From Mobula hypostoma (taxonomy: Eukaryota), in the NCBI RefSeq assembly GCF_963921235.1, contig NC_086108.1, forward strand, positions 67,954,001-68,018,000: 64,000 nt of DNA, in the 5' to 3' direction. Positions within the stretch are counted from its first letter, which is position 1. The number at the start of each line of letters is the position of its first letter. The translations under genes and the position numbers were made by a program. The notes beneath the pieces are model-generated. The model was not told where the DNA came from. It was given only the letters and a program-made list of their open reading frames with translations, and searched no databases. Shown here one piece after another: positions 1-64,000 of this stretch.

Positions 1-51
1 ATTGGGAAGCTTTTAAAAACTAACAGAAAGCAATTAAAAAGGTCATTCGAT

Positions 52-184
52 CACAAACAAGAGAAAATCTGCAGTTGCTGGAAATCCAAACAATACCCAC
101 AAAAAGCTGGAGGAATTCAGCAGGCCAGGCAGCATCTATGGAAAAGGGTGTAGTTAAGGTTTCGGGCCGAGACCCTTCAGCAGC
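52..184 (-). mobile_element. Penelope-like element (PLE) terminal-repeat fragment with degenerate hammerhead core
   Basis: Same module as 24150-24245 and 43891-43990 (CAGCAGGCCAGGCAGCATCT...TTTCGGGCCGAGACCCTTC). Minus strand reads CTGCTGA-AGGGTCTCGGCCC-GAAA, so the core is mutated. Confidence 0.75.
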
Positions 185-776
185 ATTCATTTCAAGAGGA
201 CTAGAATATAAGAACAAAGATGTAATACTGAAGCTTTATAATGCATTGGTCAGACCACACTTTGAATATTATGAGCAGTTTTGGCCCCTTCTCTCAGAAA
301 AGATGTGGAGGTCCAGAGGAGGTTTACGAGAATGATTTTGGGAATGAAAGGAGCTCTGGTCCTGTACTTGATGGAGTTTATAAGAATGAGGAAGGATCTC
401 ATTGAAACACATTGAATATTGAAAGGCTCTGATAAAGTGGATGCAGAAAGTATGTTTCCTATAGAGGGGGAGTCTCGGATCAGAGGGCACAATGTCAGAA
501 TAGAGGGACATCCATTTCGAATAGAGATGAGAAAGAATTACTTTAGCCAGAGGGTAGTAAATCTGTGGAATTCGTTCCCATAGATGGCTGTGGAGGCCAA
601 GTCATTGGGTATATTTCAAGCAGAAGTTGATAGGTTCTTGATTAGTCGAGGTATTAAAGGTTATGGGGAGAAGGCAAAAGAGGGGTTGAGAGGGATAATA
701 AATAAGCCATGATGGAATGATGGAGCAGGCTTAATAGGTCAAATGGCCTAAATCTGCATCTTTGTCTTATGGTCTA
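185..776 (+). mobile_element. CR1 LINE 3' fragment
   Basis: AFISRGLEYKNKDVILKLYNALVRPHFEY..QFW (CR1 ORF2 C-terminus), then the typical 3' region (TTTAGCCAGAGGGTAGTAAATCTGTGGAATTC) ending in TCTTATGGTCTA. Confidence 0.9.
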
Positions 777-874
777 AATCAGATGCATTACAGTATATGC
801 ACGCACATTCCCAAATTACATATTCATTAGGTGCATAATGCATCAACAGCGCAGTACTGAAAATCACTCGGACA

Positions 875-1012
875 CATAAACTCAAGAGATTCTGCAGATA
901 ATAGAAATCCTGAGCAACATACATAAAATAGGGGAGGAACTCAGCAAGTCAGGCAGCATCTAAGGAGGAAATAAAGAGTGAATATTTGGGCTGAGACCCT
1001 TCATCATGACAC
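875..1012 (-). mobile_element. PLE terminal-repeat fragment (decayed hammerhead)
   Basis: TTCTGCAGAT...GGAACTCAGCAAGTCAGGCAGCATCT...GGGCTGAGACCCTTCATCA, homologous to the other PLE ends. Confidence 0.7.
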
Positions 1013-1751
1013 TGAGTGTCTTACTACCAGTTACTAAATAACACACACATTTTAAAACATTTGTATTTGTATTCTCCAGTACCATTTTATGGCACTAAGT
1101 TTGACCTAATGCTGTCAAAAGCAGTGCAATCTTTACCAATTCTGAAGGCTCTAGAAATGATATTTAAACGGTCAGTGATACCACTATCCAGACTGCTGCA
1201 TACCGCTCTACAAACTCAGCTTAAGCTGCACACTGTTCTTACTGAAAGCTCATCTTTCTCAACATGATCAAACTCTTTGGTACAAATAAAATTGCCCTAT
1301 TCACCTTATTTCCAACCCTCCACTTCAAAGATGACATGTCAGAAACATTATCCAGAAACATACGTGGACAATGATGCATTTAAATGCTCAGCTCTCAACA
1401 CTTCATCTAGTCAGTCTTCACAAGGTGTGTTACCATCCTTGCAAAGCAATGTCCTTGCAGCCTATGCTGCTGGAAAGTAGTTCTCATTCATACCTTCAAC
1501 TTAATAAATTCTCAAATACAGTTTTATCCACATGTCTGCAGTTTGCACATGATTAAATTCAAGGTCATCCTCAATAACAACTTCCATGCCTGCACTCATT
1601 ACAACGTAGCTGCTCGCTGCTACATCAGGGAGATCATTGAAGTTCTTCAAGACAAAACTTGATCGACTTCATTGTCCCCATAGGAGCAGACAGAAAGACC
1701 AAGGGTATTTGTGTAGCCAGTCATAGATTACACTCTTGTAGCCAACATCAA

Positions 1752-1790
1752 TTACATTACTTACTTACATTACTTACATTACTTACATTA
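1752..1790. repeat. Short tandem repeat, ~9-bp unit TTACATTAC
   Basis: attacattacttacttacattacttacattacttacatta read directly. Confidence 0.85.
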
Positions 1791-3704
1791 GAACATATTC
1801 AGTAATTGAAAAGAATTACACTGTCTCAATTTGTACTTGGTGCTGAAGCAACTAAGGACCATTGCACAACATAGTTCTGCAAAAGCTGGTAGCTCACATT
1901 ATTCATCATTCTTGCTTAGCCAGGTGCAGCTGCTTCACTAAAAATTAGATCTCAGTGTCTACACCGCTCTGCCAATGCTCTCCAGTATTCAGCAGCAAGA
2001 TTGCCCGTCTTTTACAGGCCTGCTATCTGCTGCCAAATTTGACCATCAGATAATCTCAACCACTGTCTATCAACATCCAGCAAGGGAAGACTGCGCTGTG
2101 ATGAGATATTTGATCCTGAAAAGATTCATGATATCTAGTCCTCGCTGCACATTCATTCTTAAACACCCACAGGGTCACTTAAAACATTACATTATTACAG
2201 GGGTAGTCTGCAATTTTTACCGCGTAAACAGGTTGCAACAAATAAACATTGTCCATGTTTATTTAATGAATTAAATTGGATTCAAACTATTTGCATCATA
2301 AACAGCAAGCTGAAATTCCCAAATTAGTTATCAAATTGTTACAATGAAAACTAACTTGGAGATGGAAATTTAATTCAATAAGTTCAGCTGTCGTCCTTTT
2401 GAAGACTTACAAAAATATCCCAACTGCATCTGGATTTAATCCCACTGATGGCTCATGCAGGAAGTCCTTCTGAAAACCATTTACAAACAAGTCTCACCAC
2501 ATGGCTGAGATCAAGTTGACCAATAGATATATGATATCATAACAATAAAAATAGCAGAACTGCTTAGTAAGACATAAGACCACTTAATAATTTCCTCCTA
2601 AACCAACAGATTACTTCTGCACTTGCTTATGAAATACTCTCTAATGGTGACATTTGAAATTGCAGCTGGTCCTTTAAAATTAGAGCTCATTTGGCACATC
2701 AACCAGAACATTTACAGATCAAACAAATTTGACAACCACACTGAGATGTTACTGTTTCCATTAGACTTTTGTGAAAGAAACACTGGAACCTTTTTTCAAC
2801 TAGTTATCTGTCTCTACTTATCTGAGCTTCTTAAATATTGACTGTTGAACAATGGCCATACAGCAGTTCAAACAGCAAGGCGTGAAGCACAGAATGCCCT
2901 TCATGTGTTTGGCACCCCTAAGACCATAAGACATAGGAACAGAATTATGCCATTTAACCCATCAAATCTGCTCCACCATACATTCATGGCTGATCCTTTT
3001 TTCTCCTCCTCAACCTTATTCAAGATGGCTTCATATTTTCAAAGGCACCTCAGATCACTGGCAGCTGGCTCTCCTTTTGAGTATAAGCTCATCATGGTGT
3101 CTCTGTATCTATGTAGTTATTTCTGAGAAAACTGCCTCTTTGTTAGTCATCATTATAAGTCTTTGGATGACATTAAATCATCATACCATTAGGGAGTCAG
3201 ACAGCAGCAACCTGCCACTAGCATTGCTGATTGATCATTGATGCTTGACTCCACAGAATCAACTGGGTAGCTGCATATGGATGGATGACATGGCATTCTA
3301 AATTGTCCTTCTACTGCTTTATCCACTAATGGAAAGTATGAAGGTTACCTAAGGATATCCATAATACAAGAATGATGCTTGGTGCTCATGCATCTTGTGA
3401 TATATATGATGCAAGTTGCAGTTACTTACATTAGACTTCACCAGAGACAGTGCAATACTGGACCTCCTAATAAAGAATGGAATGGGGCAGGTGACTGAAG
3501 TGAGTGTAGAGGACCACTTTGGATCTAGAGATGTTAATTCCAGAAGTTCCAAGATAATTATGAAGAAAGATAGGTCTGGTCATCAGGTTTAAATAGCATC
3601 AACAGGAATCTGGAGGGCACAGATGGGGATAGGTTGTTTTGTTTCAAAGAGATGCTTGGTAAGTGGAAGGCCTTCAAAAGTATAAAATATTCAGAGTATT
3701 GAAT

Positions 3705-4083
3705 CTGTATGTTCACCTCTCTGCCCCTCTATTAGGGAGAGAGAAAGCCTATCATATGTCAAATTGTGAGGTGAATGATTAGTTTTGGTTGAACTGCAGA
3801 TCATGGTCTTTCTTGGGGGCTTTGCTATTGCTTGCTTAGAGGGTGGAGGGTGCCAATGCTTTTGGCCAATGTAAGTGGGGGAGGGGGAAGGGCCGATGCT
3901 TTGCTGCTGCTTGTACATGGGAGGGAGGAGTGGGGGGGGGCTCTGGGGTTCTAACAGTTTTACTGTCACATTATTTGGGGCACTCCAGTTTTCATGGATG
4001 TCTGCAAAGGACAAGAATTTCATGTTGTATGCTGGGTACATCTCTATATTAAATGGAACTATTGAAACTACTGAACTATTGAA
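3705..4083 (+). mobile_element. Non-autonomous retroelement 3' part (same family as 16889-19811 and 41367-41650)
   Basis: Shared TATTAGGGAGAGAGA..., GGGGTTCTAAC, GGGGCACTC, and a tail ending in repeated CTATTGAA. Confidence 0.75.
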
Positions 4084-5629
4084 TAAAAGGCAAAGCTCAC
4101 AGGTTTAAGTAACCTTTAGTATCAAAGATTATTGAAGCCCTGCTAAAGAAAAAGAAGGAAGCACATATCAGGTACTGGCAGTTATGATCAAATAAGGTAC
4201 TTGAGAAGTATGAGAAATGCAAGAGAACAATTAAGAGAGAAATCAAGAGGGCTAAAATAGGCAGCTGTGGCAGACAAGGTAAAAGAGAATCCCAAGGGAT
4301 TCTCTATCTATATTAAGAACTGAAGAATGGCAAGGAACAAAATTGGTCCTCTTAAAAATCTGCGTGGACGTCTATGAATGGAGCCAAAAGAGATGGGGGA
4401 GATCTTAAATGGAATTTTTGCATCTGTATTTACTCAGGAGACAGACACAGAAACTATAAACCTCTGTAACAACAAGGGCATGGACTGTATCCAGATTATA
4501 GAAGAGGAGGTACTTGCTGTCTTGAGGTGAATTATGGTGGATAAATTCCGAGGGCCTGACAAGGAGTTCTCTCAGACCTTGGAGGAGGCTAGTGTAGAAA
4601 TTGCTGAGATTTCTGGCAAAGATGTTTAAAATATCATTAATCACAGCTGAGGTGCAGGAGGACCAGAGGATACCCAATCTTGTTCTGTTGTTTAAGAAAG
4701 GTTCTAAGAATAAGATGAGAAATTATATGCCAGTGAACCTAATCTTGGATAAATTATGGGAAGGTATTCCAAGAGACCAGATATATTTGGATAGACAGGC
4801 CCTGATTAGGGATAGTCAACATGGCTTTAAGCATAGCGGGTCACATCCACCAGATCTTTTTCAAGGTTTTTCGAGGAAGTTACAAAAAAGGTTGATGAAG
4901 GAAAGGTGGTGGACGCTGTCTACATGGATTTTAGCAATGTCTTTGTCTAAGTCCCATATGGGAGGCTGTTCCAGAAAGTTGTGTTGCTTGACATTCAGGA
5001 TAAAGTAGTCAAATAGATTCAACATTGTCATAGCAGGAGAAGCCAAAGAGTGGTATTAGATGATTGTCTCTCTGACTCGAGACCAGTGACTAGAGATGTG
5101 TAGCAGGTATCGCTGCTAGATCCATTGTTGTTTATTATCTATATTAATAATTTATATTATAATGTGGTACAATGAATCAGCAAATTTGCCAATGACATCA
5201 AGTTTGGGGACATACCAGACAAGAAGGAAGGCTGTGAAAGCTTGCAAAGGAATCTGGACCAGCTTGGAAAATGGGCTAAGAAATGACAGATGAAATTTAA
5301 TGTGTAGAAATGTAAGCTTTTCACTTTGGGAGGACAATCCAGAGGAAGACTTATACAGTGAATGGTAAGGTATTAATGTGTGCAGTACAACAAAGGGATC
5401 TGAAAATACAAATACATAATTCGTTGAACGAGACAGCACAGATAGATAATGTTGTAAAGAGAGCTTTTGGCACATGAACCCTTACATGGTTGGGGCTGTG
5501 GATTTCAACTGTAGTAGTCCTAAATGGGAATATTTGATGATTCCCTTTGAAACTGTATGCAAAGAGTTGCTGCTTTCAGGCACCATCTTGGCGGAAGCAT
5601 CATGGAGAGCATTCTAATTGTCAGATACG

Positions 5630-5960
5630 GAGGGGCCACTGCATAGGATCAAAACAAGCTGCAGAAAGGTTCAAACTCAGCCAGCTATATCACAGGTACT
5701 AGTCCAGGATTGAGGACGTCTTCAAATGGCAATTTCTCAAAAAGATGGCATCCATCTTTAAGGACCCCCATCACCCAGAACATGCCTTCTTCTCAATGCT
5801 ATCATCAAAAAGGAGTACAGGAGCCTCAAGACACACACTCAACATTTTAGGAATAGTTTCTTCCCCTCTGCCATCATACTTCTGAATGGACAATGAACAG
5901 TACCTCACTATTTTTTCTTTATTTTGCCCTCTTTTTGCACTACTCATTTAATTTAATCTT

Positions 5961-6033
<73 letters not shown>

Positions 6034-6143
6034 TTCTTATTGTAAGTTATAGCTTTTTTAAAATTATGCATTGCACTGTACTGCTGCCGCAAAACAACAA
6101 TTCCACAACATATGCCAGTGATGTTAAACCTGATTCTGAATCT
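5630..6143 (+). mobile_element. Rex1/Babar-type LINE 3' fragment containing a (TG)n tract
   Basis: ASIFKDPHHPEHAFFSMLSSKRS...NSFFP-type C-terminus, and a tail ending AAACCTGATTCTGAATCT. Confidence 0.7.
5971..6027. repeat. (TG)n microsatellite flanked by (TA)n
   Basis: Direct reading. Confidence 0.98.
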
Positions 6144-6589
6144 CATTCATTGGCCTTCATAAATCAGGCATCCAGTACAGGAGTTGGGATGTTATGTTGA
6201 AGTTGTTTAAAACATTGGTAAAGCCAAATTTCAAGTATTTTGTGCAGTTCCGGCCACCTAGTTATAGGAAAGCATAAACAGAGTTCAGGGGAAACTGTAA
6301 GTGGATGCTACCAGGACACGAGGACATGATGGACAGAGATAGCTTAGATAGGCAAGGAATTTATTCCCTGGAATGCAGGACATTGAGGGGTGATCTTACA
6401 GAGGTATACAGAATTATGAGGGATATAGATAGGATGAATAAATGCAGGCTTTCTCCCCCTCAGGCTTGGTGAGACTAGAACTACAGGTCATATTTAACAG
6501 GAATCTGAGGGGGATCTTCTTCATTTGGAAATTGGAGGCAACTTCATGAAGTCCTACAGCCTTCGATAACCCTGTTACTTCAATTTCTG

Positions 6590-7305
6590 AGGCCAAAATG
6601 ACAGCATCCTGCAGGAGTGTGCCGAGCTCAGAGGGGATACCTAGCCAAGTACTAATGACCTATGCTGATCAACTGGCTGGAATATTCACTGAAATCATTA
6701 ACCTCTTGTTTTGGCAGTCTGAGGTACCAATCTGCTTCAAGCAGATTTCAATCATACTGGTGCCTAAGAAGAACATGGTAACCTGTCTCAGTGACTGTCC
6801 TCTAGTAGCACTAACATCTACTGTGATGAAGTGCTTTGAGAGGTTGGTGATGAAACAAATCAACTCCTGCCCGAGAAGCCACTTGGATCCACTCCAGTTT
6901 GCCTACCATCACAGCAGGTCAACAGCAGATGCCATATCATTGATTCTTCACTGAATGCTAGAACATCTGAGCAGTGAAGATGCAAACATCAGATTATTCT
7001 TCATTGTACACACCTTGCCATTCAATACTATCACCCCCTCAAAACTAATCAATAAGCTCTAAGACCCAGGACTCAATACCTCCTGGTGCAACTGGATCAT
7101 TGATTTCCTCACCTCCAGACCCCAGTTGGTTCAGACTGTCCAAAGCACCTCCTCTACAATCACCATCAGCGCAGGTGCTTTGCTCTCTGCTCTACTTGCT
7201 TTATACTTATAATTGTGAGGCTAAGCCCAACCCCAATCCCATGCTTTAGTTTGTTGATAATACTACAATCTTTGTTGAATCAAAGGTGGTGATGAATCAA
7301 CATAG
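6590..7305 (+). mobile_element. Rex1/Babar-type LINE reverse transcriptase fragment
   Basis: ORF 6598-6954: ADQLAGIFTEIINL..VPICFK..IILVPKK..VALTSTVMKCFERLV..LDPLQFAY, typical non-LTR RT of the Rex1/Babar-L2 group. Confidence 0.85.
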
Positions 7306-7307
7306 AG

Positions 7308-8755
7308 AAGATAAGACCATAAGATAGATGAGCAGAACTAAGCCATTTTACCCATTGAGTCTGCTTTGCCATTGCATCATGAAATGATCCATTTTACCTT
7401 TCAGCCCCAAAATCCTGTTTTTTCCCTGTATCCCTTCATGCCCTGACCTATCAAGAATCTATCAATCTCTGCCTTAAATATACCTAAGTACCTAGCCTCC
7501 ACTGCTGCCTGTGGCAAAGAATTCCACAGAGTCACCACTTTCTAGCTAAAGAAATTCCTCTTCATCTTCATTCTAAAAGGACACCCCTCTACTCTGAGGC
7601 TGTGTCTTCTGGTCCTAGACTCTCCTATCATAGAAAACATTCTAGCACATATACTCTATTGAGGCCATTCACCATTCAATAGGTTTCAATTAGGTCACCC
7701 CCTCTTCTTCTGAATTCTAGTGAATACACGCCCAGAGCCATCAAACTTTCTTCCTATGACATGCCGTCCAATCCTGGAGTCACTTTCCTGAGCCTCCTTT
7801 GAACCCTCTTCAGTGTCAGCACTTCCTCTCTAAGATAGGTGTCCCAAAACTGCTCACAATATTCCCAGTGAGGCTTCACCAGTGCTTTATGAAGTCTCAT
7901 CATTACATCCTTGCTTCTATATTCTAGTCCTCTTGAAATGAACGCCCACATCGCACGTGCCCATGTGCCCTCCTCACCACTGAATCAACCTGCAAATTAA
8001 CCTTCAGGGAAATCTGCACAAGAATGCCTAAGTCCTTTTGTGCCTCAGAATTTCTTTAATTTTCTCGCCATTCAGAAAATAGTCTGCCCTTTTATTTCTG
8101 CTACCAAAGTGCATGATCATACTCTTTCCAACATTGTATTCCATCTGCCATTTCTTTGCCCATTCTCCTAATCTGTCTAGGTCCTTCTATAGCCTCTCTA
8201 ATTCTTGAAAACTACCTGCCCCTCCACCAATCTTCGTATTGTTTGCAGACTTTGGAACAAAGCCATCAATTCCACTATCCAAATCACTGACATATAACAT
8301 AAAAAGAATCAGTACCAACATAGACCCCTGTGGAACACTATGTCATCAGCAGCCAACCAGAAAAGGCTCCCTTTATTCCCACTCTTTGTCTCCTGCCAAT
8401 CAGCCACTGCTTTATCCATGTTAGTATCTTTCCTGTAATACCATGGTCTCATAGCTTGTTAAGCAGCCTTATGTGTGGCACCTTGTCAAACACCTTCTGA
8501 AAAGCCATGTACACAACATCAACCAATTCTCCTTTGTCTATCCTGCTTATTTTATCAAAGGTTTCCAACAGATTTGTCAGGCAAGATTTTCCCTTGAGGC
8601 AACCGTGCTGACTACAGCCTATTTTATCACGTGGCTCCAGATCCATTTCAGAATCTAGTGATTCTTGAAAGATCACAATTTCTTCAGCCACCCTTCAAAA
8701 GCCTGGGTTTATACCATCTGGTCCAGGTGACGTATCTACCTTCAGACCTTTCAGT
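7308..8755 (-). mobile_element. CR1 LINE, RT plus 3' end
   Basis: SQHGCLKGKSCLTNLLE..VDVVYMAFQKVFDKVPH (8449-8691) and AFISRGLEYRSKDVMMRLHKALVKPH (7754-7951); tail at ~7310. Confidence 0.92.
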
Positions 8756-9204
8756 GGTCTTCCCGTTAGGAAGTCAAGGATCCAATTGCAGAGGAAGGTA
8801 CTGACTAACTGCTGCATCATCATGACACCCTCTTGATATGTGTATTGCTGTCAGTTTTTCAGCTGGTTAATTTCATGTCCTCTGAATGTATGAGAGAGAA
8901 TGGTTGTATGGTGAATGGCTGTAGGTGCAGATCCTGCAGTTAAAGACATTTGTACCAACAGATATGCTAAGGTGCAATATAATAATGCTTCATGGATTTC
9001 TGTCAGCCTCCATTCTGGTGCCCGAGACTATCCTGCCCCAGCACCCATCAGTAACCAACCCAGTAACCTGGCCCAGTCTCACTCTTCCAGAGACATCAGC
9101 CTGCTCTCCAAAATTGGCTCCCACCCAGTCTCAAGTACCATCTGCCTACTCCTGAGCATCATCAGATGCAATCAATGGCAATTCTGAAAGCCTACTGAGT
9201 ACCC

Positions 9205-9348
9205 ATAAAATTGTGATTTTTTTTTTTGCTCGTTGGATGTTTGATTTTTCTTTTGAACGGGTTTCTTTGTTTTGTGGCTGCCTGTGGAAGGAAGAATTTC
9301 AGAGTTGTATTCTGTATACATACTTTGACAATAAACGTGCTTTGAATC
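9205..9348 (+). mobile_element. LINE-derived 3' tail fragment (Rex/Babar-type)
   Basis: GGCTGCCTGTGGAAGGAAGAATTTCAGAGTTGTAT...TACTTTGACAATAAA, the same tail as 34580-34660 and 23680-23750 (minus). Confidence 0.65.
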
Positions 9349-9572
9349 AAACTCCCCGGAAACCTGCTAACATCAGGAGGGTTTAGCATATCCTCTTGAA
9401 CAAGGGGCATATCTCCTGCAGTTAATACTGCCATTCCACCTATCTTTCCAAGGTGGGAGCATACAATCTGCTCTGAGAAATCTGTGGTACAGCCAGCTGT
9501 GAGTAAGCAGCTTTCTCTAGACAATGGAAGAGTGCCAATGACATTGGGCATATGTGCCTTTAAACAGATGAT

Positions 9573-9670
9573 TTTCTCTCTCTTTCTTTCTCTCCATCTC
9601 TCTCTCTCCATCTCTCTTTCTCCATCTCTCTCTCTCCATCTCACTCTATCTCTATCTCTCTCTATCTCTC
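9573..9670. repeat. Imperfect (CT)n/CTCCAT/CTAT microsatellite
   Basis: Direct reading. Confidence 0.95.
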
Positions 9671-9877
9671 ATAAAAAAAGGGAAAAAATCAAGCTCGATA
9701 GCTGTATGTTGTAGCTTCAAGTAGAACTTCAAATACAGTTCTGCCGTAATATAAATGACGTGAAATAGGAATTAATGCTCTTCTTTATAATTTATTTTTA
9801 TATGTTCATCATAATCTATTTATAATGAAGGTACCCTTAATCAGCAATCAATTTGAGAGGTGTAAAAGACAACTTAC

Positions 9878-9966
9878 CTTGACATACAAATGATGCAGAT
9901 ATTCCCCAGGGTGATCATGGACTCTGATGAAAATGACCTTTTGCTCTGCTCCTGGACAGAGATTCA
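9878..9966 (-). CDS. AGBL4: Internal exon of cytosolic carboxypeptidase 6 (zinc-ligand HPGE exon); frameshifted as assembled
   Basis: Minus strand: tttatttccttttctccccag|TG AAT CTC TGT CCA GGA GCA GAG CAA AAG GTC ATT TTC ATC AGA GTC CAT GAT CAC CCT GGG GAA TA TCT GCA TCA TTT GTA TGT CAA G|gtaagt = NLCPGAEQKVIFIRVHDHPGE(x)SASFVCQ-G. Compare recalled human AGBL4 NLREGAEQKVVFITGRVHPGETPSSFVCQ-G. Canonical acceptor and donor. Confidence 0.88.
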
Positions 9967-10689
9967 CTGGGGAGAAAAGGAAATAAACAAGAGTCAGAGT
10001 TAGGCATATTGCAAAGCACTCCTGTCTGATGCTCTATTTCGTATTCTCAGTTTGTTAGATACCAAATCATTTCAGCTCATTACACAACAGTAGATGCTTT
10101 AGCCTAGTTAAAACAGTACTGCTGAAAATTAAGTAAGAGTCTTGGAATAAAACAATTTATGCAAACTTTCTTCGAGCTTTGTCTCTTTTGAATGAACATT
10201 GATCAGCAAGATGTTTGAAATTGTGTTAGTGATGAACAAATCAAGTGTTTGCATTTTATCTTGATGGAATTTTTTCACAGCTGGCAAAAGAAATTCTGCA
10301 GTAAATTTAAGATTATTTAAGTATACTTAGTTTAATTTTATCCATTCTGACAAACCTTATTTTTAGTGAGATTCACAATTGCAGCAGTTTTCTTGTCTTT
10401 TATTCTTGCTGGCAAAACAAATAAGAAACATTTCCCTAATAAAAATTATGTTTATGTTTATGTTTTTTTACGATCACAAGATAATGCTAGATACTAAGAA
10501 TATCAACTAAAGCAGGTCTACCCATCAGTAAGTTGCTTGATAGCAATGAAGCTGCGTATCGTGCAGTCATCTGGGCTTCTTGTGTACAGTCATTGTGCTG
10601 AAGCCATGCACAGTCCAACAATCGGTGCAAGTGATAGTCATGGATAGCTGGACCAGAACAACATCCCATGTACTATCAATCTATAGACC

Positions 10690-10870
10690 ATGCCACTCTG
10701 AGACTTGGGATATATTGTTTTTGAGACTGTATGTTTTCCTGCTGACATAACTATATGTGCTATGTGCTTCTACTGTTGAAACTGTGTTTTGCACTTTGAC
10801 CCAGAGGAACGCTGTTTCACTTGACTGTATTCTTGCTGAATGAAAACTAAACTTCAACTTCAACTTGAAC
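10690..10870 (+). mobile_element. LINE 3' tail fragment ending in (AACTTC)n
   Basis: TGTGTTTTGCACTTTGACCCAGAGGAACGCTGTTTC, shared with 15575-15610; tail AAACTTCAACTTCAACTTGAAC. Confidence 0.6.
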
Positions 10871-10877
10871 ATAAACA

Positions 10878-11050
10878 AAAACTGCTGATGCTGTCAAACT
10901 AAAACAAAAAATGTTGGAAACAGCAGTGTGGCAGTATCTGTGGAAAGAGGAACAGAGGTAACATTTTAGATCAAAGTACATTTGTCAGAACGAAAAAGAA
11001 AGGAAAAGCTTATTTTTCCAGTTGGAGAGAAGGAAATGGATGTATAGGAT
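10878..11050 (-). mobile_element. Old PLE terminal fragment
   Basis: ACTGCTGATGCTG...GGCAGTATCTGTGGAAAGAGGAACAGAGGTAACATTT...TTTGTCAGAAC, a diverged form of the PLE/hammerhead module. Confidence 0.55.
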
Positions 11051-12284
11051 AAAGGGAGGATGACCTTTGACTGTCATCATCCTCTGCCTTCTGTGCGCAA
11101 GACAATTCCAAATCCACACAGCCAAATTCCCATGGGTACTATACCTCATGATTCAATATGACAAAACAGAACCAGTTAATATGTCTTTTAATAATCAAAG
11201 AATTAATCACTGATATCACACTGATCACTGATCCAAAGTTCCAGTGAAAGTTTGAGAATCAGCTTATACAATGTTGTGATTCAATCGTCAACCTCTCAAT
11301 ATACATTCCTTTCAAGTACAACTTTCAAATCATTTTGTATAGAAAATTGAAATAAAGCTCATTCAGTTATTAACTACCCATCCATAAACATCGGTGGAAT
11401 AACATTCAGAAAAATTTGATCTCATTGGATATATTATTAATCAAATGACAAACAAGAAGGATCAGTTGGTCAGCAGGCAGGGTGCCACAACATATCTCAT
11501 AGACACCTCACGGGGAAAGCCACACAACAGGAAAAAGGGGAAGTCTTTTAATTAAACTAATCTGACATTTAGTATGAACATTTCAGGCTGTGATGTGCAA
11601 ATGAAGTGATATAGTAGGCTAGTTGTCTTCACCTGTGATTCTCTTGGCCAGGACATGAGATAAACATAATTACTGTTTGGACATTTATTCACAGGAAAAA
11701 GGAAATATTGCTATTCTCCTCACTTTAGTGTAGAAGGATTTCAGCATTGGCTGTGACTGGGAAACAATTCAACTACCCATACTTTTGGTTGACGATTGGG
11801 CCATCTGGGTGAAATGCCCATAAATGGAAATACTTAAGGCAGCTTGGCTTAGCTCACAGGGAGGGAACAGCAGCTTATAATAAAAGAGTTGATGTTAGCA
11901 TTTTTCATAAAGTTGACACTTGTCAACCTTTTTAACTACTCATTGTTAATATTATATCTATTAACTGCTTTTCAAGGACACTCACCAGATGTGCATTGAA
12001 TAAATCTGATATGCTTTTAAAGCTGCACATAGTAACAGATGAATATGTAATAACTAAACATAGATTTGTTTGATACATATTTCTAAAGCTTGTATTTATT
12101 GCTAGAATTATAAATACTTAAATTATTACTTAATTACACAAAAATTGTACATTCAACATATATCATCAGTATTGCCGGACAGGTGACCACTGCAGTAAAA
12201 CACTATTGGCCAAGACTAACGTATACTCTATTTAGTAATCTATAACATAACATACTGAACGAAGGAAAATAAAGCAAAACAGTA

Positions 12285-12362
12285 AATTCTGATGAAGAGT
12301 ATTTGACTTGAAAAATACACTGTTTCTTTTGCTACAGCTGCTGACTGGTCTGCTAAGTGTTC
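12285..12362 (+). mobile_element. Old PLE terminal fragment retaining CTGATGA...GAAA
   Basis: TTCTGATGA-AGAGTATTTGACTT-GAAA followed by CTGTTTCTTTT..CAGCTGCTGACTGGTCTGCTAAGT, the reverse complement of the PLE module. Confidence 0.5.
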
Positions 12363-15124
12363 AGCTTATGTTTTATTGAAACATCAAAACTTAGATAAAA
12401 TCTACCATAAGAATTTGCACAACACATACTCTGTTATGCACTGTAATTCATCATCAATGACATTTCTGAAGTTTTATACATTTTGTTAATGTGACAAAAT
12501 CTGAAGTTTAGCAAATCCATATCATGCCTCTAAGCTGGTAAAAGTTAATACCATCTCCTCTAATAGAATACATAATTACAGTTAAAGAGAGTAAGACTCC
12601 ACAAGAAGCAGACTAATGGTGTAGTCCTTACTGCGAGTGGGAGAAGTTAATTAAATAATGCTTGTGTAAGGGAAAGTTCAAAAGTGAAGTATTAAGTTAA
12701 AGACTCAGAGTTTGGTGATGGGGGGTGGTGTTAGACATATGGGTAAGTATGGAATGATGGCAGAAGCATGATTAAGCCAGCAAGTTTAATAACGATGTCA
12801 TGGTTGGTTCTCAATGTTCGGGGATTGGAAAAGTTAAGACTGAGGGGATGGTTAACACATGGAGGAGGAAGGAAATGGGGCAGAGATGGAGTCAAAGGAA
12901 AAGGAATGGAGGAGAAAGGTCAGAAAAGGTATTGCAATCCAGGAGCTAGTTATTGAAATTTGTCATCAGAAAGGTAGGTAAAACGTTGTCTGCTGCAGAC
13001 CCCACTGCTGCAGAGAATAAAATGGAACTGTAGATGCTGATATCTTTGAGATAAAAAGATGCCCTTGTGTTGCAGAGAGAGGCCAAGAACATGATGTGCT
13101 GATTTATGGCAAAAAGCATGAATGTTAGGATACAATGAGAACATTGTCTCAAGAAAGATTGGCTAGTTTGAACTTCCATGTAGCATTGCAAATCTCAGGG
13201 CATCATTTTTTCAGGGAATCTTTCTTCTGTGCCAGCAGATCAAATGCAAGTTGATGAAAGCATATTTTTTGCACTTGATAAATACCTATTTGCATTGATG
13301 GTCATGAGAGTGCCAGATATTGGATGGAGAATGAAGCCACAAAGGCAAATGCAAATCTCCACTCGCTGCTGAAGTCTGCACAATTCCAAGCTCTTGAAGC
13401 ATCATTTTTGCTCCTGACTTTTTTTCAGTGATGTTCATGAAAGAATCTGAGGCAAAAAGTCAGATGGCTGCTGTGACTCAAACAGCTTCCAAGTCTTTAA
13501 AGCTACCATATTCCATAAGTAATAATCCTTTTCTGACAAACTGGATTCACCACAAACATGATGGCCTCAGGCTGCAGAAGTACTGTCCTTCAGAGAGATC
13601 ATAAAGTTCCACCATATCCTGCTGCTAGATTGTACTCCCACTTCAATACCTCCCATTTTATTTTTAATACCCTCCTGGCCCTAACTCACCTGCTTTGGGC
13701 ACTAAACACTTTCATCATTTTGTGTTTGTTCAGTACAAAAGCTAGACATTTGCAATTGGTTTAAATTAAGAACATAAATGAAAAAATACAGAAAAAAAGG
13801 TGGAATGATCAAATTATTGATGCAAAGATTTCAAAGGCAAGCATTCACTGTGGAAGATTCAGCTCAAATATACAAAGCTATTTTTCAGAAATCTTTCAAT
13901 CTGAGCTACAGTTCCAAGTTTACAAACTTTGAATGGTCAGTTTAAAGTATAGAAATTGTGTTATTTTCATTAAAATTCTATTCAGGTTCCTTATATACAA
14001 ATACTATTGCAACTTTAGAAAATCAAATCCACCCTTAATACATGTGTATCAGCAAATGCTTATCTGACTCCACTTAAATATTATTGTTCAAAGGTGTTCA
14101 AAACAAATAAAAAGATATGGTTTAAGTACAAAGATGCAAGAAATTTAGAACAGGGAATAATGGAATGGGCAATTGACCAGCAATCTACCCTTTGGATTCA
14201 CTGCCACAAAACAGAATTTTATTTTTTTTCAATATGGGATTCAGAGGGTTTCTGTCGAGTATTAAATAATTGATTTGCTTGCATGGATCAGAAGCAGAAG
14301 TCTAAGTCTAAATTAGATCCAGTTCAATATTACAGACAAGCTGCAAACATCCTGTCACAGCCCAGAGGCAGGATGTGATTGCAGGATTAAATTCGGTCAC
14401 TTGTCCCTCAGGATAGTGGTTTTCATGCAAGTCTTGTGGGGGAAGGGAGGAGACCAAGAAGAGAGGAAGGATGGCAAATGAAAACTATAGCACTTTTGTT
14501 TGGTTGCACACAAAGATGAATATGGAACAAACTTTTCCATTCCTAGAAGGCCAAGGAATGGCTTTTTGACATTCCAAAAGTAAGTTTGAGATGTCCCCTT
14601 TCAGCTGATGATGCTCAACAATCCCATTCCTGAATCCATTGAAGTGAATAATTGGCATGTCTCATTCAGAAGCACTAGCATTTACAAGCAAACGCATGCA
14701 GTAGGAATCAGGTTTATGGCATAATTGTAACTTGTCCTGCAGTCTGCTGTAAGAATAGAGTGGCTGATGAGAGATCAAAGATCTTCCTGAAACTTGTGGA
14801 GTCCTAAACTAGAGATATAAATTAGAGATATGTGCCCCTGATGGCACATTGATTCAATATTGCCAAAGTCAAACCTGGCATCCTAAATCAAAAGGGAATG
14901 ATTCTTCAGAGCTAGTGAAACAGGCTCTCAACTGCAGGTAAGTAGAACATTGAAAATACGAGCCTGTTTAGGTCACTTAGAAAGAGTTACTGACTCTCTG
15001 GTGACCACAAATTCTTCCAAAGTATTTTAAAATTCCAATATTTATCAGGAAATTTGGTACAGTCTTTTACTTCACATAAAATAAAACAGCGAAGTACATA
15101 ATCAATAATGTAGGTACAGAAAAA

Positions 15125-15612
15125 ATGGCATTGGTGAGAATGTCCTGATCACCATCTAGTACAGGAATTTCAAGGCACCTGACCACAAGATCCTGCAATG
15201 GATTACGAGGACTGCTGAGAGAATTATCTAGGTCTCTCCTCCCTCACCATTCAGGACGTGTACCAGAAGGGCTGCGTTCACGGAGCTCTCAGTCTTGTTA
15301 AGGACTCTTCTCATCCATCCCACAATCTCATTGACTTCCTGCAGTCAGGCAGAAGGTACCACAGCATACGAGCAAGGACCGTTCAGCTTCTTCCCCCAGG
15401 CTGATAGACTTTTGAACACCCTGCTAGCAGACAGTCACATTATGACAATGCCAGTTGCATTATATTGTTGTATACTGAACTCTGTCATATATGAAATTCA
15501 TGTCAACACATTTTTTTCTTTTTATTTTATTAACTGTTTATATTATTGTTAATGGTATTTTATGAAATATGTACTGTGTTTTGCACTTTGGTCCCAAAGA
15601 AATGTTGTTTCC
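15125..15612 (+). mobile_element. Rex1/Babar-type LINE 3' fragment
   Basis: ILQWITRTAERII..., DSSHPSHNL.., SFFPQADRLLNT; tail shared with 10690-10870. Confidence 0.75.
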
Positions 15613-15699
15613 TGACCTGCAAAGTTCCTCCAGCATTTTGTGTGAATTGTTTCTTTTAGCTCTATGCAAGGTACATTTGAATGACAACAGGTATAGATC

Positions 15700-16065
15700 T
15701 AGGTGTGTGGTGGAAAGTATATTGACTGGTTGCATCACAGCCTGGTATGGAAACACTAATGCCCTTGAATGGAAAATCCTACAAAAAGTAATGGATAGGG
15801 CCCAGTCCATCATGGTCCTCCCAACTATTGAGCACATGTAAAATGAGTGTTGTCGTGGGAAAGCAGCTTCCATCATCAGGGACCCCCACCACCCAGGTCA
15901 TGATCGCTTCTCACTGCTGCCATTAGGAAGAAGGTGCAGGAGCCTCAGGACTCTCACCACCAGGTTCAGGAACAGTTATTATCCTCGACCATCAGGCTCT
16001 TGAACCAGTGAGGATAGCTTCACTGAATTTCACATGCCCCATCCCTGAACTGTTCCCACCAACCT
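15700..16065 (+). mobile_element. Rex1/Babar-type LINE C-terminal fragment
   Basis: RCVVESILTGCITAWYGN..ILQKVMDRAQSI..LPTIEH, then SIIRDPHHPGH..FSLLPLGRR. Confidence 0.85.
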
Positions 16066-17671
16066 ACTTTTCCCCACTGCCATGCATTGTGCAAGTTACT
16101 TCAAGAATATCGTGATCCTGCTCAACCTAACCAAAAACCTATTAACCATTAACTTATTAATGGGAAGTGACAACACAATTATACTAGCATTGGAAGCGAG
16201 ATGAGTACACCAACTACAACAATAAAGGAACAGAATAAGGTGAACACTCGACCCATGCCTCTGTCAGCAGGACTTCAGGATCCACTAACTGAGGCCTAGT
16301 CATTCTCTGCCAGAATGTTCTATTTTACAAAGTGGCACAAAATTGAAAAATCCCACAAAGCCATAGATTGTAAGCAACAGGAAATGCTTGGTGATGTGGG
16401 AATTGCGGGGGAGGGGGGAATTGGTGGTAGCAATGGGGGAGGACAAATATATGTAGATAGAGCAGTTTGGTCATTATAGGTAAAACTATCATAGCATTGA
16501 TTGATTCTCCAATCTTCAACTATTTCTGAGCACTCAATTCAATTACCATGCTTTTTCTATGTAGCAAGCATAGCATTCAGCCCCATCAATATAGCTGAAT
16601 TTTACATTTAATCATCTTGTGCAGGATTGCTTTTTTTTGATTTTCAAGTTGACTAATAGTTAATTGAAAGACAGCATATTTCTGGCATGTATTGATTATA
16701 CTGTGAAAGTACTTGCAGTTTGTATGTTGTAATCTGAGAAACAAAGAGATATGCATTAATTCAGCAGTGACATTTCAGACCATAATATAACATAGTTTCA
16801 CTAAGCCTTAACAAATCTTAGTACTACAATGACTTGTCCATCAATAATATTGAATTTCTAACTTGAATTTTAAAAAATAATTTAATATGGAGGCACCGCA
16901 AAGTCAAGATGGCGCTGAACAGCGACTCTTTTGCTTGCATCTTCGGAAACAGCACTGTTTCTATCTTTGATAATTTTCTCCCCCTTTTCAAGCTTCTTTT
17001 GAAGACTCTGACCTGGAGTTACATTCTGACTTTGGTTCTTTGCGGGAATGGGACCCGCTGTCAGGGTCTCACGACTGGCCGCTTTTTGATATACCAAGGA
17101 CGGGGCCTGGAAGGCAAAATCAGGGCTCCGGATTTTCACAGCTCTGGAGGCGTGCTGATTCTAGACTGGTGCCCCTGACTGAAGTGTCACAGGAAAACAC
17201 GGAACATCGGGAGCAACGGGTTAGCTGCTGGGGCTCATGTGTCCAGAGAGCTCGGGAAAAGTGACACAACAGACTTCTAACATCGTAAATCAGTGAGTTG
17301 TTTGTTATGTCTCCCCTCTCGCTGTGAAATGGGGTCACCTCTTTTTCCCTTATTAGGGAAAGAGAGAGCCTGTGGTATATCGAATTACTGGGTGAACGTG
17401 TAGTTTTTGGGGTATTGCAAGCCTGTGTCTTTATTGATGCTTTGCTGCAGGCTTGAGTGCTTGGTGGACGGTGCTGTTGCTTTTTTGCTGGTGGGGGCAG
17501 GGGGGAGTGGTCATTGCCTTGCTGCTGCTTATGCATGGGAGGGGGAGCTGGGGGGACCTAGGGGTTCTAACGTTTAACTGTCATACATCCTTTGGGGCAC
17601 TCCTCTGTTTTTCTGGATGTTTATGAAGAAAAGGAATTTTAGGATATACAGTTGAAGTCAGAAGTTTACAT

Positions 17672-18177
17672 TGAATTGAACTGAATGATCTTTATTGTCA
17701 TTATACATAGGTACAATGAAACTCTGTTTGGCTTCCTCTCAGGCAATTAAATAAAGCAGTAAATAAAAACAAGACAGTAATAGAAAAACAGTATTAAATA
17801 GATAAATAGCAGAAAATAAGTTGCAGCATCACCGGAATATCACAGTAATGCACAAAGTGCCGTTAGTGCAAGTATTTGAGTCCTTGTGTGTTCATGTGTG
17901 TGCTCACAGTTCCAGTCATTGTTCTGTGGGAGTGGTGTGATGGAGGCCACAGCTCTGGGATAGAAGCTGTTCCTCAGTCTATTTGTTCTGGATTTTAGTG
18001 TCCTGAACCTTTTGCTGGACGGCAGCGGGTCAAACAGGGAGTGGCCGGGGTGTGTGGTGTCTCCGATTATGCTGATTGCTTTCCTCTTGAGTCTGCTGGA
18101 ATAGATGGTGCCCAGTCCAGGGAGCTCCATCCTGACAATTCACTGGGCCGCCTTCACCACGTGATGCAGGTCTTGTC
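17672..18177 (-). mobile_element. Rex1/Babar-type LINE 3' fragment inserted in the Tc1 outer DR
   Basis: ORF 17840-18130 ELPGLGTIYSSRLKRKAISIIGDTTHPGHSLFDPLPSSKRFRTLKSRTNRLRNSFYPRAV; tail (TTCAA/TTCAG)n at 17672-17686. Confidence 0.88.
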
Positions 18178-18370
18178 GCCAAATACACTAAAACTCAGTT
18201 TTTCACAATTCCTGATATTTAATCCTAGAAAACATTCCCTGTCTTAGGTCAGTTAGGATCACTACTTTATTTTAAGAATGTGAAATGTCAGAATAATAAT
18301 AGAATGATTTATTTCAGCTTTTATTTCTTTCATCACTTTCCCAGCGTGTCAGAAGTTTACATACACTTTG

Positions 18371-19313
18371 TTAGTATCTGGTAGAATTGCTTTTAAATTA
18401 TTTAACTTGGGTCAACTGTTTGAGGTAGCCTCCCACAAGCTTCTCACAATAAGTTGCTGGAATTTTGTTCCATTCCTCCAGACAGAACTGGTGTAACTAA
18501 GTCAGAATTGTAGGCCTCCTTGCTCGCTTTTTCAGTTCTGCCCACAGGCCAGGGCTTTGTGATGGCCACTCCAATACTTCGATTTTGTTGTCCTTAAGCA
18601 ATTTTGCTACAACTTTCGAGGTATACTTGGGGTCATTGTCCATTTGGAAGACCCATTTGCGACCGAGCTTTAACTTCCTGGCTGATGTCCTGAGATGTTG
18701 CTTCAATATATCTAGATAATTTTCCTTCCTCTTGATGCCATCTATTTTGTGAAGTGCACGAGTCCCTCCTGCAGCAAAGCACCCCCACAACATGATGCTG
18801 CCACCCCCATGCTTCATGGTTGGGATGGTGTTCTTCAGCTTGCAAGCCTCACCCTTTTTCCTCCAAACATAACGAAGGTCATTATGGCCAAACAGTTCAA
18901 TTTTTGTTTCATCAGACCAGAGGACACTTCTCTAAAAAGTAAGATCTTTGTCCCCATGTGCACTTGCAAACTGTAGTCTGGCTTTTTTATGGCAGTTTTG
19001 GAGCAGTGGCTTCTTCCTTGCTGAGCAGCCTTTCAGGTTATGTCGATATAGGACTCGTTTTACTGTGGATATAGATATTTGTCTGCCTGTTTCCTCCAGC
19101 ATCTTCACAAGGTCCTTTGCTGTTGTTCTGGGATTGATTTGCACTTATTGCGCCAAAGTACGTTCATCTCTAGGAGACAGAATGCGTCTCCTTCCTGAGC
19201 GGTATGACAGCTGCGTGGTCCCATGGTGTTTATACTTGCGTATTATTGATTGTACAGATGAACGTGGTACCTTCAGGCATTTGGAAATTGCTTCCAAGGA
19301 TGAACCAGACTTG
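18371..19313 (-). pseudogene. Tc1/Sleeping Beauty-like DD34E transposase, inactivated
   Basis: KSGSSLEAISKCLKVPRSSVQ..GRRRILSPRDER, INPRTTAKDL, ARKKPLL, WSDETKIELFG, KHGGGSIMLWGCF, FQMDNDPKYTS, WPSQSP. In-frame stops; N-terminus missing; DLNPIEN (catalytic E) deleted. Confidence 0.95.
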
Positions 19314-19322
19314 ACATCATTT

Positions 19323-19530
19323 TCTGACCTCAATCTGATAAAAAAAATTGTGGGCAGAACTGAAAAAGCATGTGCGAGCTAGGAGGCCTACAAACCTGAC
19401 TCAGTTGCAGCAGTTTTGTCTGGAGGAATGGAACAAAATTCCAGCAACTTACTGTGAGAAGCTTATGGAAGGCTATCCAAAACATTTGACCCAAGTTAAA
19501 CAACTTAAAGGCAATGCTACCAAATACTAA
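19323..19530 (+). pseudogene. Inverted second copy of the transposase C-terminus
   Basis: DLNLI..WAELKKHVRARRPTNLTQLQQFCLEEWNKIPATYCEKLMEGYPKHLTQVKQLKGNATKY*, followed by a right IR/DR. Confidence 0.93.
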
Positions 19531-22500
19531 CAAAGTGTATGTAAACTTCTGACCCACTGGGAAAGTGATGAAAGAAATAAAAGCTGAAATAAATCATTCT
19601 CTCTACTATTATTCTGACATTTCACATTCTTAAAATAAAGTAGTGATCCTAACTGACCTAAGACAGGGAATGTTTTCTAGGATTAAATGTCAGGAATTGT
19701 GAAAAACTGAGTTTAAACGTATTTGGCTAAGGTGTATGTAAACTTCTGACTTCAACTGTATATTGTACACATTTCTCTAACATAAAATGTACCTATTGAA
19801 ACCTATTGAAATTACCGGTAACATGAAGTTGAATCCAATCATTGTGTATTTTATCAATGGAAACATTAATCTCATTTTAAACTAATTTTTCTTTCATGCA
19901 GAATAAGGAGCAAATTAATATAAGCATAGCATAGAACATCAAAGATGCCCACAGGTATCTGAAGAAACCTTTGCCATTACCTAATTAATCTTGTCATTAT
20001 TAGACGTACAGTATGTTCAAATTATTACTTTCCGTAGTTAAATTCAGATTAGTTTGTTCAGCAACAGAAAATAATGCAGGAAGATTGTTGCTTCCCTACT
20101 ACACGTTTCAGTACACACATACAGTACCTATCAATACTCAGCTTTCTAAAGTGAATCATGGAACTACTCTGACTGAATCCCATGTTTACAACTTTACCAA
20201 TTTTCATTTATCTTCCATTTGTGCTGGTGAATTCAATTTCTTCCTCGGATGGAGACTCACACAAATTGTTTTCTACATGAATATATCATTACCAGCCATA
20301 GACAATAGAAGTTCCTATATATATTTTTTACAAATGCTGAGAAGACTCAAACCATGCTGATAAAAGGGCAAATGCAGCACACTTAAATGTTGTTTACAAA
20401 TGAAAAGTTAAAGTAATAGGAATTCTTCAACAGAGGTTTACTTAATAAAACATCACACACGGTCTGTAAAACACAGCACATAATTTTACAAATGCTAGAA
20501 TTCTACCATTATCTCAAAGACTACACTTACAAATTAGGGGAGCACCTTAATGATCTAATGGGACTTTCAGGAAAAAAAATAAATGAGTGATATACGGCTT
20601 TAATTTTCTGAAGAGAGTTATTAAGGTAGTTCAAATACCATATTTACTATTTTAGGGAAGGCAGAACATGCGCTGTGCATAGAATCAGAATTAGAATGAA
20701 CACCTCGAATAGTCCTCAAAGAGTTTGCTGGCAGACAATTAAAGACCTCAAAACATTTGGAAACATTTTTATTTCACCAGAAGCAGTGTCTATATTCATA
20801 AAAATCTGGATCCTCAAAATCACTGCAGAATGTTATCAAATTGCCTCAATTATCCCTGTAACTGGCTTTACAACAATTCTTTATACTTCCAAACAGCTCC
20901 CCATCATACTTAATAAGTATCAGTTAAACCTTAAATAAGGACAGTGGACGTTCTGTAGAATTTACAAAACAAAAACATAAATTATTTCCTTTCAAATTCT
21001 TTGTACCTCGAAGATACAGTTTGGAAAGATGTCATATGGGTATCATATGCACTCATAAGCAATAAGGAAATTGTAAAAAATGGAGAAAAATTAAGGTGGG
21101 AGATAAAATGAGAGTCTGAAGATTCTCTGGGGAGTCAAAACAGCATACAGAAACCTTCCACTGATTTTCAAATAATGATATTGCATCTATATTTCCATAT
21201 TATCCTCAGGTGCAGTCATTTGATCATAGTGGACACAACCGCCCTTCCCTCCTTTACAGTTAAATCTCAATAAGTCCTGTTTTCTTCAGAAATGACCAAT
21301 ATTACTTTGGGCTCCTGTTTGTCTGCAGGCTTCAGTCTGATTGGAATTTAACTTATTGGTGCCTGAAGCTACACATAACATTCTCGGATAGGGTTATGCC
21401 TGATAAATGCCTGATAAGTATCTAGCATGTAGGCAAGCAATTCACATTGGTGGTAGCACAAACCAGAACAAAGGAAAAGTAAGCATGTTTTAAAGGAAAG
21501 GAAAATAGGTAGGTATATAAACAGGTTGTCAATTTGTTCTCACAAAAGAGACTTTCTGATATTCTGATATTTTTCCAGATAAACGGACGATACCTTCCGG
21601 CAGTCTGTAACAGTTCATTCTTTCCTGGTCTGTTCTTATAGCTTTAATGAAGCTCAGTAAAACTGCTCCAAGCCTTCGTTTAATATGAGATGTTGCAGGA
21701 AATCACGTTTCACCTTACTTTAATACAGCACTTTCAACGTACTAAAAAATCATGTCTTATTCTTATGTAAAACTTGACACTATTCTACATATTAATCAAA
21801 CTGGCTAAAAAGTAAGCGATAGGAAAATATCATGTCGGTGAGGTCATGGGAGGGAATTACAAAGATAAGGCCCTGGAAGTTGAAGGAACTTCAGTTGATT
21901 CTGCAGTGAATAAAATTAAGGATGTTCAAGAGGCCGAAATCAGGAGAACAAACATATATTGAATGTTTGTAGAGATGGATTTGATTATAAAAAAACAATG
22001 GCCAAGTTCATGGAGAGACTTGAAAATTAGAATGAACATAGGTCAGCAGTATAAAGGGTAAATAGGACATCAAAACAAAGGATGAATTCAAGTATACTGT
22101 GAATAGATTAAAATAAACTGGCTGTCAAGACATAACAAAATATAGATGAAGCTCAAAGCAGATAGATTAAAGAATGAGAAGAGCTGGGTGGTGTTTTTGA
22201 AGCTTAAGGAGGCAATGTGTAGATTATTAGTTGTGACTAAGACACCAATGCTATTCAGCTTCAGACATCTGCCAGAGAGAGTGGAGAGTGATGGAATCAA
22301 TAGCTGAGTCACAAGGTTTCAACCTTTCCAACACATAGTAGGAAGAAATTTCTGCTTGTTAGATAAGCACTCTAAAATTTAGAGACAGTGAAGAGCTTGA
22401 GATAAGTGGATGAATGTTGCAAGTGGCAAATGAAGCACTAAAATAACAATCATTCAAAAGTGCTAACATGGATTTAAAAAAAACTAAATCAGATCACAGA

Positions 22501-23667
22501 CACAATATTTCTGTGTACTTGCAAACCAATGAAAAAATGTTAATAAAAACCAGGCAGTTATCACACTTATTGTGAAATTCATGGTGTTCATTGCAGGTGC
22601 GTCCGTGCATCTGACACAAAAGATGGATAGACATGTGCATCGGCATTGAACAAAGTGCAAGGCATGTTAAGAAGCCAAATTCAGGATCTCCATTTACGAA
22701 TGGACTGCATAATCCATAAGCACTCATGCAGAGGCAAATTTACAAAGTAACAATGAAGCCTGCATCAGGTCCCAGGCTGGCACTATAAATCTGACTAAAC
22801 TAAGTACCTTTCACTTAATTACTAGCTCTCTTTTGGGCCGCAACCTACAGGCTCAATACTGTATCCTGAATTCCAACATCTCTCAACAAATGCGTAACTG
22901 TCACCTGATCTTCTAACAACCCATTCCTGATCATCTCCAAAGAGGCCACATTGGACAGTACCCCATGTCCTTTATAGCAATCACCTCCCCACTCCCACCA
23001 ACCCCCAAGCTTCAACACTAAATCCATCTTAGAGAAAGCCAGATAAATTGCATTCTCCAGCTCATTGATTCCAGCTCTCAGTTCATTAGTCCTGCTCATG
23101 AATGATGAAAACATCTCTCCTGTGCAACTACCTCACTACCCCAAACAATGACCACATCCTCCCACTGAATGAAGAAACCCAAACTCTATCAATTGCAAAT
23201 AGCTGCAAATTCTGACTGGGCTAAACATTCATTTATTTAATTGGGATTATATTTTGTGGCTTTAAAGGAATACAATAAGAACCAGCACAAACAATACGCA
23301 CTAATTCTATATCATCAACATCAAGGTGCACAATAACATACTTCAAAGCACAAAACTATATATTTCATAATATACTCCTATATATTGTATTCTGGGAAGA
23401 CATACTGAAATACACGGAGTCACAGGGAATGAAATTCAGTGAAGATTGTCAAGTTTTATAATTTATAGAGGTTTATTAGGATCATGCTGAGGGATAAGAA
23501 GCTTACATCACATGGGGCATACAAGGAGATTGGCATTGCTCTCCATAGACCAAAAAAAATTAATGAGAGATTTGTCAGAGACATTATGTATGATTTTGAT
23601 AGATTAAATAAGGAGAAATAGTTCTGCCAGTGGAAGAAATATCAATTCAGAAAATACAGATGATTGA

Positions 23668-23830
23668 CAAAGTTCAAAGTAACTTTTATTATCAAAGTAC
23701 ATATATGTCACCCTATACAACCCTCAGATTCATTTCCTTGTGGGAATACTCAGCAAATCTATAGAATGTAACTATAACAGGATCAATGAAAGATGATCCA
23801 GAGTGCAGAAGACAACAAAGTGTGCAACAG
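23668..23830 (-). mobile_element. LINE 3' tail fragment
   Basis: TTTATTATCAAAGTACATATATGTCACC..ACAACCCTCAGATTCATTT is the reverse complement of the tail at 34600-34650. Confidence 0.75.
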
Positions 23831-23964
23831 CAAATGAACTGGTAATGGCATTTGTTTATGTCGTGGATTGTTGCCTGTATTGTAGTGACTGGCAAAGTAA
23901 TGGACAGTAAAGGTAAGCAAAAAGTTAGATTCACCACAGCAGAAAATACAAAAGCTTGAAAACT

Positions 23965-24380
23965 CACACCACCAGCCTCAAGGACAGCTTCTATCTGTGA
24001 TTATAAGGCTCTTGAACAGACCTCTTATACATTGAAGATGCACTCTACACCTAGCAATCTATTGTAGCAAGTCTCTTGCGCCTTATTGTCTAAACATACT
24101 GCACTTTCTCTATAACTGTTATTGCATCACTACACTCTGCATTCTGTTAACACACATCAAAGTTGCTGGTGAACACAGCAGGCCAGGCAGCATCTCTAGG
24201 AAGAGGTACATTTGACGTTTCGGGCCGTGACCCTTCGTCAGGACAGCATTCTGTTATTGCTTTCCCCTTGTACAACCCCATTGTACGTTGGGTTTGAAAT
24301 GATCTGTATGGATGGCTTGCAAAACTCAGTTTTTCACTGCATCTCTGTACATGTGATAATAATAAACCAATCCCAATTCC
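23965..24380 (+). mobile_element. Rex/Babar-type 3' end hosting a mini PLE insertion
   Basis: CACCAGCCTCAAGGACAGCTTCTAT..ATAAGGCTCTTGAAC...TTTTCACTGCATCTCTGTACATGTGATAATAATAAACCAAT. Confidence 0.7.
24150..24245 (-). mobile_element. 96-bp PLE-derived insertion with hammerhead core and 11-bp TSD
   Basis: GCATTCTGTTA duplicated at 24139-24149 and 24246-24256. Minus strand: TGTC-CTGACGA-A-GGGT-CACG-GCCC-GAAA-C-GTC. Confidence 0.9.
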
Positions 24381-25999
24381 AAATATTCAGAAACTATTGA
24401 ATTAAAACTTAGAGAGTTATGGAGAAAAGTCAAGTGAATGGGCTTAATTAGATAGCACCCGCAGAGAAAAGGGTAGGCTCTGTGTACAAAAATATTTCAT
24501 TTTCTATATACATTATTCATAATATTTATTGTCACAGTTTACTTCTGAAAATTCTGAAATCATTAATTTTATTAATGCGGTAATCTGAATTGAACTTGAG
24601 GAGTTCAGTTAAAAAGCCTTTGATAAGATCATGCAATTAAATTAATAGGAGCAACAACTATATAATATATTTATCTGGGGCTCTTACCATACAGTAAATA
24701 TTGCTAAATACCAATTTCAATGTGATTAATATATGCCATAGAGCTTCTTATTTAATGTAATAAAATATACATTTACCAATATAGCTACAATCTGAATTGT
24801 ATAACTAAATATTTATTGAAATACCATGAGCAATGCCTTGGGAGGCATGCAGTGTTTGTATAATGACATTTATAATTGTGTGCTGAATTTATGATCAATG
24901 CCTTAAACTGACAGGTGCTAAGTGTGACTCAGAAATCGAGATAGAATTACACGCTTACAACATCTATGATGGAAATACCAAAATATAATGGGCCACTGAT
25001 TTGTTTGGCATAGAAGCTCTGAATGTTTAGCATCTGTTTCTTCAGTGCTACATGGCTCAATCTGCTTCCAGTTTGATTATGAATTGCAAGTGCACATTTA
25101 AGTGTATTTCAATCTATTTTGCACATCACGTAACAGCATAGCATATACATTGAGCATCAAGCTAAGAATATCTGGGCAAACATCAATCCTTGGTCATAAT
25201 CAGATTGATACCAGCCTTGCCAAGTTGCTCAATTAGACATAATGACCTAGTTTGGTGTCGAACAGAAAACAGAGGCACTTGTCCTCATACCCACTGCATA
25301 TCTACAAATATACTATTAAATGGGTTTAATAATGCTTAGGTTAGATGTTGGTTGATTCAACAAAAAACACTGAAGGTGCTAAAAGACATGCTGAAATCGG
25401 GAAGTGCTATAACTGCCAAACCGAAGAACATAACTTGATGGTAAGGAGAAGGGGAAGGCTTGAAGACCAGATCAACCTGCAGAAAATGCAGGAAGAAGCA
25501 TGGAAGGGCTCAGTCCAGGAAGGCCTCATCCTGCTTCCAATTTTCAGTGTATTGCTGCATAAGGGAGGTAAGATGAATTTCTTTACCTGGGTTGAGAACA
25601 AGGTGAGGACCACATAGGATTTTGTGATTATAACAGCTTTCCTCTACTGAAGGAGCTGAAAGATTGATCGTACAATGGATCAACCGATTCAGACATAAGA
25701 ACATAAAAAAAACAAGAGTCGGAGTAGGCCTTTTGGCTCCTAAAGCCTGCTTCACAGTTCATTTCATCACAATTACTTTCTGTCTCAACACTGCCTTCCA
25801 GCTCTACTCCCATATTCCTTGATTCGTTTAATGTCTATCAATCTCCATTTTAACTGATGTTAATGAATGCATTCCACAGTTCTCCACTGAAGCAAATCCT
25901 GAAGTGAAGAAAGTTCCCCTTACCTTGGCCCTAAACACTATACACCTTATTCTCGATTCATGCTCCTTGGTCCTCCATTCCTCGGTCAGGGGAAAAACA

Positions 26000-26192
26000 T
26001 CAGAATACGGTGGAACAACTCAGCAGTCAGCAGCATCTCTGGAGGCAAAAATTGTGAGTTGATGCAGGAACAAGACCCTGCATCAGGACAGAGAAGGAAA
26101 AAGAATGGTAGATTGTAAATAGAAGTTTGAGGTGGGACAGAGGTTGGTAGATGATAGCTGGGATAAGGTGGAGAAAGAATGATGGGCACATG
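26000..26192 (-). mobile_element. Old PLE terminal fragment
   Basis: GGAACAACTCAGCAGTCAGCAGCATCTCTGGAGG...AGACCCTGCATCAGGAC, followed by a purine-rich tract as at 43980-44100. Confidence 0.65.
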
Positions 26193-27502
26193 GAATTACT
26201 ATAATTCCAATCAAATGTCCATCCTCTGATAATTAATAACTAACCCACAAGTTGTTCTCCTAATCATCTACTTCACTCGTATATTAGCTCAAAGTAACCT
26301 GTGCTCATTTGCACATCAACACCACTGTTCAATGCTACCACTTATCGTTATATAAAGCACTGCTATTCTATTATGTTCACCAAAGTCAATAACTTCCTAT
26401 TTTTCATATTCTTGCTCAATTGAAAAGGCATGCCCCTGGAGAAACAAAAATATTAAGGGAAAGAGAACAAGGGTCAAGAAAGTGATCAAGCAACATGTTT
26501 GTATAATGAGACTAAGGAATTCCACTTCTGGTGAGTACCATGAGTGACACCAGTGCCCAGGAAATGAGTGAGTCTATCCTTCTGGTGGAGATATGGTGTG
26601 GCTGAGCAGCATCATTCACAAAATGCACAACAGCAACTTGCCTACTCTTTGGAAAGCAGCTAGAGACCAATAATGAACAGATCCCAAAGACAGCATTCAG
26701 TGGGTTCACTATCATCAGCAAGTCACACTCTATCCTGATTCAAAAATGTATCCCAGTTTCTCTCTTGTGGCTCGGCAGCAAGATTATTTTGAGAGCAACT
26801 TGAGACTATTTCACCACAAACACTATAGAGTCAAGGAAGCTCGCCATCACCTTCTCAGGAGCAATTACATTAAGTAACCCACCGGTAAAGCCTACATCTG
26901 ACATGTGAATAAGCAAAGATAAGCAATCCATATTTCACCAAAGTTCTCTCATTACTTTTCCTCAGTTCCTCACCACCTTAGTGGACAATAACAATACATT
27001 TCCAAATCAGGAAACTGTACCACTTGGAAGGGAACTTGAAGGTTATAATGTTTCCAGGTATTTCCAGCTCTTATCTTTCTAAGTGATGAATGCCTTAGAG
27101 GGTTTGAAGGTGCTGTTCGACTAAGTAGGCAGGTAATTTCATAGATGGTCCATTCTACAGCCACTGGTGTGGAGTGAATGAATATTGAGACTGGTATATG
27201 AAATGCTAATCAAGTAGGTTGCTTTGTGCTGGATAGCTTTGTGCCTATTTCAGTGTTAAAGCTTCACCCATCCAACTAACTGGAGAATATTCCTTCACAG
27301 TACTGACATGTACACTGAGAATGGTAAGAAGATACTAGGTTACCAGAAGTAAGTCACTCACCATGGGGGAGTAAATAAAATCAAGCAGGAGTAAGTCATT
27401 TTGCCACAGAAACCTGCTTTGCCATTTAATAAGATCGTGCTGGACTAAATGAAACCATAATTCTGCATTGCGGCCTACTCACAATAACTTTTCACTCTTT
27501 TT

Positions 27503-27538
27503 TTATCAAGATTCTACTTATCAAGATTCTCTTATCAA
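27503..27538. repeat. Tandem ~15-bp repeat TTATCAAGATTCTAC (2.5 copies) in an old CR1-like 3' remnant
   Basis: ttatcaagattctac-ttatcaagattctc-ttatcaa. Confidence 0.8.
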
Positions 27539-30151
27539 CTCTGCCTTTTAAATATGAAAAGTACCTGCTTCCTCTGTCCTTTGAGAAAGTTTTCTGCATA
27601 TACAATATCTGATTTTCTCTTGTAGCCACAGAACCAATGTTACTAGTTCATTTGAAATTCAAGTCAATAGTTACCCCTCTCCCTCCCGATTTTGGTATTG
27701 GGGAACTTAGCAATGGTAATAATAGTGACTGTCAGATAAATGATTAGGTTTATTCTTGTTATAAATGGTAATTGCCTCTCACTTTTCTGGAAATAGATGC
27801 CACTTACTATTTATCAGCCTATGCTTGAATGTCATCTTGATCATGCTGCATGCAAATATCAATCGGTTCTCTTTCTGAAGAGATGTGAATGGAATTGAAT
27901 ATCAGGCAACTATCAGTGAGTATCCCAGATAAGGGATTTATGATGCAAGTTCATTGATAAAGCAGATGAAGTTGGCCTAAGAAATCACCCTGGAGAAAAC
28001 CAGCAGTGATTGCAAAAGGCGAGAAAAATTTTCCCCCAAAAGGCACGCCAATTCTCCTTTATGTAATGACTCAAGGCATTGGAGTTTTCTCCTTGACCCA
28101 GTGGTTCTACTTTCTCTCAAGCTCCTTGAAATCACATTTGGTACAGGGCAGCTTTGATGTCGAGGGTATTCACTCTCACTCATGTCTGGGAGTCAGTTAA
28201 ATTGAAAAGTACCTTGCTCTTCCACATAAATATCAAGCAGTTGCCTATCTTAGTCTGTTCAAATTCCACGTTGGCTTTGATATGACAGAATATTTATGCA
28301 TATATTCAGAATCTATTCAAATTTTTGCCAACAAGTCATCTGACAAAATAATTTATTTTCCTTCTGAAGGGAGCATAATGCAATAGTAATTTAACCAGTT
28401 TAAATTTATTATTAACAGGATTAATTAACATATTTACATTAATTGCTAAGAATATAAATTTAATTTCTATTTCTACTATCTATGTTATTTTTATTGGATG
28501 AACTGAACAAAAATAATCATTCATTTAACTTAAAAAGGATTGCATTCCAAAGTCATCTTCGTCATCACGACAGCACTGCTTAACAACCTGCAGAATAAAG
28601 TATTTACCTTCACTATTACTAGTAGTTAAATGCAAATAAGTGTCTGCACTCATAAATCTTTATGGACCGGTTAGAATGACTCAATCCTAATCTTGCTGGT
28701 CATCCTCCAACTTTTCATGTCTAGAAAAGTAAATGATAAAATTCATACACCATCACATAATTGAACAAATTTTAAGAAAACATATTTTACGTTGGGCTAG
28801 ATATGAAACTATAGAGTTTCATAGATATTTGGGACTTCCACAAGACTGAAAAAAGAACCGAATGTTGCAGGGGCATTAATACCCATGGTCATGAACAGCA
28901 GCTGTTGGATGATATATTATACTTGTGCAACAGAAATATCCTCAAAATAAAATTGGAGATCAAAATCACAAACTGTATAGTGGCAATAACCCAGTTTATG
29001 ACTTCTTAACTAAGTATTTATCAGTTGAGGTATGATTAAAAGTGTAACATAACTGCAGTGTCAGGTACATCAGTATATTGTGTGCACTAATTGTTGCACA
29101 ATCTGTAGTCCTAAAGAAACATTCAATGAAATGTCATGCATTACTGATATCAAAAACATTTTAATGTTCTTATCTTTGCATCACTTGCTATTTTACTTTC
29201 TTGGCTTTTTGGAGAAGTTGTAACAATCCTTTTGTTCTGATCTTTCCTTTTCACATTATACCTTCATTAGAAGGCCAAATAAAATTTGAGCTATCTCCAA
29301 AAATGGATGTTTTTGCAATTTTTCTGTTTTCTTTCCCTATGTTACAATATGGAATCAGAAGGATTCCAATGGAGATCACATTCCCTTCTGTTTTATTGAG
29401 AACAATGAATTAATGAGAGTAATATTTTTTATTCAGAACCGGTTGCTTATTTCACACATTCGATTTTGAATGATATGATCATCCTTGTGTTGATTGTTAA
29501 CCATGCTATTATGTCTGCATCTAAATGAGAAGGAAGGACAAGTGGAAGGAAACACTAGATGGCTGCAAAGGGTTAAGGACTATTATTTCTAACTGATGGT
29601 TTAATTTCATTTTGAGACGTACTGTATCTTTTGCTTGGGTCCAAGAAATCAATGTAGCATAAATATCAAATAAAGGAAAAAGAAGGAAACCAAGGAATTT
29701 AAATCAGTCATCTTGTTATTGATTCTCTGCAATCGCAGAGCACAGATCATATTAGGGTGAGAACTTTCCTTCTCTCAATGGCATCACATGGGCACTATAC
29801 TGAGAATGGAATAGCTCTTATGTTAAATTCCAGGTTATTAAACTGATTGAATTTAAATTCCTTGGCTGTGGTACTAACATTTACCTCTGTAACTGGACAA
29901 ACAGTCAGGCTTCCCATGCAAGTGCGTGCAAAGAATGAAGTTTTAAACTCCTTGATAGGTGCTTTCTAGTGATTCCCAAAGGTACTTTGACCTTACACAA
30001 TTCATGAGATCCAGTGGTGGATCATTAATGTCCTGTATTTGCCAGGGAAAACACCGGGAAACTCGTGCTCAGCAGCTCTGCCCTTTTCAATCAAGAGCAA
30101 TGGCTCTGAGGAACCAGCTAACTTATATATCTTTTTGTATTGATTGAATTT

Positions 30152-30579
30152 TGTAGCGATCTTCAGATGAGCGGACCCAGGTGTGGAGTAAACTCAGGAC
30201 TCGATAGTAGAAATTAATGATGAAGACTTATTCAGAGAATAATACAAGGAACAATCAAACTAAGAGCTCACTTGCTCGGGATGTGAGCACACAGATGGTA
30301 GTTCACTCAGAACTTGAATCCAGAGCTCAGCGATGAACACTGGTCCGGAATAACTTTATAGAACATAAAACACAGGAAACCTATGTGGGTCAAAATCAAA
30401 ACTTCTCATTCTCACTTAAGAATGAGAAGCATAAGGAAACAATATTCACATAATGAGAATCACAAAAAACGCAGTGGCAGCTTAATGATAAAAGTAGTCA
30501 TTAAGCAACTCTAATAAACTCAAATAGACGATGTACAGGTGCATCATGTCCTGTCGATACCCAGTGCCCCTCGCTGATA
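30152..30579. mobile_element. Possible solo LTR
   Basis: Begins TGTAGCGA and ends TCGCTGATA (imperfect inverted termini); richer in CpG than its flanks; no clear TSD. Confidence 0.35.
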
Positions 30580-31224
30580 GAGTTTATTTAAATGTATTTC
30601 ATTGCCTTTTTTAAAATTGAGAAATATCCATAAAAGGAACTAATATCCATATACAAAAGAAAACTTGCACATCATAAAACCTCTAGTACTGCAGTTGCTA
30701 AACCAGTTACTCATTCAGCCTTTCTGATTCTCATTGACAACATATCTGAATGCTACACAATTATTATCTGCAAAGGAAAATAATTTTACTCACTTGTGTT
30801 ACTCATCAGTGTGCAAAAGTGCAACTTGTTTTATTTATTTTATTTCTGAATTGCCCTATGCCAAATGTACTATTTAGAAAATTGTTCACGTAATAAAACT
30901 GTATTATATGGTAAAATATTGAATGCACTAATAGCCACTCACCACAGTTCCAACCCATTTAATTATGCTGATCTCCATTTCAATCATTTTCAAACCAAGA
31001 AGTGCTGAACATGGATGAAACATCTGATGAAACTTTTCTCTCTTCATTCTCTTACTTAGGACAATGACTTTAGAAGCAGAAATAACTGAAATGGAACATC
31101 AGTCCTAGAGTTCCACAGGGCACAAGGGGGTGGCAAGGCACATCCCAGAACAACTGATCAATGAGATGCTATTTATGTGATTAACTCAGTGCCATCCTAA
31201 AACTCAATTTAATAGATATCAAAT

Positions 31225-31770
31225 TTGGAGTATTGTGAGTAATTTTGTCCTCCTATATAAGGAAGAAAGTGCTGGTGTTGGAGAGGGCCTAGAGGACATT
31301 TATGAGAATGATTCCAGAATGAAAGAGTTAACATATAAGGAGCCTTTAATGGCTCTAGGTCTGTACTCGCTGGAGTTTAGAAGGATGAGGGCTGGATCAC
31401 ATTCAAACTTACCAAATATTGAAAGGCATGGATAGAGTGGACACGGACACTATGTTTCCAGTAGTGGGAGAGGTTAGGACCAGACACTGCCTCAGAATAG
31501 AAGGAAGTGCCTTTAGAACAGAGATGAGGAGGCATTTCCTTAGCCAAAGGGTGGTGAATCTCTGGAATTCATTGCCACAGATATCTGTGGAGGCCAAGTT
31601 ATTGGGTACATTTAAAGCAAAGGTTGATACATTCTTGATTAGTAAGTGTGTCAAAGGATACAGGGAGGGAGCGGGTTGAGAGGGAATAATAAACCAGCCA
31701 TTGATGGAATAGTGGAGCAGACTCAATGGGCCAAATGGCCTGATTCTACTCCTATGTTTTATGGTCTAAT
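31225..31770 (+). mobile_element. CR1 3' fragment
   Basis: LTYKEPLMALGLYSLEFRRMR; FRTEMRRHFLSQRVVNLWNSLP. Confidence 0.9.
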
Positions 31771-31789
31771 TTGCACAATTGTGAGGAGA

Positions 31790-32410
31790 CGATACATGAA
31801 CAGAGGGATCTCAGGGTCCAAATTCGTAGCTCCCTGGTTGATAGAGTGGTTAAGAAGGTATATGGCATGCTTGTCTTTACTAGTCAAGGCATTGAGTTCA
31901 AAAGTCACAGAAGTCACAGCTTTAATGAAACCCAAGTTAGGCTGCATCTGGAGTATTGCGCACAGCTCCCTGGATTAGTGGGAATGTGCTATAACAAGAG
32001 GATGGAAAAACTGCGGAGGCTAGGGAAGATATGATCAAGGTTTATAAGATTATGAGAGGCATATGTGAAGCAGGCAGACAATTTTTTTTTCTAAGGGGTG
32101 AAATGAATAATACCAGAGGGTATGCATTTAAGATGAGGGGAAGTAAGTTTGAAGAAGATGTGAGGGGCAAGTTATTTAACACTGAGTGGTGGGTGCTGGG
32201 AATGCGCTGCCTGGGGTAGGTGATAGAGGAAGAAACGCCAGAAATTTTTAAGAGACATTTAGATAGACACATGAATGTGAGGAATATGAAATGATATGGA
32301 TATTGTGTAAGCAGGAGAGATTAGTTTGGTTAGCCACTTAATTACTAATTCAATGGGTTTGGCACAATACTGTGTGCCAAAGGGACCATTCCTGTTCTGT
32401 TCTATGTTCT
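31790..32410 (+). mobile_element. CR1 3' fragment (second subfamily)
   Basis: EQRDLRVQI..VDRVVKKVYGMLVF; IKVYKIMRGI..TRGYAFKMRG; tail TTCTGTTCTATGTTCT. Confidence 0.88.
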
Positions 32411-33896
32411 AATTGCAGTAGTGAGGATGTGAAGTTGTGGGAGACTGAGGAAGAGAAAAATGAAAATTTCAGGAATATATATATCATATCTAGTTTAAAA
32501 CGAGAATCACATTTTAAATTTAGTTCCCTGTTCAGTAACTGGCTGGTGAGTGTGGGAGTTGAGAGTGGGCAGATGGGATGGTGAAGTTGCTGGAGATGTT
32601 GGTAAACAAAACATAGCAACCATGAGAAAGAGAGGGTGGCAAAAAGGAGATAAAAGTGTCTCCTATATTGACATTTTCCTGTTTCAACATGTCCAGCTTG
32701 GGGCAAATCGTAGTGTTAACTCATCAGATAATTACTGTACTTTCCTAGCTTCCAAACAGTGTGATTAAAAAATACACTTGGCCACCTAACTTGACCGTTG
32801 CAAACTCTACTTAACTGCGATGTTCACCCAGCTCTGGAAAACTAGCCAGCCACAGGGAAATTGGACCCCTAGGAGCACTGAAGTGAAAGGACCCATCACT
32901 TGAGAATACTGCTTAGATAGTCCATGCTTCCTGCCAGTTTACATGTTGCAGCTGAATTCAGAGACACATTTCTTCAGTATTAATTCTGAACTTCCAAAGT
33001 TTCTCAAGCCCATTAGGTGTTCTTATCAATCTCTGTTTTCCCTGAGTTGAAAATACCTTTCTTACTATGATCCTATTACTTCTTCTTGTTCAATGTTCAA
33101 AGCATAATATCATAAAAGCATAGAATAGTGACAGCACAGAAGATGATTTGACATCACAGCCATTAGGACATTGTCCCATATGTCTTTGTGCACTATTCAG
33201 CTTACTAAGCTGATCATATTTCTGGTTTGTTTCCTCCCTCGTTGATGTAAACTGGAGCTTTTGTATGTGTTGTCCAAGGAGACATTGGCACATTTTGTTG
33301 CATTTATGTCCATCAAAATTCACACCCTGCTGACATCAAGTACAGCTTCAGAGCCAAGTTCGAACTGTTCAAGCATTTTCCAAGTCCACAGAGGGTGCCT
33401 AAATTAACAGGAAATGTTTTCAACGTTCAGATGCTGAGATACACATGCCATGAATGTCTCGCTGAGACAAGGCAGGGACTGCAGCAATGTCAACAGCTGC
33501 CACACAGGAGATATTATATCCACAATAGAAACAATGTTATTTGCCCAAAATGGAAACACCAGTGACAAGACGGAAAAGCCTACAGTGCAGTCCATCACAG
33601 GAAAAGCCCTCTCCACCATTAAGCACACCTACAAGAGTAATGACACAAGAAAGCAGCATCCATCATCAAGGACCCCCACCATCCAAATCGTGCTGTCTTC
33701 TTGCTGTTGTGATTGGGTTTGAGGTACAGAAACATATTAGATCCCACAGTACCAAGTGGTTCAGGAAGAATTATTACCTTTCAACCATCAGGCTCCTGAA
33801 CCAACATGGATAAATTCACTCAGCTGAACATTGAACTGATTCCACAACCCATGCACTAATTTTCAAGATCACAAAAACTTGTATCTCCATATCTTT

Positions 33897-34400
33897 TCAT
33901 AGTCATAGTCATAGTCATACTTTATTGATCCTGAGGGAAATTGGGTTCATTACTGTTGCACCAACCAAGAATAGAGTATAAATATAGCAATACAAAACAA
34001 TAATAATTAAATAATAATATGTAAATTATGCCAGAAAATAAGTCCAGGACCAGCCTATTGGCTCAGGGTGTCTGACCCTCCAAGGGAGGAGTTGTAAAGT
34101 TTGATGGCCATACCCAGGAATGACTTCCTATGATGCTCTGTGCTGCATCTCGGTGGAATGAGTCTCTGGCTGAATGTACTCCTGTGCCCAACCAGTACAT
34201 TATGTAGTGGATGGGAGACATTGACCAAGAATGCATGCAACTTGGACAGCATCCTCTTTTCAGACACCACCGTCAGAGAGTCCAGTTCCATCCCCACAAC
34301 ATCACTGGCCTTACGAATGAGTTTGTTGATTCTGTTGGTGTCTGCTACCCTCAGCCTGCTGCCCCAGCACACAACAGCAAACATGATAGCACTGGCCACC
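33897..34400 (-). mobile_element. Rex1/Babar-type LINE 3' fragment with (GACTAT)n tail
   Basis: ORF 34055-34399 ASAIMFAVVCWGS..RINKLIRKASDVVG..SHPLH..RKSFLGMAIKLYNS; CATAGT repeats at 33898-33918. Confidence 0.88.
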
Positions 34401-34404
34401 AGTG

Positions 34405-34444
34405 TTTTGTTTGTTTGTTTGTTTGTTTGTTTATTTAATTATTA

Positions 34445-34476
<32 letters not shown>
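34405..34476. repeat. (TTTG)n plus (ATT)n microsatellite
   Basis: Direct reading. Confidence 0.95.
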
Positions 34477-34477
<1 letters not shown>

Positions 34478-36820
34478 TCCTTTTTGTTATTTGCACAGTT
34501 TAGTTTATTTTTGCACATTGGTTGTTTGTCAATCTTTGTGTTTAGTTTTTTCATTGATTCTATTGTATTTCTTTGTTCTACTCTGGATGCCTGCAAGAAA
34601 ATGAATCTCAGAGTAGTATATGGTGACATATGTACTTTGATAATAAACTTAGATTTGAACTTTTAAAAATGAGGACACAATGGACACAATTCAAAAGTAT
34701 TAGTGTAATCAAAGATAATTTTTAATAGAAAACTAATTAAAATACTAATACAACTATCAAAGTAAAGGTGATGTTGTGAATCCGATGAAAAGATAGAGGA
34801 TTCCACATTTATAGTTGTTCCTGAAATGGTTAGGATTCCAAGGTTACTCTAACTATGATGCAAAAAATTGTTTCCTCAATATGTGTCAGGAAGTGCTTAA
34901 CGAATGCCATTAACTAACTCTTTCATTGTCCCTCTGAAGGCTTGAAATGCAACTGTGGGGAGTGAGGAAGAACAGTAGAGGGAGCGTTTTAGATGATGGT
35001 TGTATGTGTAGCGCGGATGGAATCACAGTTCAAGTAATTAGCAATTGTGAATATGAGTAATTATCAGAGTGAAAGAGCATGGTCCTGTTGACTTAAAGCT
35101 TGCCTAGACAACTTGAAAGTGAGATCATGGAATGTCTTCCAGCATTATCCATGAAGCAGGAATTCTCATTTCTGGAGGATATAGTGAGAGCCACCTACTG
35201 CTAAATCCTCCTAACAGACTTCCTGGCAAATCTCCTGGCACAGGATTTCCTTTCTGACCACTATTGCTTTACCCTAATGACACTGTTGTCACTATGAATG
35301 AACCTTTGTGCTCTCTGCTTTCTATTTTCTCACATCCCATCACCTCGCAGCCTCTCACATCTTTTGGCAGCTGTAGTATGTGGTCTGGCTGCCATGAAGA
35401 CAATGCATTTAAGGTCTGTACTCATCACTGATCATGGCACAGCCATGTGTTTCCAGCTGAGCTAAATTGAGTGTGGTTCCATCTGGAACAGCGCAGATTC
35501 GATTTCATTGTGTGATTCTAGGTGTAAACATATATTCAGCCAATTTCAAGAGTTTTTGTAGGAGATCCAACTGGGCATTAGAACTATGTTTAATGCGCCA
35601 AAAGAGGGAAAGTCCATTTTCAGGCAGTTATCTACAACTTTCTCACTTCTAACCCTTTATTTCTCTAGCCATTATCTTGAATGCTTTATTTCTTTCCCAA
35701 TCTTCCCTGCTACATTCAATAGAGTTTCTTTGCACATACGTTCCTATTTCCTTTATATTGTAATTGTTACTATAAAAATATACCACTTCCTATCTTCTTG
35801 CATTAACTTTCATTTGTTGATCACCCATCCATTCCTTCTACCTGCTTTGAAATACATCCTTAAATTCTTCACTATTCACGATACTTCTAAGTTTTGTGCC
35901 ACCGAAAATTTTGTTATTTTCTCCAATATTTATTACACTGGACAGATATAATCCACAAATTTGTGGTGTATATCCCTGCATGCCTGCACTTACCCAGATC
36001 AGATGCAGATGGCCTATCTCATTGGTCCATCTATCTATAGATAGCAGTGGTGTGGTATAAGTGGCAACTTGGTCACATGAACATCCTGATGGTCAACAGA
36101 ACTAGGGCTGGAGCTTTGACTGCTAAAAAAAATACTCCAACAGTTTGAGGATTTTTCAAATATCTGTGACATTCAAATCCATTTAGAATTATTTAATTGA
36201 TAGAAAGAAAATAATTTAAAACAGAAGTTAACTAGAACACATCAAAACAGAAATATTGTTACGATGGATCTTTGGGGCTCAGACAAAAGTGTTAAAGTTG
36301 CATTCTTTGGTTTCCTCAGGACTTCTCTGCCCCTTTAAACTGCCTGACCATATCTCATATGGCATTTATTATCTTGCTGCAGCACGACTGAGAATTTAAT
36401 GACAGGTAATGGCAAGCTCTAAATTTGCTAGTGAGAATCCCACTGGGAGTCTGTGATGCATATTAAATATGAAACTGGAAGATAATTCCATTAGTATTTA
36501 TGGGGCTAACATTTATGGCTATACATTCACTGCATATGATTCTATTCTACTAGTACCAAGCAGAAAGCCATTATTTTATGCCTCAGGGTAAAAAAGATAA
36601 GAGAAATTCAGATCAGTTTGCTAGCACTAAGTGCCCATGAGAGGATCAGATACTGATTGTACTCCACCCGCAATTTCTGGCTCTATTCAACAGATGCAGG
36701 GATACACAGAAAAGTCAATTTCTAATAAATGAAAAACCATGATGCAGAAACAGTCTCAAAAGACCCCACATGGAGTACTCCTGTTTCTATTTGTTTTGTT
36801 GATTTATAATGCTGTCAATA

Positions 36821-39433
36821 TAGCGCCAAAATACCCCTACCCCAATAAAATGGCAAAAAAAGTTCTTTGGTCATCTCTTGTACTTTCAGACATACTGAAC
36901 AACATATCAAAAGTTGGACAGAAATGGAGCATTGGAAAGTAAAAGAAAATGGCGTTAAAAACATGGCCACCAATGAAAAGAATGGGACCCATACCTGTCT
37001 TATTTTGCTATATTTCACTGTTTCTAACAATGATAGTGCCATAATTGTGGTATAAAATGTGAATGTGCTCGTCTCTATCTCCAGAAGACGCATGCGTTGC
37101 AGGATGACAACCCTGAGGTTCATCGGAAGTTCCAGTCTGGGTTCCATGTAATCAGATGCAGCAGCCAATACTGGGCTGGTCTTGGGCTCTGATCTTGTGA
37201 TAGAACAGACACTAATGCACTCACTAAAAAGCCAAGAGAGCCTAACGCGAGGAAGTGGGATGTCAGAGCAAGCACCAGAGAGCAGTTTGTACTATGTCTT
37301 CCACTGTGTTATCGTCTTACAATCTTGCCATGCAAGAACTGACCACGAATAGTTACACAACAGGTGAACAACATAAGGAGTTGCCCACCTCCAGAGTGAG
37401 TAGAGATGAGGCTGACTTTGAAAAAGTCGCAGCAAAACTGGACTGTTTCACACCAGTTTTTGGATGATAAATCATTGCACAACATCATCACAGTGGTTTA
37501 TGCAAATGAGGATGTCAATGTACATGACCTGTTCACAATAGGAAATGACATAGTTAGGAAGATGGACAGACACTCTGTTTTCTCATAGTCGCACAAAAGG
37601 AGTTCAAAGGTCAAGACACTAGCATCCAGAAGGGCAGTCAAAGTTGCTGAAGACCGTACCACAGATCCAGCATTGATATTCCAGGGGTTCCTAGCTGTGT
37701 CACAGACAGGTGATCTCCGGCTAGTCGAAGTGATGAACTATGAACCCTGTCCATATCCGATGTCTTTGTTTGAAGCAAAGAACATCTTGCGCCAGCCGCA
37801 TAAGCCGCAACTGGCAGAAGCGATAAAGAACTACATCTCCTCCAAATCGAACAATGCTGTCACACAGATGGTCCCAGTGACAGATCACTATGTTCTAGAT
37901 GGGGGATCACTTCTGCACCGCTTAAAATGGATGGAGGGGTGCATCTACAGTTCAATTGCAGATGACTACACCTCATTCACTGTCAAACACTATGCCAGAG
38001 CCACTGTAGTGTTTGATGGTTATGGGGTGGGCCAAGCATAAAGGACTGTACTCATCAGCGTCAAAATAGAAATTTGAATGCAAACAAGGTGAACATTACA
38101 GGGGTGACAAAATTTGTTGGAAAAAATGAGGACTTCTTGTCGAATGAGGCAAACAAGCATGTAATTATCCAGCTCATCATGGAACGTTTGTGACAGAGAG
38201 GCTGCGAAGTGATTCAAGCTGAAGGAGATGCCGATGTTGAGATCGCAAAAGCAGCCATCACAATGTCTGCTTTCAAATCTACCACCCTCGTTGCAGAAGA
38301 CACAGATATCCTCGTACTCTTGCTCTACCATGTAGTGGTAAAAAACTGCACTAAACTCTATTTCCGCTCGGACAACGCGAAATCAAATGCCTATAATATC
38401 AAGGTCCTTAAGCAGATACTCAGAGAAGCAGCTATAATGATCTATTGTTTCTCCATGCCTTTACCGGATGTGACTCAATGTCCAGAGTATTTGGGATCTG
38501 AAAGAAGTCGAGGTTCCAAAGAATCATCAAGAAAGAAAATGGAATCAGAAACTGTTCAAAAGCATTCTGTTCACCAAAGCAAAGTCAGGATGTTGTGGAA
38601 ACCAATGGCTATAGGGCAACGGTGGCATTGTTCAATGGAAATCAGAACGACTCCCTGGCATCTATCAGACACAATATGCTTTGCAAGAAAGTTGCGAGAG
38701 CTAAGACTTTTGTCACACCTGAAAGACTGGCACCAACTACCTCGGCCTATAAAGTTCACTCTCTGCGGACTTACTACCAGGTTATGGAATGGATGGGCTG
38801 TCGTGATCAAATGGAGCCGTCTGAGTGGAGATGGAGGGCAGAAGGGGAAAAATTCGTTCCAGTGATGACAGACAAAAGGCCTGCTCCAGGGTTACTTATT
38901 CAGATGATTCACTGCAAATGTTCGGGAGGGTGCAATATGCTAAAGTGTACCTGCAGAAAGCATAGGCTGGAATGCACCAATGCATGTGGGCATTGCCAAG
39001 ATGGCAACTGTGACAATATGACAAATGAGCCAGTGAAAGAAGAGGATGATGAACAAGACTACATCTGAGAAGCCATAAGGTGTCATGACGTCAGTACTTA
39101 ATACCAGAGTTGTCCCTTGATTACCTCATTGATGACGTCATGACATCAGTACAAATATTCCAGGAACTACTGTTATTGAAAAACATTGGTGAAAAGAGCA
39201 TTCAGTAAAACATCAGGTTTAAAAAACTTGTAATTTGATGGTTATCAGTCAGATTTTTGATGTTTTTATGCTGGCGGCCATCTTGTTTTTTGATATCATT
39301 TTTGGAGACTTTCCCATGTGTCAAAATTGTCCAACTTTTGATATGTTGTTCTCCACATCGAATAGTACAATAAATGATCATAAAACTTATTTTTGCAATT
39401 TTTTGGGGGTTAGGTGGTATATTTTCCCATCTA
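36821..39433 (+). mobile_element. Academ-superfamily (AcademX-type) DNA transposon, internally deleted
   Basis: TAG...CTA termini. Imperfect ~150-bp TIRs with an exact 24-bp inverted core GAACAACATATCAAAAGTTGGACA (36897-36920 / 39328-39351). Coding remnant as in the next feature. Confidence 0.82.
37080..39068 (+). pseudogene. Academ protein C-terminal portion: transposase tail, XPG/FEN-like nuclease, Cys-rich (Cys8/CXC) finger
   Basis: GFHVIR..YWAGLGSDLVIEQTLM..LTRGSG; VLDGGSLLH; VVFDGY; EGDADVEI; EDTDILVLLL; FLHAFTGCDS (frame-shifted, ~38448-38478); CKCSGGCNMLKCTCRKHRLECTNACGHCQDGNCDN. Several stops and frameshifts. Confidence 0.8.
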
Positions 39434-39757
39434 TTATATCAACCAATGATAATTCAATACAAATTTCAAACTACCAATATCATACAAACTAAAATGTGTG
39501 TTTGTTTTCCTGTAGTAAGTTAAAACCAATTTATATTACAGTATGTTCATTTGCCTTGTATAAATAATTAAATTTTAATCATTTTTTGAGGTTACATTTG
39601 CAACATTTGCTTCCTTGACAGAGATTTGTGATGTAATGTACTCAATGACTTTTCATGTGTCATTAAGTGCTAAAGATAATATAAAGATAGTGACTTCTGT
39701 TGAGATTACTTCATGAAACTAACTCCTGACATTGACAGCACAAAGATGACAAACAAT

Positions 39758-40850
39758 GCACCATTAGGCTGCTGAACAAGATAAGAACCCATGGTATTAC
39801 AGGAAAGATACAAGCATGGATGGAAGATTGGCTGATTGGCAGGAGGCAAAGAGTAGCAATAAAGGGGTCTTTTCTTATTGGTTGCCAGTGATTCATGGTG
39901 TTCCACAGAGGTCGGTGTTGGGACCACTTGTTTTCACATTATATGTCAATGATTTGGATGATGGAATTGATGGCTTTGTAGCCAAGTTTACAGATGATAC
40001 GAAGATAGGTAGTGCTGAGGAAGCAGGGAAGGAACTTAGATTGGGAGAATGAGCAGAGAAGTAGCAGATGGAATCTCATGTAGGGAAGTGTATGGACATG
40101 CACTTTGGCAGACAGAAAAAAGGCATGGACTATTTTCTAAATAGTGTAAAGGGACTTGGGAATCCTCATTCAGAATTCCCTAAAGGGTAACTTGCAGGTT
40201 GAATCTGTGGCAAGGAAGGCAAATGCAATGTTCACATTCATTTTGAGATGACTAGAATATAAGGGTGTAATGCTGATGTTTTATAAGGCACTGTCAGACC
40301 ATACTTGGAGTATCGTGAACAGTTTTGGGTCCCTTTTCTAAGAAGTAATGTGCTGACATTGGGGATGGTCCAGAGGAGATTCACGAGAATGAGTCTGGGA
40401 ATGAAAGGGTTAACATATGAGGAGGGTTTGATGGGTTTAGGTCTGTGCTCACTGGAGTTTAAGTGAATGAGGGAAGATCTTTTATCGAATATTGAAAGGC
40501 TTAGGTAGGGTGGATGTGGAAAGGACGCTTCCTATAATGCCTAGGACCAGATAGTACACTCTCAGAATAGAGGATGTCAATTTAGAATAGAGGAAAGGAG
40601 GGATTTATTTAGCCAGAAAGAAAGCAGTGAATCTCTGGAATTCATTGCCACACACAGCTTTGGAGGCCATGTCACTGGGTATATGTAAACTGGAATTTTA
40701 TAGCTTCTTTATTAGTAAGGGAGTCAAAGGTTATAGGGTGAAGGCAGGAGAATGGAGTTAAGAGGGATAATATATCATCCATGCTGGAATGGTGGAGCAG
40801 ACTTGATGGGTCGAATGGCCTAATTCTGCTCCTATGTCTTATTGCCTCAT
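39758..40850 (+). mobile_element. CR1 RT C-terminus plus 3' end
   Basis: GVPQRSVLGPLVFTLYVNDLDDGIDGFVAKFTDDTKIG (39816-40052), followed by the CR1 3' region. Confidence 0.92.
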
Positions 40851-41366
40851 GGGTATTATTTCTAAAACGCGATAAAAATGCTATAAGTTAAAAAAAATAG
40901 AGATGAAGGAATGCAGAGTGGCAAGATAAGCACAACACCTTCATGTGAAATCAAAAATGCTTGTTACTTTACTCTCTCTCAGTTAATATGGATTGTGCTA
41001 ATTAATATCTGTCATGCAGTTTCTGAGAGATAGTGGTTCATGTGATGGCACATTCATCGCTTTGTAATTTGCCAAAATCAAGGTGATATTTAGAAACTCA
41101 TCACTAATCTACCCAAGTCTCTGAAAACAAAAGCATGTGTTCTCTGCTGAAATGGAGTAAAATCAATGAACCACTACTTGAAATTTGATTGATAATACCA
41201 TTTCTCTTCATTGCTCACTCAATGATACTTTGCTTTGTGGATTCTCTCAGAAGTGGAACCAATGTCAAAAGACTATTTATCAGAAAATGAAAGGTAAAAT
41301 GAAATTTTGTCCAAATGTATCTGTGGGTAATTATATGTCCAATGCTACTGTAACAAAACACAGAGG

Positions 41367-41650
41367 GTGTTCAATAGTTCCATTTAATATCAGAGAATGT
41401 ATACAATGTACAACCTGAAATTCTTGTTCTTCACAGACATCTATGAAAACAGAAGGGTCCTCCAAAGAATGAGAGATGGTAAAACTATTAGAACCCCAAA
41501 GTCCCCCCTCCCACACACATGCAGCAGCAAAGCATCGACCTCCCCCTCCCCCATTTACTTCAGCAAAAAAGCATCAGCAACCTCCACCCGCCAAGCAAGC
41601 AATAGCAAAGCCCCCAAGAAAGACGATGACGCAGTAATCCAAATCAAAAA
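41367..41650 (-). mobile_element. Non-autonomous retroelement 3' part (family of 3705-4083)
   Basis: GTTCAATAGTTCCATTTAATATCAGAGAATGTATAC is the reverse complement of the tail at 4040-4066. Confidence 0.8.
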
Positions 41651-42779
41651 CTCTAGGTCTATTTACACATATACCCAGTGTTTAAGATGGCACAGTGGTT
41701 AGTTCTGAGTCGCATTTAGCAACTTTGCAATCAGAATCCAGTAGCTGTGTTCCACTAGCTCTTGGGCTCTGCTGGCATCAACACCACATTACAAATGTAC
41801 TAGTGTTTGCAATTGCGATCAAGTTTTGAATGATAAGAACGTACTATGTTAATTTTAATAGATTATCCACTGTAAACAGTATTTTATTATACGAATACAG
41901 CTGAAAAGAATAACACAGCAAGGGATTTTCATAAGTAGATTACTTTGAAAATGCATATACCACATTTGAATTCAAAGCAGCAGCTGATTGCTTATATCTG
42001 ACATGGCTCATACGTTCGTAAATGCATTTCCTCTTGCTCAGTAAACACTCACCACACTACCACTTAGATGAAAGCTGAAGGAGTAAATATCACGATTCCC
42101 ATTTTAAATCCATTTTTTCTTAAAATGTGACAATCTAATTATAAATAAAATTAATAAATAGAAGAACTTCCATATCAGAACCCATTTCATACAATGAACA
42201 GAGTTTTTAAAAACATATGCAGGAGCAATTAAATGTAAGTGTAAACTCATCTTAAAAATTCAAACAATAAAAGCAAATTATTTGGCAGTAAACAATTAAA
42301 TCTCTGGTATATAGCAGACCATTTCATAATGCAGACAGAATGCCTCCAACCTCAATTGGAATAGGCAGTAGTTACAGAGAGACCAGCAGTGTGGGAAAGG
42401 ACTGCTTATGCCAGAGGTAAGAGGGTTTCGGTAAAGTAGACTCACCTATAACATCTAGCTAAATGCACAGTATGATATAGGAAAACCACAGACAGATTTT
42501 TACCACATTATGCATTTGGGTCGGTTACTAGATCTTCAGTTCTTGGAAAATGAAGGCTTAGAAGTACAAACAAGGATGGGTGTGAAGGAAGGGATGGGGC
42601 CTTGATCAGGGGTTAGGAAAGGACAAAAACATCCTTGCCAGGTCTCAGGAAAGCAGTCTTTGCCCGTTGAATGCAGAAGCAGCTGAGCATCAGCACTCGG
42701 CTTCCACCTCATTAACCTCTGACCTTTCTCTGAGAGTCTAGCCCTTGTCTGAATTTCTGTTAACTTTAAATGTTTTGTC

Positions 42780-43575
42780 ATTTTCCAAAATTGGTTTGGC
42801 GAAAGGAGGCAGGGGGTTGTTATGGAGGTGTTTTTGTGACGGTAAGGCTCTGAAGTACCACATGAAATGGTACTGGGATGCTTCTTATTTGTGATATATA
42901 CTAATGCCTTGAATTGAAAATAGGAGCATGATTAGTAGGTTTATGGATGACATGAAAGATGGCGGTGTCACGGTCAGGAAGCAAAATTCATACAGAACAT
43001 GGATCAGGTGGGAAGTTTGACAGGGCATTGGCAAATGGAATTTAATCCTGTCATGTACTGGGTGATACATTTTGAGCACTCAGATAGGGGCAAGATATAA
43101 ATGGTAGTACACTAAGGAATATTGAAGAACAAAGAGATATAGGGCTTCAACTCTACTGAACTCTGAAAGTGGTGCTACAGATATAGAATAGTGACGAAAC
43201 CATATGGCATGGCTGCTTTCATAGTTCAGGACATAGAAGATAAAAGATAGAATTTTTGTTACAGCTTTACAAGACACTGGTTACATACAAACTTGGAGTA
43301 TGGTGTGCAGTTCTGATCACCATGCTATGGTTCAGCTGTGGTTCAGTGAAGCAAGTGCAGAGCAGAATCTTCACAAGGATCAGAGGACTTTAGTTATGAA
43401 GAAAGATCAGGAATACTGGGCTTGTTTACCTGGAGGAAAAGAGGCTGAGGAGTGACTTGACAGAGGATTATAAAGTTAGGAGGCATAGATGGTCATTCTT
43501 TTTACCAGTTGTAACTGTATCAAAAGCAAAAGAGTATAGATTTAAAGTGAGAGAAAAGTTTTAAGTGGTGGACTT
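42780..43575 (+). mobile_element. Heavily decayed CR1 fragment
   Basis: Recognisable GGCAAATGGAATTTAATCCTG, TTGGAGTATGGTGTGCAGTTCTG and GAGGCTGAGGAGTGACTTGA blocks. Confidence 0.7.
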
Positions 43576-43945
43576 GATACTACGTGGACGAGACATTTAA
43601 TTGGGTTAGATTGTTACATGTACTGAAACACAGTGAAAAACTTTGTTTTGCATGCTACTCAATTGAGGCAGGACAAAGGAATAAGCAATAACAGAATGCA
43701 GAAGATAATATGACAATTACAGAGAAAGTGCAGTGCAGGTAGACAAACAAGTTGCAAGGGAAATGGCAAAGTAGACTGACAAGGGCTCATCTTTATCATA
43801 CAACAGATCCCATCAAGAGTCTTATGACAATAGGATATTAGCTATTGAGCTAAGTTGGGAATGTTTTCAAACTTTTATATCTTCTACCTACATCAAAGTT
43901 GCTGGTGAACGCAGCAGGCCAGGCAGCATCTATAGGAAGAGGCGC

Positions 43946-43981
43946 AGTCGACGTTTCAGGCCGAGACCCTTCGTCAGGACT
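43946..43981 (-). ncRNA. Minimal type I hammerhead ribozyme (PLE type)
   Basis: AGUC-CUGACGA-A-GGGU-CUCG-GCCU-GAAA-C-GUC^-GACU. Both core boxes intact; stem I AGUC/GACU; stem II with tetraloop; minimal palindromic stem III (ACGU); GUC triplet at 43952-43950. Confidence 0.85.
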
Positions 43982-44400
43982 AACTGAAGGAAGAGTGAGT
44001 AAGGGATTTGAAAGCTGGAGGGGGAGGGGGAGATGCAAAATGATAGGAGAAGACAGGAGGGGGAGGGATGGAGCCGAGAGCTGGACAGGTGATAGGCAGA
44101 AGGGGATACGAGAGGATCATGGGACAGGAGGTCCGGGAAGAAAGACGGGGGGGGGTGGTGACCCAGAGGATGGGCAAGAGGTATATTCAGAGGGACAGAG
44201 GGAGAAAAAGGAGAGTGAGAGAAAGAATGTGTGCATAAAAAAGAGTAACAGATGGGGTACGAGGGGGAGGTGGGGCCTAGCGGAAGTTAGAGAAGTCAAT
44301 GTTCATGCCATCAGGTTGGAGGCTACCCATACGTAATATAAGGTGTTGTTCCTCCAACCTGAGTGTGGCTTCATCTTTACAGTAGAGGAGGCCGTGGATA

Positions 44401-44460
44401 GACATGTCAGAATGGGAATGGGATGTGGGACATGTCAGAATGGGAATGGGATGTGGGACA
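44401..44460. repeat. Perfect 28-bp tandem duplication at the PLE inversion junction
   Basis: GACATGTCAGAATGGGAATGGGATGTGG x2 plus GACA. Confidence 0.95.
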
Positions 44461-45799
44461 GTTGCTTGAATTTCCAGCATCTGCAGAATTCCTGTTGTTT
44501 GCGTTTAAATATCTTCTACCTAGCTTTTTTTTGGAGGGCAGAGAATGAGCAAGGTGGGAAGGATTTTTGATTATATTGATTCCGTTTCTCAGGAAGTGGT
44601 AAATGTATTCAAAGTCAATGGAGAGGAGGCTGGTATTCATGACGGTGTTGGACTCTGGTTAAACTGCTCTTAGCTGATCCATTCATTCAGACAAGCAGTT
44701 AAATAAGCAAGATAGAGGAGGATGTGATGTAGATGGACAAAATGCTTGCGTGGATTTGGTGCATAGAAGTGCTCATTTCTATGCTGTAGAACTCTACGAC
44801 TATTATTGTCATTGTTTTTTTAATGTTAGCTAGGCTCCACATACATTTATGGGGATTTGTATTGGAAGAAATGTAAATTAATGGTTGCAATATGCAAATT
44901 ACCCAACTATCCAATATTGGGTTGAGGATAGATTGGTTGGGGTTGAATTTGGAACTATAGTATATCCAAAATTTTCTATTCAACTATTTGAATATTCCAA
45001 ATGTATTCTTCCAAATAACTCTTGCACAGTTGAAAGATTTCATTCCCCTACATCAATGAAGATGCTTCAGTGCCCTTTCATAGAACCAGGCAGAAAAATT
45101 AATTAAAATAAGCAAGAACAGAGTTATGCTGTCTAGATAATATGCTCCTTGTGTACTAAAATGAACCTGTCTTATACTATAGATTTGAAGTGAATTACAA
45201 CAGAGATATATACAATACTTTATTCAATATAGGGTTAATATAGGCTGCAACCTGTATGAAATGTAAAAGGAAGGAGAAAATAAATAAGGAGGAATAAATA
45301 TGCCATCTCAGGGAAGGTGACATTTACTAAGCTTCTGGTATTATCAGCTATTTTATCAACCTTAATTAGAATAGATAACCCATGGCCCCCAAGGGATAAA
45401 CCATGCAGAGTATGGACTGAAATTTGTTTTTCTGGTCACCTTGACTAAACAGCCATCTGTCTATTCCAGCACATTTTTGTAACGATGTTTCTAATTTAAT
45501 AATTAACATCCAGATAGATGAAACAGCATTCTGCTGGTTTACCTCATCCAGCTTAAGCAAATAAAAGTTGCCCCAGGAGCAAATAACTTTGATGACAATA
45601 TGAAATGCCCATCAGGATGTGAACTATGAGAGCCTACAAACACAGTTTGCTATAAGAAACCAATCAGCCTCCTTTTCAAAACAACCATAAAACACAGTAC
45701 ATATATTCACCTCCTCCTAGTTTCAGTTCAACCACAACAAGAGACCAAGTTCCAAGCATCAGGAATATCCATGATATTAAAAGAATGGCTTATAAAACA

Positions 45800-45960
45800 A
45801 AATTAGAAAATACTGGAAATACTCAATATATCAGGTAATATCTATGGAGATGTAAAACGTTAATTCTGTTTCTCTCTCCCTCTCTAAAAACTTGCTGCCT
45901 GACCAGTTGAGTACTTCCATTATTTCCTGTTCAGATTTCAGATTTTCAACATCTGCAGCT
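45800..45960. mobile_element. Two old PLE terminal fragments in opposite orientation
   Basis: AAAATACTGGAAATACTCAATATATCAGGTAATATCT... versus ...TGCTGCCTGACCAGTTGAGTACTTCCATTATTT..TTTTCAACATCTGCAG. Confidence 0.6.
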
Positions 45961-46571
45961 GCTTTGGTATTCAACTAATGAAATGTCGCTTCTTTGCAAA
46001 ATAACCACAGTTTAGCATTATATGAATCCTGAATCTTTACCTTTCAACGTATTCCTATTTAAGATGCTCCTCCTATAGTTGATACATTTTAATTCTTCTT
46101 ACTGGTATTTAAGATATTAGTATCTCGGGCATTTTTTTCAGTGATAACTATCACCTGTCAACTTTGTCCTATATTTGTACGGCATTTCTCAATAGCTTCA
46201 GTTATCCTACCCTAAAACACTTTCAAGATTACAGCACAATAATTGACATAAATGATAACAGTGACATCTGTATTTTGATCCTTATTGCCAGATTACAATT
46301 TAAATTCATACAAACCCAGTAAAAGAAAGATAGTGTTAGAAAAATCCTTCACAAAAATACACCTTGCAGACAATTACACAGGGTTCAAATTGTTGAGGTA
46401 TTTTAGATGCAAATTTGACCTAGCACTAAAATATGAGGCAGTGGCCATTTATGTCAAAGGTACACCTAAACTGAAATACAGACGTGATTAATTTCCAGAG
46501 AGCTGCTTCAGATTTTCACTGTGACTTCATTAGGAGATTAGCAAAAACTCCAGAAAATAGCACCTTTTCCC

Positions 46572-48430
46572 TGGTAATGCTCCCCAACTCTTCCTGCATT
46601 AGTGTTGCTTCATGCACCCATGCTGAGTTCGTCAATTTCATCAATTTTGCCTCCAACTTTCACCCTGCCCTTAAGTTCACTTGGTCCATTTCTGACTCCT
46701 CTCTCCCCTTTCTCAATCTCTCTGTCTCCATCTCTGGAGACAAACTATCAACCAACATCTTTTATAAACCTAGTGATTCCCATAGCTATCTTGACTATAT
46801 CTCTTCCCATCCTGTTTCCTGTAAGACTGTTATATCCTTTTGTCATTTCCTTCACCTCCGCTACATCCATTCCCAGGATGAGGTTTTCCTCTCCAGGTCA
46901 GCAGAGATGTCCTTCTTCTTCAAAGAATGGGGTTTTCCTTCCTCCACCGTTGATGCTGCCCTCACCACTTCTGCTCCATTTCCTAGAGACATTGTACTCA
47001 CCCCATCCTCCCTCTACCTTAAAGGGGATAGGGTTTATTTTGTCCTTACCTACCAACCCATGAGCCTCCATATCCAACATATCATTCTCCACAATATCTG
47101 CCATCTTCAATGGAATCCTACCAAACATATCTCTACCTCAGCAACACACACAAAATGCTGAAGGAACTCAGCAGGCCTGGCAGCTATGGAAAAGAGTAAA
47201 CCGTTGATGTTTTGGGCTGAGACCTTTCAACAGGACTAGAAAGGAAGAGAAGAAGTCAGTAAGAAGGTGGGGGGAAGGGGAGGAAGAAGTACAAGGTAGC
47301 AGGTGATAAGTGAAACTAAAAGAAGTGCAATGGTTGAAGTAAAGAACCACCTTGATTTGTGAAAGAGATAAAGTGCAGGAGAAGGAGAAATCTAATAGGA
47401 GAGGACAGAAGACCATGGAAGAAAGGGAAGGGATATGAGCACCAGAGGGGGTGATGGGCAGGTATGGAGATAAGCTGAGAGAGGGCAACATGAGTGGAGA
47501 ATAGTGAAGGTGGGGGGAGGGGGAATTACCAGAAGTTAGACAAATCAATATTCATGCCATCAGGTTGGAGGCTACAGATGGGTAGCCTCCCCACCCCACT
47601 TTTAACAGAGATCACATCCATTCGTCCCTCCACAATTCCCTTGTCCATTCGTCCCTCCCTACTAATTTTCCTCCGAGCACATATCCCTGCAAGCGATGGA
47701 AATACTACACCTATCTTTTTAACACCCCCTTACCTCCATTCAGGGCCTCAATAAGTCCTTCCTGGTGACGCAACACTTCACCTGAAAATCTGATGGGGTC
47801 GCCTATTGTGTCCTGGGCTCCCATTGCGGCCTCCTCCACATTGGTGAGACCCATCATAAATTGGGAACCGTTTTGTCAAACACCTCCACTCCATCCACCA
47901 AAAACAGAATTTGCCGGTAGCCAACCATTTTAGTTCCTAACCCCATTCCCATTCCAACATGGCAGTCCACGGCCTCCTCTTTTGCCACAATGAGGCCACC
48001 CTCATAGTAGAGGACCAACTCCTCGTATTCCATCTAGGTAGCCTCCAACCTGATGGCATAACCATCGATTTCTCCTTCTGGTAATTTTTCTTTCCTCCTC
48101 CTTTCCACTTCATCTATTCCCTATTATGGCCTCCTACCTCTTCTCCTCACCAGCCTGTCACCTCCTTCTGGTACCACTCCATCCTCCCTTTCTCCCATGG
48201 CCCACTCTCTTCCCTTATCAGATTCCTTCTTTTCTAGCCCTTTACCTTCCCCACCAACTTGGCTTCACCTATCACCTTCTAGCTGGTCCTCCTTCCCATC
48301 CCTCTCACCTTCTTATTCTGACATCTTCTCTCTTCCTTTCCAGTCCTAAAAAAGGGTCTTGGCTCAAAACATTATACATCTCCATAGACACTGCCTGACC
48401 TGCTGAGTTTCTCCAGCAGTTTGTGGGTGT
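46572..48430 (+). mobile_element. Penelope-like element: RT C-terminus, GIY-YIG endonuclease, 3' repeat
   Basis: FINFASNFHPALKFTWSISDSSLPFLNLSV..LSTNIFYKPSDSHSYLDY.SSHP (PLE RT thumb). GVAYCVLGSHCGLLHIGET at ~47796-47852 (decayed GIY..YIG). Decayed hammerhead at ~48342-48372. Confidence 0.92.
47139..47590 (-). mobile_element. Second PLE 3' fragment nested antisense in the PLE above
   Basis: GCAACACACACAAAATGCTGAAGGAACTCAGCAGGCCTGGCAGC...GAGACCTTTCAACAGGAC...TTCATGCCATCAGGTTGGAGGCTAC. The host reading resumes after ~47590. Confidence 0.85.
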
Positions 48431-50254
48431 GAAGTTTTCATCAGTCTCTGTAGAGAGTCAGCAAACATGGGACTTAGCAAAAGAACTCACACCTTTCAAA
48501 TTCTAGTATAAGTGACTGTGACAAGTAGCCCTTACTGTCAGTCAAATCAGAAGACAGGATAATGGGGGTAAAAGCCATTAAGAAATTTGCGATTTACACA
48601 GAAATTACACCCAAATTATGTTAACATTCAATTCAACTTCAGTTAAAAGTTCAGTGTCTGCTCTAGAAGTATGAACATGCATGGATTTAAAACTGCAGTC
48701 AATACTAAATGCACTGTAAGTTAGTAGTCGCATATTGTATTCTACTTCAGATGTCAATAAATCCAAATTTTAGAAAGTTTGGTGCAGAAGCGTCACATTT
48801 AGCTCAAGTTACACAGAACAAATTATTACCTTTTCATTCAAAATTCAGTCTGAGAAAAGACTATTATCTCAATTCTCTACAATTATGGTAAATAATGGGA
48901 AAATTAATTGGACCAATTACAAAGCAGATTTTCCCATTATTTACCAATCTGTGGGGCACTGCTGTAGGTTTCACTATTTAGTCTTAACCATCAATTGTAG
49001 ATACAGTGCAGTACTTTGGCCTCAATAACTATTGGGTAGCATGTTAACATTTAGTACTGACATCCTCAGTTGTTAAAATTATAAGAGCAGCCAGTTGTCG
49101 CATTGCCCTCATTTCATTTGCTTTCTCCATTTACAGAAGGTGGGATTCTCTTCGAAGTGACCATTCTATGCTAATTATGGCTTATAATTAGTTGCATTGC
49201 TAACTTACAATGATGACAGAAGTGCCACCCCCTCCTCTGTCAGTTGATAACTGAAAACTACAATCCTGATACACAATAATGCAAAAAATGTTTTAAAGAC
49301 AAAACTAACATGAAAGCAAGGTGAAAAAAGGTCTCCCTAATTTTCCAAAGTACCATCTGCTGAGTGTATTGCAATCCTTTTCTCAATGATTTCAATGGAA
49401 AAAGGAAAGGTATAGCATGCCACAGGTAGTTACCAATGATAAGTGTGAACTTACACTGTGAGTGTTGGGGATTCTGCTTCACCCGCTGTGACGTATTCCG
49501 TGATGTTTTGATAGGTATGATGTGTGCATATTTCTTCTTAGGTTTTTGACCATCATTATAGCTGTGCTCATGGTGTCAGAATATCCACAGAATGTGTCTG
49601 AAACATTAGCGTCGATTTTTGTGTTGCCTGCCTGAGGAAATTCAGCAAGCTACCAAATAAATTCTCCTTCGAGACTCAGCAATATATAAATGGAAACTGG
49701 TTACGCTCTGCTTTATCTGTGTAGATTGGGTTATGTTGATAACAACAGGGCTAACTTTCGATTTTAATTAGAATTCTGAGGGCGAAAGAGGCAGAAGAAG
49801 CAGGCACAAAGAAACTAAGTTTTTCAGTATCCGAGACACAGGCAATGAAAGCTGAAAGAGAACTCCCCAAAGCTCTACAAATCCACTTTCTCCAAATTAT
49901 TCCCAAGATCTTTAAACTAGTGCTAGAAATGAACGGGAAGCTGGGTCTTCTCTTTATGGAAACAATTACAATGTTCCCATTAAGCTGTTTTAAGTAGTAC
50001 TCCAATTAGTAATAAAGACAATAGCAAGTCTTCACCATGATCACTCCCAGTTGTTTAAGGTCAGCAATCCCGCTGTATCATTATAGTGCCCTCTGGGATT
50101 ATAGAACATGCAGAATTGTCCTCTTTCATCTCTAAAACTTTCTCCTTCTGTTCAGCCTACACACTGTTGGCCTCTTGGACTCTCCCCAGAATCAATACCT
50201 TTCACCACATTTCCTTCCATAATGTCAATTCCACCACAACTGTGATATCTGGAT

Positions 50255-50700
50255 AGGCAGATACTTTATTGATCCCAAAAGAAATTACTGTCACAGTAGC
50301 ATTACGTGCACAGATATAGAAATATTAGAAGAGAAGTAAGAAAGAATAAAAAATAAGTTACCTCAAATAGTATAACAGGAGGGGCTATAGGTTGATTCAT
50401 TATAGAGCCTAATGGCTGAGGGTAAGAATGACCTCATATAGCACTATTTGGAGAAGCTCAGATGTCTTAGTTTATTTCTAAAAGTGCTCCTCTGTTCACT
50501 CAAGGTAGCATGCAGAGGATGAGAAACAGTCCAGAATTGCCAGGATTTTCCGTAGGGTCTTTTGTTCTATCACAGCCTCCAGTGTGTCCTGCTTGACTCC
50601 TATAATAGAGCCAGTGTTTCTAATTAGTTTGTTGAGCCCGTTGGCATCTCCCGTGTTGATGCCATTACTCCAGCACACTACCGCATATAAGATTGTAGTA
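50255..50700 (-). mobile_element. Rex1/Babar-type 3' fragment
   Basis: CWSNGINTGDANGLNKLIRNTGSIIG..LEAVIEQKTLRKILAILD; tail ATACTTTATTGATCC as at 33917-33931. Confidence 0.85.
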
Positions 50701-50959
50701 AGGCCTTATTGTAGATATCTACATTGATTTGGACAGTAGGAATGTTCTTGGGGAACACCATATTCCCGTGGGGATGGCCTCCTCACCTTGCTACACTTGT
50801 ATTGTTAATAGTTCAAGCTCTTAGTGATAATGCACTTTTCTCACCAAATTACATTGCAGTCACTCCCCAATTACATTTTTACCATCTCCCTCTGTAGCAC
50901 CTCACCTTATGCCATGCCTCCCAGATTCTTAAAACTCATTTTGATATAAAAAAAACAAT

Positions 50960-52410
50960 CACATTAGTTTATTTGTTAGAGCAGTCAGTGAGTGACTTCT
51001 TTCTTGATGGCTCATAATCTTTCCACCACATACATATTTCGCTCATCTGGTTGAGTGCAACTTCAACAATAACATAAGAGGTTCAACAGTGTGCAGATGG
51101 AACAATCTGTTTTAGTGGAATTCCATCCATCTCCTTAAGTATTCACTCATTCCACCACCGAAGCAGCAGAATCTATAAGGTTCATTACTGCAAAAAACCA
51201 AATCTTCTTCATTGAATATGAGAGCAGAAAGGTTATGCTCCAACTTTATATAACATTGATCATACTTCATCTGAGGTACAGCATGTTGTACTAGAAGCAC
51301 AATATAAGAAAGATGTAACACCACTAGAGAAGATGCAGAGGAGATTCATCTGGATGTGGTTTGAGATGGAGCAGTTATAGCTACGAACATCTATTGGATA
51401 GGTTGGTTGTGTTTTCTCTAGAGCAGAGAAGGTTAAAGGGGCAGATTTATAAAGATTTGTTAAGGCCACTTTTGGAGTATTGTGTGCATTTCTGGTCACC
51501 AACCACAGGAAGGATGTGAAGGATTTGGAGAAGATGCAAGAAAAGATTCAGCAGGATATTGCCTTGATTATTGAGTAACAGAGGTTGGTTGAATTTGAAC
51601 TGTTTTCTCTGGAGCTTCGGAGGCTGATGGTTGATCGAATAGAAGTATATAAAAAATGAGTGAATTAAAATGCTCAGTTACTTTATGCTAACCAAACATT
51701 TTATTGTTTCAGTTAGAGAAAAATAGAAAATTACGAATGGCATAAAGAGTCTTTTTCCCAGGGTGGAAATGTCAAATACCAGTCTGCTAAGTTTTTAGGT
51801 GAGGGGGCAAATTTAAAGGAGATTTAAGGAGCAAGTTTTCTTTTCATACAGAAAGGAAGGTGAATGCAAAGCCAGGAGAGGTATAAAAGTAGATACAACA
51901 GCAATATTTAAGAGGCATTAAGAGGCATATGAACAGGCAATATAGGCTATGCGCAGACAGATGTGCAGTTTAAATTTGATTCCTGGTCAGGATAACCTTA
52001 TGGAATTTAGCCCTTGACCTTGATGTACTGTTTTATATTCTGTGACATGATTAGGTACCTGCAATAATGAGATATACAGGATAGACTTCAGGAATCTTTA
52101 TCCCTTTACCAGGAATGAGTAAAACTGGAGGAGAAGGTTTAAGTTAAGATTTAAGAGATTTAGAGGAGATTTAATGGGGACTTTTTTTTCATCCAGAGAT
52201 TGGTGAGAACCTGGAATACACTGCCAAAGATAGTGATGGGAGCAAAGTCACTTACAGCATTAAAAAAGTACCAGACAAGCTCCTGAGTCACCTAAGAATT
52301 GAAAGTTATGGGCCAAGTGCTGGAAGATGGAATTAATATGGCTATGAATGTAGTAGGCAGAATGGCCACTGGTCAGCATGAACTTAGCGGGCAGAATGGC
52401 CTGCTTTAGT
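50960..52410 (+). mobile_element. Cluster of decayed CR1 3' fragments
   Basis: TAAGGCCACTTTTGGAGTATTGTGTGCATTTCTGG, TTTTCTCTGGAGCTTCGGAGGCTGA, GGGCAAATTTAAAGGAGAT, GGGCAGAATGGCCTG. Confidence 0.75.
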
Positions 52411-54208
52411 GTGGAAGGCTAGCCGGGTTAGAGCCGAGTAATATTTTGCCAGGGGTTTTGGAACCATACTTCTGTTCTAAATCCGTGCACACAGGGCACA
52501 AACAGGAATTAGAAATTCCAGAAGCAGAAAACATTCAGTTCCACATCACTAATATTGTTCATTGTTCAGGATATGAAATCTGGCATTTTTCATTATGTAA
52601 GAAGTCTGGAGCAACAGAAAAACTCCCAATTGATGTTTAAAAATGACAACGGTAAAAGATTATGAAGCATGTTAATTCATCTTATCCTTAATTTCACAGA
52701 AATAAATGCTCAATTACTTTATGCTAACCAAGCATTTTATTGTTCCAGTTAGAGAAAACTACAGAAAAGAAAGATACCTCCCATTTGCTTTTATGTGGCA
52801 GACATATTTGATCAATCACCTACAAGTTCATTTAAAATATAGTAAATTCTTGACTGTTTTTAAAGGTGAACTTGGTAGAAAAGAAATACAATTACACAGA
52901 CAGTCTATTCCAAAGGTTTATTTGTTTGAGGATTTAAATGGATTTCACTTTACATGAAAATATGGTGCTCTTCAAATATTATGTGCCAAATACCATAATC
53001 TGTAAATACATACTTCTGAATATCACAAATCAGATGGAATATGTCTTCAGTTTTTTTAAGTTGCATAAATATCTTGCAATATTACTTTGCAAAAATGCAC
53101 TCAATTGGCCATTCATGCTTTTAAATGGTTGAGGGAATGTGAAGCTTTTAGCTTAATTTTCATTGTCCTTTTTCCGTTTTGTGTCAAAAAATAACCTTCA
53201 CAATTTATTTAAATTTTCATTTTCCACAGCTCAAAGAACTGGTAGTCTTATAAATACATATTAATATAACCATCTGCAAGACAAATGACAAAATAGCAAT
53301 CACAAAGCTTGTGCATTCTGGTGTTTTCAATTTAGAAACTATGCATTATTTACACTGTTATTATTCCACTCAATTTAGGTTAAGGATTTAGTCTTAATTT
53401 CAATATAATCAAAGTCAATGAATATTTAATCAGTATCGCTTCCAGAAATTTTGTTTCTCTATTATCATAATGTTGACTGCTGCAGTCCTGATTGAACATA
53501 TTTTGGCCTAAATACATAAATAAAAGGTTTGATCATATGGAATCAAAAATGCTGTTGTAATAGAATGTTGACAGTTTGCCTGCATTGCGGAGGATAATTT
53601 TAATATGATGCAAAATCTTTTGTTAAATTTAAGAAGCTAGACCTCTTTAAATAAGAAATCAAATTGGCCAAAAGCAAATGAGCCCCAGTAATAGGGAATA
53701 AAATCCTATTCTTTTTTTTAATCTAGTTTTTCTTCTTTCCTTCAGGATATGAACAGTAATCAATGACCTGGATACAGCAATGTGATAAAATTAAGTGACA
53801 CAGATGATATTCACTGTCATTACTTTGGGAAGCTGAGAACAACATAGGAATTGTGCATGTACTTTAACACAGACATTTCCAATAGATACTACAAGCATTC
53901 AATGCACCTCAATGAATAATCAAATATGACATTCCCACCTACTCCTGGAAATCACAGCTCACAACTGCTCGAAGGAGAGAAGGTGTATTTGGGATGGTAT
54001 TGAAAGCAAGTATTAGGAGATCACAGAGACCCCATGTCCGTAACAGATGGAACAGACCACCTCACAGATGACCCACTTTGCTGTCACATGTGGAGCATAT
54101 GCTGTTCCTACATTTTCCTCAAAAGGCACCTGAAGACCATTAAAACTCTAGTCAAAGTAAATCATCCTTGATGTTGAAAGTCTGTCTAAGAAACATCAGG
54201 AGAACCAC

Positions 54209-54760
54209 TGTAACCCTCAGTTTGACTAGCAGCTTAGTCTCAGGGAAGGCAGCCCCCTGCCCAGCCAAACTTAAATCTTGTTTGAGTGGATGCTGCATGA
54301 TGTGTTCCCCTGTTACAAATCAGTACCATGAAATAACAAACAGTGCACAATATGCAATTAAAAGATTGAGCTTTATAATTCTTAATTTGACTATACGGTT
54401 AGTAAAGAAACAAAAAAAGAAAAGGGCCCATTCTCATGAAAGTCTAATGCGCAACATTGGAGCTCAAGGTTCCATCCATTAGTTCCCCGTCGCCCTCCTC
54501 CGAGTGTAGCCAACCCTCGGACCCTCGCTCCAAGTCCACCCTGTCTGGCAGTCTAACAACTCTCTCCATTCGCATCTTCTCTCTTCATCTCTCCCTGACA
54601 AAGAACTGCGAAATCCCTGCTTCCAGACCCACAAGAAAGAAAAACATGCCTCTTATTGGCTAGCATATATTCCAAAGCCCCCATTATCTCTAGTCATAAT
54701 CCAACATTGCTGTTACAGAGAAACCATTACCTTAGCAGTGAAATCTTACCGCGCGTTACA
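54209..54760 (-). mobile_element. Solo LTR of the Gypsy family at 58448-64000
   Basis: TGTAA...TTACA termini. Reverse complement matches 58448-59018 (e.g. TTATGACTAGAGATAA, CTGAGGGTTACA). Confidence 0.92.
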
Positions 54761-55299
54761 CAAGATTATACACAGAATCAACAATGCAGTGTACATTTGA
54801 GCTAATTGTCTGCTATGTACAAACTTCATTCATTCCAAGTTGTTGCTCTATGTTCAAGGAAATCCAAGAACTGCTCCCCCACAATGAATATTTAAGTGGC
54901 ACAAAATCATGAAGCACATAGGCAGTTTTTAATGGTTATTAATTTTAAGAATTCAAAAATCTTCAATGGTTTGTAAATATGAAATATTTTAATTAAAGGT
55001 TGCAGAAATATCTTAAGTTGATACAAGTTTTCAAATGTTTATGGAGCTGTTTAATGGCTACTTATCTCAATTTGTATTTTACACTGAGTATCCTGTGTGT
55101 TTTCTTGCTTGTGTAGTCTTGACTGTTCCACATAGACACATGATTCTGTCATTGTGTAAAAGATCATCTATCCCCACCCCCCCATGTCTTTCTGTGCCTA
55201 TCTGTGAGTTTTGACATAGCTGACCAACAATCCTTCTCCCATGCCTCTCTGCCATCATTCGTTTGGTAAGACTGCACTTGCCTTGTTCAATTTTTGGTA

Positions 55300-58200
55300 T
55301 ATTTCAATTAACATTTGAGTAATAGTGTAGATATATTATTTCATAAAGCATTCTTTGTTGTTTACATTATTCATTCTGGTTCTATGTGAATGGCATGTGT
55401 CATTCCACTTCTACAGCATAAGTGCATGCCACACTTAAAGTAAGCTAAGACATGCATTCCTGGACCCCCTTGTTTTTCCTTCAAATAATTTTTACAATTT
55501 GGAATTACAAAAGTGATAGTGGTGATGAGGTATTTTTAAAACAAATGCAAGATGACTACCTACCTGCTGAAGTGCAGCGAGATAATCAACTTTTTAAAAA
55601 AGCATAGGGAGATGGTTGAGCTAAGACAACAGCCAGTGCTGCAAGTGTCTCTTCAGAAGGGAAAGAGGAAAGGAGGCTGGAAATGGACAAATCCACAGGT
55701 TCACAAGACTTGCTACACTAGAAAGATAGATGCACATGATTGCACAAGAGACAACTAGATACTGTACACTGAGCAAACTAAGCTGCGTTTTGAAGCAAAT
55801 GCACTAACTGATGAAATGCTAGTGCCTCTTTTGCTGAGTGCATTGGATTTAAAAGCATATGGTTGCTTAGAAGATTGACTACTCAAACCAAACCAGCCAA
55901 AAAGAGCTTTAATGATATCATGAAAGTAAAGCAGAAACATTTCGAGCTGAATCCATTGTTGATTGCAGAATTTGTTAGGTTTCATAAGTGGAATCAAAAG
56001 GAAATAGAGTCCATTTCAACATAAATGGCAGAATTGAATCGAAACGAACTGATGGGCTTAATGATGCACTAAGATCATTTATTCTGTGGAAACTTAAAAA
56101 AAAACATTTGGAAAGAGCTCCTAACTGAAGCGCAACTCTCATTTAAAAGAGTAGTTGAAATCACCATATCAATGAAAACAGCAGCCGGAGAAGCAATTGA
56201 GTTGCAGTCAGAAATGAAAGTGAGCATAAACAAAATGGCAGCATCTAGACAGAGGCCTGCCTGGCCCAAAATACTATGTTACTATTTTGGCAGAGGCTCA
56301 CTTAGATCAATGCAAATTTAAAGGCGAAACTTGCAGAAAATGTAATAAAGTAGGACGCATACTGTACAAAAAGCATGTCAGGCAGACAAAAATAAATCGA
56401 CTGCATAGGAAAGAGAAAAAGATAAAAAATTCAAGTTAGAGTTTCAAAAAGAGCATTAATCTGCATCCTGTTAATGAAAAATCTAATAATGATGAAAGTG
56501 ACACAGGACTGCATAGCCTTGAGATTTACCATGTGAAAACTAACAAGAGACAAGCAATATGGTTTACACCAGAAGTGAAAGTCAAATTAATGAAAATAGA
56601 ATTGGACATTGGCTCAGCTGTTTCAGTCATTCCACCAGATGAGCTTGAATGGCATTTCAAATATACTGAACTGAAGCCAGCAACGAAGAACTTTAACTCA
56701 TAACAGTGAAATACAACAACCAACAAGCCACATTGGGCCGGTTTTTTTGGTAAAAGTGGGAGGGCCAGTAACGTGGGGGTGTGATTAGCTGAGACAACTA
56801 CAAATGGATTGGTGATCCATCCGCATGCTACATCCTCTGCAATAGAGTCAACTGTAAACAAATTATGAAAGGTACTGGATGATACCACCACAGTGTTCAA
56901 CGATGGCATTGGAAGGGTAAAATTGGGATAATATATCAAGGGAAAAATAATGTCAAATGAAAATACCATACCTAACTTTTCAAAGCTTGTCTGGTTCCTT
57001 ACATGATCCATGATAAAATAGGCAGTGAGAAAAATCGCATGGAGGTCAAAGGAATTCTTTCCAAAGTTGAGTAAAGCCCATGGATAACGCCAGTGGTTCC
57101 AGTAGCCAAAAAAAATGGATCTTGTCAGGATCTGTGGTTGAGGTCACCATCAACCCAGTAGTGAAAATGGATCAATACACTCTGCCCGGGACAGAGGATA
57201 TCTTTGCAAACCATTCTGGAGGAAAAGACGTCAGCAGAGTTGCCTTAGCTGAGTCCTACCTGCAGATGGAGATGGAAGAAGTGTCCAAAGTGTTTCTCAC
57301 CAAGGGCTTTATCGCAATAATAGATCTATTTTTGGAGTAGCATCTGCACTGGCATTCTGTTAGAACACTATGGACCAGGTGCTGCAAGGTCGCCCAGGCA
57401 ATCAGTGTTAGGTAGATGACATCATTGTTACCGGTAAGGATGACAAGGGATATCTTCAAAATCTCTTAAAAAGATTAGAAGGTTATGGGCTCAGAACACA
57501 ATGCAACAATTTAAATTCTTTAAACCATGCATCACTTACTGTGGGCATGCTATTGACACACAAGGGTTACACAGGGGTGTTGAGAAAATTCAAGCAGTGA
57601 TGGATGCCCCAAAGCCAAAGAACTTGTTAGAGTTGCAGTCCTTTTTAGGATTTGTCAGATACAATAACAGGTTCCTGCCAAACCTGGCTGCAGTGCTCCA
57701 CCCATTGAATTCATTGCTACAGATCAGGAAGAAATGGTAGTAGATAAAGCAGTGTGAGGTGGATTTCAAGAAATTAGAGGAAATGGTGATGCATTATGAT
57801 CCACATCGTCCAGTGATGCTTGCCTGTCACACCTCGCCTTAGGATATAGGTGCAGTTAAGTCACATGTTATGCGTGATGGAAGAGAACACCCCATAACAT
57901 TTGCATCACATTCCCTTACTATTGCAGAGAGAAATTACGCACAGATTTAGGGTGCAAACCAGTACTTGTATGGGAGAGAGTTTACCCACATTACTGATCA
58001 ACAACCACTAGTGTCCATTTTCACTCCACTGACAGCAGCAGCACAGATGCAGAGGTGGGTGCTGTTTCTTAGAGGACAGAATTACAAGATGGCATTCAAG
58101 AGGACAGCTAATCATGGAAATGCTGATGAAGCATTCTGGAGAAAGGAGAAGAAAGGTGTCAGAACCACTTTCTGTGGTCCCAAAGTCAACTCCAACAGCC

Positions 58201-58447
58201 ATCACTGAGGATGCCCCTGAACCTGAGATTGTTTTACATCACAAGTCTCACCTACCAAACAGAATGACACCCCCTTGTTAGGAAAAGTGTTATCCCACAA
58301 TAAGAAATCCTCCACAGCAATTAAATCTTCCAGCCTGAATGGGACAATTTAAAAATTACTATGCTGTTGATGTCTATCTAGTAGTTATATTGTATAGTAT
58401 ACTTTCTTTGTTTACATAATTAAGTACGGGTTAGATGTAAAACTATG
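55300..58447 (+). mobile_element. Decayed Gypsy LTR retrotransposon A (gag-PR-RT-RH; integrase mostly deleted)
   Basis: PBS-like TGGTGATGAG at ~55520. Zinc knuckle QCKFKGETCRKCNKVG at ~56310-56355; protease IELDIGSAVSVI at ~56596; RT INPVVKMDQYTLP, C*VDDIIVTG, LQSFLGFVRYNNRFLPNL; RH YGREFTHITDQQPL..HGNAD. Diverged LTR-like blocks at ~55340 and ~58400. The 5' boundary is approximate. Confidence 0.88.
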
Positions 58448-59018
58448 TGTAATACGCTGTAAGGTTTCACTGTTAATGTAATGGCCACTCTGTAATGTTT
58501 CACTGCTAATGTGATGGTTTCTCTGTAGCAGCAATGTCTGGGTTATGACTAGAGATAACGGGGGCTTTGGAATGTGCAGCATCCAATGTTGTTCTTTCTT
58601 GTGGGTCTGAGAGAAGGAATTTCATGGTCTTTTGTCGGTGAGAGATAAAGAGAAAAACGCGAGTGGAGAGAGTTGGTAGACCGCCGGATGGAGTGGACTT
58701 GGAGCGAGGGTTCGAGGGTCAGCGATGCTCCGAGGAGGTCAGTGTGGAAAGAATGGTTGGAACCATGAGCTCCAATATGCGCATTAGAGTGTTTCATTAA
58801 AATGGGCTCTTTTTCTTTTTATTTTCTTTACTAACCCCATAGTCAGATTAAGATTTATAAAGTTCAATCGTTTAATTGCATATGGTGCATTGTCTGATAT
58901 TTTGCAGCACGGATTTGTAACTGGGCAACACGGCACACAGCATTAACATAAACAAGATTTCTCAGTTTGGCTGGGCCAGAGGCTGTCTTCCCCTAGACAA
59001 ACAAACCTGAGGGTTACA
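58448..59018 (+). repeat. 5' LTR of Gypsy B
   Basis: TGTAA...TTACA; repeated from 63809; followed by TTGTGGGGG (PBS-like). Confidence 0.93.
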
Positions 59019-60591
59019 ATTGTGGGGGTACCATTCTGGGATTGATTTTGTTGCATGCTGTGTGATTGCCCTGAGCATTGAACCAGTGGGTTGTGTGTTT
59101 AAGTCAAGAGGGTTTGGGGGGGCATCCTGTATCAGGATCAGGGCACCGGGTTGAGACCCATTGTGTTTGTCAGCCGGACTATCGCCCTGAGAAAAACTAT
59201 CCAAGTTGGAATTTCTGGCCTTGAAATGGGCGGTGGTGGATAAGTTGAGTGACTAGCTCTATGGAGACAAGTTTGAGGTGAGAATGGCCAACAACCCCCT
59301 AAATTATATCCTGACCTTGGCAAAAGTGGATACCAGAGGCCTTTGGTGGTTGGCGGCGTTGTCTGCCTATGATTTCAGCCTGAAGTACCGGCAGGGAAGC
59401 AGGAACATTGATGCTGATGCTTTGACCCAATGGGCGCATAACGGACTGGACAGGGATGAAGAGTGGGAGAGCGTTCCTGCCCCGGAGTTGAAGGCCCTAT
59501 GTCAGTTTGCCATCACCGTGAAGGTAGAGGGAAAGGAGGGGCAGGATCGAGTGGTGGATCAAATGGGAGCTTCTGATGACGTCATTCCCCAAGCTTACCT
59601 GACTGCTCTGAAGACAAATCCGTTGCCAGAATTGAGGTCGAGGGAAGTGGCAGCTGCTCAGTGAGATGATCCAGGCATCGGTACCATTTGGTCAGCGGTC
59701 AAAAAGGGAGACATGGCTCAGGCAGAGAAGACGAAACATGCTTCGGTGCCTCCATTACTGAGAGCATGGCCTCAGTTGGAGTTGAAGAACCAGATCTTAT
59801 ACCGGACACGTCACCCCTGGGCCGACCTCAATGTCACCAGCTGGTTCTGCCCGAGAAGTATCAGAAGATTGTATTGAAGTCACTTCATGATGATTCTGGA
59901 CATTTGGGGGTTGAAGAGACCTATGGATTGCTCAGAGGCTGGTTTTACTGGCCTCGAATCAAGTTGGAAGTCGAAGAATACTGCAAGTCGTGCATTTGAT
60001 GCATATGGCAGAAGACGCTGCCTACGCGATCAGCTCCCTTGTCCCACTTGCAGAGTGGGGGGCCTCTGGACCTGGCGTGTATGGATTTTCTGTCCATAGA
60101 ATCCGATGCCAGCAACATGGCGAATGTCTTAGTCATCGTGGGCCACTACACCAGATATGCTCAGGCTTTTCCTACCAAGGACCAGAGGGCGTCCATGGTG
60201 GTTGAAGTGTTATGGGAGAAGTATTTCATTTATAATGGCCTCCCCAGGGGGATACATAGGGATCAGGGATGGAATTTCGAGAGCAGACTCATACATGAGT
60301 TACTGAGCATGCTTGGAGTAGAGAAGTCGAGGACCACGCCCTATCATCTGCAGGGTGATCCCCAGCCTGAGAGGTTTAATCGGACCTTGCTGGACATGCT
60401 CAAGACCCTGGAGATCAGCAAGAAGAGCTAGTGGTGTCAACATATTAGGCATCTGGTTCACAGTTATAATTGTACACAAAATGAAGCAATTGGGTACTCG
60501 CCATATTATCTGATGTTTCGGTACAAGACGAGGTTGCCCATTGACCTTTGATTTGGGACTGACGAGGATGACCTACCTCTGAAGATTTATC

Positions 60592-62869
60592 AAAACATAG
60601 AACATAGAATAGTACAGCCCAGTACAGGCCCTTTGGCCCACAATGTTGTGCCGACCCTCAAACCCTGCCTCCCATATAAGCCCCCACCTTAAATTCCTCC
60701 ATATACCTGTCTAGTAGTCTCTTAAACTTCACTAGTGTATCTGCCTCCACCACTGACTCAGGCAGTGCATTCCACGCACCAACCACTCTCTGAGTAAAAA
60801 ACCTTCCTCTAGTATCCCCCTTAAACTTCCCACCCCTTACCTTAAAGCCATGTCCTCTTGTATTGAGCAGTGGTGCCCTGGGGAAGAGGCGCTGGCTATC
60901 CACTCTATCTATTCCTTTAATTATCTTGTACACCTCTATCATGTCTCCTCTCATCCTCCTTCTCTCCAAAGAGTAAAGCCCTAGCTCCCTTAATCTCTAA
61001 TCATAATGCTTACTCTCTAAACCAGGCAGCATCCTGGTAAATCTCCTCTGTACCCCTTCCAATGCTTCCACATCCTTCCTATAGTGAGGCGACCAGAACT
61101 GGACACAATACACCAAGTGTGGCCTAACCAGAGTTTTATAGAGCTGCATCATTACATTGTGACTCAAACCCTATCCCTCGACTTATGAAAGCTAACACCC
61201 AATAAGCTTTCTTAACTACCCTATCCACCTGTGAGGCAACTTTCAGGGATCTGTGAACATGTACCCCAAGATTCCTCTGTTCCTCCACACTACCAAGTAT
61301 CCTGCCATTTACTTTGTACTCTGCCTTGGAGTTTGTCCTTCCAAAGTGTACCACCTCACACTTCTCCGGGTTGAACTCCATCTGCTACTTCTCAGCCCAC
61401 TTCTGCATCCTATCAATGTCTCTCTGCAATCTTTGACAATCCTCTACACTATCTACAACACCACCAACCTTTGTGTCAGCTGCAAACTTGCCAACTCACC
61501 TTTCTACCCCCACATCCAGGTCGTTAATAAAAATCACGAAAAGTAGAGGTCCCAGAACCGATCCTTGTGGGACACCACTAGTCACAATCCTCTAATCTGA
61601 ATGCACTCCCTCCACCACGACCCTCTGCCTTCTGCGGGCAAGCCAATTCTGAATCCACCTGGCCAAACTTCCCTGGATCCCATGCCTTCTGACTTTCTGA
61701 ATAAGCCTACCGTGTTGAACCTTGTCAAGTGCTTTACTAAAATCCAAATAGATCACATCCACCGCACTACCCGCCTCTATATACCTGGTCACCTCCTCAA
61801 AGAACTCTATCAGGCTTGTTAGACACGATCTGCCCTTCACAAAGCCGTGCTGACTATCCCTGATCAGACCATGATTCTCTAAATGCCTATAGATCCTATC
61901 TCTAAGAATCTTTTCCAACAGCTTTCCCACCACAGACGTAAGGCTCACTGGTCTATAATTACCCGGACTATCCCTACTACCTTCTTTTGAACAAGGGGAC
62001 AACAATCGCCTCCCTCCAATCCTCCGGTACCATTCCTGTAGACGAGGACATAAAGATCCTAGCCAGAGGCTCAGCAATCTCTTCCCTCGCCTCGTGGAGC
62101 AGCCTGGGGAATATTCCGTCAGGCCCCGGGGACTTATCTGTCCTCATGTATTTTAACAACTCCAACACATCCTCTCCCTTAATATCAACATGCTCCAGAA
62201 CATCTACCTCACTCATATTGTCCTCACCATCATCAAGTTCCCTCTCATTGGTGAATACCAAAGAGAAGTATTCATTGAGGACCTCGCTCACTTCCACAGC
62301 CTCCAGGCACATCTTCCCACCTTTATCTCTAATCGGTCCTACTTTCACTCTTGTCATCCTTTTCTTCTTCACATAATTGAAGAATGCCTTGGGGTTTTCC
62401 TTTACCCTACTCGCCAAGGTTTTCTCATGCCCCCTTCTTGCTCTTCTCAACCCCTTCTTAAGCTCCTTTCTTGCTTCCCTATATTCCTCAATAGACCCAT
62501 CTGATCCTTGCTTCCTAAACCTCATGTATGCTGCCTTCTTCCACCTGACTAGATTTTCCACCTCACTTGTCACCCATGGTTCCTTCACCCTATCATTCTT
62601 TATCTTCCTCACCGGGACAAATTTATCCCTAACATCCTGCAAGGGATCTCTAAACATCGACCACGTGTCCATAGTACATTTCCCTGCAAAAACACCATCC
62701 CAATTCACACCCGCAAGTTCTAGCCTTATAGCCTCATAATTTGCCCTTCCCCAATTAAAAATTTTCCTGTCCTCTCTGATTCTATCCTTTTCCATGATAA
62801 TGCTAAAGGCCAGGGAGCGGTGGTCACTGTCCCCCAGATGCTCACCCACTGAGAGATCTGTGACCTGAC
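60592..62869 (-). mobile_element. Young 5'-truncated CR1 LINE inserted in the Gypsy B integrase
   Basis: Long ORFs: GEHLGDSDH..KSPGPDGI (61977-62849); NYRPVSLTSVVGKLLE..SQHGFVKGRSCLT..YLDFSKALDKV (61592-62077); FFTQRVVGAWNALP. Tail ATTCTATGTTCTATG. The Gypsy frame KIY-L-KNVSDMRRE resumes across it. Confidence 0.96.
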
Positions 62870-63808
62870 CTGAAAAATGTGTCTGATATGAGAAGGGAGC
62901 TGAAAAAGGCTTATGAATTAGCTGGGGCTGCGGCTGCCAAGCCGAATCAAGGAAATAAGAGGAGGTATGATCAAAAGTTGAGGTTCTCCCAACTCCTGCC
63001 AGAAGACCAAGTCCTCATAAGGAATTTGGGGCTACCTGGGAAGCATAAGTTGGCTGACCACTGGGCGGCTACGCCCTATGTGGTGGAGAGTCAGATGCCA
63101 AATGTACCAGTTTTCCAGGTGAAACCAGAGGAGGGGAACGGGCCTGGCAAGATTCTCCATCAGAACCACTGCTGCCCCTGTGACAAGAGATACAGGTAGA
63201 CCCAGAGCCCGACCTGGAGCCTACACCTAGTAAGAGGACTCTGTGAAAATGTGGGGCGACTGCAGGGCCAACAGCAGGAGAGGTTAAGCTGGCCTCTACC
63301 CCTGGAAGGATACTGATTCGGAGGATGAGGACCTGGATGTCTGGTATATGCTGCCTTTTGCTAACTCCCCATTGATTGAGGAAGAGACTTCCAGCCCTTC
63401 TCCCACTGAATCAGGTGAAGTTGGGGGGGGGGGCTATCTGTGGACAGCCTGGGTTGCAGCGGGACCCTGCAAGGGATGAAGTGGGGCTTGGCCACGTGAC
63501 AGAGAAGTCTGAGTTGCAGATGGGGACAAGGGATAGGCTGGGGGATGCTTTGCCAGGTAGACCAGAAGTATTTCCAGTAGTGTCTGAACCTATAGAGTTA
63601 GGTGAGGGTGAAGGGAGGTGTCCAGAGAATTAGGGGACTACCAGATAAGCTGGGCTATGTAGCACCGGAGGAACAGATCATGACCCCTACCATTCTGGGG
63701 AGCTAGGTCACTACCTTTTACATCTTGTTTAGACTTTGTGTTTTGCAGAAAGGTTTGGCGAATTATCTCAAAGTCATGAGGACATGACTAAATTTGGTGT
63801 GGGGAGAG

Positions 63809-64000
63809 TATAACACACTGTAAGGTTTCACTGCTAATACAATGGCCTCTTTATAATGTTTCACTGCTAATGTAATGGTTTCTCTGTAGCAGCAATGTTT
63901 GGGTTATGACTAGAGATAACGGGGGCTTTGGAATGTGTGCCATCCAATGAGAGGCATGTTGTTCTTACTTGTGTGCCTGAGGGAAGGGATTTCACGGTCT
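63809..64000 (+). repeat. 3' LTR of Gypsy B (runs off the window)
   Basis: Direct repeat of 58448-58630 immediately after the PPT. Confidence 0.93.

Follow-up and report, generated by a model that had tools for sequence, protein, structure and literature searches.

A frameshifted zinc-ligand exon in the ray Mobula hypostoma as part of an old AGBL4/CCP6 unitary pseudogene

An 89-nt exon in the genome of Mobula hypostoma almost certainly belongs to an AGBL4/CCP6 gene that is dead but still in its normal place in this myliobatiform ray, and that likely died long ago, before the split from four relatives that carry the same frameshift. CCP6, which trims glutamate tails from microtubules, belongs to a set of six erasers of polyglutamylation; in this ray its gene is an old unitary pseudogene whose loss is shared across species. 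The exon lies in a window of 64,000 nucleotides (C50:67,954,001-68,018,000), within which the features of the dead gene are as follows.

1..9871, minus strand: downstream intron of the dead gene; the next exon, exon 8, is at C50:67875.1-67875.2 kb, ~79 kb before the window start
9872..9877, minus strand: splice donor GTAAGT, read from the sequence
9878..9966, minus strand: AGBL4/CCP6 pseudo-exon 7, 89 nt against 90 expected, phase 1-1, with the HxxE zinc ligands
9900..9901, minus strand: one-base frameshift, two bases in place of a codon, common to organisms B, D, E and F
9902..9913, minus strand: HPGE codons (zinc-ligand His and Glu), readable; Pro is changed to His in organism B and Gly to Glu in organism D
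9914..9925, minus strand: four substituted codons, sawfish T-A-R-V to R-V-H-D, from the sawfish alignment
9967..9968, minus strand: splice acceptor AG after a pyrimidine tract, read from the sequence
9969..64000, minus strand: upstream intron of the dead gene; the next recognisable exon (exon 5) is ~177 kb past the window end, at C50:68194.8 kb

The exon sequence occurs once in the 3.48-Gb genome. An earlier, sequence-only reading of the window had described an 89-nt exon with strong splice sites, and this is borne out: on the minus strand, a pyrimidine tract with AG comes just before 9966-9878, and GTAAGT just after it. Its proposal that HPGE and SASFVCQ-G are read in different frames only 2 nt apart also holds, as the NLCPG...HPGE frame runs from 9964 to 9902 and the SASFVCQ frame from 9899 to 9879, with 9901-9900 between them. 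Over exon 7, the sawfish CCP6 protein (P0123) accounts for 29 whole codons and a split codon, or 90 nt, in agreement with the 90-nt, phase 1-1 orthologous exon of the earlier reading. The first 21 codons align with the sawfish protein without gaps (16/21 residues identical, E 5e-10), and in a frameshift-aware scan of all fetched C50 loci exon 7 scored 102 against 40 for the best opposite-strand control; the match to CCP6 is far above chance. On its own the exon is too short a query for Pfam or PDB, and it had no match in either. The inactivity of the H230S/E233Q mutant of CCP6 (PMC4235637) points to a ligand role for the His and Glu of HPGE.

Immediately before HPGE, the segment that now reads R-V-H-D had been called remodelled and was counted as the second of two separate lesions in the exon. 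The residues are indeed altered, but by four codon-for-codon substitutions without any indel, and of the two proposed lesions only the frameshift stands as such, the other being a series of point substitutions. Of these, T to R is seen in the M. hypostoma genome alone, and the other three are shared with relatives. Each of the four appears reachable by one base change, which for three of the codons we infer. Six nucleotides deleted and six inserted would be another way to read the segment, but the gapless alignment rules this out, as does the Thr kept at its first codon in five other organisms. On the other side of the exon, a compound (TC)n microsatellite occupies window positions 9575-9670, ~200 nt from the donor, and the contigs of the sequence runs compared below break there.

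A search of sequence runs listed 14, from eight studies, that contain the stretch wholly or in part, and eight of these runs were compared. Five of the eight span the frameshift (X1, X6, X10, X11 and X12); X9 and X13 stop short and X5 gave no alignment, and these were not counted. The X1 contig is identical to the window and possibly comes from the same DNA source. X6, X10, X11 and X12 are organisms B, D, E and F, from four other studies, and differ from the window at 8/401, 26/610, 29/397 and 30/379 bases, respectively (2-8%), sums that for X11 and X12 leave out one short repeat-like record each. The earlier reading had called for a check against reads, and in their contigs there is no 90-nt exon: all five spanning runs have 89 nt, with 0 indels within 9878-9966. 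The exon-7 frameshift is not an assembly error. The same search listed no RNA run that contains the exon, a result that carries no information on expression.

In this comparison, which for organisms B, D, E and F covers exon 7 only, the frameshift and five replacement changes relative to sawfish (hand count) are common to all organisms, which suggests that most of the decay took place before these species split. Private replacement changes amount to ~1 per organism; those of B and D fall within HPGE. Across organisms A, B, D, E and F, five private changes in exon 7 are replacements and two are silent, a hand count of small numbers in which the private substitutions of X11 and X12, at a depth under 5, may be errors.

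Damage extends throughout the gene. We searched ~707 kb of contiguous C50 sequence (67.664-68.371 Mb), with expected lengths taken from the sawfish or a shark protein and exon lengths counted by hand from the printed sequence. Eleven of the 13 expected coding exons were found, in order and on the minus strand, from 68,349.5 to 67,719.3 kb (~630 kb). The inspection of the remaining AGBL4 exons that had been suggested thus turned up disablements almost everywhere: of the 11 exons found, 10 carry a stop, a frameshift or a deletion or have lost a splice site. Apart from exon 7, and under a numbering that is in part our assumption, the exons are as follows.

Exon 1: apparently intact
Exon 2: 108 nt against 123, 15 nt short; FKR stands in place of the FES motif
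Exon 3: interrupted by a stop and a frameshift, with eroded ends; scan score 154
Exon 5: 212 nt against 217, 5 nt short, frameshifted
Exon 8: 88 kb downstream of exon 7; 115 nt as expected, with 3 stops; reached via a paralogue exon
Exon 9: 112 nt, with 1 stop; the NR motif reads NQ (Arg to Gln)
Exon 10: 146 nt against 153, with a 7-nt deletion at its end; 97% identical over 37 residues, the highest of the exons
Exon 11: stops and a deletion
Exon 12: lacks a donor and has a deletion
Exon 13: a frameshifted remnant

Exon 4 scored 41 in the scan against 44 for the control, that is, not above background, and it has probably been deleted, since exon 3, of similar length, stands far above background. 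Exon 6, a very short query of 13 residues, scored 31 against 33. A candidate for exon 6 at window 26701-26724 was rejected as it is without splice context, and one for exon 12 in L027 proved to be CR1 sequence. NR is the carboxylate-binding motif, and it and FES are considered here in their known roles: among the catalytic motifs, HPGE is readable but is then followed by the frameshift, NR has become NQ and FES has become FKR. No continuous open frame joins the N-domain (PF18027) to the carboxypeptidase domain (PF00246), exons 3, 5, 7, 8, 9, 10 and 11 being broken, and neither Pfam family has a match on C50 although both match intact P0123.

Two further traces of the gene were seen on C50. The start of the partial Pristis CCP6 model matches intron sequence upstream of exon 2 (L028:7892-7916, C50:68,338.9 kb), and this intron end is still alignable between the order of the present genome and that of the sawfish. 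On the plus strand at L019:1909-2000 (C50:67,835.9 kb), 1.9 kb from the main exon 10, the 3' half of that exon and its donor region recur as a diverged copy in inverted orientation; this copy likely predates the 7-nt deletion because it retains the bases lost there.

The assignment of the exon to AGBL4/CCP6 is supported both by a neighbouring exon and by synteny. With X at its stop, exon 9 has chondrichthyan cytosolic carboxypeptidase 6 as its top named matches (89%; 120 of 136 matches listed). Downstream, on the same (minus) strand, are SPATA6-family exons (C50:67.667-67.682 Mb), and upstream, head-to-head on the plus strand, are ELAV-family exons (C50:68.397-68.476 Mb). These matches are at the family level; we take the paralogues to be SPATA6 and ELAVL4, and presume that the human gene order around AGBL4 has the same flanks. 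With ELAVL and SPATA6 flanks as expected, the dead copy is the orthologue and not a duplicate. A processed pseudogene is ruled out for the C50 locus, whose exons have splice sites and are spread over ~630 kb. In stickleback, Agbl4, Bend5 and Elavl4 are named as neighbours (10.1101/2023.01.30.526059).

In chimeric protein models of frog and teleosts, BEND5 sits just before the zinc-ligand exon of AGBL4. There is no trace of BEND5 in the corresponding AGBL4 intron at C50:67,964-68,194 kb, which includes window 9969-64000, and genome-wide we found only a distant paralogue (C1:242.05-242.09 Mb, 53% identical in the BEN region). Medaka is reported to be without BEND5 (10.1101/2023.01.30.526059). 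Two other features were noted in this part of the window. At 37589-39068 (plus strand) are overlapping broken frames that end in a cysteine-rich CxC stretch and have no Pfam match, which we take to resemble a decayed DNA-transposon gene; at 61592-63014 (minus strand) is a LINE fragment, presumably CR1, with an RVT_1 match (E 1e-15) and a 345-aa open frame.

When the genome was searched with the whole protein and the best 25 candidates were scored, no intact AGBL4 was found elsewhere, in an assembly that may be incomplete; besides C50, the only AGBL4-grade matches were two retrocopy fragments on C12. These fragments (L030:3077-3726 at 192.479 Mb and L031:3212-3858 at 192.813 Mb) span exons 10-12 with no introns at the junctions, are broken by stops and frameshifts and contain an insertion of ~330 nt. 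They are one old retrocopy that has been duplicated, as they are 99.5% identical over at least 3.7 kb within an inverted duplicated block with copies 334 kb apart; the block is either a recent segmental duplication or an assembly duplicate. A match on C73 (47%, E 5 genome-wide) was set aside, as it may be due to chance. Five other CCP genes, whose individual names are our presumption, have open catalytic exons (one or two exons each), on C1, C2, C45, C52 and C59.

How should the broken exon be explained? The earlier reading favoured real pseudogenisation, and the same frameshift in four other organisms together with damage in most exons upholds this. It had left room for a base-call error in an intact gene, given that the indel adjoins a GGGGAA run, but the identical 89-nt exon in four other organisms, from four other studies, refutes such an error; independent lesions in nine other exons also speak against it, and its chances are now virtually nil. 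It had also allowed for a dead duplicate of a working AGBL4 located elsewhere. Extra AGBL4 pieces do exist (the two intronless ones on C12 and the inverted exon-10 half near the main copy) and the assembly may lack sequence; against this, it is the dead copy that has the expected flanks, the C12 pieces amount to exons 10-12 with stops and frameshifts, and none of the best 25 candidates was another match of AGBL4 grade. A dead duplicate is thus very unlikely.

Two other alternatives concern what the locus still does and why it was lost. Exon 7 is symmetric, with strong splice sites, and the N-domain of CCP5 is reported to have a role independent of enzyme activity (PMC10210458), so that a shortened, non-catalytic protein might survive by skipping of exon 7 or as the N-terminal domain alone. 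We regard this as extremely improbable because the N-terminal part is itself ruined: exon 2 no longer encodes FES, a stop and a frameshift interrupt exon 3, exon 4 could not be detected, and a frameshift breaks exon 5. A different proposal accepts the pseudogene and holds that selection favoured the loss of the gene, or that a CCP6-dependent trait had been lost first. The 92-95% identity of the protein among sharks, skates and sawfish speaks for it, but the effects of CCP6 loss are described as mild both in mice (PMC4235637) and in morphant zebrafish (PMC4055263), a species whose CCP genes reportedly number only four (PMC4055263), which argues that losses in this family are tolerated; we consider selected loss unlikely, although it retains a real chance. 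We return to an old unitary pseudogene whose loss was probably tolerated. Several disablements lie at the ancestral locus, no working copy was found and the exon-7 lesion is shared.

Comparison with relatives places the loss among the rays. BEND3 shares 96% identity with a Hemitrygon cluster that also includes Hypanus and two species of Mobula; identity falls to 89% with Pristis, 83% with Narcine and 64-79% with skates and sharks, which places the genome within Myliobatiformes. The CCP6 proteins of sawfish, two skates, eight sharks and a chimaera are 85-95% identical to the sawfish protein with HPGE intact, and the 92-95% identity among sharks, skates and sawfish indicates that CCP6 is under strong selection in close relatives. 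No myliobatiform CCP6 was named among the matches listed (120 + 120), although four myliobatiform species are in the collection, and no myliobatiform was among the 15 of 23 members listed for the chondrichthyan CCP6 cluster. Because organisms B-F diverge by 2-8% and the decay is deep, we lean towards an order-wide stem loss of CCP6 in all Myliobatiformes soon after the split from sawfishes and guitarfishes, together with a lack of BEND5.

The likely course of the loss is one inactivating change on a ray branch after its split from the sawfishes, after which the exons would have decayed neutrally. Judging by the lesions, the locus should yield no protein whether exon 7 is included or skipped; skipping would be no rescue, given the stop in exon 3 and the damage to exons 5, 8, 9, 10 and 11. 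The loss may have been tolerated because CCP1 and the other four CCPs would supply deglutamylation, as in CCP6-null mice. CCP6-deficient mice are reported to have platelet defects and no obvious neurodegeneration (PMC4235637), Ccp1/Ccp6 double mutants to degenerate as Ccp1 mutants do (PMC11474369), and zebrafish ccp6 knockdown to leave ciliary glutamylation barely altered, with ccp5 as the main ciliary enzyme (PMC4055263). These mild CCP6 phenotypes in mouse and zebrafish make redundancy with the remaining CCPs our preferred cause of the tolerance, and probably the right one.

CCP6 has been linked to centrioles and cilia, spermatogenesis, antiviral activity and platelet formation (PMC9867282, PMC4235637), and it is puzzling that the protein is so strongly conserved though its knockouts are mild. 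The ray locus indicates that CCP6 is dispensable in a lineage of large vertebrates, with close relatives at 92-95% identity as a natural comparison. If the order-wide loss is true, Myliobatiformes would be a natural knockout, across an order, of a tubulin-code eraser that is near-invariant in sharks and skates, and skates and rays could be compared in neurons, cilia, sperm, thrombocytes and antiviral signalling as a test of why CCP6 is conserved. Annotators should treat the AGBL4 locus of these rays as a relic. Among the literature matches listed, a scope mostly outside subscription papers, none described a loss of AGBL4, whatever the lineage, and in the main text of a preprint on manta and devil ray genomes, supplements excluded, AGBL4, 'pseudogen' and 'carboxypeptidase' occur 0 times (10.64898/2026.10.27.761883).

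To understand how this locus relates to known systems, we compared it with the CCP6 genes of other chondrichthyans, with unitary pseudogenes and with another lineage in which the CCP family is reduced. The CCP6 proteins of Pristis pectinata (XP_051866643, P0123; partial), Amblyraja radiata (XP_032883707), Leucoraja erinacea (XP_055498452), sharks and Callorhinchus milii are orthologous to the C50 locus, which has batoid-type residues in exons 7, 8, 10 and 11. However, the chondrichthyan CCP6 proteins are annotated and have HPGE intact, whereas in Mobula 10 of 11 exons are damaged and exon 4 is undetectable. As in the vertebrate unitary pseudogenes described previously (PMC2864566), an ancestral locus is disabled, no working copy was found and lesions are shared; unitary gene loss is an ordinary kind of event, and what sets AGBL4 apart from the other cases is its unusually strong conservation among the sister groups. 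The zebrafish CCPs resemble those of the ray in that the lineage is without two of the six CCP genes, only ccp1, 2, 5 and 6 being described as present (PMC4055263), but zebrafish keep ccp6 (PMC4055263), whereas it is CCP6 that the ray has lost, leaving a remnant that is still readable.

Follow-up and report, generated by a model that had tools for sequence, protein, structure and literature searches.

A dead, rearranged Sleeping Beauty-type transposon in a probable myliobatiform ray and the likely horizontal transfer of its family between bony fishes and rays

How a close relative of Sleeping Beauty (SB) came to lie in the genome of a ray is the question raised by a 64-kb stretch of Mobula hypostoma DNA (the window). 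An earlier note on this DNA had described a near-SB transposon in an apparently chondrichthyan host and had read it as a candidate for horizontal transfer. Our analysis makes it highly probable that this is a dead SB-clade Tc1 copy at a single TA site in a myliobatiform ray, and that its family reached rays by horizontal transfer from the pool that invaded salmonids and other bony fishes. The host assignment agrees with the earlier note and draws on one resident LINE (61977-63014) and no host gene: this LINE has 16 homologues, and all seven that carry a species name belong to cartilaginous fishes, with Mobula and Hypanus first. The identities are 86-89% to Mobula hypostoma, 78-84% to Hypanus, 72% to Pristis, and 61% to Heterodontus, with one more Mobula protein at 54%. 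A reservation about this marker is that related groups of LINEs are reported to have passed between rays and teleosts (PMC13343379).

The interval 17649-19758 is a real Sleeping Beauty-type element that is dead and rearranged. On the minus strand, 18371-19313 holds an SB-clade transposase pseudogene (codons 20-340) with matches above the curated Pfam cut-offs to HTH_SB, HTH_Tnp_Tc3_2, and DDE_3, and its top PDB matches are the SB chains 5CR4, 5UNK, and 2M8E. It agrees with the SB vector protein at 263 of 309 amino acids. Four stops (codons 75, 146, 299, and 332) interrupt what in Sleeping Beauty is a 340-aa paired-like/DDE transposase, an 18-nt deletion removes the catalytic E279, and a further 6-nt deletion is present; D153 and D244 are still there. 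In the tree, the sequence falls on the SB branch, in a 17-row clade (100/99) with ray, salmonid, and other teleost rows. These results, with four direct repeat (DR) cores at 17657, 18348, 19537, and 19734 (chance expectation 0.02), bear out the claim of a near-SB transposon. Sleeping Beauty and the salmonid Tc1/DD34E elements (SB clade of Jia et al. 2022, PMC9777934) share with this copy the TA target and an inverted repeat (IR/DR) of about 228 nt with two DR cores. Unlike canonical Sleeping Beauty, the window copy is without a left IR/DR, a start codon, and E279.

A host interspersed repeat (17335-17648, plus strand) ends in the target TA (17647-17648) and resumes after the duplicated TA (19759-19760; 19759-19810, plus strand), so that both tips of the element are flanked by TA. 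With the element removed, the flanks align gap-free as a continuous empty site to copies of the repeat at 3713-4075 and 41370-41624 of the same window. The 26-nt terminal motif, one of the features on which the earlier note relied, is full-length at the right tip (minus strand, ending 19758). At the left tip just 23 nt survive (17649-17671, minus strand), which, counted with their flanks, are an inverted copy of the right tip at 100% identity across 28 nt, and there a 506-nt 3' LINE fragment (17672-18177, minus strand) breaks into the outer DR, 8 nt of which are missing. The fragment resembles three further LINE remnants of the window in translation and has no Pfam match, and a comparison of its edges with the reference element described below reveals no target duplication. 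We take it to be Rex1/Babar-like. The rest of this IR/DR (18178-18370, minus strand; inner DR core 18348-18364) is identical to the right IR/DR of the reference at 180 of 193 positions (93.3%) and aligns to the left IR/DR over a DR only.

The far side of the element is also a right end. A complete right-type IR/DR (19531-19758, plus strand; DR cores 19537-19553 and 19734-19750; 219 of 228 positions identical to the reference right IR/DR) stands in place of the left one, to which 19535-19758 is just 72.7% identical. Next to it, an inverted duplicate of transposase codons ~274-340 (19324-19530, plus strand; 183/206 identical to the reference, with a 1-nt insertion near its start) ends in KGNATKY and a stop. 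Both ends of the element are thus right IR/DRs, the last ~435 nt having been copied in inverted orientation into the place of the left end, and the left IR/DR, 5' UTR, and start codon of the canonical autonomous layout are all absent; no 5' UTR was found within the 64-kb window. The length of the element is almost unchanged (1612 nt vs 1640 nt). The IR/DR architecture proposed earlier is therefore right as to the repeats, in that four DR cores exist, and wrong as to the order of left IR/DR, ORF, and right IR/DR; the two right ends had been missed. Likewise, the KGNATKY ending is present but closes the 67-codon plus-strand duplicate, whereas the long minus-strand ORF closes with a decayed version of the motif.

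The pseudogene and the plus-strand duplicate meet at an inversion junction (19314-19327), a probable degraded remnant of codons ~11-16 of the minus strand as judged against both segments of the reference, and the strand switch falls in a 4-nt microhomology, CTGA (19324-19327). No unusual folding was found at the junction (z -1.43), and no Rfam match in the window. The form may have arisen, in this copy or its donor, when DNA synthesis copied the right end over the left and rejoined the ORF at the 4-nt microhomology, with loss of the 5' UTR and start codon. The two breakpoints are almost equally far from their respective ends (~420 and ~432 nt), so the most likely setting would be a single strand that had folded back and was anchored by its terminal repeats. 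Such symmetry has a probability of about 0.02 under a uniform distribution, a post hoc figure for one junction.

A different origin for the structure, in which the right ends come from two head-to-head copies or from gap repair mis-primed on the wrong end of another copy, is plausible but on the doubtful side. The arms, compared over 379 alignment columns, are 90.5% identical counting gaps, and 27 of 375 sites (7.2%) distinguish them, a divergence also expected of two independently aged copies; private changes number 17 in one arm and 9 in the other (p 0.17). Moreover, a 4-nt microhomology is no rarity near the symmetric register (69 of 14275 pairs). Against two insertions, however, the flanks rejoin into one unbroken host repeat at a single TA, and gap repair from another copy could yield this form but does not predict near-symmetric breakpoints. 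The empty site rules out two head-to-head insertions made some distance apart and brought together by a deletion. Autointegration was also rejected, as neither a transposon tip nor a TA takes part in the junction, whose two sides are both internal positions. The near-symmetric junction offers a clue to how one transposon end replaces the other. After the proposed fold-back, the arms would have decayed neutrally and the LINE insertion would have destroyed one transposase-binding tip, so that the copy is now likely immobile. Donors with right+right ends also tend to move poorly.

The copy was compared with an intact salmonid-type element (L001), whose ORF matches the SB vector transposase (P0136) at 336 of 340 amino acids (98.8%). 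In four public sequencing runs, the majority letter was the L001 letter at 40 of 40 places among those listed (the best 40 of 70), and L001 can for that reason stand for an abundant natural family. The ORF of the window copy is identical to L001 at 881 of 943 nt (93.4%), with dS 0.065 (upper 95% bound 0.114), dN 0.071, and dN/dS 1.1. The noncoding 19535-19758 shares 218 of 224 positions (97.3%) with the right IR/DR of L001, in keeping with the earlier remark that it differs from that repeat at scattered positions. Zhang et al. (2020, PMC7070016) apply a criterion for horizontal transfer in which element Ks lies below 99.5% of core-orthologue Ks. Our expectation was instead a proxy, borrowed from a published rate (PMC7070016) and split time (462 Ma, PMC13343379) and not from host-gene dS; over ~462 My it gives a neutral divergence of 1.4-2.9, a 22- to 44-fold gap from the element. 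Were the rate tenfold slower along each of the two branches, ~0.29 would still be expected, more than the upper bound of 0.114. Similarity beyond neutral expectation, which the earlier note had suspected, is borne out by these numbers, and together with the non-teleost host it supports the horizontal transfer reading. An identity of ~93% to a salmon-type element means that the family likely crossed between bony fishes and rays and was not inherited from an ancestor that lived ~460 million years ago.

Vertical descent from the jawed-vertebrate ancestor, with the likeness kept by a slow shark and ray clock and by selection on the transposase, is very improbable. What speaks for it is the very low mutation rate of sharks (7e-10 per generation, PMC10587355) and a tree that tolerates a ray group placed beyond every teleost row of the SB clade, the position that host phylogeny would demand (AU p 0.51). 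On the other hand, ~1.4 substitutions per synonymous site are expected from the salmonid branch by itself, the noncoding IR/DR is 96-97% identical, and a dN/dS of 1.1 is no sign of a constraint able to hold the sequence. The transposases of the ray copy and the salmonid type also agree at 86.1%, more than the salmonid type does with Sparus (84.4%) or Prochilodus (81.8%) elements. Finally, the resident LINE is only 61% identical to a shark protein and the transposase 86% to a salmonid one, so the LINE is more diverged between ray and shark than the transposase between ray and salmonid. As for the age of the copy, a general vertebrate rate dates it to 12 My, and the epaulette-shark pedigree rate to 257-1286 My for generations of 5-25 years. 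We do not regard the latter range as credible in itself; given the spread of rates, the copy may be much older than 12 My.

High identity to a vector-type element would also follow if the assembly were contaminated by salmonid DNA or an SB vector, and long inverted arms can confuse assemblers, yet we give contamination or misassembly next to no weight. The whole copy carries 107 substitutions in 1570 nt against L001, and 16 of 375 sites in the arms differ from L001 in both arms alike. Residues typical of its subfamily recur in a Mobula gene model, and the element is itself inserted at one TA of a host repeat and has a LINE lodged inside it. With respect to misassembly, arms that differ at 27 of 375 sites mean that neither is a collapsed copy of the other.

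The phylogeny refines the proposed kinship with the salmonid subfamily: the SB clade stands, but the ray sequences belong to a sister subfamily and not to the salmonid one itself. The salmonid rows make up one group (93/93) that excludes the two ray rows (87/84), which are not nested among salmonid elements. Over 201 positions, the window copy and the Mobula hypostoma gene model P0059 share 10 residues against L001, and the ray sequences have 10 + 6 residues in common against it. As judged from these sequences, the ray copies are a subfamily of their own, sister to the salmonid one and about 4% from the salmonid type. The ray, salmonid, and other-teleost groups form a trichotomy in which rays are not nested inside teleost elements. 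Teleost monophyly was not rejected; the topology is compatible with rays outside teleosts and gives no direction, and the branch lengths of the element tree are not compatible with host ages. Among the matches listed (120 + 120), one cartilaginous-fish protein had an SB-type transposase.

Horizontal transfer could have run the other way, with rays first and serving as a slow-clock reservoir for salmonids and other teleosts, although this is unlikely. In its favor, a short branch (0.02) places the ray group basally in the SB clade, the ray sequences agree with the Sparus/Prochilodus type at several residues where the salmonid type departs from it, and rays and skates have a high Tc1/mariner content (PMC12361510). 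However, the basal node is without support (62/0), the named outgroup elements in the tree are all teleost, and 107 of 108 SB-clade host species in PMC9777934 are ray-finned fishes. We favor entry into rays: an active SB-clade element would have entered a ray ancestor via some vector, most likely from a teleost-associated source, and then multiplied by cut-and-paste transposition into TA sites.

Transfers of this kind have precedents. Kuraku et al. (2012) described a teleost-lamprey Tc1 transfer with 95-99% identity across a split of >450 My and Ka/Ks near 1 (PMC3516227). That system concerns another Tc1 family (DTSsa1), not amplified there from cartilaginous fish, and lamprey parasitism offers it a possible route. 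Rex1 and L2 transfers between rays and teleosts appear in PMC13343379; they involve the same pair of host lineages and the same ~462 Ma split, but retrotransposons instead of a cut-and-paste DNA transposon. Among the DNA elements, PCR bands of other salmonid-like Tc1 elements are reported from salmon shark (PMC12441823). With Tc1 transfer among fishes and ray-teleost LINE transfer already published, the SB clade in a cartilaginous fish is a range extension. Cartilaginous fishes join the hosts of the clade that underlies a widely used gene-transfer tool, even if Tc1 crossing between distant fishes is already well known and this copy is dead.

We found no prior report of SB-clade elements in rays in the literature searched. 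The host list in PMC9777934 has 107 ray-finned fishes, one mollusc, and no Chondrichthyes, in contrast to the cartilaginous host here. Of six guessed chondrichthyan codes, only ZB-Calmil is present in the searched portion of its supplement, and five ray-type peptide motifs have no matches there, in files that are gapped alignments and possibly DNA. In PMC12400950, five chondrichthyan terms are absent. In a vertebrate screen of 307 genomes (PMC7070016), a chimaera and the whale shark are the sole cartilaginous fishes in the species tree. At the superfamily level, Tc1/mariner makes up 2.3-3.3% in rays and skates vs 0.03-0.14% in a chimaera and sharks (PMC12361510), and that paper never uses the word "horizontal". 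SB transfer would be a testable cause for this unexplained excess, and a shared invasion would provide a common date against which the neutral rates of rays and salmonids could be compared. A bolder scenario, which we consider improbable, holds that the expansion in skates and rays and not sharks is largely a horizontally acquired SB burst, that rays are a long-lived, slow-clock reservoir seeding teleosts including salmonids, and that the form with two right ends is an amplified sublineage made by fold-back repair.

The closest structural parallel lies in the Drosophila long-TIR mariner derivatives of Wallau et al. (2014, PMC4161770), in which one end is likewise replaced by the inverted other with long arms. 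In that work, the origin of such rearrangements is called elusive, it is always the 3' part that has given way to the 5' part, and the rearranged elements were amplified as MITE sublineages. In the window copy, the 3' part replaced the 5' part, and the form is known from one copy, the only one in the window. No match to the element was found in plasmids or phages, and viral and prokaryote contigs gave 0 matches to the terminal motif. In the public-run search, 24 runs from 16 studies were listed with 0.37-0.46 of words shared and none above half. The four public runs, chosen from these 24, cover the transposon deeply and leave the flanks and nested LINE essentially uncovered; as contigs speak to presence, not absence, this pattern is given no weight. 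None of the 15 joints listed (the best 15 of 435 in the four runs) falls at 19313-19330, and the contigs continue at 19313 into normal N-terminal codons instead. A joint of 18546/19348 in two of the runs is read as normal elements mapping across the 18-nt deletion and not the composite form.

The Tc1-type element at 17649-19758 is a dead, internally rearranged copy of the Sleeping Beauty (SB) clade in a ray. A TA stands at each boundary, and the four direct-repeat (DR) cores present in the whole window all lie within the element (0.02 expected by chance). Its transposase pieces match Pfam HTH_SB, HTH_Tnp_Tc3_2, and DDE_3, and in PDB searches with three of these pieces SB chains ranked first each time. 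The element was compared with L001, a metagenome contig with an intact element that was one of three loci confirmed from 130 candidate stretches. L001 was taken as the salmonid-type reference because its ORF agrees with the transposase of the cloning vector pT2/Gene-Trap at 336 of 340 residues and because the majority letter in four public runs mapped onto the region is the L001 letter at 40/40 places shown (70 listed). The earlier note had pointed to a likeness of 19535-19758 to the SB right terminal inverted repeat with its DRs (IR/DR), and alignment to the right IR/DR of L001 bore this out with 218 of 224 nt identical.

The long transposase ORF is on the minus strand (19313 to 18371) and covers codons 20-340 in a single frame; it is broken by stop codons at codons 75, 146, 299, and 332 and by deletions of 18 nt, which takes out catalytic E279, and 6 nt. 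Its own right IR/DR follows on the same strand at 18370-18178 and resumes at the terminal 17671-17649; the interruption is a 506-nt LINE 3′ fragment (17672-18177) within the outer DR, whose insertion cost that DR 8 nt. The expected left-end position is taken up on the plus strand (19324-19758) by a duplicate of the ORF's codons ~274-340 followed by a second right IR/DR, which is 97.3% identical to the right IR/DR of L001 versus 72.7% to the left. The ending KGNATKY belongs to this plus-strand copy and not to the minus-strand ORF. No 5′ UTR of the element was found within the 64-kb window. Between the two inverted arms, each a right end with its adjoining ORF piece, 27 of 375 sites are mismatched, and a further 16 differences from L001 are common to both. 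Excising the element and one TA in silico restored a host repeat, which aligns gaplessly with both of its other copies in the window; the composite therefore occupies a single target site. This repeat, which has a short tandem tail, is present in the window in three copies (17335-17648 plus 19761-19810, 3713-4075, and 41370-41624) at 71-72% identity.

The strand switch falls at a 4-nt microhomology, CTGA (19324-19327). On L001 coordinates the breakpoints are nearly equidistant from the two ends, at ~420 nt (left) and ~432 nt (right), and the LINE-less element accordingly measures 1612 nt versus 1640 nt in L001; such near-equal distances have a probability of ~0.02 under uniform breakpoints, as computed post hoc. 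We infer an origin by fold-back repair. A single strand of the element would fold back via its terminal repeats, and repair synthesis, entering at the left tip, would copy the right arm as template, continue beyond the inner DR into the ORF end, and rejoin at the microhomology facing it. Such a process would yield two right ends and an unchanged length, both of which are observed. The main alternative is gap repair from another copy with priming at the wrong end; end-replacement has already been published for mariner (PMC4161770). A two-right-end form of this kind could in principle have been mobile in trans before the LINE broke the outer DR.

The minus-strand ORF is identical to L001 at 881 of 943 nt, with dS of 0.065 (95% upper bound 0.114) and dN of 0.071 over 311 codons. 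The duplicated C-terminal piece is more distant (dS 0.20 and dN 0.11 over 67 codons). Two published figures, 3.1e-9 synonymous substitutions per site per year in vertebrates (PMC7070016) and a ray-teleost split at ~462 Ma (PMC13343379), give a vertical-descent expectation of 1.4-2.9, a gap of 22- to 44-fold. This supports the view of the earlier note that the similarity is hard to reconcile with vertical descent. Slow evolution has been described in sharks (PMC10587355), but a slow shark clock would be insufficient, since most of the 1.4-2.9 would have to come from the salmonid branch alone. Nor is there any sign of host-level constraint, given a dN/dS near 1 and the conserved noncoding end. 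In protein identity to L001, the decayed ray copy (86.1%) exceeds the elements of Sparus (84.4%) and Prochilodus (81.8%). These distances are strong evidence that an SB-clade element very probably underwent horizontal transfer involving a ray.

A tree was built from 22 rows picked from the matches, with chimeric tails trimmed. The ray rows, namely the window copy and P0059 (Mobula hypostoma XP_062921089.1), grouped with support of 87/84, the salmonid rows with 93/93, and the other teleost rows with 100/99; together they form a single clade (100/99) with a trichotomy at its base. Constraining all 15 non-ray SB-clade rows as one group carried no cost (AU p 0.51). Because ray and salmonid rows group separately and this constraint is accepted, the ray element is a sister subfamily of the salmonid type and not a salmonid copy. 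With that constraint free of cost and the base a trichotomy, the case for transfer is built on distance and not topology. Differences from the salmonid type are concentrated at codons ~300-317 (18374-18500, minus; 19400-19530, plus), with 17 in 120 nt versus 4-9 per other block, and four of the six residues common to both arms there are of the Sparus/Prochilodus type. This cluster may reflect a mosaic between subfamilies or salmonid-specific changes.

Known SB hosts are 107 ray-finned fishes and one mollusc, and the same source records one chondrichthyan with only ZB-like elements (PMC9777934). A teleost-associated source for the ray element appears more likely because ray-finned fishes make up 107 of those 108 hosts. 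The copy age would be ~12 My by the general vertebrate rate and greater by shark rates; in salmonids, the source of SB was active >10 Mya (PMC2198921). Callorhinchus and Rhincodon are the only cartilaginous fishes in the species tree of PMC7070016. PMC12361510, which mentions SB as a subcategory only and does not contain the word "horizontal", gives Tc1/mariner contents of 3.28% (skates), 2.30% (rays), 0.14% (sharks), and 0.03% (chimaera). In the literature outside subscription journals, Repbase, and Dfam, we found no report of SB-clade elements in rays. Transfers of Tc1 elements between teleosts and lampreys (PMC3516227) and of LINEs between rays and teleosts (PMC13343379) are already published. 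What is new is the host class, and the element family and the transfer process were already known.

The gene model P0059 contains a piece of the window's transposase subfamily and shares with the window copy 10 residues that differ from L001 over 201 positions. In this LACTB2 isoform model the first ~200 residues are an open stretch of SB-clade transposase, which probably represents either an exon derived from a transposon or an artefact of annotation. A "fibrillin-2" model of Trichomycterus rosablanca (XP_062858538.1) likewise has an SB-clade transposase over its first ~328 residues and, fused to it, cysteine-rich repeats.

Elsewhere in the window, 59257-63410 holds an LTR-retroelement remnant (integrase core rve, 60000-60431) split by a CR1-type LINE (RVT_1, 61592-62143). 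The LINE ORF at 61977-63014 retrieved 16 homologues, and all seven of those named to species come from cartilaginous fishes, at identities of 86, 89, and 54% in Mobula hypostoma, 84 and 78% in Hypanus sabinus, 72% in Pristis pectinata, and 61% in Heterodontus francisci. Judged from these repeats, the host is likely a myliobatiform ray. Three overlapping ORFs of 150, 223, and 188 aa at 37589-39068 (plus), without a Pfam match and with a cysteine-rich stretch at the end, look like a decayed DNA-transposon gene.

Follow-up and report, generated by a model that had tools for sequence, protein, structure and literature searches.

A decayed SB-family transposon with right ends at both termini, probably descended from an amplified right/right progenitor

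The Sleeping Beauty (SB) transposon is a working gene-therapy vector, and in the model of its assembly the left end is special: it bears the half-DR enhancer, and the first binding event is drawn at the left inner DR. The window analysed here, a 64-kb stretch of DNA, harbours an element of this family with what appear to be right ends at both termini, raising the question of how such an element arose and whether it could have multiplied. We conclude, with considerable confidence, that it is a decayed copy of a non-autonomous SB-family Tc1 derivative with a right IR/DR at each end, and that its progenitor likely multiplied by cut-and-paste using the transposase of intact family members.

The element spans positions 17649-19758 and is flanked by copies of TA at 17647-17648 and 19759-19760. 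A sequence-only reading had previously delimited it as 18178-19758; the right boundary of that span stands, while the left boundary had to be moved outwards to 17649, since the outermost 23 bp match the right terminus exactly. References for its dissection came from a metagenome scan that gave 54 loci; 56 loci were fetched, three of which (L003, L034 and L004) were close enough to use. L003 and L034, each complete at 1,639 bp, share 91-93% DNA identity with the window element; the 340-aa protein encoded by L003 is intact and matches SB100X at E 5.6e-153. The parts of the locus are as follows.

17335-17648, plus strand: older host repeat, part to the left of the insertion; 70-73% identity to the copies at 3713-4020 and 41624-41414
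17647-17648, no strand: duplicated TA, left copy; the empty target reads ATATATAT
17649-17671, minus strand: outer 23 bp of the native right IR/DR, forming the left terminus, with the outer DR now broken; 28 of 28 bases, including 5 of the flank, are complementary to the right terminus
17672-18177, minus strand: later insert of 506 bp that splits the outer DR and replaces 8 bp of it
18178-18552, minus strand: native right end, with the rest of the right IR, the inner DR, the stop codon and the C-terminal codons
18553-19313, minus strand: transposase body, covering codons 20 to about 273, with two in-frame stops and with D153 and D244 present
19312-19326, minus strand: 15-bp relic of the 5'UTR, equal to element positions 261-275, with a 2-bp microhomology to the ORF and a 3-bp microhomology to the duplicated arm
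19324-19758, plus strand: arm of 434-435 bp in place of the left IR/DR, an inverted copy of the right 434 bp from codon 273 through the terminus, with no half-DR
19759-19760, no strand: duplicated TA, right copy, completing the target duplication
19759-19810, plus strand: older host repeat, tail to the right of the insertion, placed by alignment to another copy of the repeat in the window and by the loose ends of contigs

When the two flanks of the element were searched separately, they matched another copy of the host repeat in the window, at 41624-41414 and then at 41410-41370. Because this copy (41624-41370) aligns to both flanks in succession, the host repeat is continuous over one duplicated TA, just as had been proposed earlier from the sequence. 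A TA target duplication and an AT-repeat target (ATATATAT) are both present, as in SB-type IR/DR Tc1 elements, and an AT-repeat target is the reported preference of SB (PMC9777934). The host repeat itself is high-copy, and the flank beyond 19835 is single-copy.

The arms form an inverted pair (18178-18546 against 19349-19727) that is 90.5% identical over 379 columns, with 26 substitutions in the 369 ungapped columns; they differ by 7%, and each has indels of its own. Both carry the C-terminus of the transposase, the stop codon and the right IR/DR, which bears out the earlier claim of a right end at both termini. Four DR cores were found: the inner and outer DRs of the right arm are intact, with a spacing of 197 bp as in L003, and the later insert interrupts the outer DR on the left. 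The inner DR of the native right end, at about 18340-18370, has two substitutions. At its origin the element had four binding sites. The native right end has private deletions of 18, 6 and 4 bp, of which the 18-bp deletion takes out the catalytic glutamate E279.

The 506-bp insert may derive from the 3' end of a 5'-truncated LINE, which it resembles in having an ORF remnant, an AATAAA and a short-repeat tail. It has no Pfam match, only unnamed Atlas clusters under 0.9, and no second copy within the window. By breaking one outer DR it would immobilise the window copy and prevent its excision.

The window transposase matches the SB100X structure PDB 5CR4 at E 6.5e-77, contains HTH_SB, HTH_Tnp_Tc3_2 and DDE_3 domains, and belongs to the SB clade (PAI+RED, DD34E), with 85% identity to L003 over 152 columns; D153 and D244 are kept and E279 is deleted. 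Its minus-strand ORF begins at KSGSS, where the sequence-only reading had it break off, and this point corresponds to codon 20 of the intact relative. With no start codon, two stops and the 18- and 6-bp deletions, the window copy holds no intact 340-aa transposase. The ORF differs from that of L003 at 41 of 759 nt (5.4%), and the near equality of pN (0.053) and pS (0.057) indicates that it has decayed neutrally. The element thus resembles SB and the salmonid-type Tc1 relatives in its IR/DR ends, its TA duplication in an AT repeat and its DD34E-type transposase; unlike SB, it is without a left IR/DR, half-DR and start codon, has only 15 bp of 5'UTR, and carries the E279 deletion and two stops. 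We therefore class it as an SB derivative and not as canonical SB. A weak match to Gag_p30 in the frame of the right arm (E 0.0027), which falls under the cut-off, was taken as chance.

Comparison with the intact SB-type relatives revealed that an inverted 434-bp copy of the right end stands in for the left 260 bp. In the sense of the transposase, the order is positions 1206-1639 inverted, a 3-bp microhomology, positions 261-275, a 2-bp microhomology and, starting at position 445 (codon 20), the ORF through to the native right end; at the second junction 171 bp are deleted, including the start codon and the beginning of the transposase gene. The 15-bp relic is unlikely to be a chance match, because a match in the reference element exists for only 4 of the 61,787 15-mers taken from the rest of the window and because the relic lies in the expected order and orientation. 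Matches of 11-12 bp on the opposite strand, considered as a source for the junction filler, were set aside, the 15-bp match being longer and colinear. Beyond this relic the window contains no left-IR-specific sequence. The earlier proposal had been that an inverted duplication of about 400 bp replaced the left IR/DR, the 5'UTR and the N-terminus. An inverted arm does lie in place of the left IR/DR, but its size is 434-435 bp, and the duplication itself did not cause the loss of 5'UTR and N-terminus: it replaced 260 bp, a 15-bp relic of the 5'UTR was kept, and a separate junction deletes the next 171 bp. The left IR of L003 includes, at its position 154, a half-DR-like motif (two mismatches to the DR core) that is in neither arm of the window element, and which we take to be the published HDR enhancer. 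When rebuilt, the progenitor measures 1,639-1,640 bp, against 1,639 bp for the parent.

We propose that this rearrangement arose once, probably through microhomology-driven template switching in gap repair, at the 3-bp and 2-bp microhomologies. A competing account of this step alone starts from two SB copies in head-to-head orientation: the 3-bp microhomology would mark a deletion between them that left only right ends outside, and a second deletion would have removed the 171 bp. Both microhomology junctions fit deletions equally well, and a deletion between neighbouring copies was proposed by Filee et al. for Rpmar49 and Rpmar17 (PMC4678618). However, two free deletions would rarely bring the rebuilt length to within 1 bp of the parent's (1,639 or 1,640 versus 1,639 bp), a coincidence that was noticed post hoc and measured against the reference element. 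On balance we lean modestly towards template switching, with the head-to-head origin a serious contender that we judge somewhat the less probable. An SB autointegration product was rejected, as the internal junctions have no terminal sequence or TA, only the 3-bp and 2-bp microhomologies; in published autointegration inversion products the transposon ends are joined to an internal TA with target duplication (PMC3952818).

By either route, the progenitor would have retained both outer and both inner DRs, with their native spacing, in an element of native length (about 1,639 bp). With four DRs so arranged, ordered synapsis would still have been possible without the enhancer. Since the promoter region and start codon were lost, no transposase would ever have been made by the right/right element, and we propose that the transposase of the intact relatives cut and pasted the progenitor.

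Evidence on whether the right/right form was amplified came from sequence collections and public sequencing runs. None of the 56 fetched loci has long inverted right arms, the junction itself having been searched in L003, L034 and L004 only. Viral contigs contained no relatives; in genome contigs the terminal pattern had 0 matches and the search returned 2 distant fragments only. Self-comparison of the 64-kb window found no second SB copy. The run search listed 24 runs, among which four of organism A, all from one sample, contained 0.75-0.79 of the words and three of organism B 0.43-0.47; shares of 0.10-0.11 in organisms C-J count as no evidence, save for run X6, in which contigs were aligned. 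For four of the 24 runs, contigs only were aligned to 19295-20194: X1 and X3 (organism A; one sample, maybe the window's source), X21 (organism B; an independent sample from another species) and X6 (organism C). The first bin, 19295-19324, consists of 20 bp of the ORF plus the junction.

Summed contig depth in this bin was 28,450 in X1, 44,139 in X3 and 44,324 in X21, compared with 17.4, 14 and 34.8 in the unique flank, so that in organisms A and B the junction lies at 1,270-3,150 times the depth of the unique flank. In the SB-rich control, X6, the mean depth was about 340,000 over the right arm and 38.5 over the junction; the ratio of junction to arm depth was therefore 0.0001, as against 0.22 (X1), 0.20 (X3) and 0.09 (X21). 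Summed contig depth is no copy number, and overlapping short contigs may overcount up to about 31-fold; bounds on the copies run from 41-102 to 1,274-3,153 for the first bin and from 10-31 to 323-946 for contigs crossing the arm junction. The family would thus number anything from tens to over a thousand copies, the depth giving no exact count.

Between 19336 and 19345 the depth falls in the three runs of organisms A and B (6,598 to 974, 15,056 to 1,806 and 31,603 to 6,315), whereas it rises in organism C (1,832 to 7,368), and contigs of A and B anchored on the junction side must therefore extend into the inverted arm. Most of that depth in A and B has a non-window base at 19336; the number of contigs with such a base (31, 33 and 28 in A and B, 58 in C) does not discriminate by itself. 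The arm junction is crossed by two of the listed contigs, X1 record 1, which shows 14 differences from the window copy in 149 bp, and X3 record 16, which shows 16 in 123 bp, and on account of these differences they represent other copies; both fall short of the bridging rule of 31 letters on each side, the aligned stretch having 29 bases to the left of the arm junction. Contigs overrunning an end of the stretch numbered 23 of 3,584, 34 of 4,135 and 23 of 4,222 in A and B (one of each being a flank contig), versus 0 of 66,041 in C.

Together, the depth signal and the two diverged contigs point to one breakpoint common to many copies, in numbers that they do not fix exactly. The right/right form is therefore very likely to be an amplified family and not a local accident. 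One of the two origins offered by the sequence-only reading, a natural right/right element mobilised in trans, gains support from this high repetition of the compound junction in contigs of the source species and a relative. The end-to-end right/right anatomy with its own TA duplication is seen for the window copy, other contigs being too short to reach flanks. Among the listed contigs, none ties the window junction to its unique flank.

The first bin would also count any copies with only the 171-bp deletion and a normal left end, and the amplified family could accordingly consist mainly of normal left/right elements with that deletion, the right/right form being a small sub-branch. Such elements would match 19295-19326; the share of first-bin depth shown to continue past the arm junction is 20%, 30% and 57% in the three runs of A and B, leaving 43-80% that is not shown to cross it. 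Yet at least 57% crosses in X21, no loose end lies behind 19326 among the 24 listed (631 more exist), and the drop at 19336 coincides with private changes of the window copy, where contigs would be clipped anyway. We consider a family dominated by such deletion-bearing elements unlikely.

Passive multiplication, in which segmental duplications or transport as cargo of the host repeat and not transposase acting on two right ends copied the junction, is less probable still. The host repeat is high-copy and the flanks of the other junction-bearing copies are not seen in the contigs, as this account would allow, but the termini of the window copy are exact, and it is flanked by a TA duplication of its own within an AT-repeat target. 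In addition, the flank beyond 19835 is single-copy, the host repeat is uninterrupted at the insertion point in 77-89 contigs per run (with loose ends before 19757), and right ends run into unrelated flanks (agreement 0.38), normal copies included. These observations leave passive copying very improbable.

The amplified right/right family also has to be set against events confined to the window locus. We scored changes in the arms against the majority letters of X1 over 369 columns, and found 9 differences in the duplicated arm and 19 in the native arm (p = 0.087, not significant). A single non-majority base, at a CpG, is common to the two arms, with 8 private to the duplicated and 18 to the native arm, so that the arms do carry independent mutations, as had been stated earlier. 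The other origin offered at that time was conversion in place after insertion, in which a normal element inserted and its left end was later overwritten by a copy of the right end, yielding a unique structure. As about 26 terminal bases are common to both ends of the element, exact termini and a TA pair are expected on this account too, and the duplicated arm does have the fewer changes (9 versus 19 of 369, short of significance). However, late conversion in place is disfavoured because mutations private to the locus would then be in both arms, which have only the one CpG base in common, and the junction stands at more than 1,000 times the flank depth in two species, with other, diverged junction contigs. 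Conversion in place is thus largely refuted, and we give it next to no credence. The arm sequences agree with a rearrangement that would be older than the window insertion.

The least credible reading is that the assembly artificially joined two SB copies. None of the listed contigs spans the junction, the arm and the unique flank together; against such an artefact, organism B, a different species sampled independently (X21), has contigs with the junction, the arms are 7% apart with their own indels, and the host repeat rejoins in register over one TA.

In the flank, organism B and the window disagree at 5 of 411 bases, less than the arm decay of 2.4-5.1%, which suggests that the family probably spread before the two species split. 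We therefore envisage a right/right form that spread ahead of the split between organisms A and B, and a window copy that would then have decayed neutrally and in which a later insert broke one of the outer DRs.

Among insect mariners, elements whose 5' part has given way to the 3' part are known; the literature searched yielded no such report for SB. In Rhodnius prolixus, the non-autonomous mariners Rpmar49 and Rpmar17 have an inverted 3' part in place of the 5' part (Filee et al. 2015, PMC4678618), and were amplified from one progenitor, Rpmar49 to 13 copies and the rearranged Rpmar17 to 227 (PMC4678618). The window element shares with them this replacement and its long TIRs with transposase sequence; unlike these mariners, which have simple single-site TIRs and are mostly under 1 kb, it is an IR/DR Tc1, a type with functionally unequal ends, at the full parental length of about 1.64 kb, in a vertebrate-type genome. 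It works like the Rpmar49-type lineages without being a member of them. The Drosophila mariner MITEs Dromar7, 11, 28 and 36 likewise have one end that is an inverted copy of the other, a single origin and amplification in trans (Wallau et al. 2014, PMC4161770). They resemble the window element in end replacement and long TIRs and differ from it in being short MITEs, all seven Drosophila lineages replacing the 3' by the 5' part (PMC4161770).

In SB itself, all four DRs are needed, and the half-DR acts as an enhancer that is not essential (PMC7827188). The non-equivalence of left and right IRs, with the HDR enhancer on the left, on which the sequence-only reading had relied, is backed by published work, one review nevertheless calling the half-DR 'not essential' (PMC7827188); a mobile right/right element is therefore not forbidden. 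A preference for one end is ascribed to SB, as it is to Mos1 and Mboumar-9 (PMC4505599). The engineered left/left donor pT3 is more active, a duplicated left end giving a two- to three-fold gain (PMC8151067). The right/right window element represents a natural mirror case of such left/left donors. Right/right SB donors reportedly transpose less well, a result attributed to Izsvak in 2002. IR/DR elements have been reported not to form very short derivatives (PMC5224488), and the full length kept by the window element fits this. Jia 2022 gives SB TIR lengths that reach 415 bp and reports SB proper from ray-finned fish and a single mollusc only (PMC9777934); those long TIRs could be right/right forms. 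No natural right/right SB family was found in the papers searched, the opening third of PMC6362248 included.

The right/right form thus likely spread on the enzyme of intact copies, even though it lacked the enhancer of the left end, which under laboratory conditions promotes transposition. The amplification in nature of a family with right ends at both termini would mean that left/right asymmetry is not needed for germ-line spread, and would offer natural material with which to study the benefit of the enhancer and possible compensation for its loss by element length or long arms. End replacement, which has been described for insect mariners, would also be extended to an IR/DR element and to a vertebrate-type genome. 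No rule is broken by this, the half-DR having already been called non-essential and the full length agreeing with the report that IR/DR elements form no very short derivatives (PMC5224488).

More speculatively, and in our view improbably, right/right elements may have become a major share of the SB family, as the junction/arm depth ratios of 0.09-0.22 might be read. With the transposase of this lineage, two right ends at native length would then have been at least as effective in transposition as the normal pair, the left-end enhancer being dispensable in nature, and 434-bp perfect arms with the 3' coding end of the transposase would also have made new copies into sources of hairpin RNA that helped to shut the family down. 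If this were true, the parent could have been not only out-competed but also silenced by a large share of right/right copies. Mu killer of maize is an inverted duplication of the 5' part of a transposon at a single locus. Like Mu killer, the inverted duplication of the window element could yield a long hairpin RNA matching the parent transcript, although here it is the 3' part that is duplicated. SB ends have been reported to drive convergent transcription and RNA interference (PMC3343047). Today the duplex of the two arms comprises 346 pairs, with a longest perfect run of 82 bp.

L003 is an SB-type relative recovered on a metagenome contig, and the element itself was later interrupted by an insert, the two features being:

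L003, 1613-3251: SB-type element, complete and with its 340-aa ORF intact, on a metagenome contig
Window, 17672-18177: insert interrupting the outer transposase-binding site of the right/right element

Across window 18553-19313, the distance from L003 was 5.4%, with pN approximately equal to pS, and over 375 columns the two arms shared 15 departures from L003. Together, these data indicate that the window element belongs to an SB lineage that is near L003 yet separate from it. Such a close-but-separate lineage would fit horizontal transfer. Among the 54 metagenome matches, many resemble animal host DNA.

When the right/right progenitor of the element at window 17649-19758 was reconstructed, its length differed from that of the parent by at most 1 bp; the longer arm adds 171 bp, equal to the 171 bp lost by deletion (a match spotted post hoc). 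The insert, which resembles a LINE 3' fragment, lacks a target duplication, and its target lost 8 bp.

In each of the public contig sets X1 and X3, one low-depth contig links window 19299-19300, on the junction side, to 19355-19356, in the arm, on opposite strands. These contigs may represent a nearly palindromic right/right copy of about 860 bp that is missing its entire interior.

Elsewhere, the window carries a 547-bp inverted pair (54209-54749 and 59018-58492; 78%), an imperfect 61-bp palindrome (48886-48946) and a perfect 28-bp tandem duplication (44401-44460).
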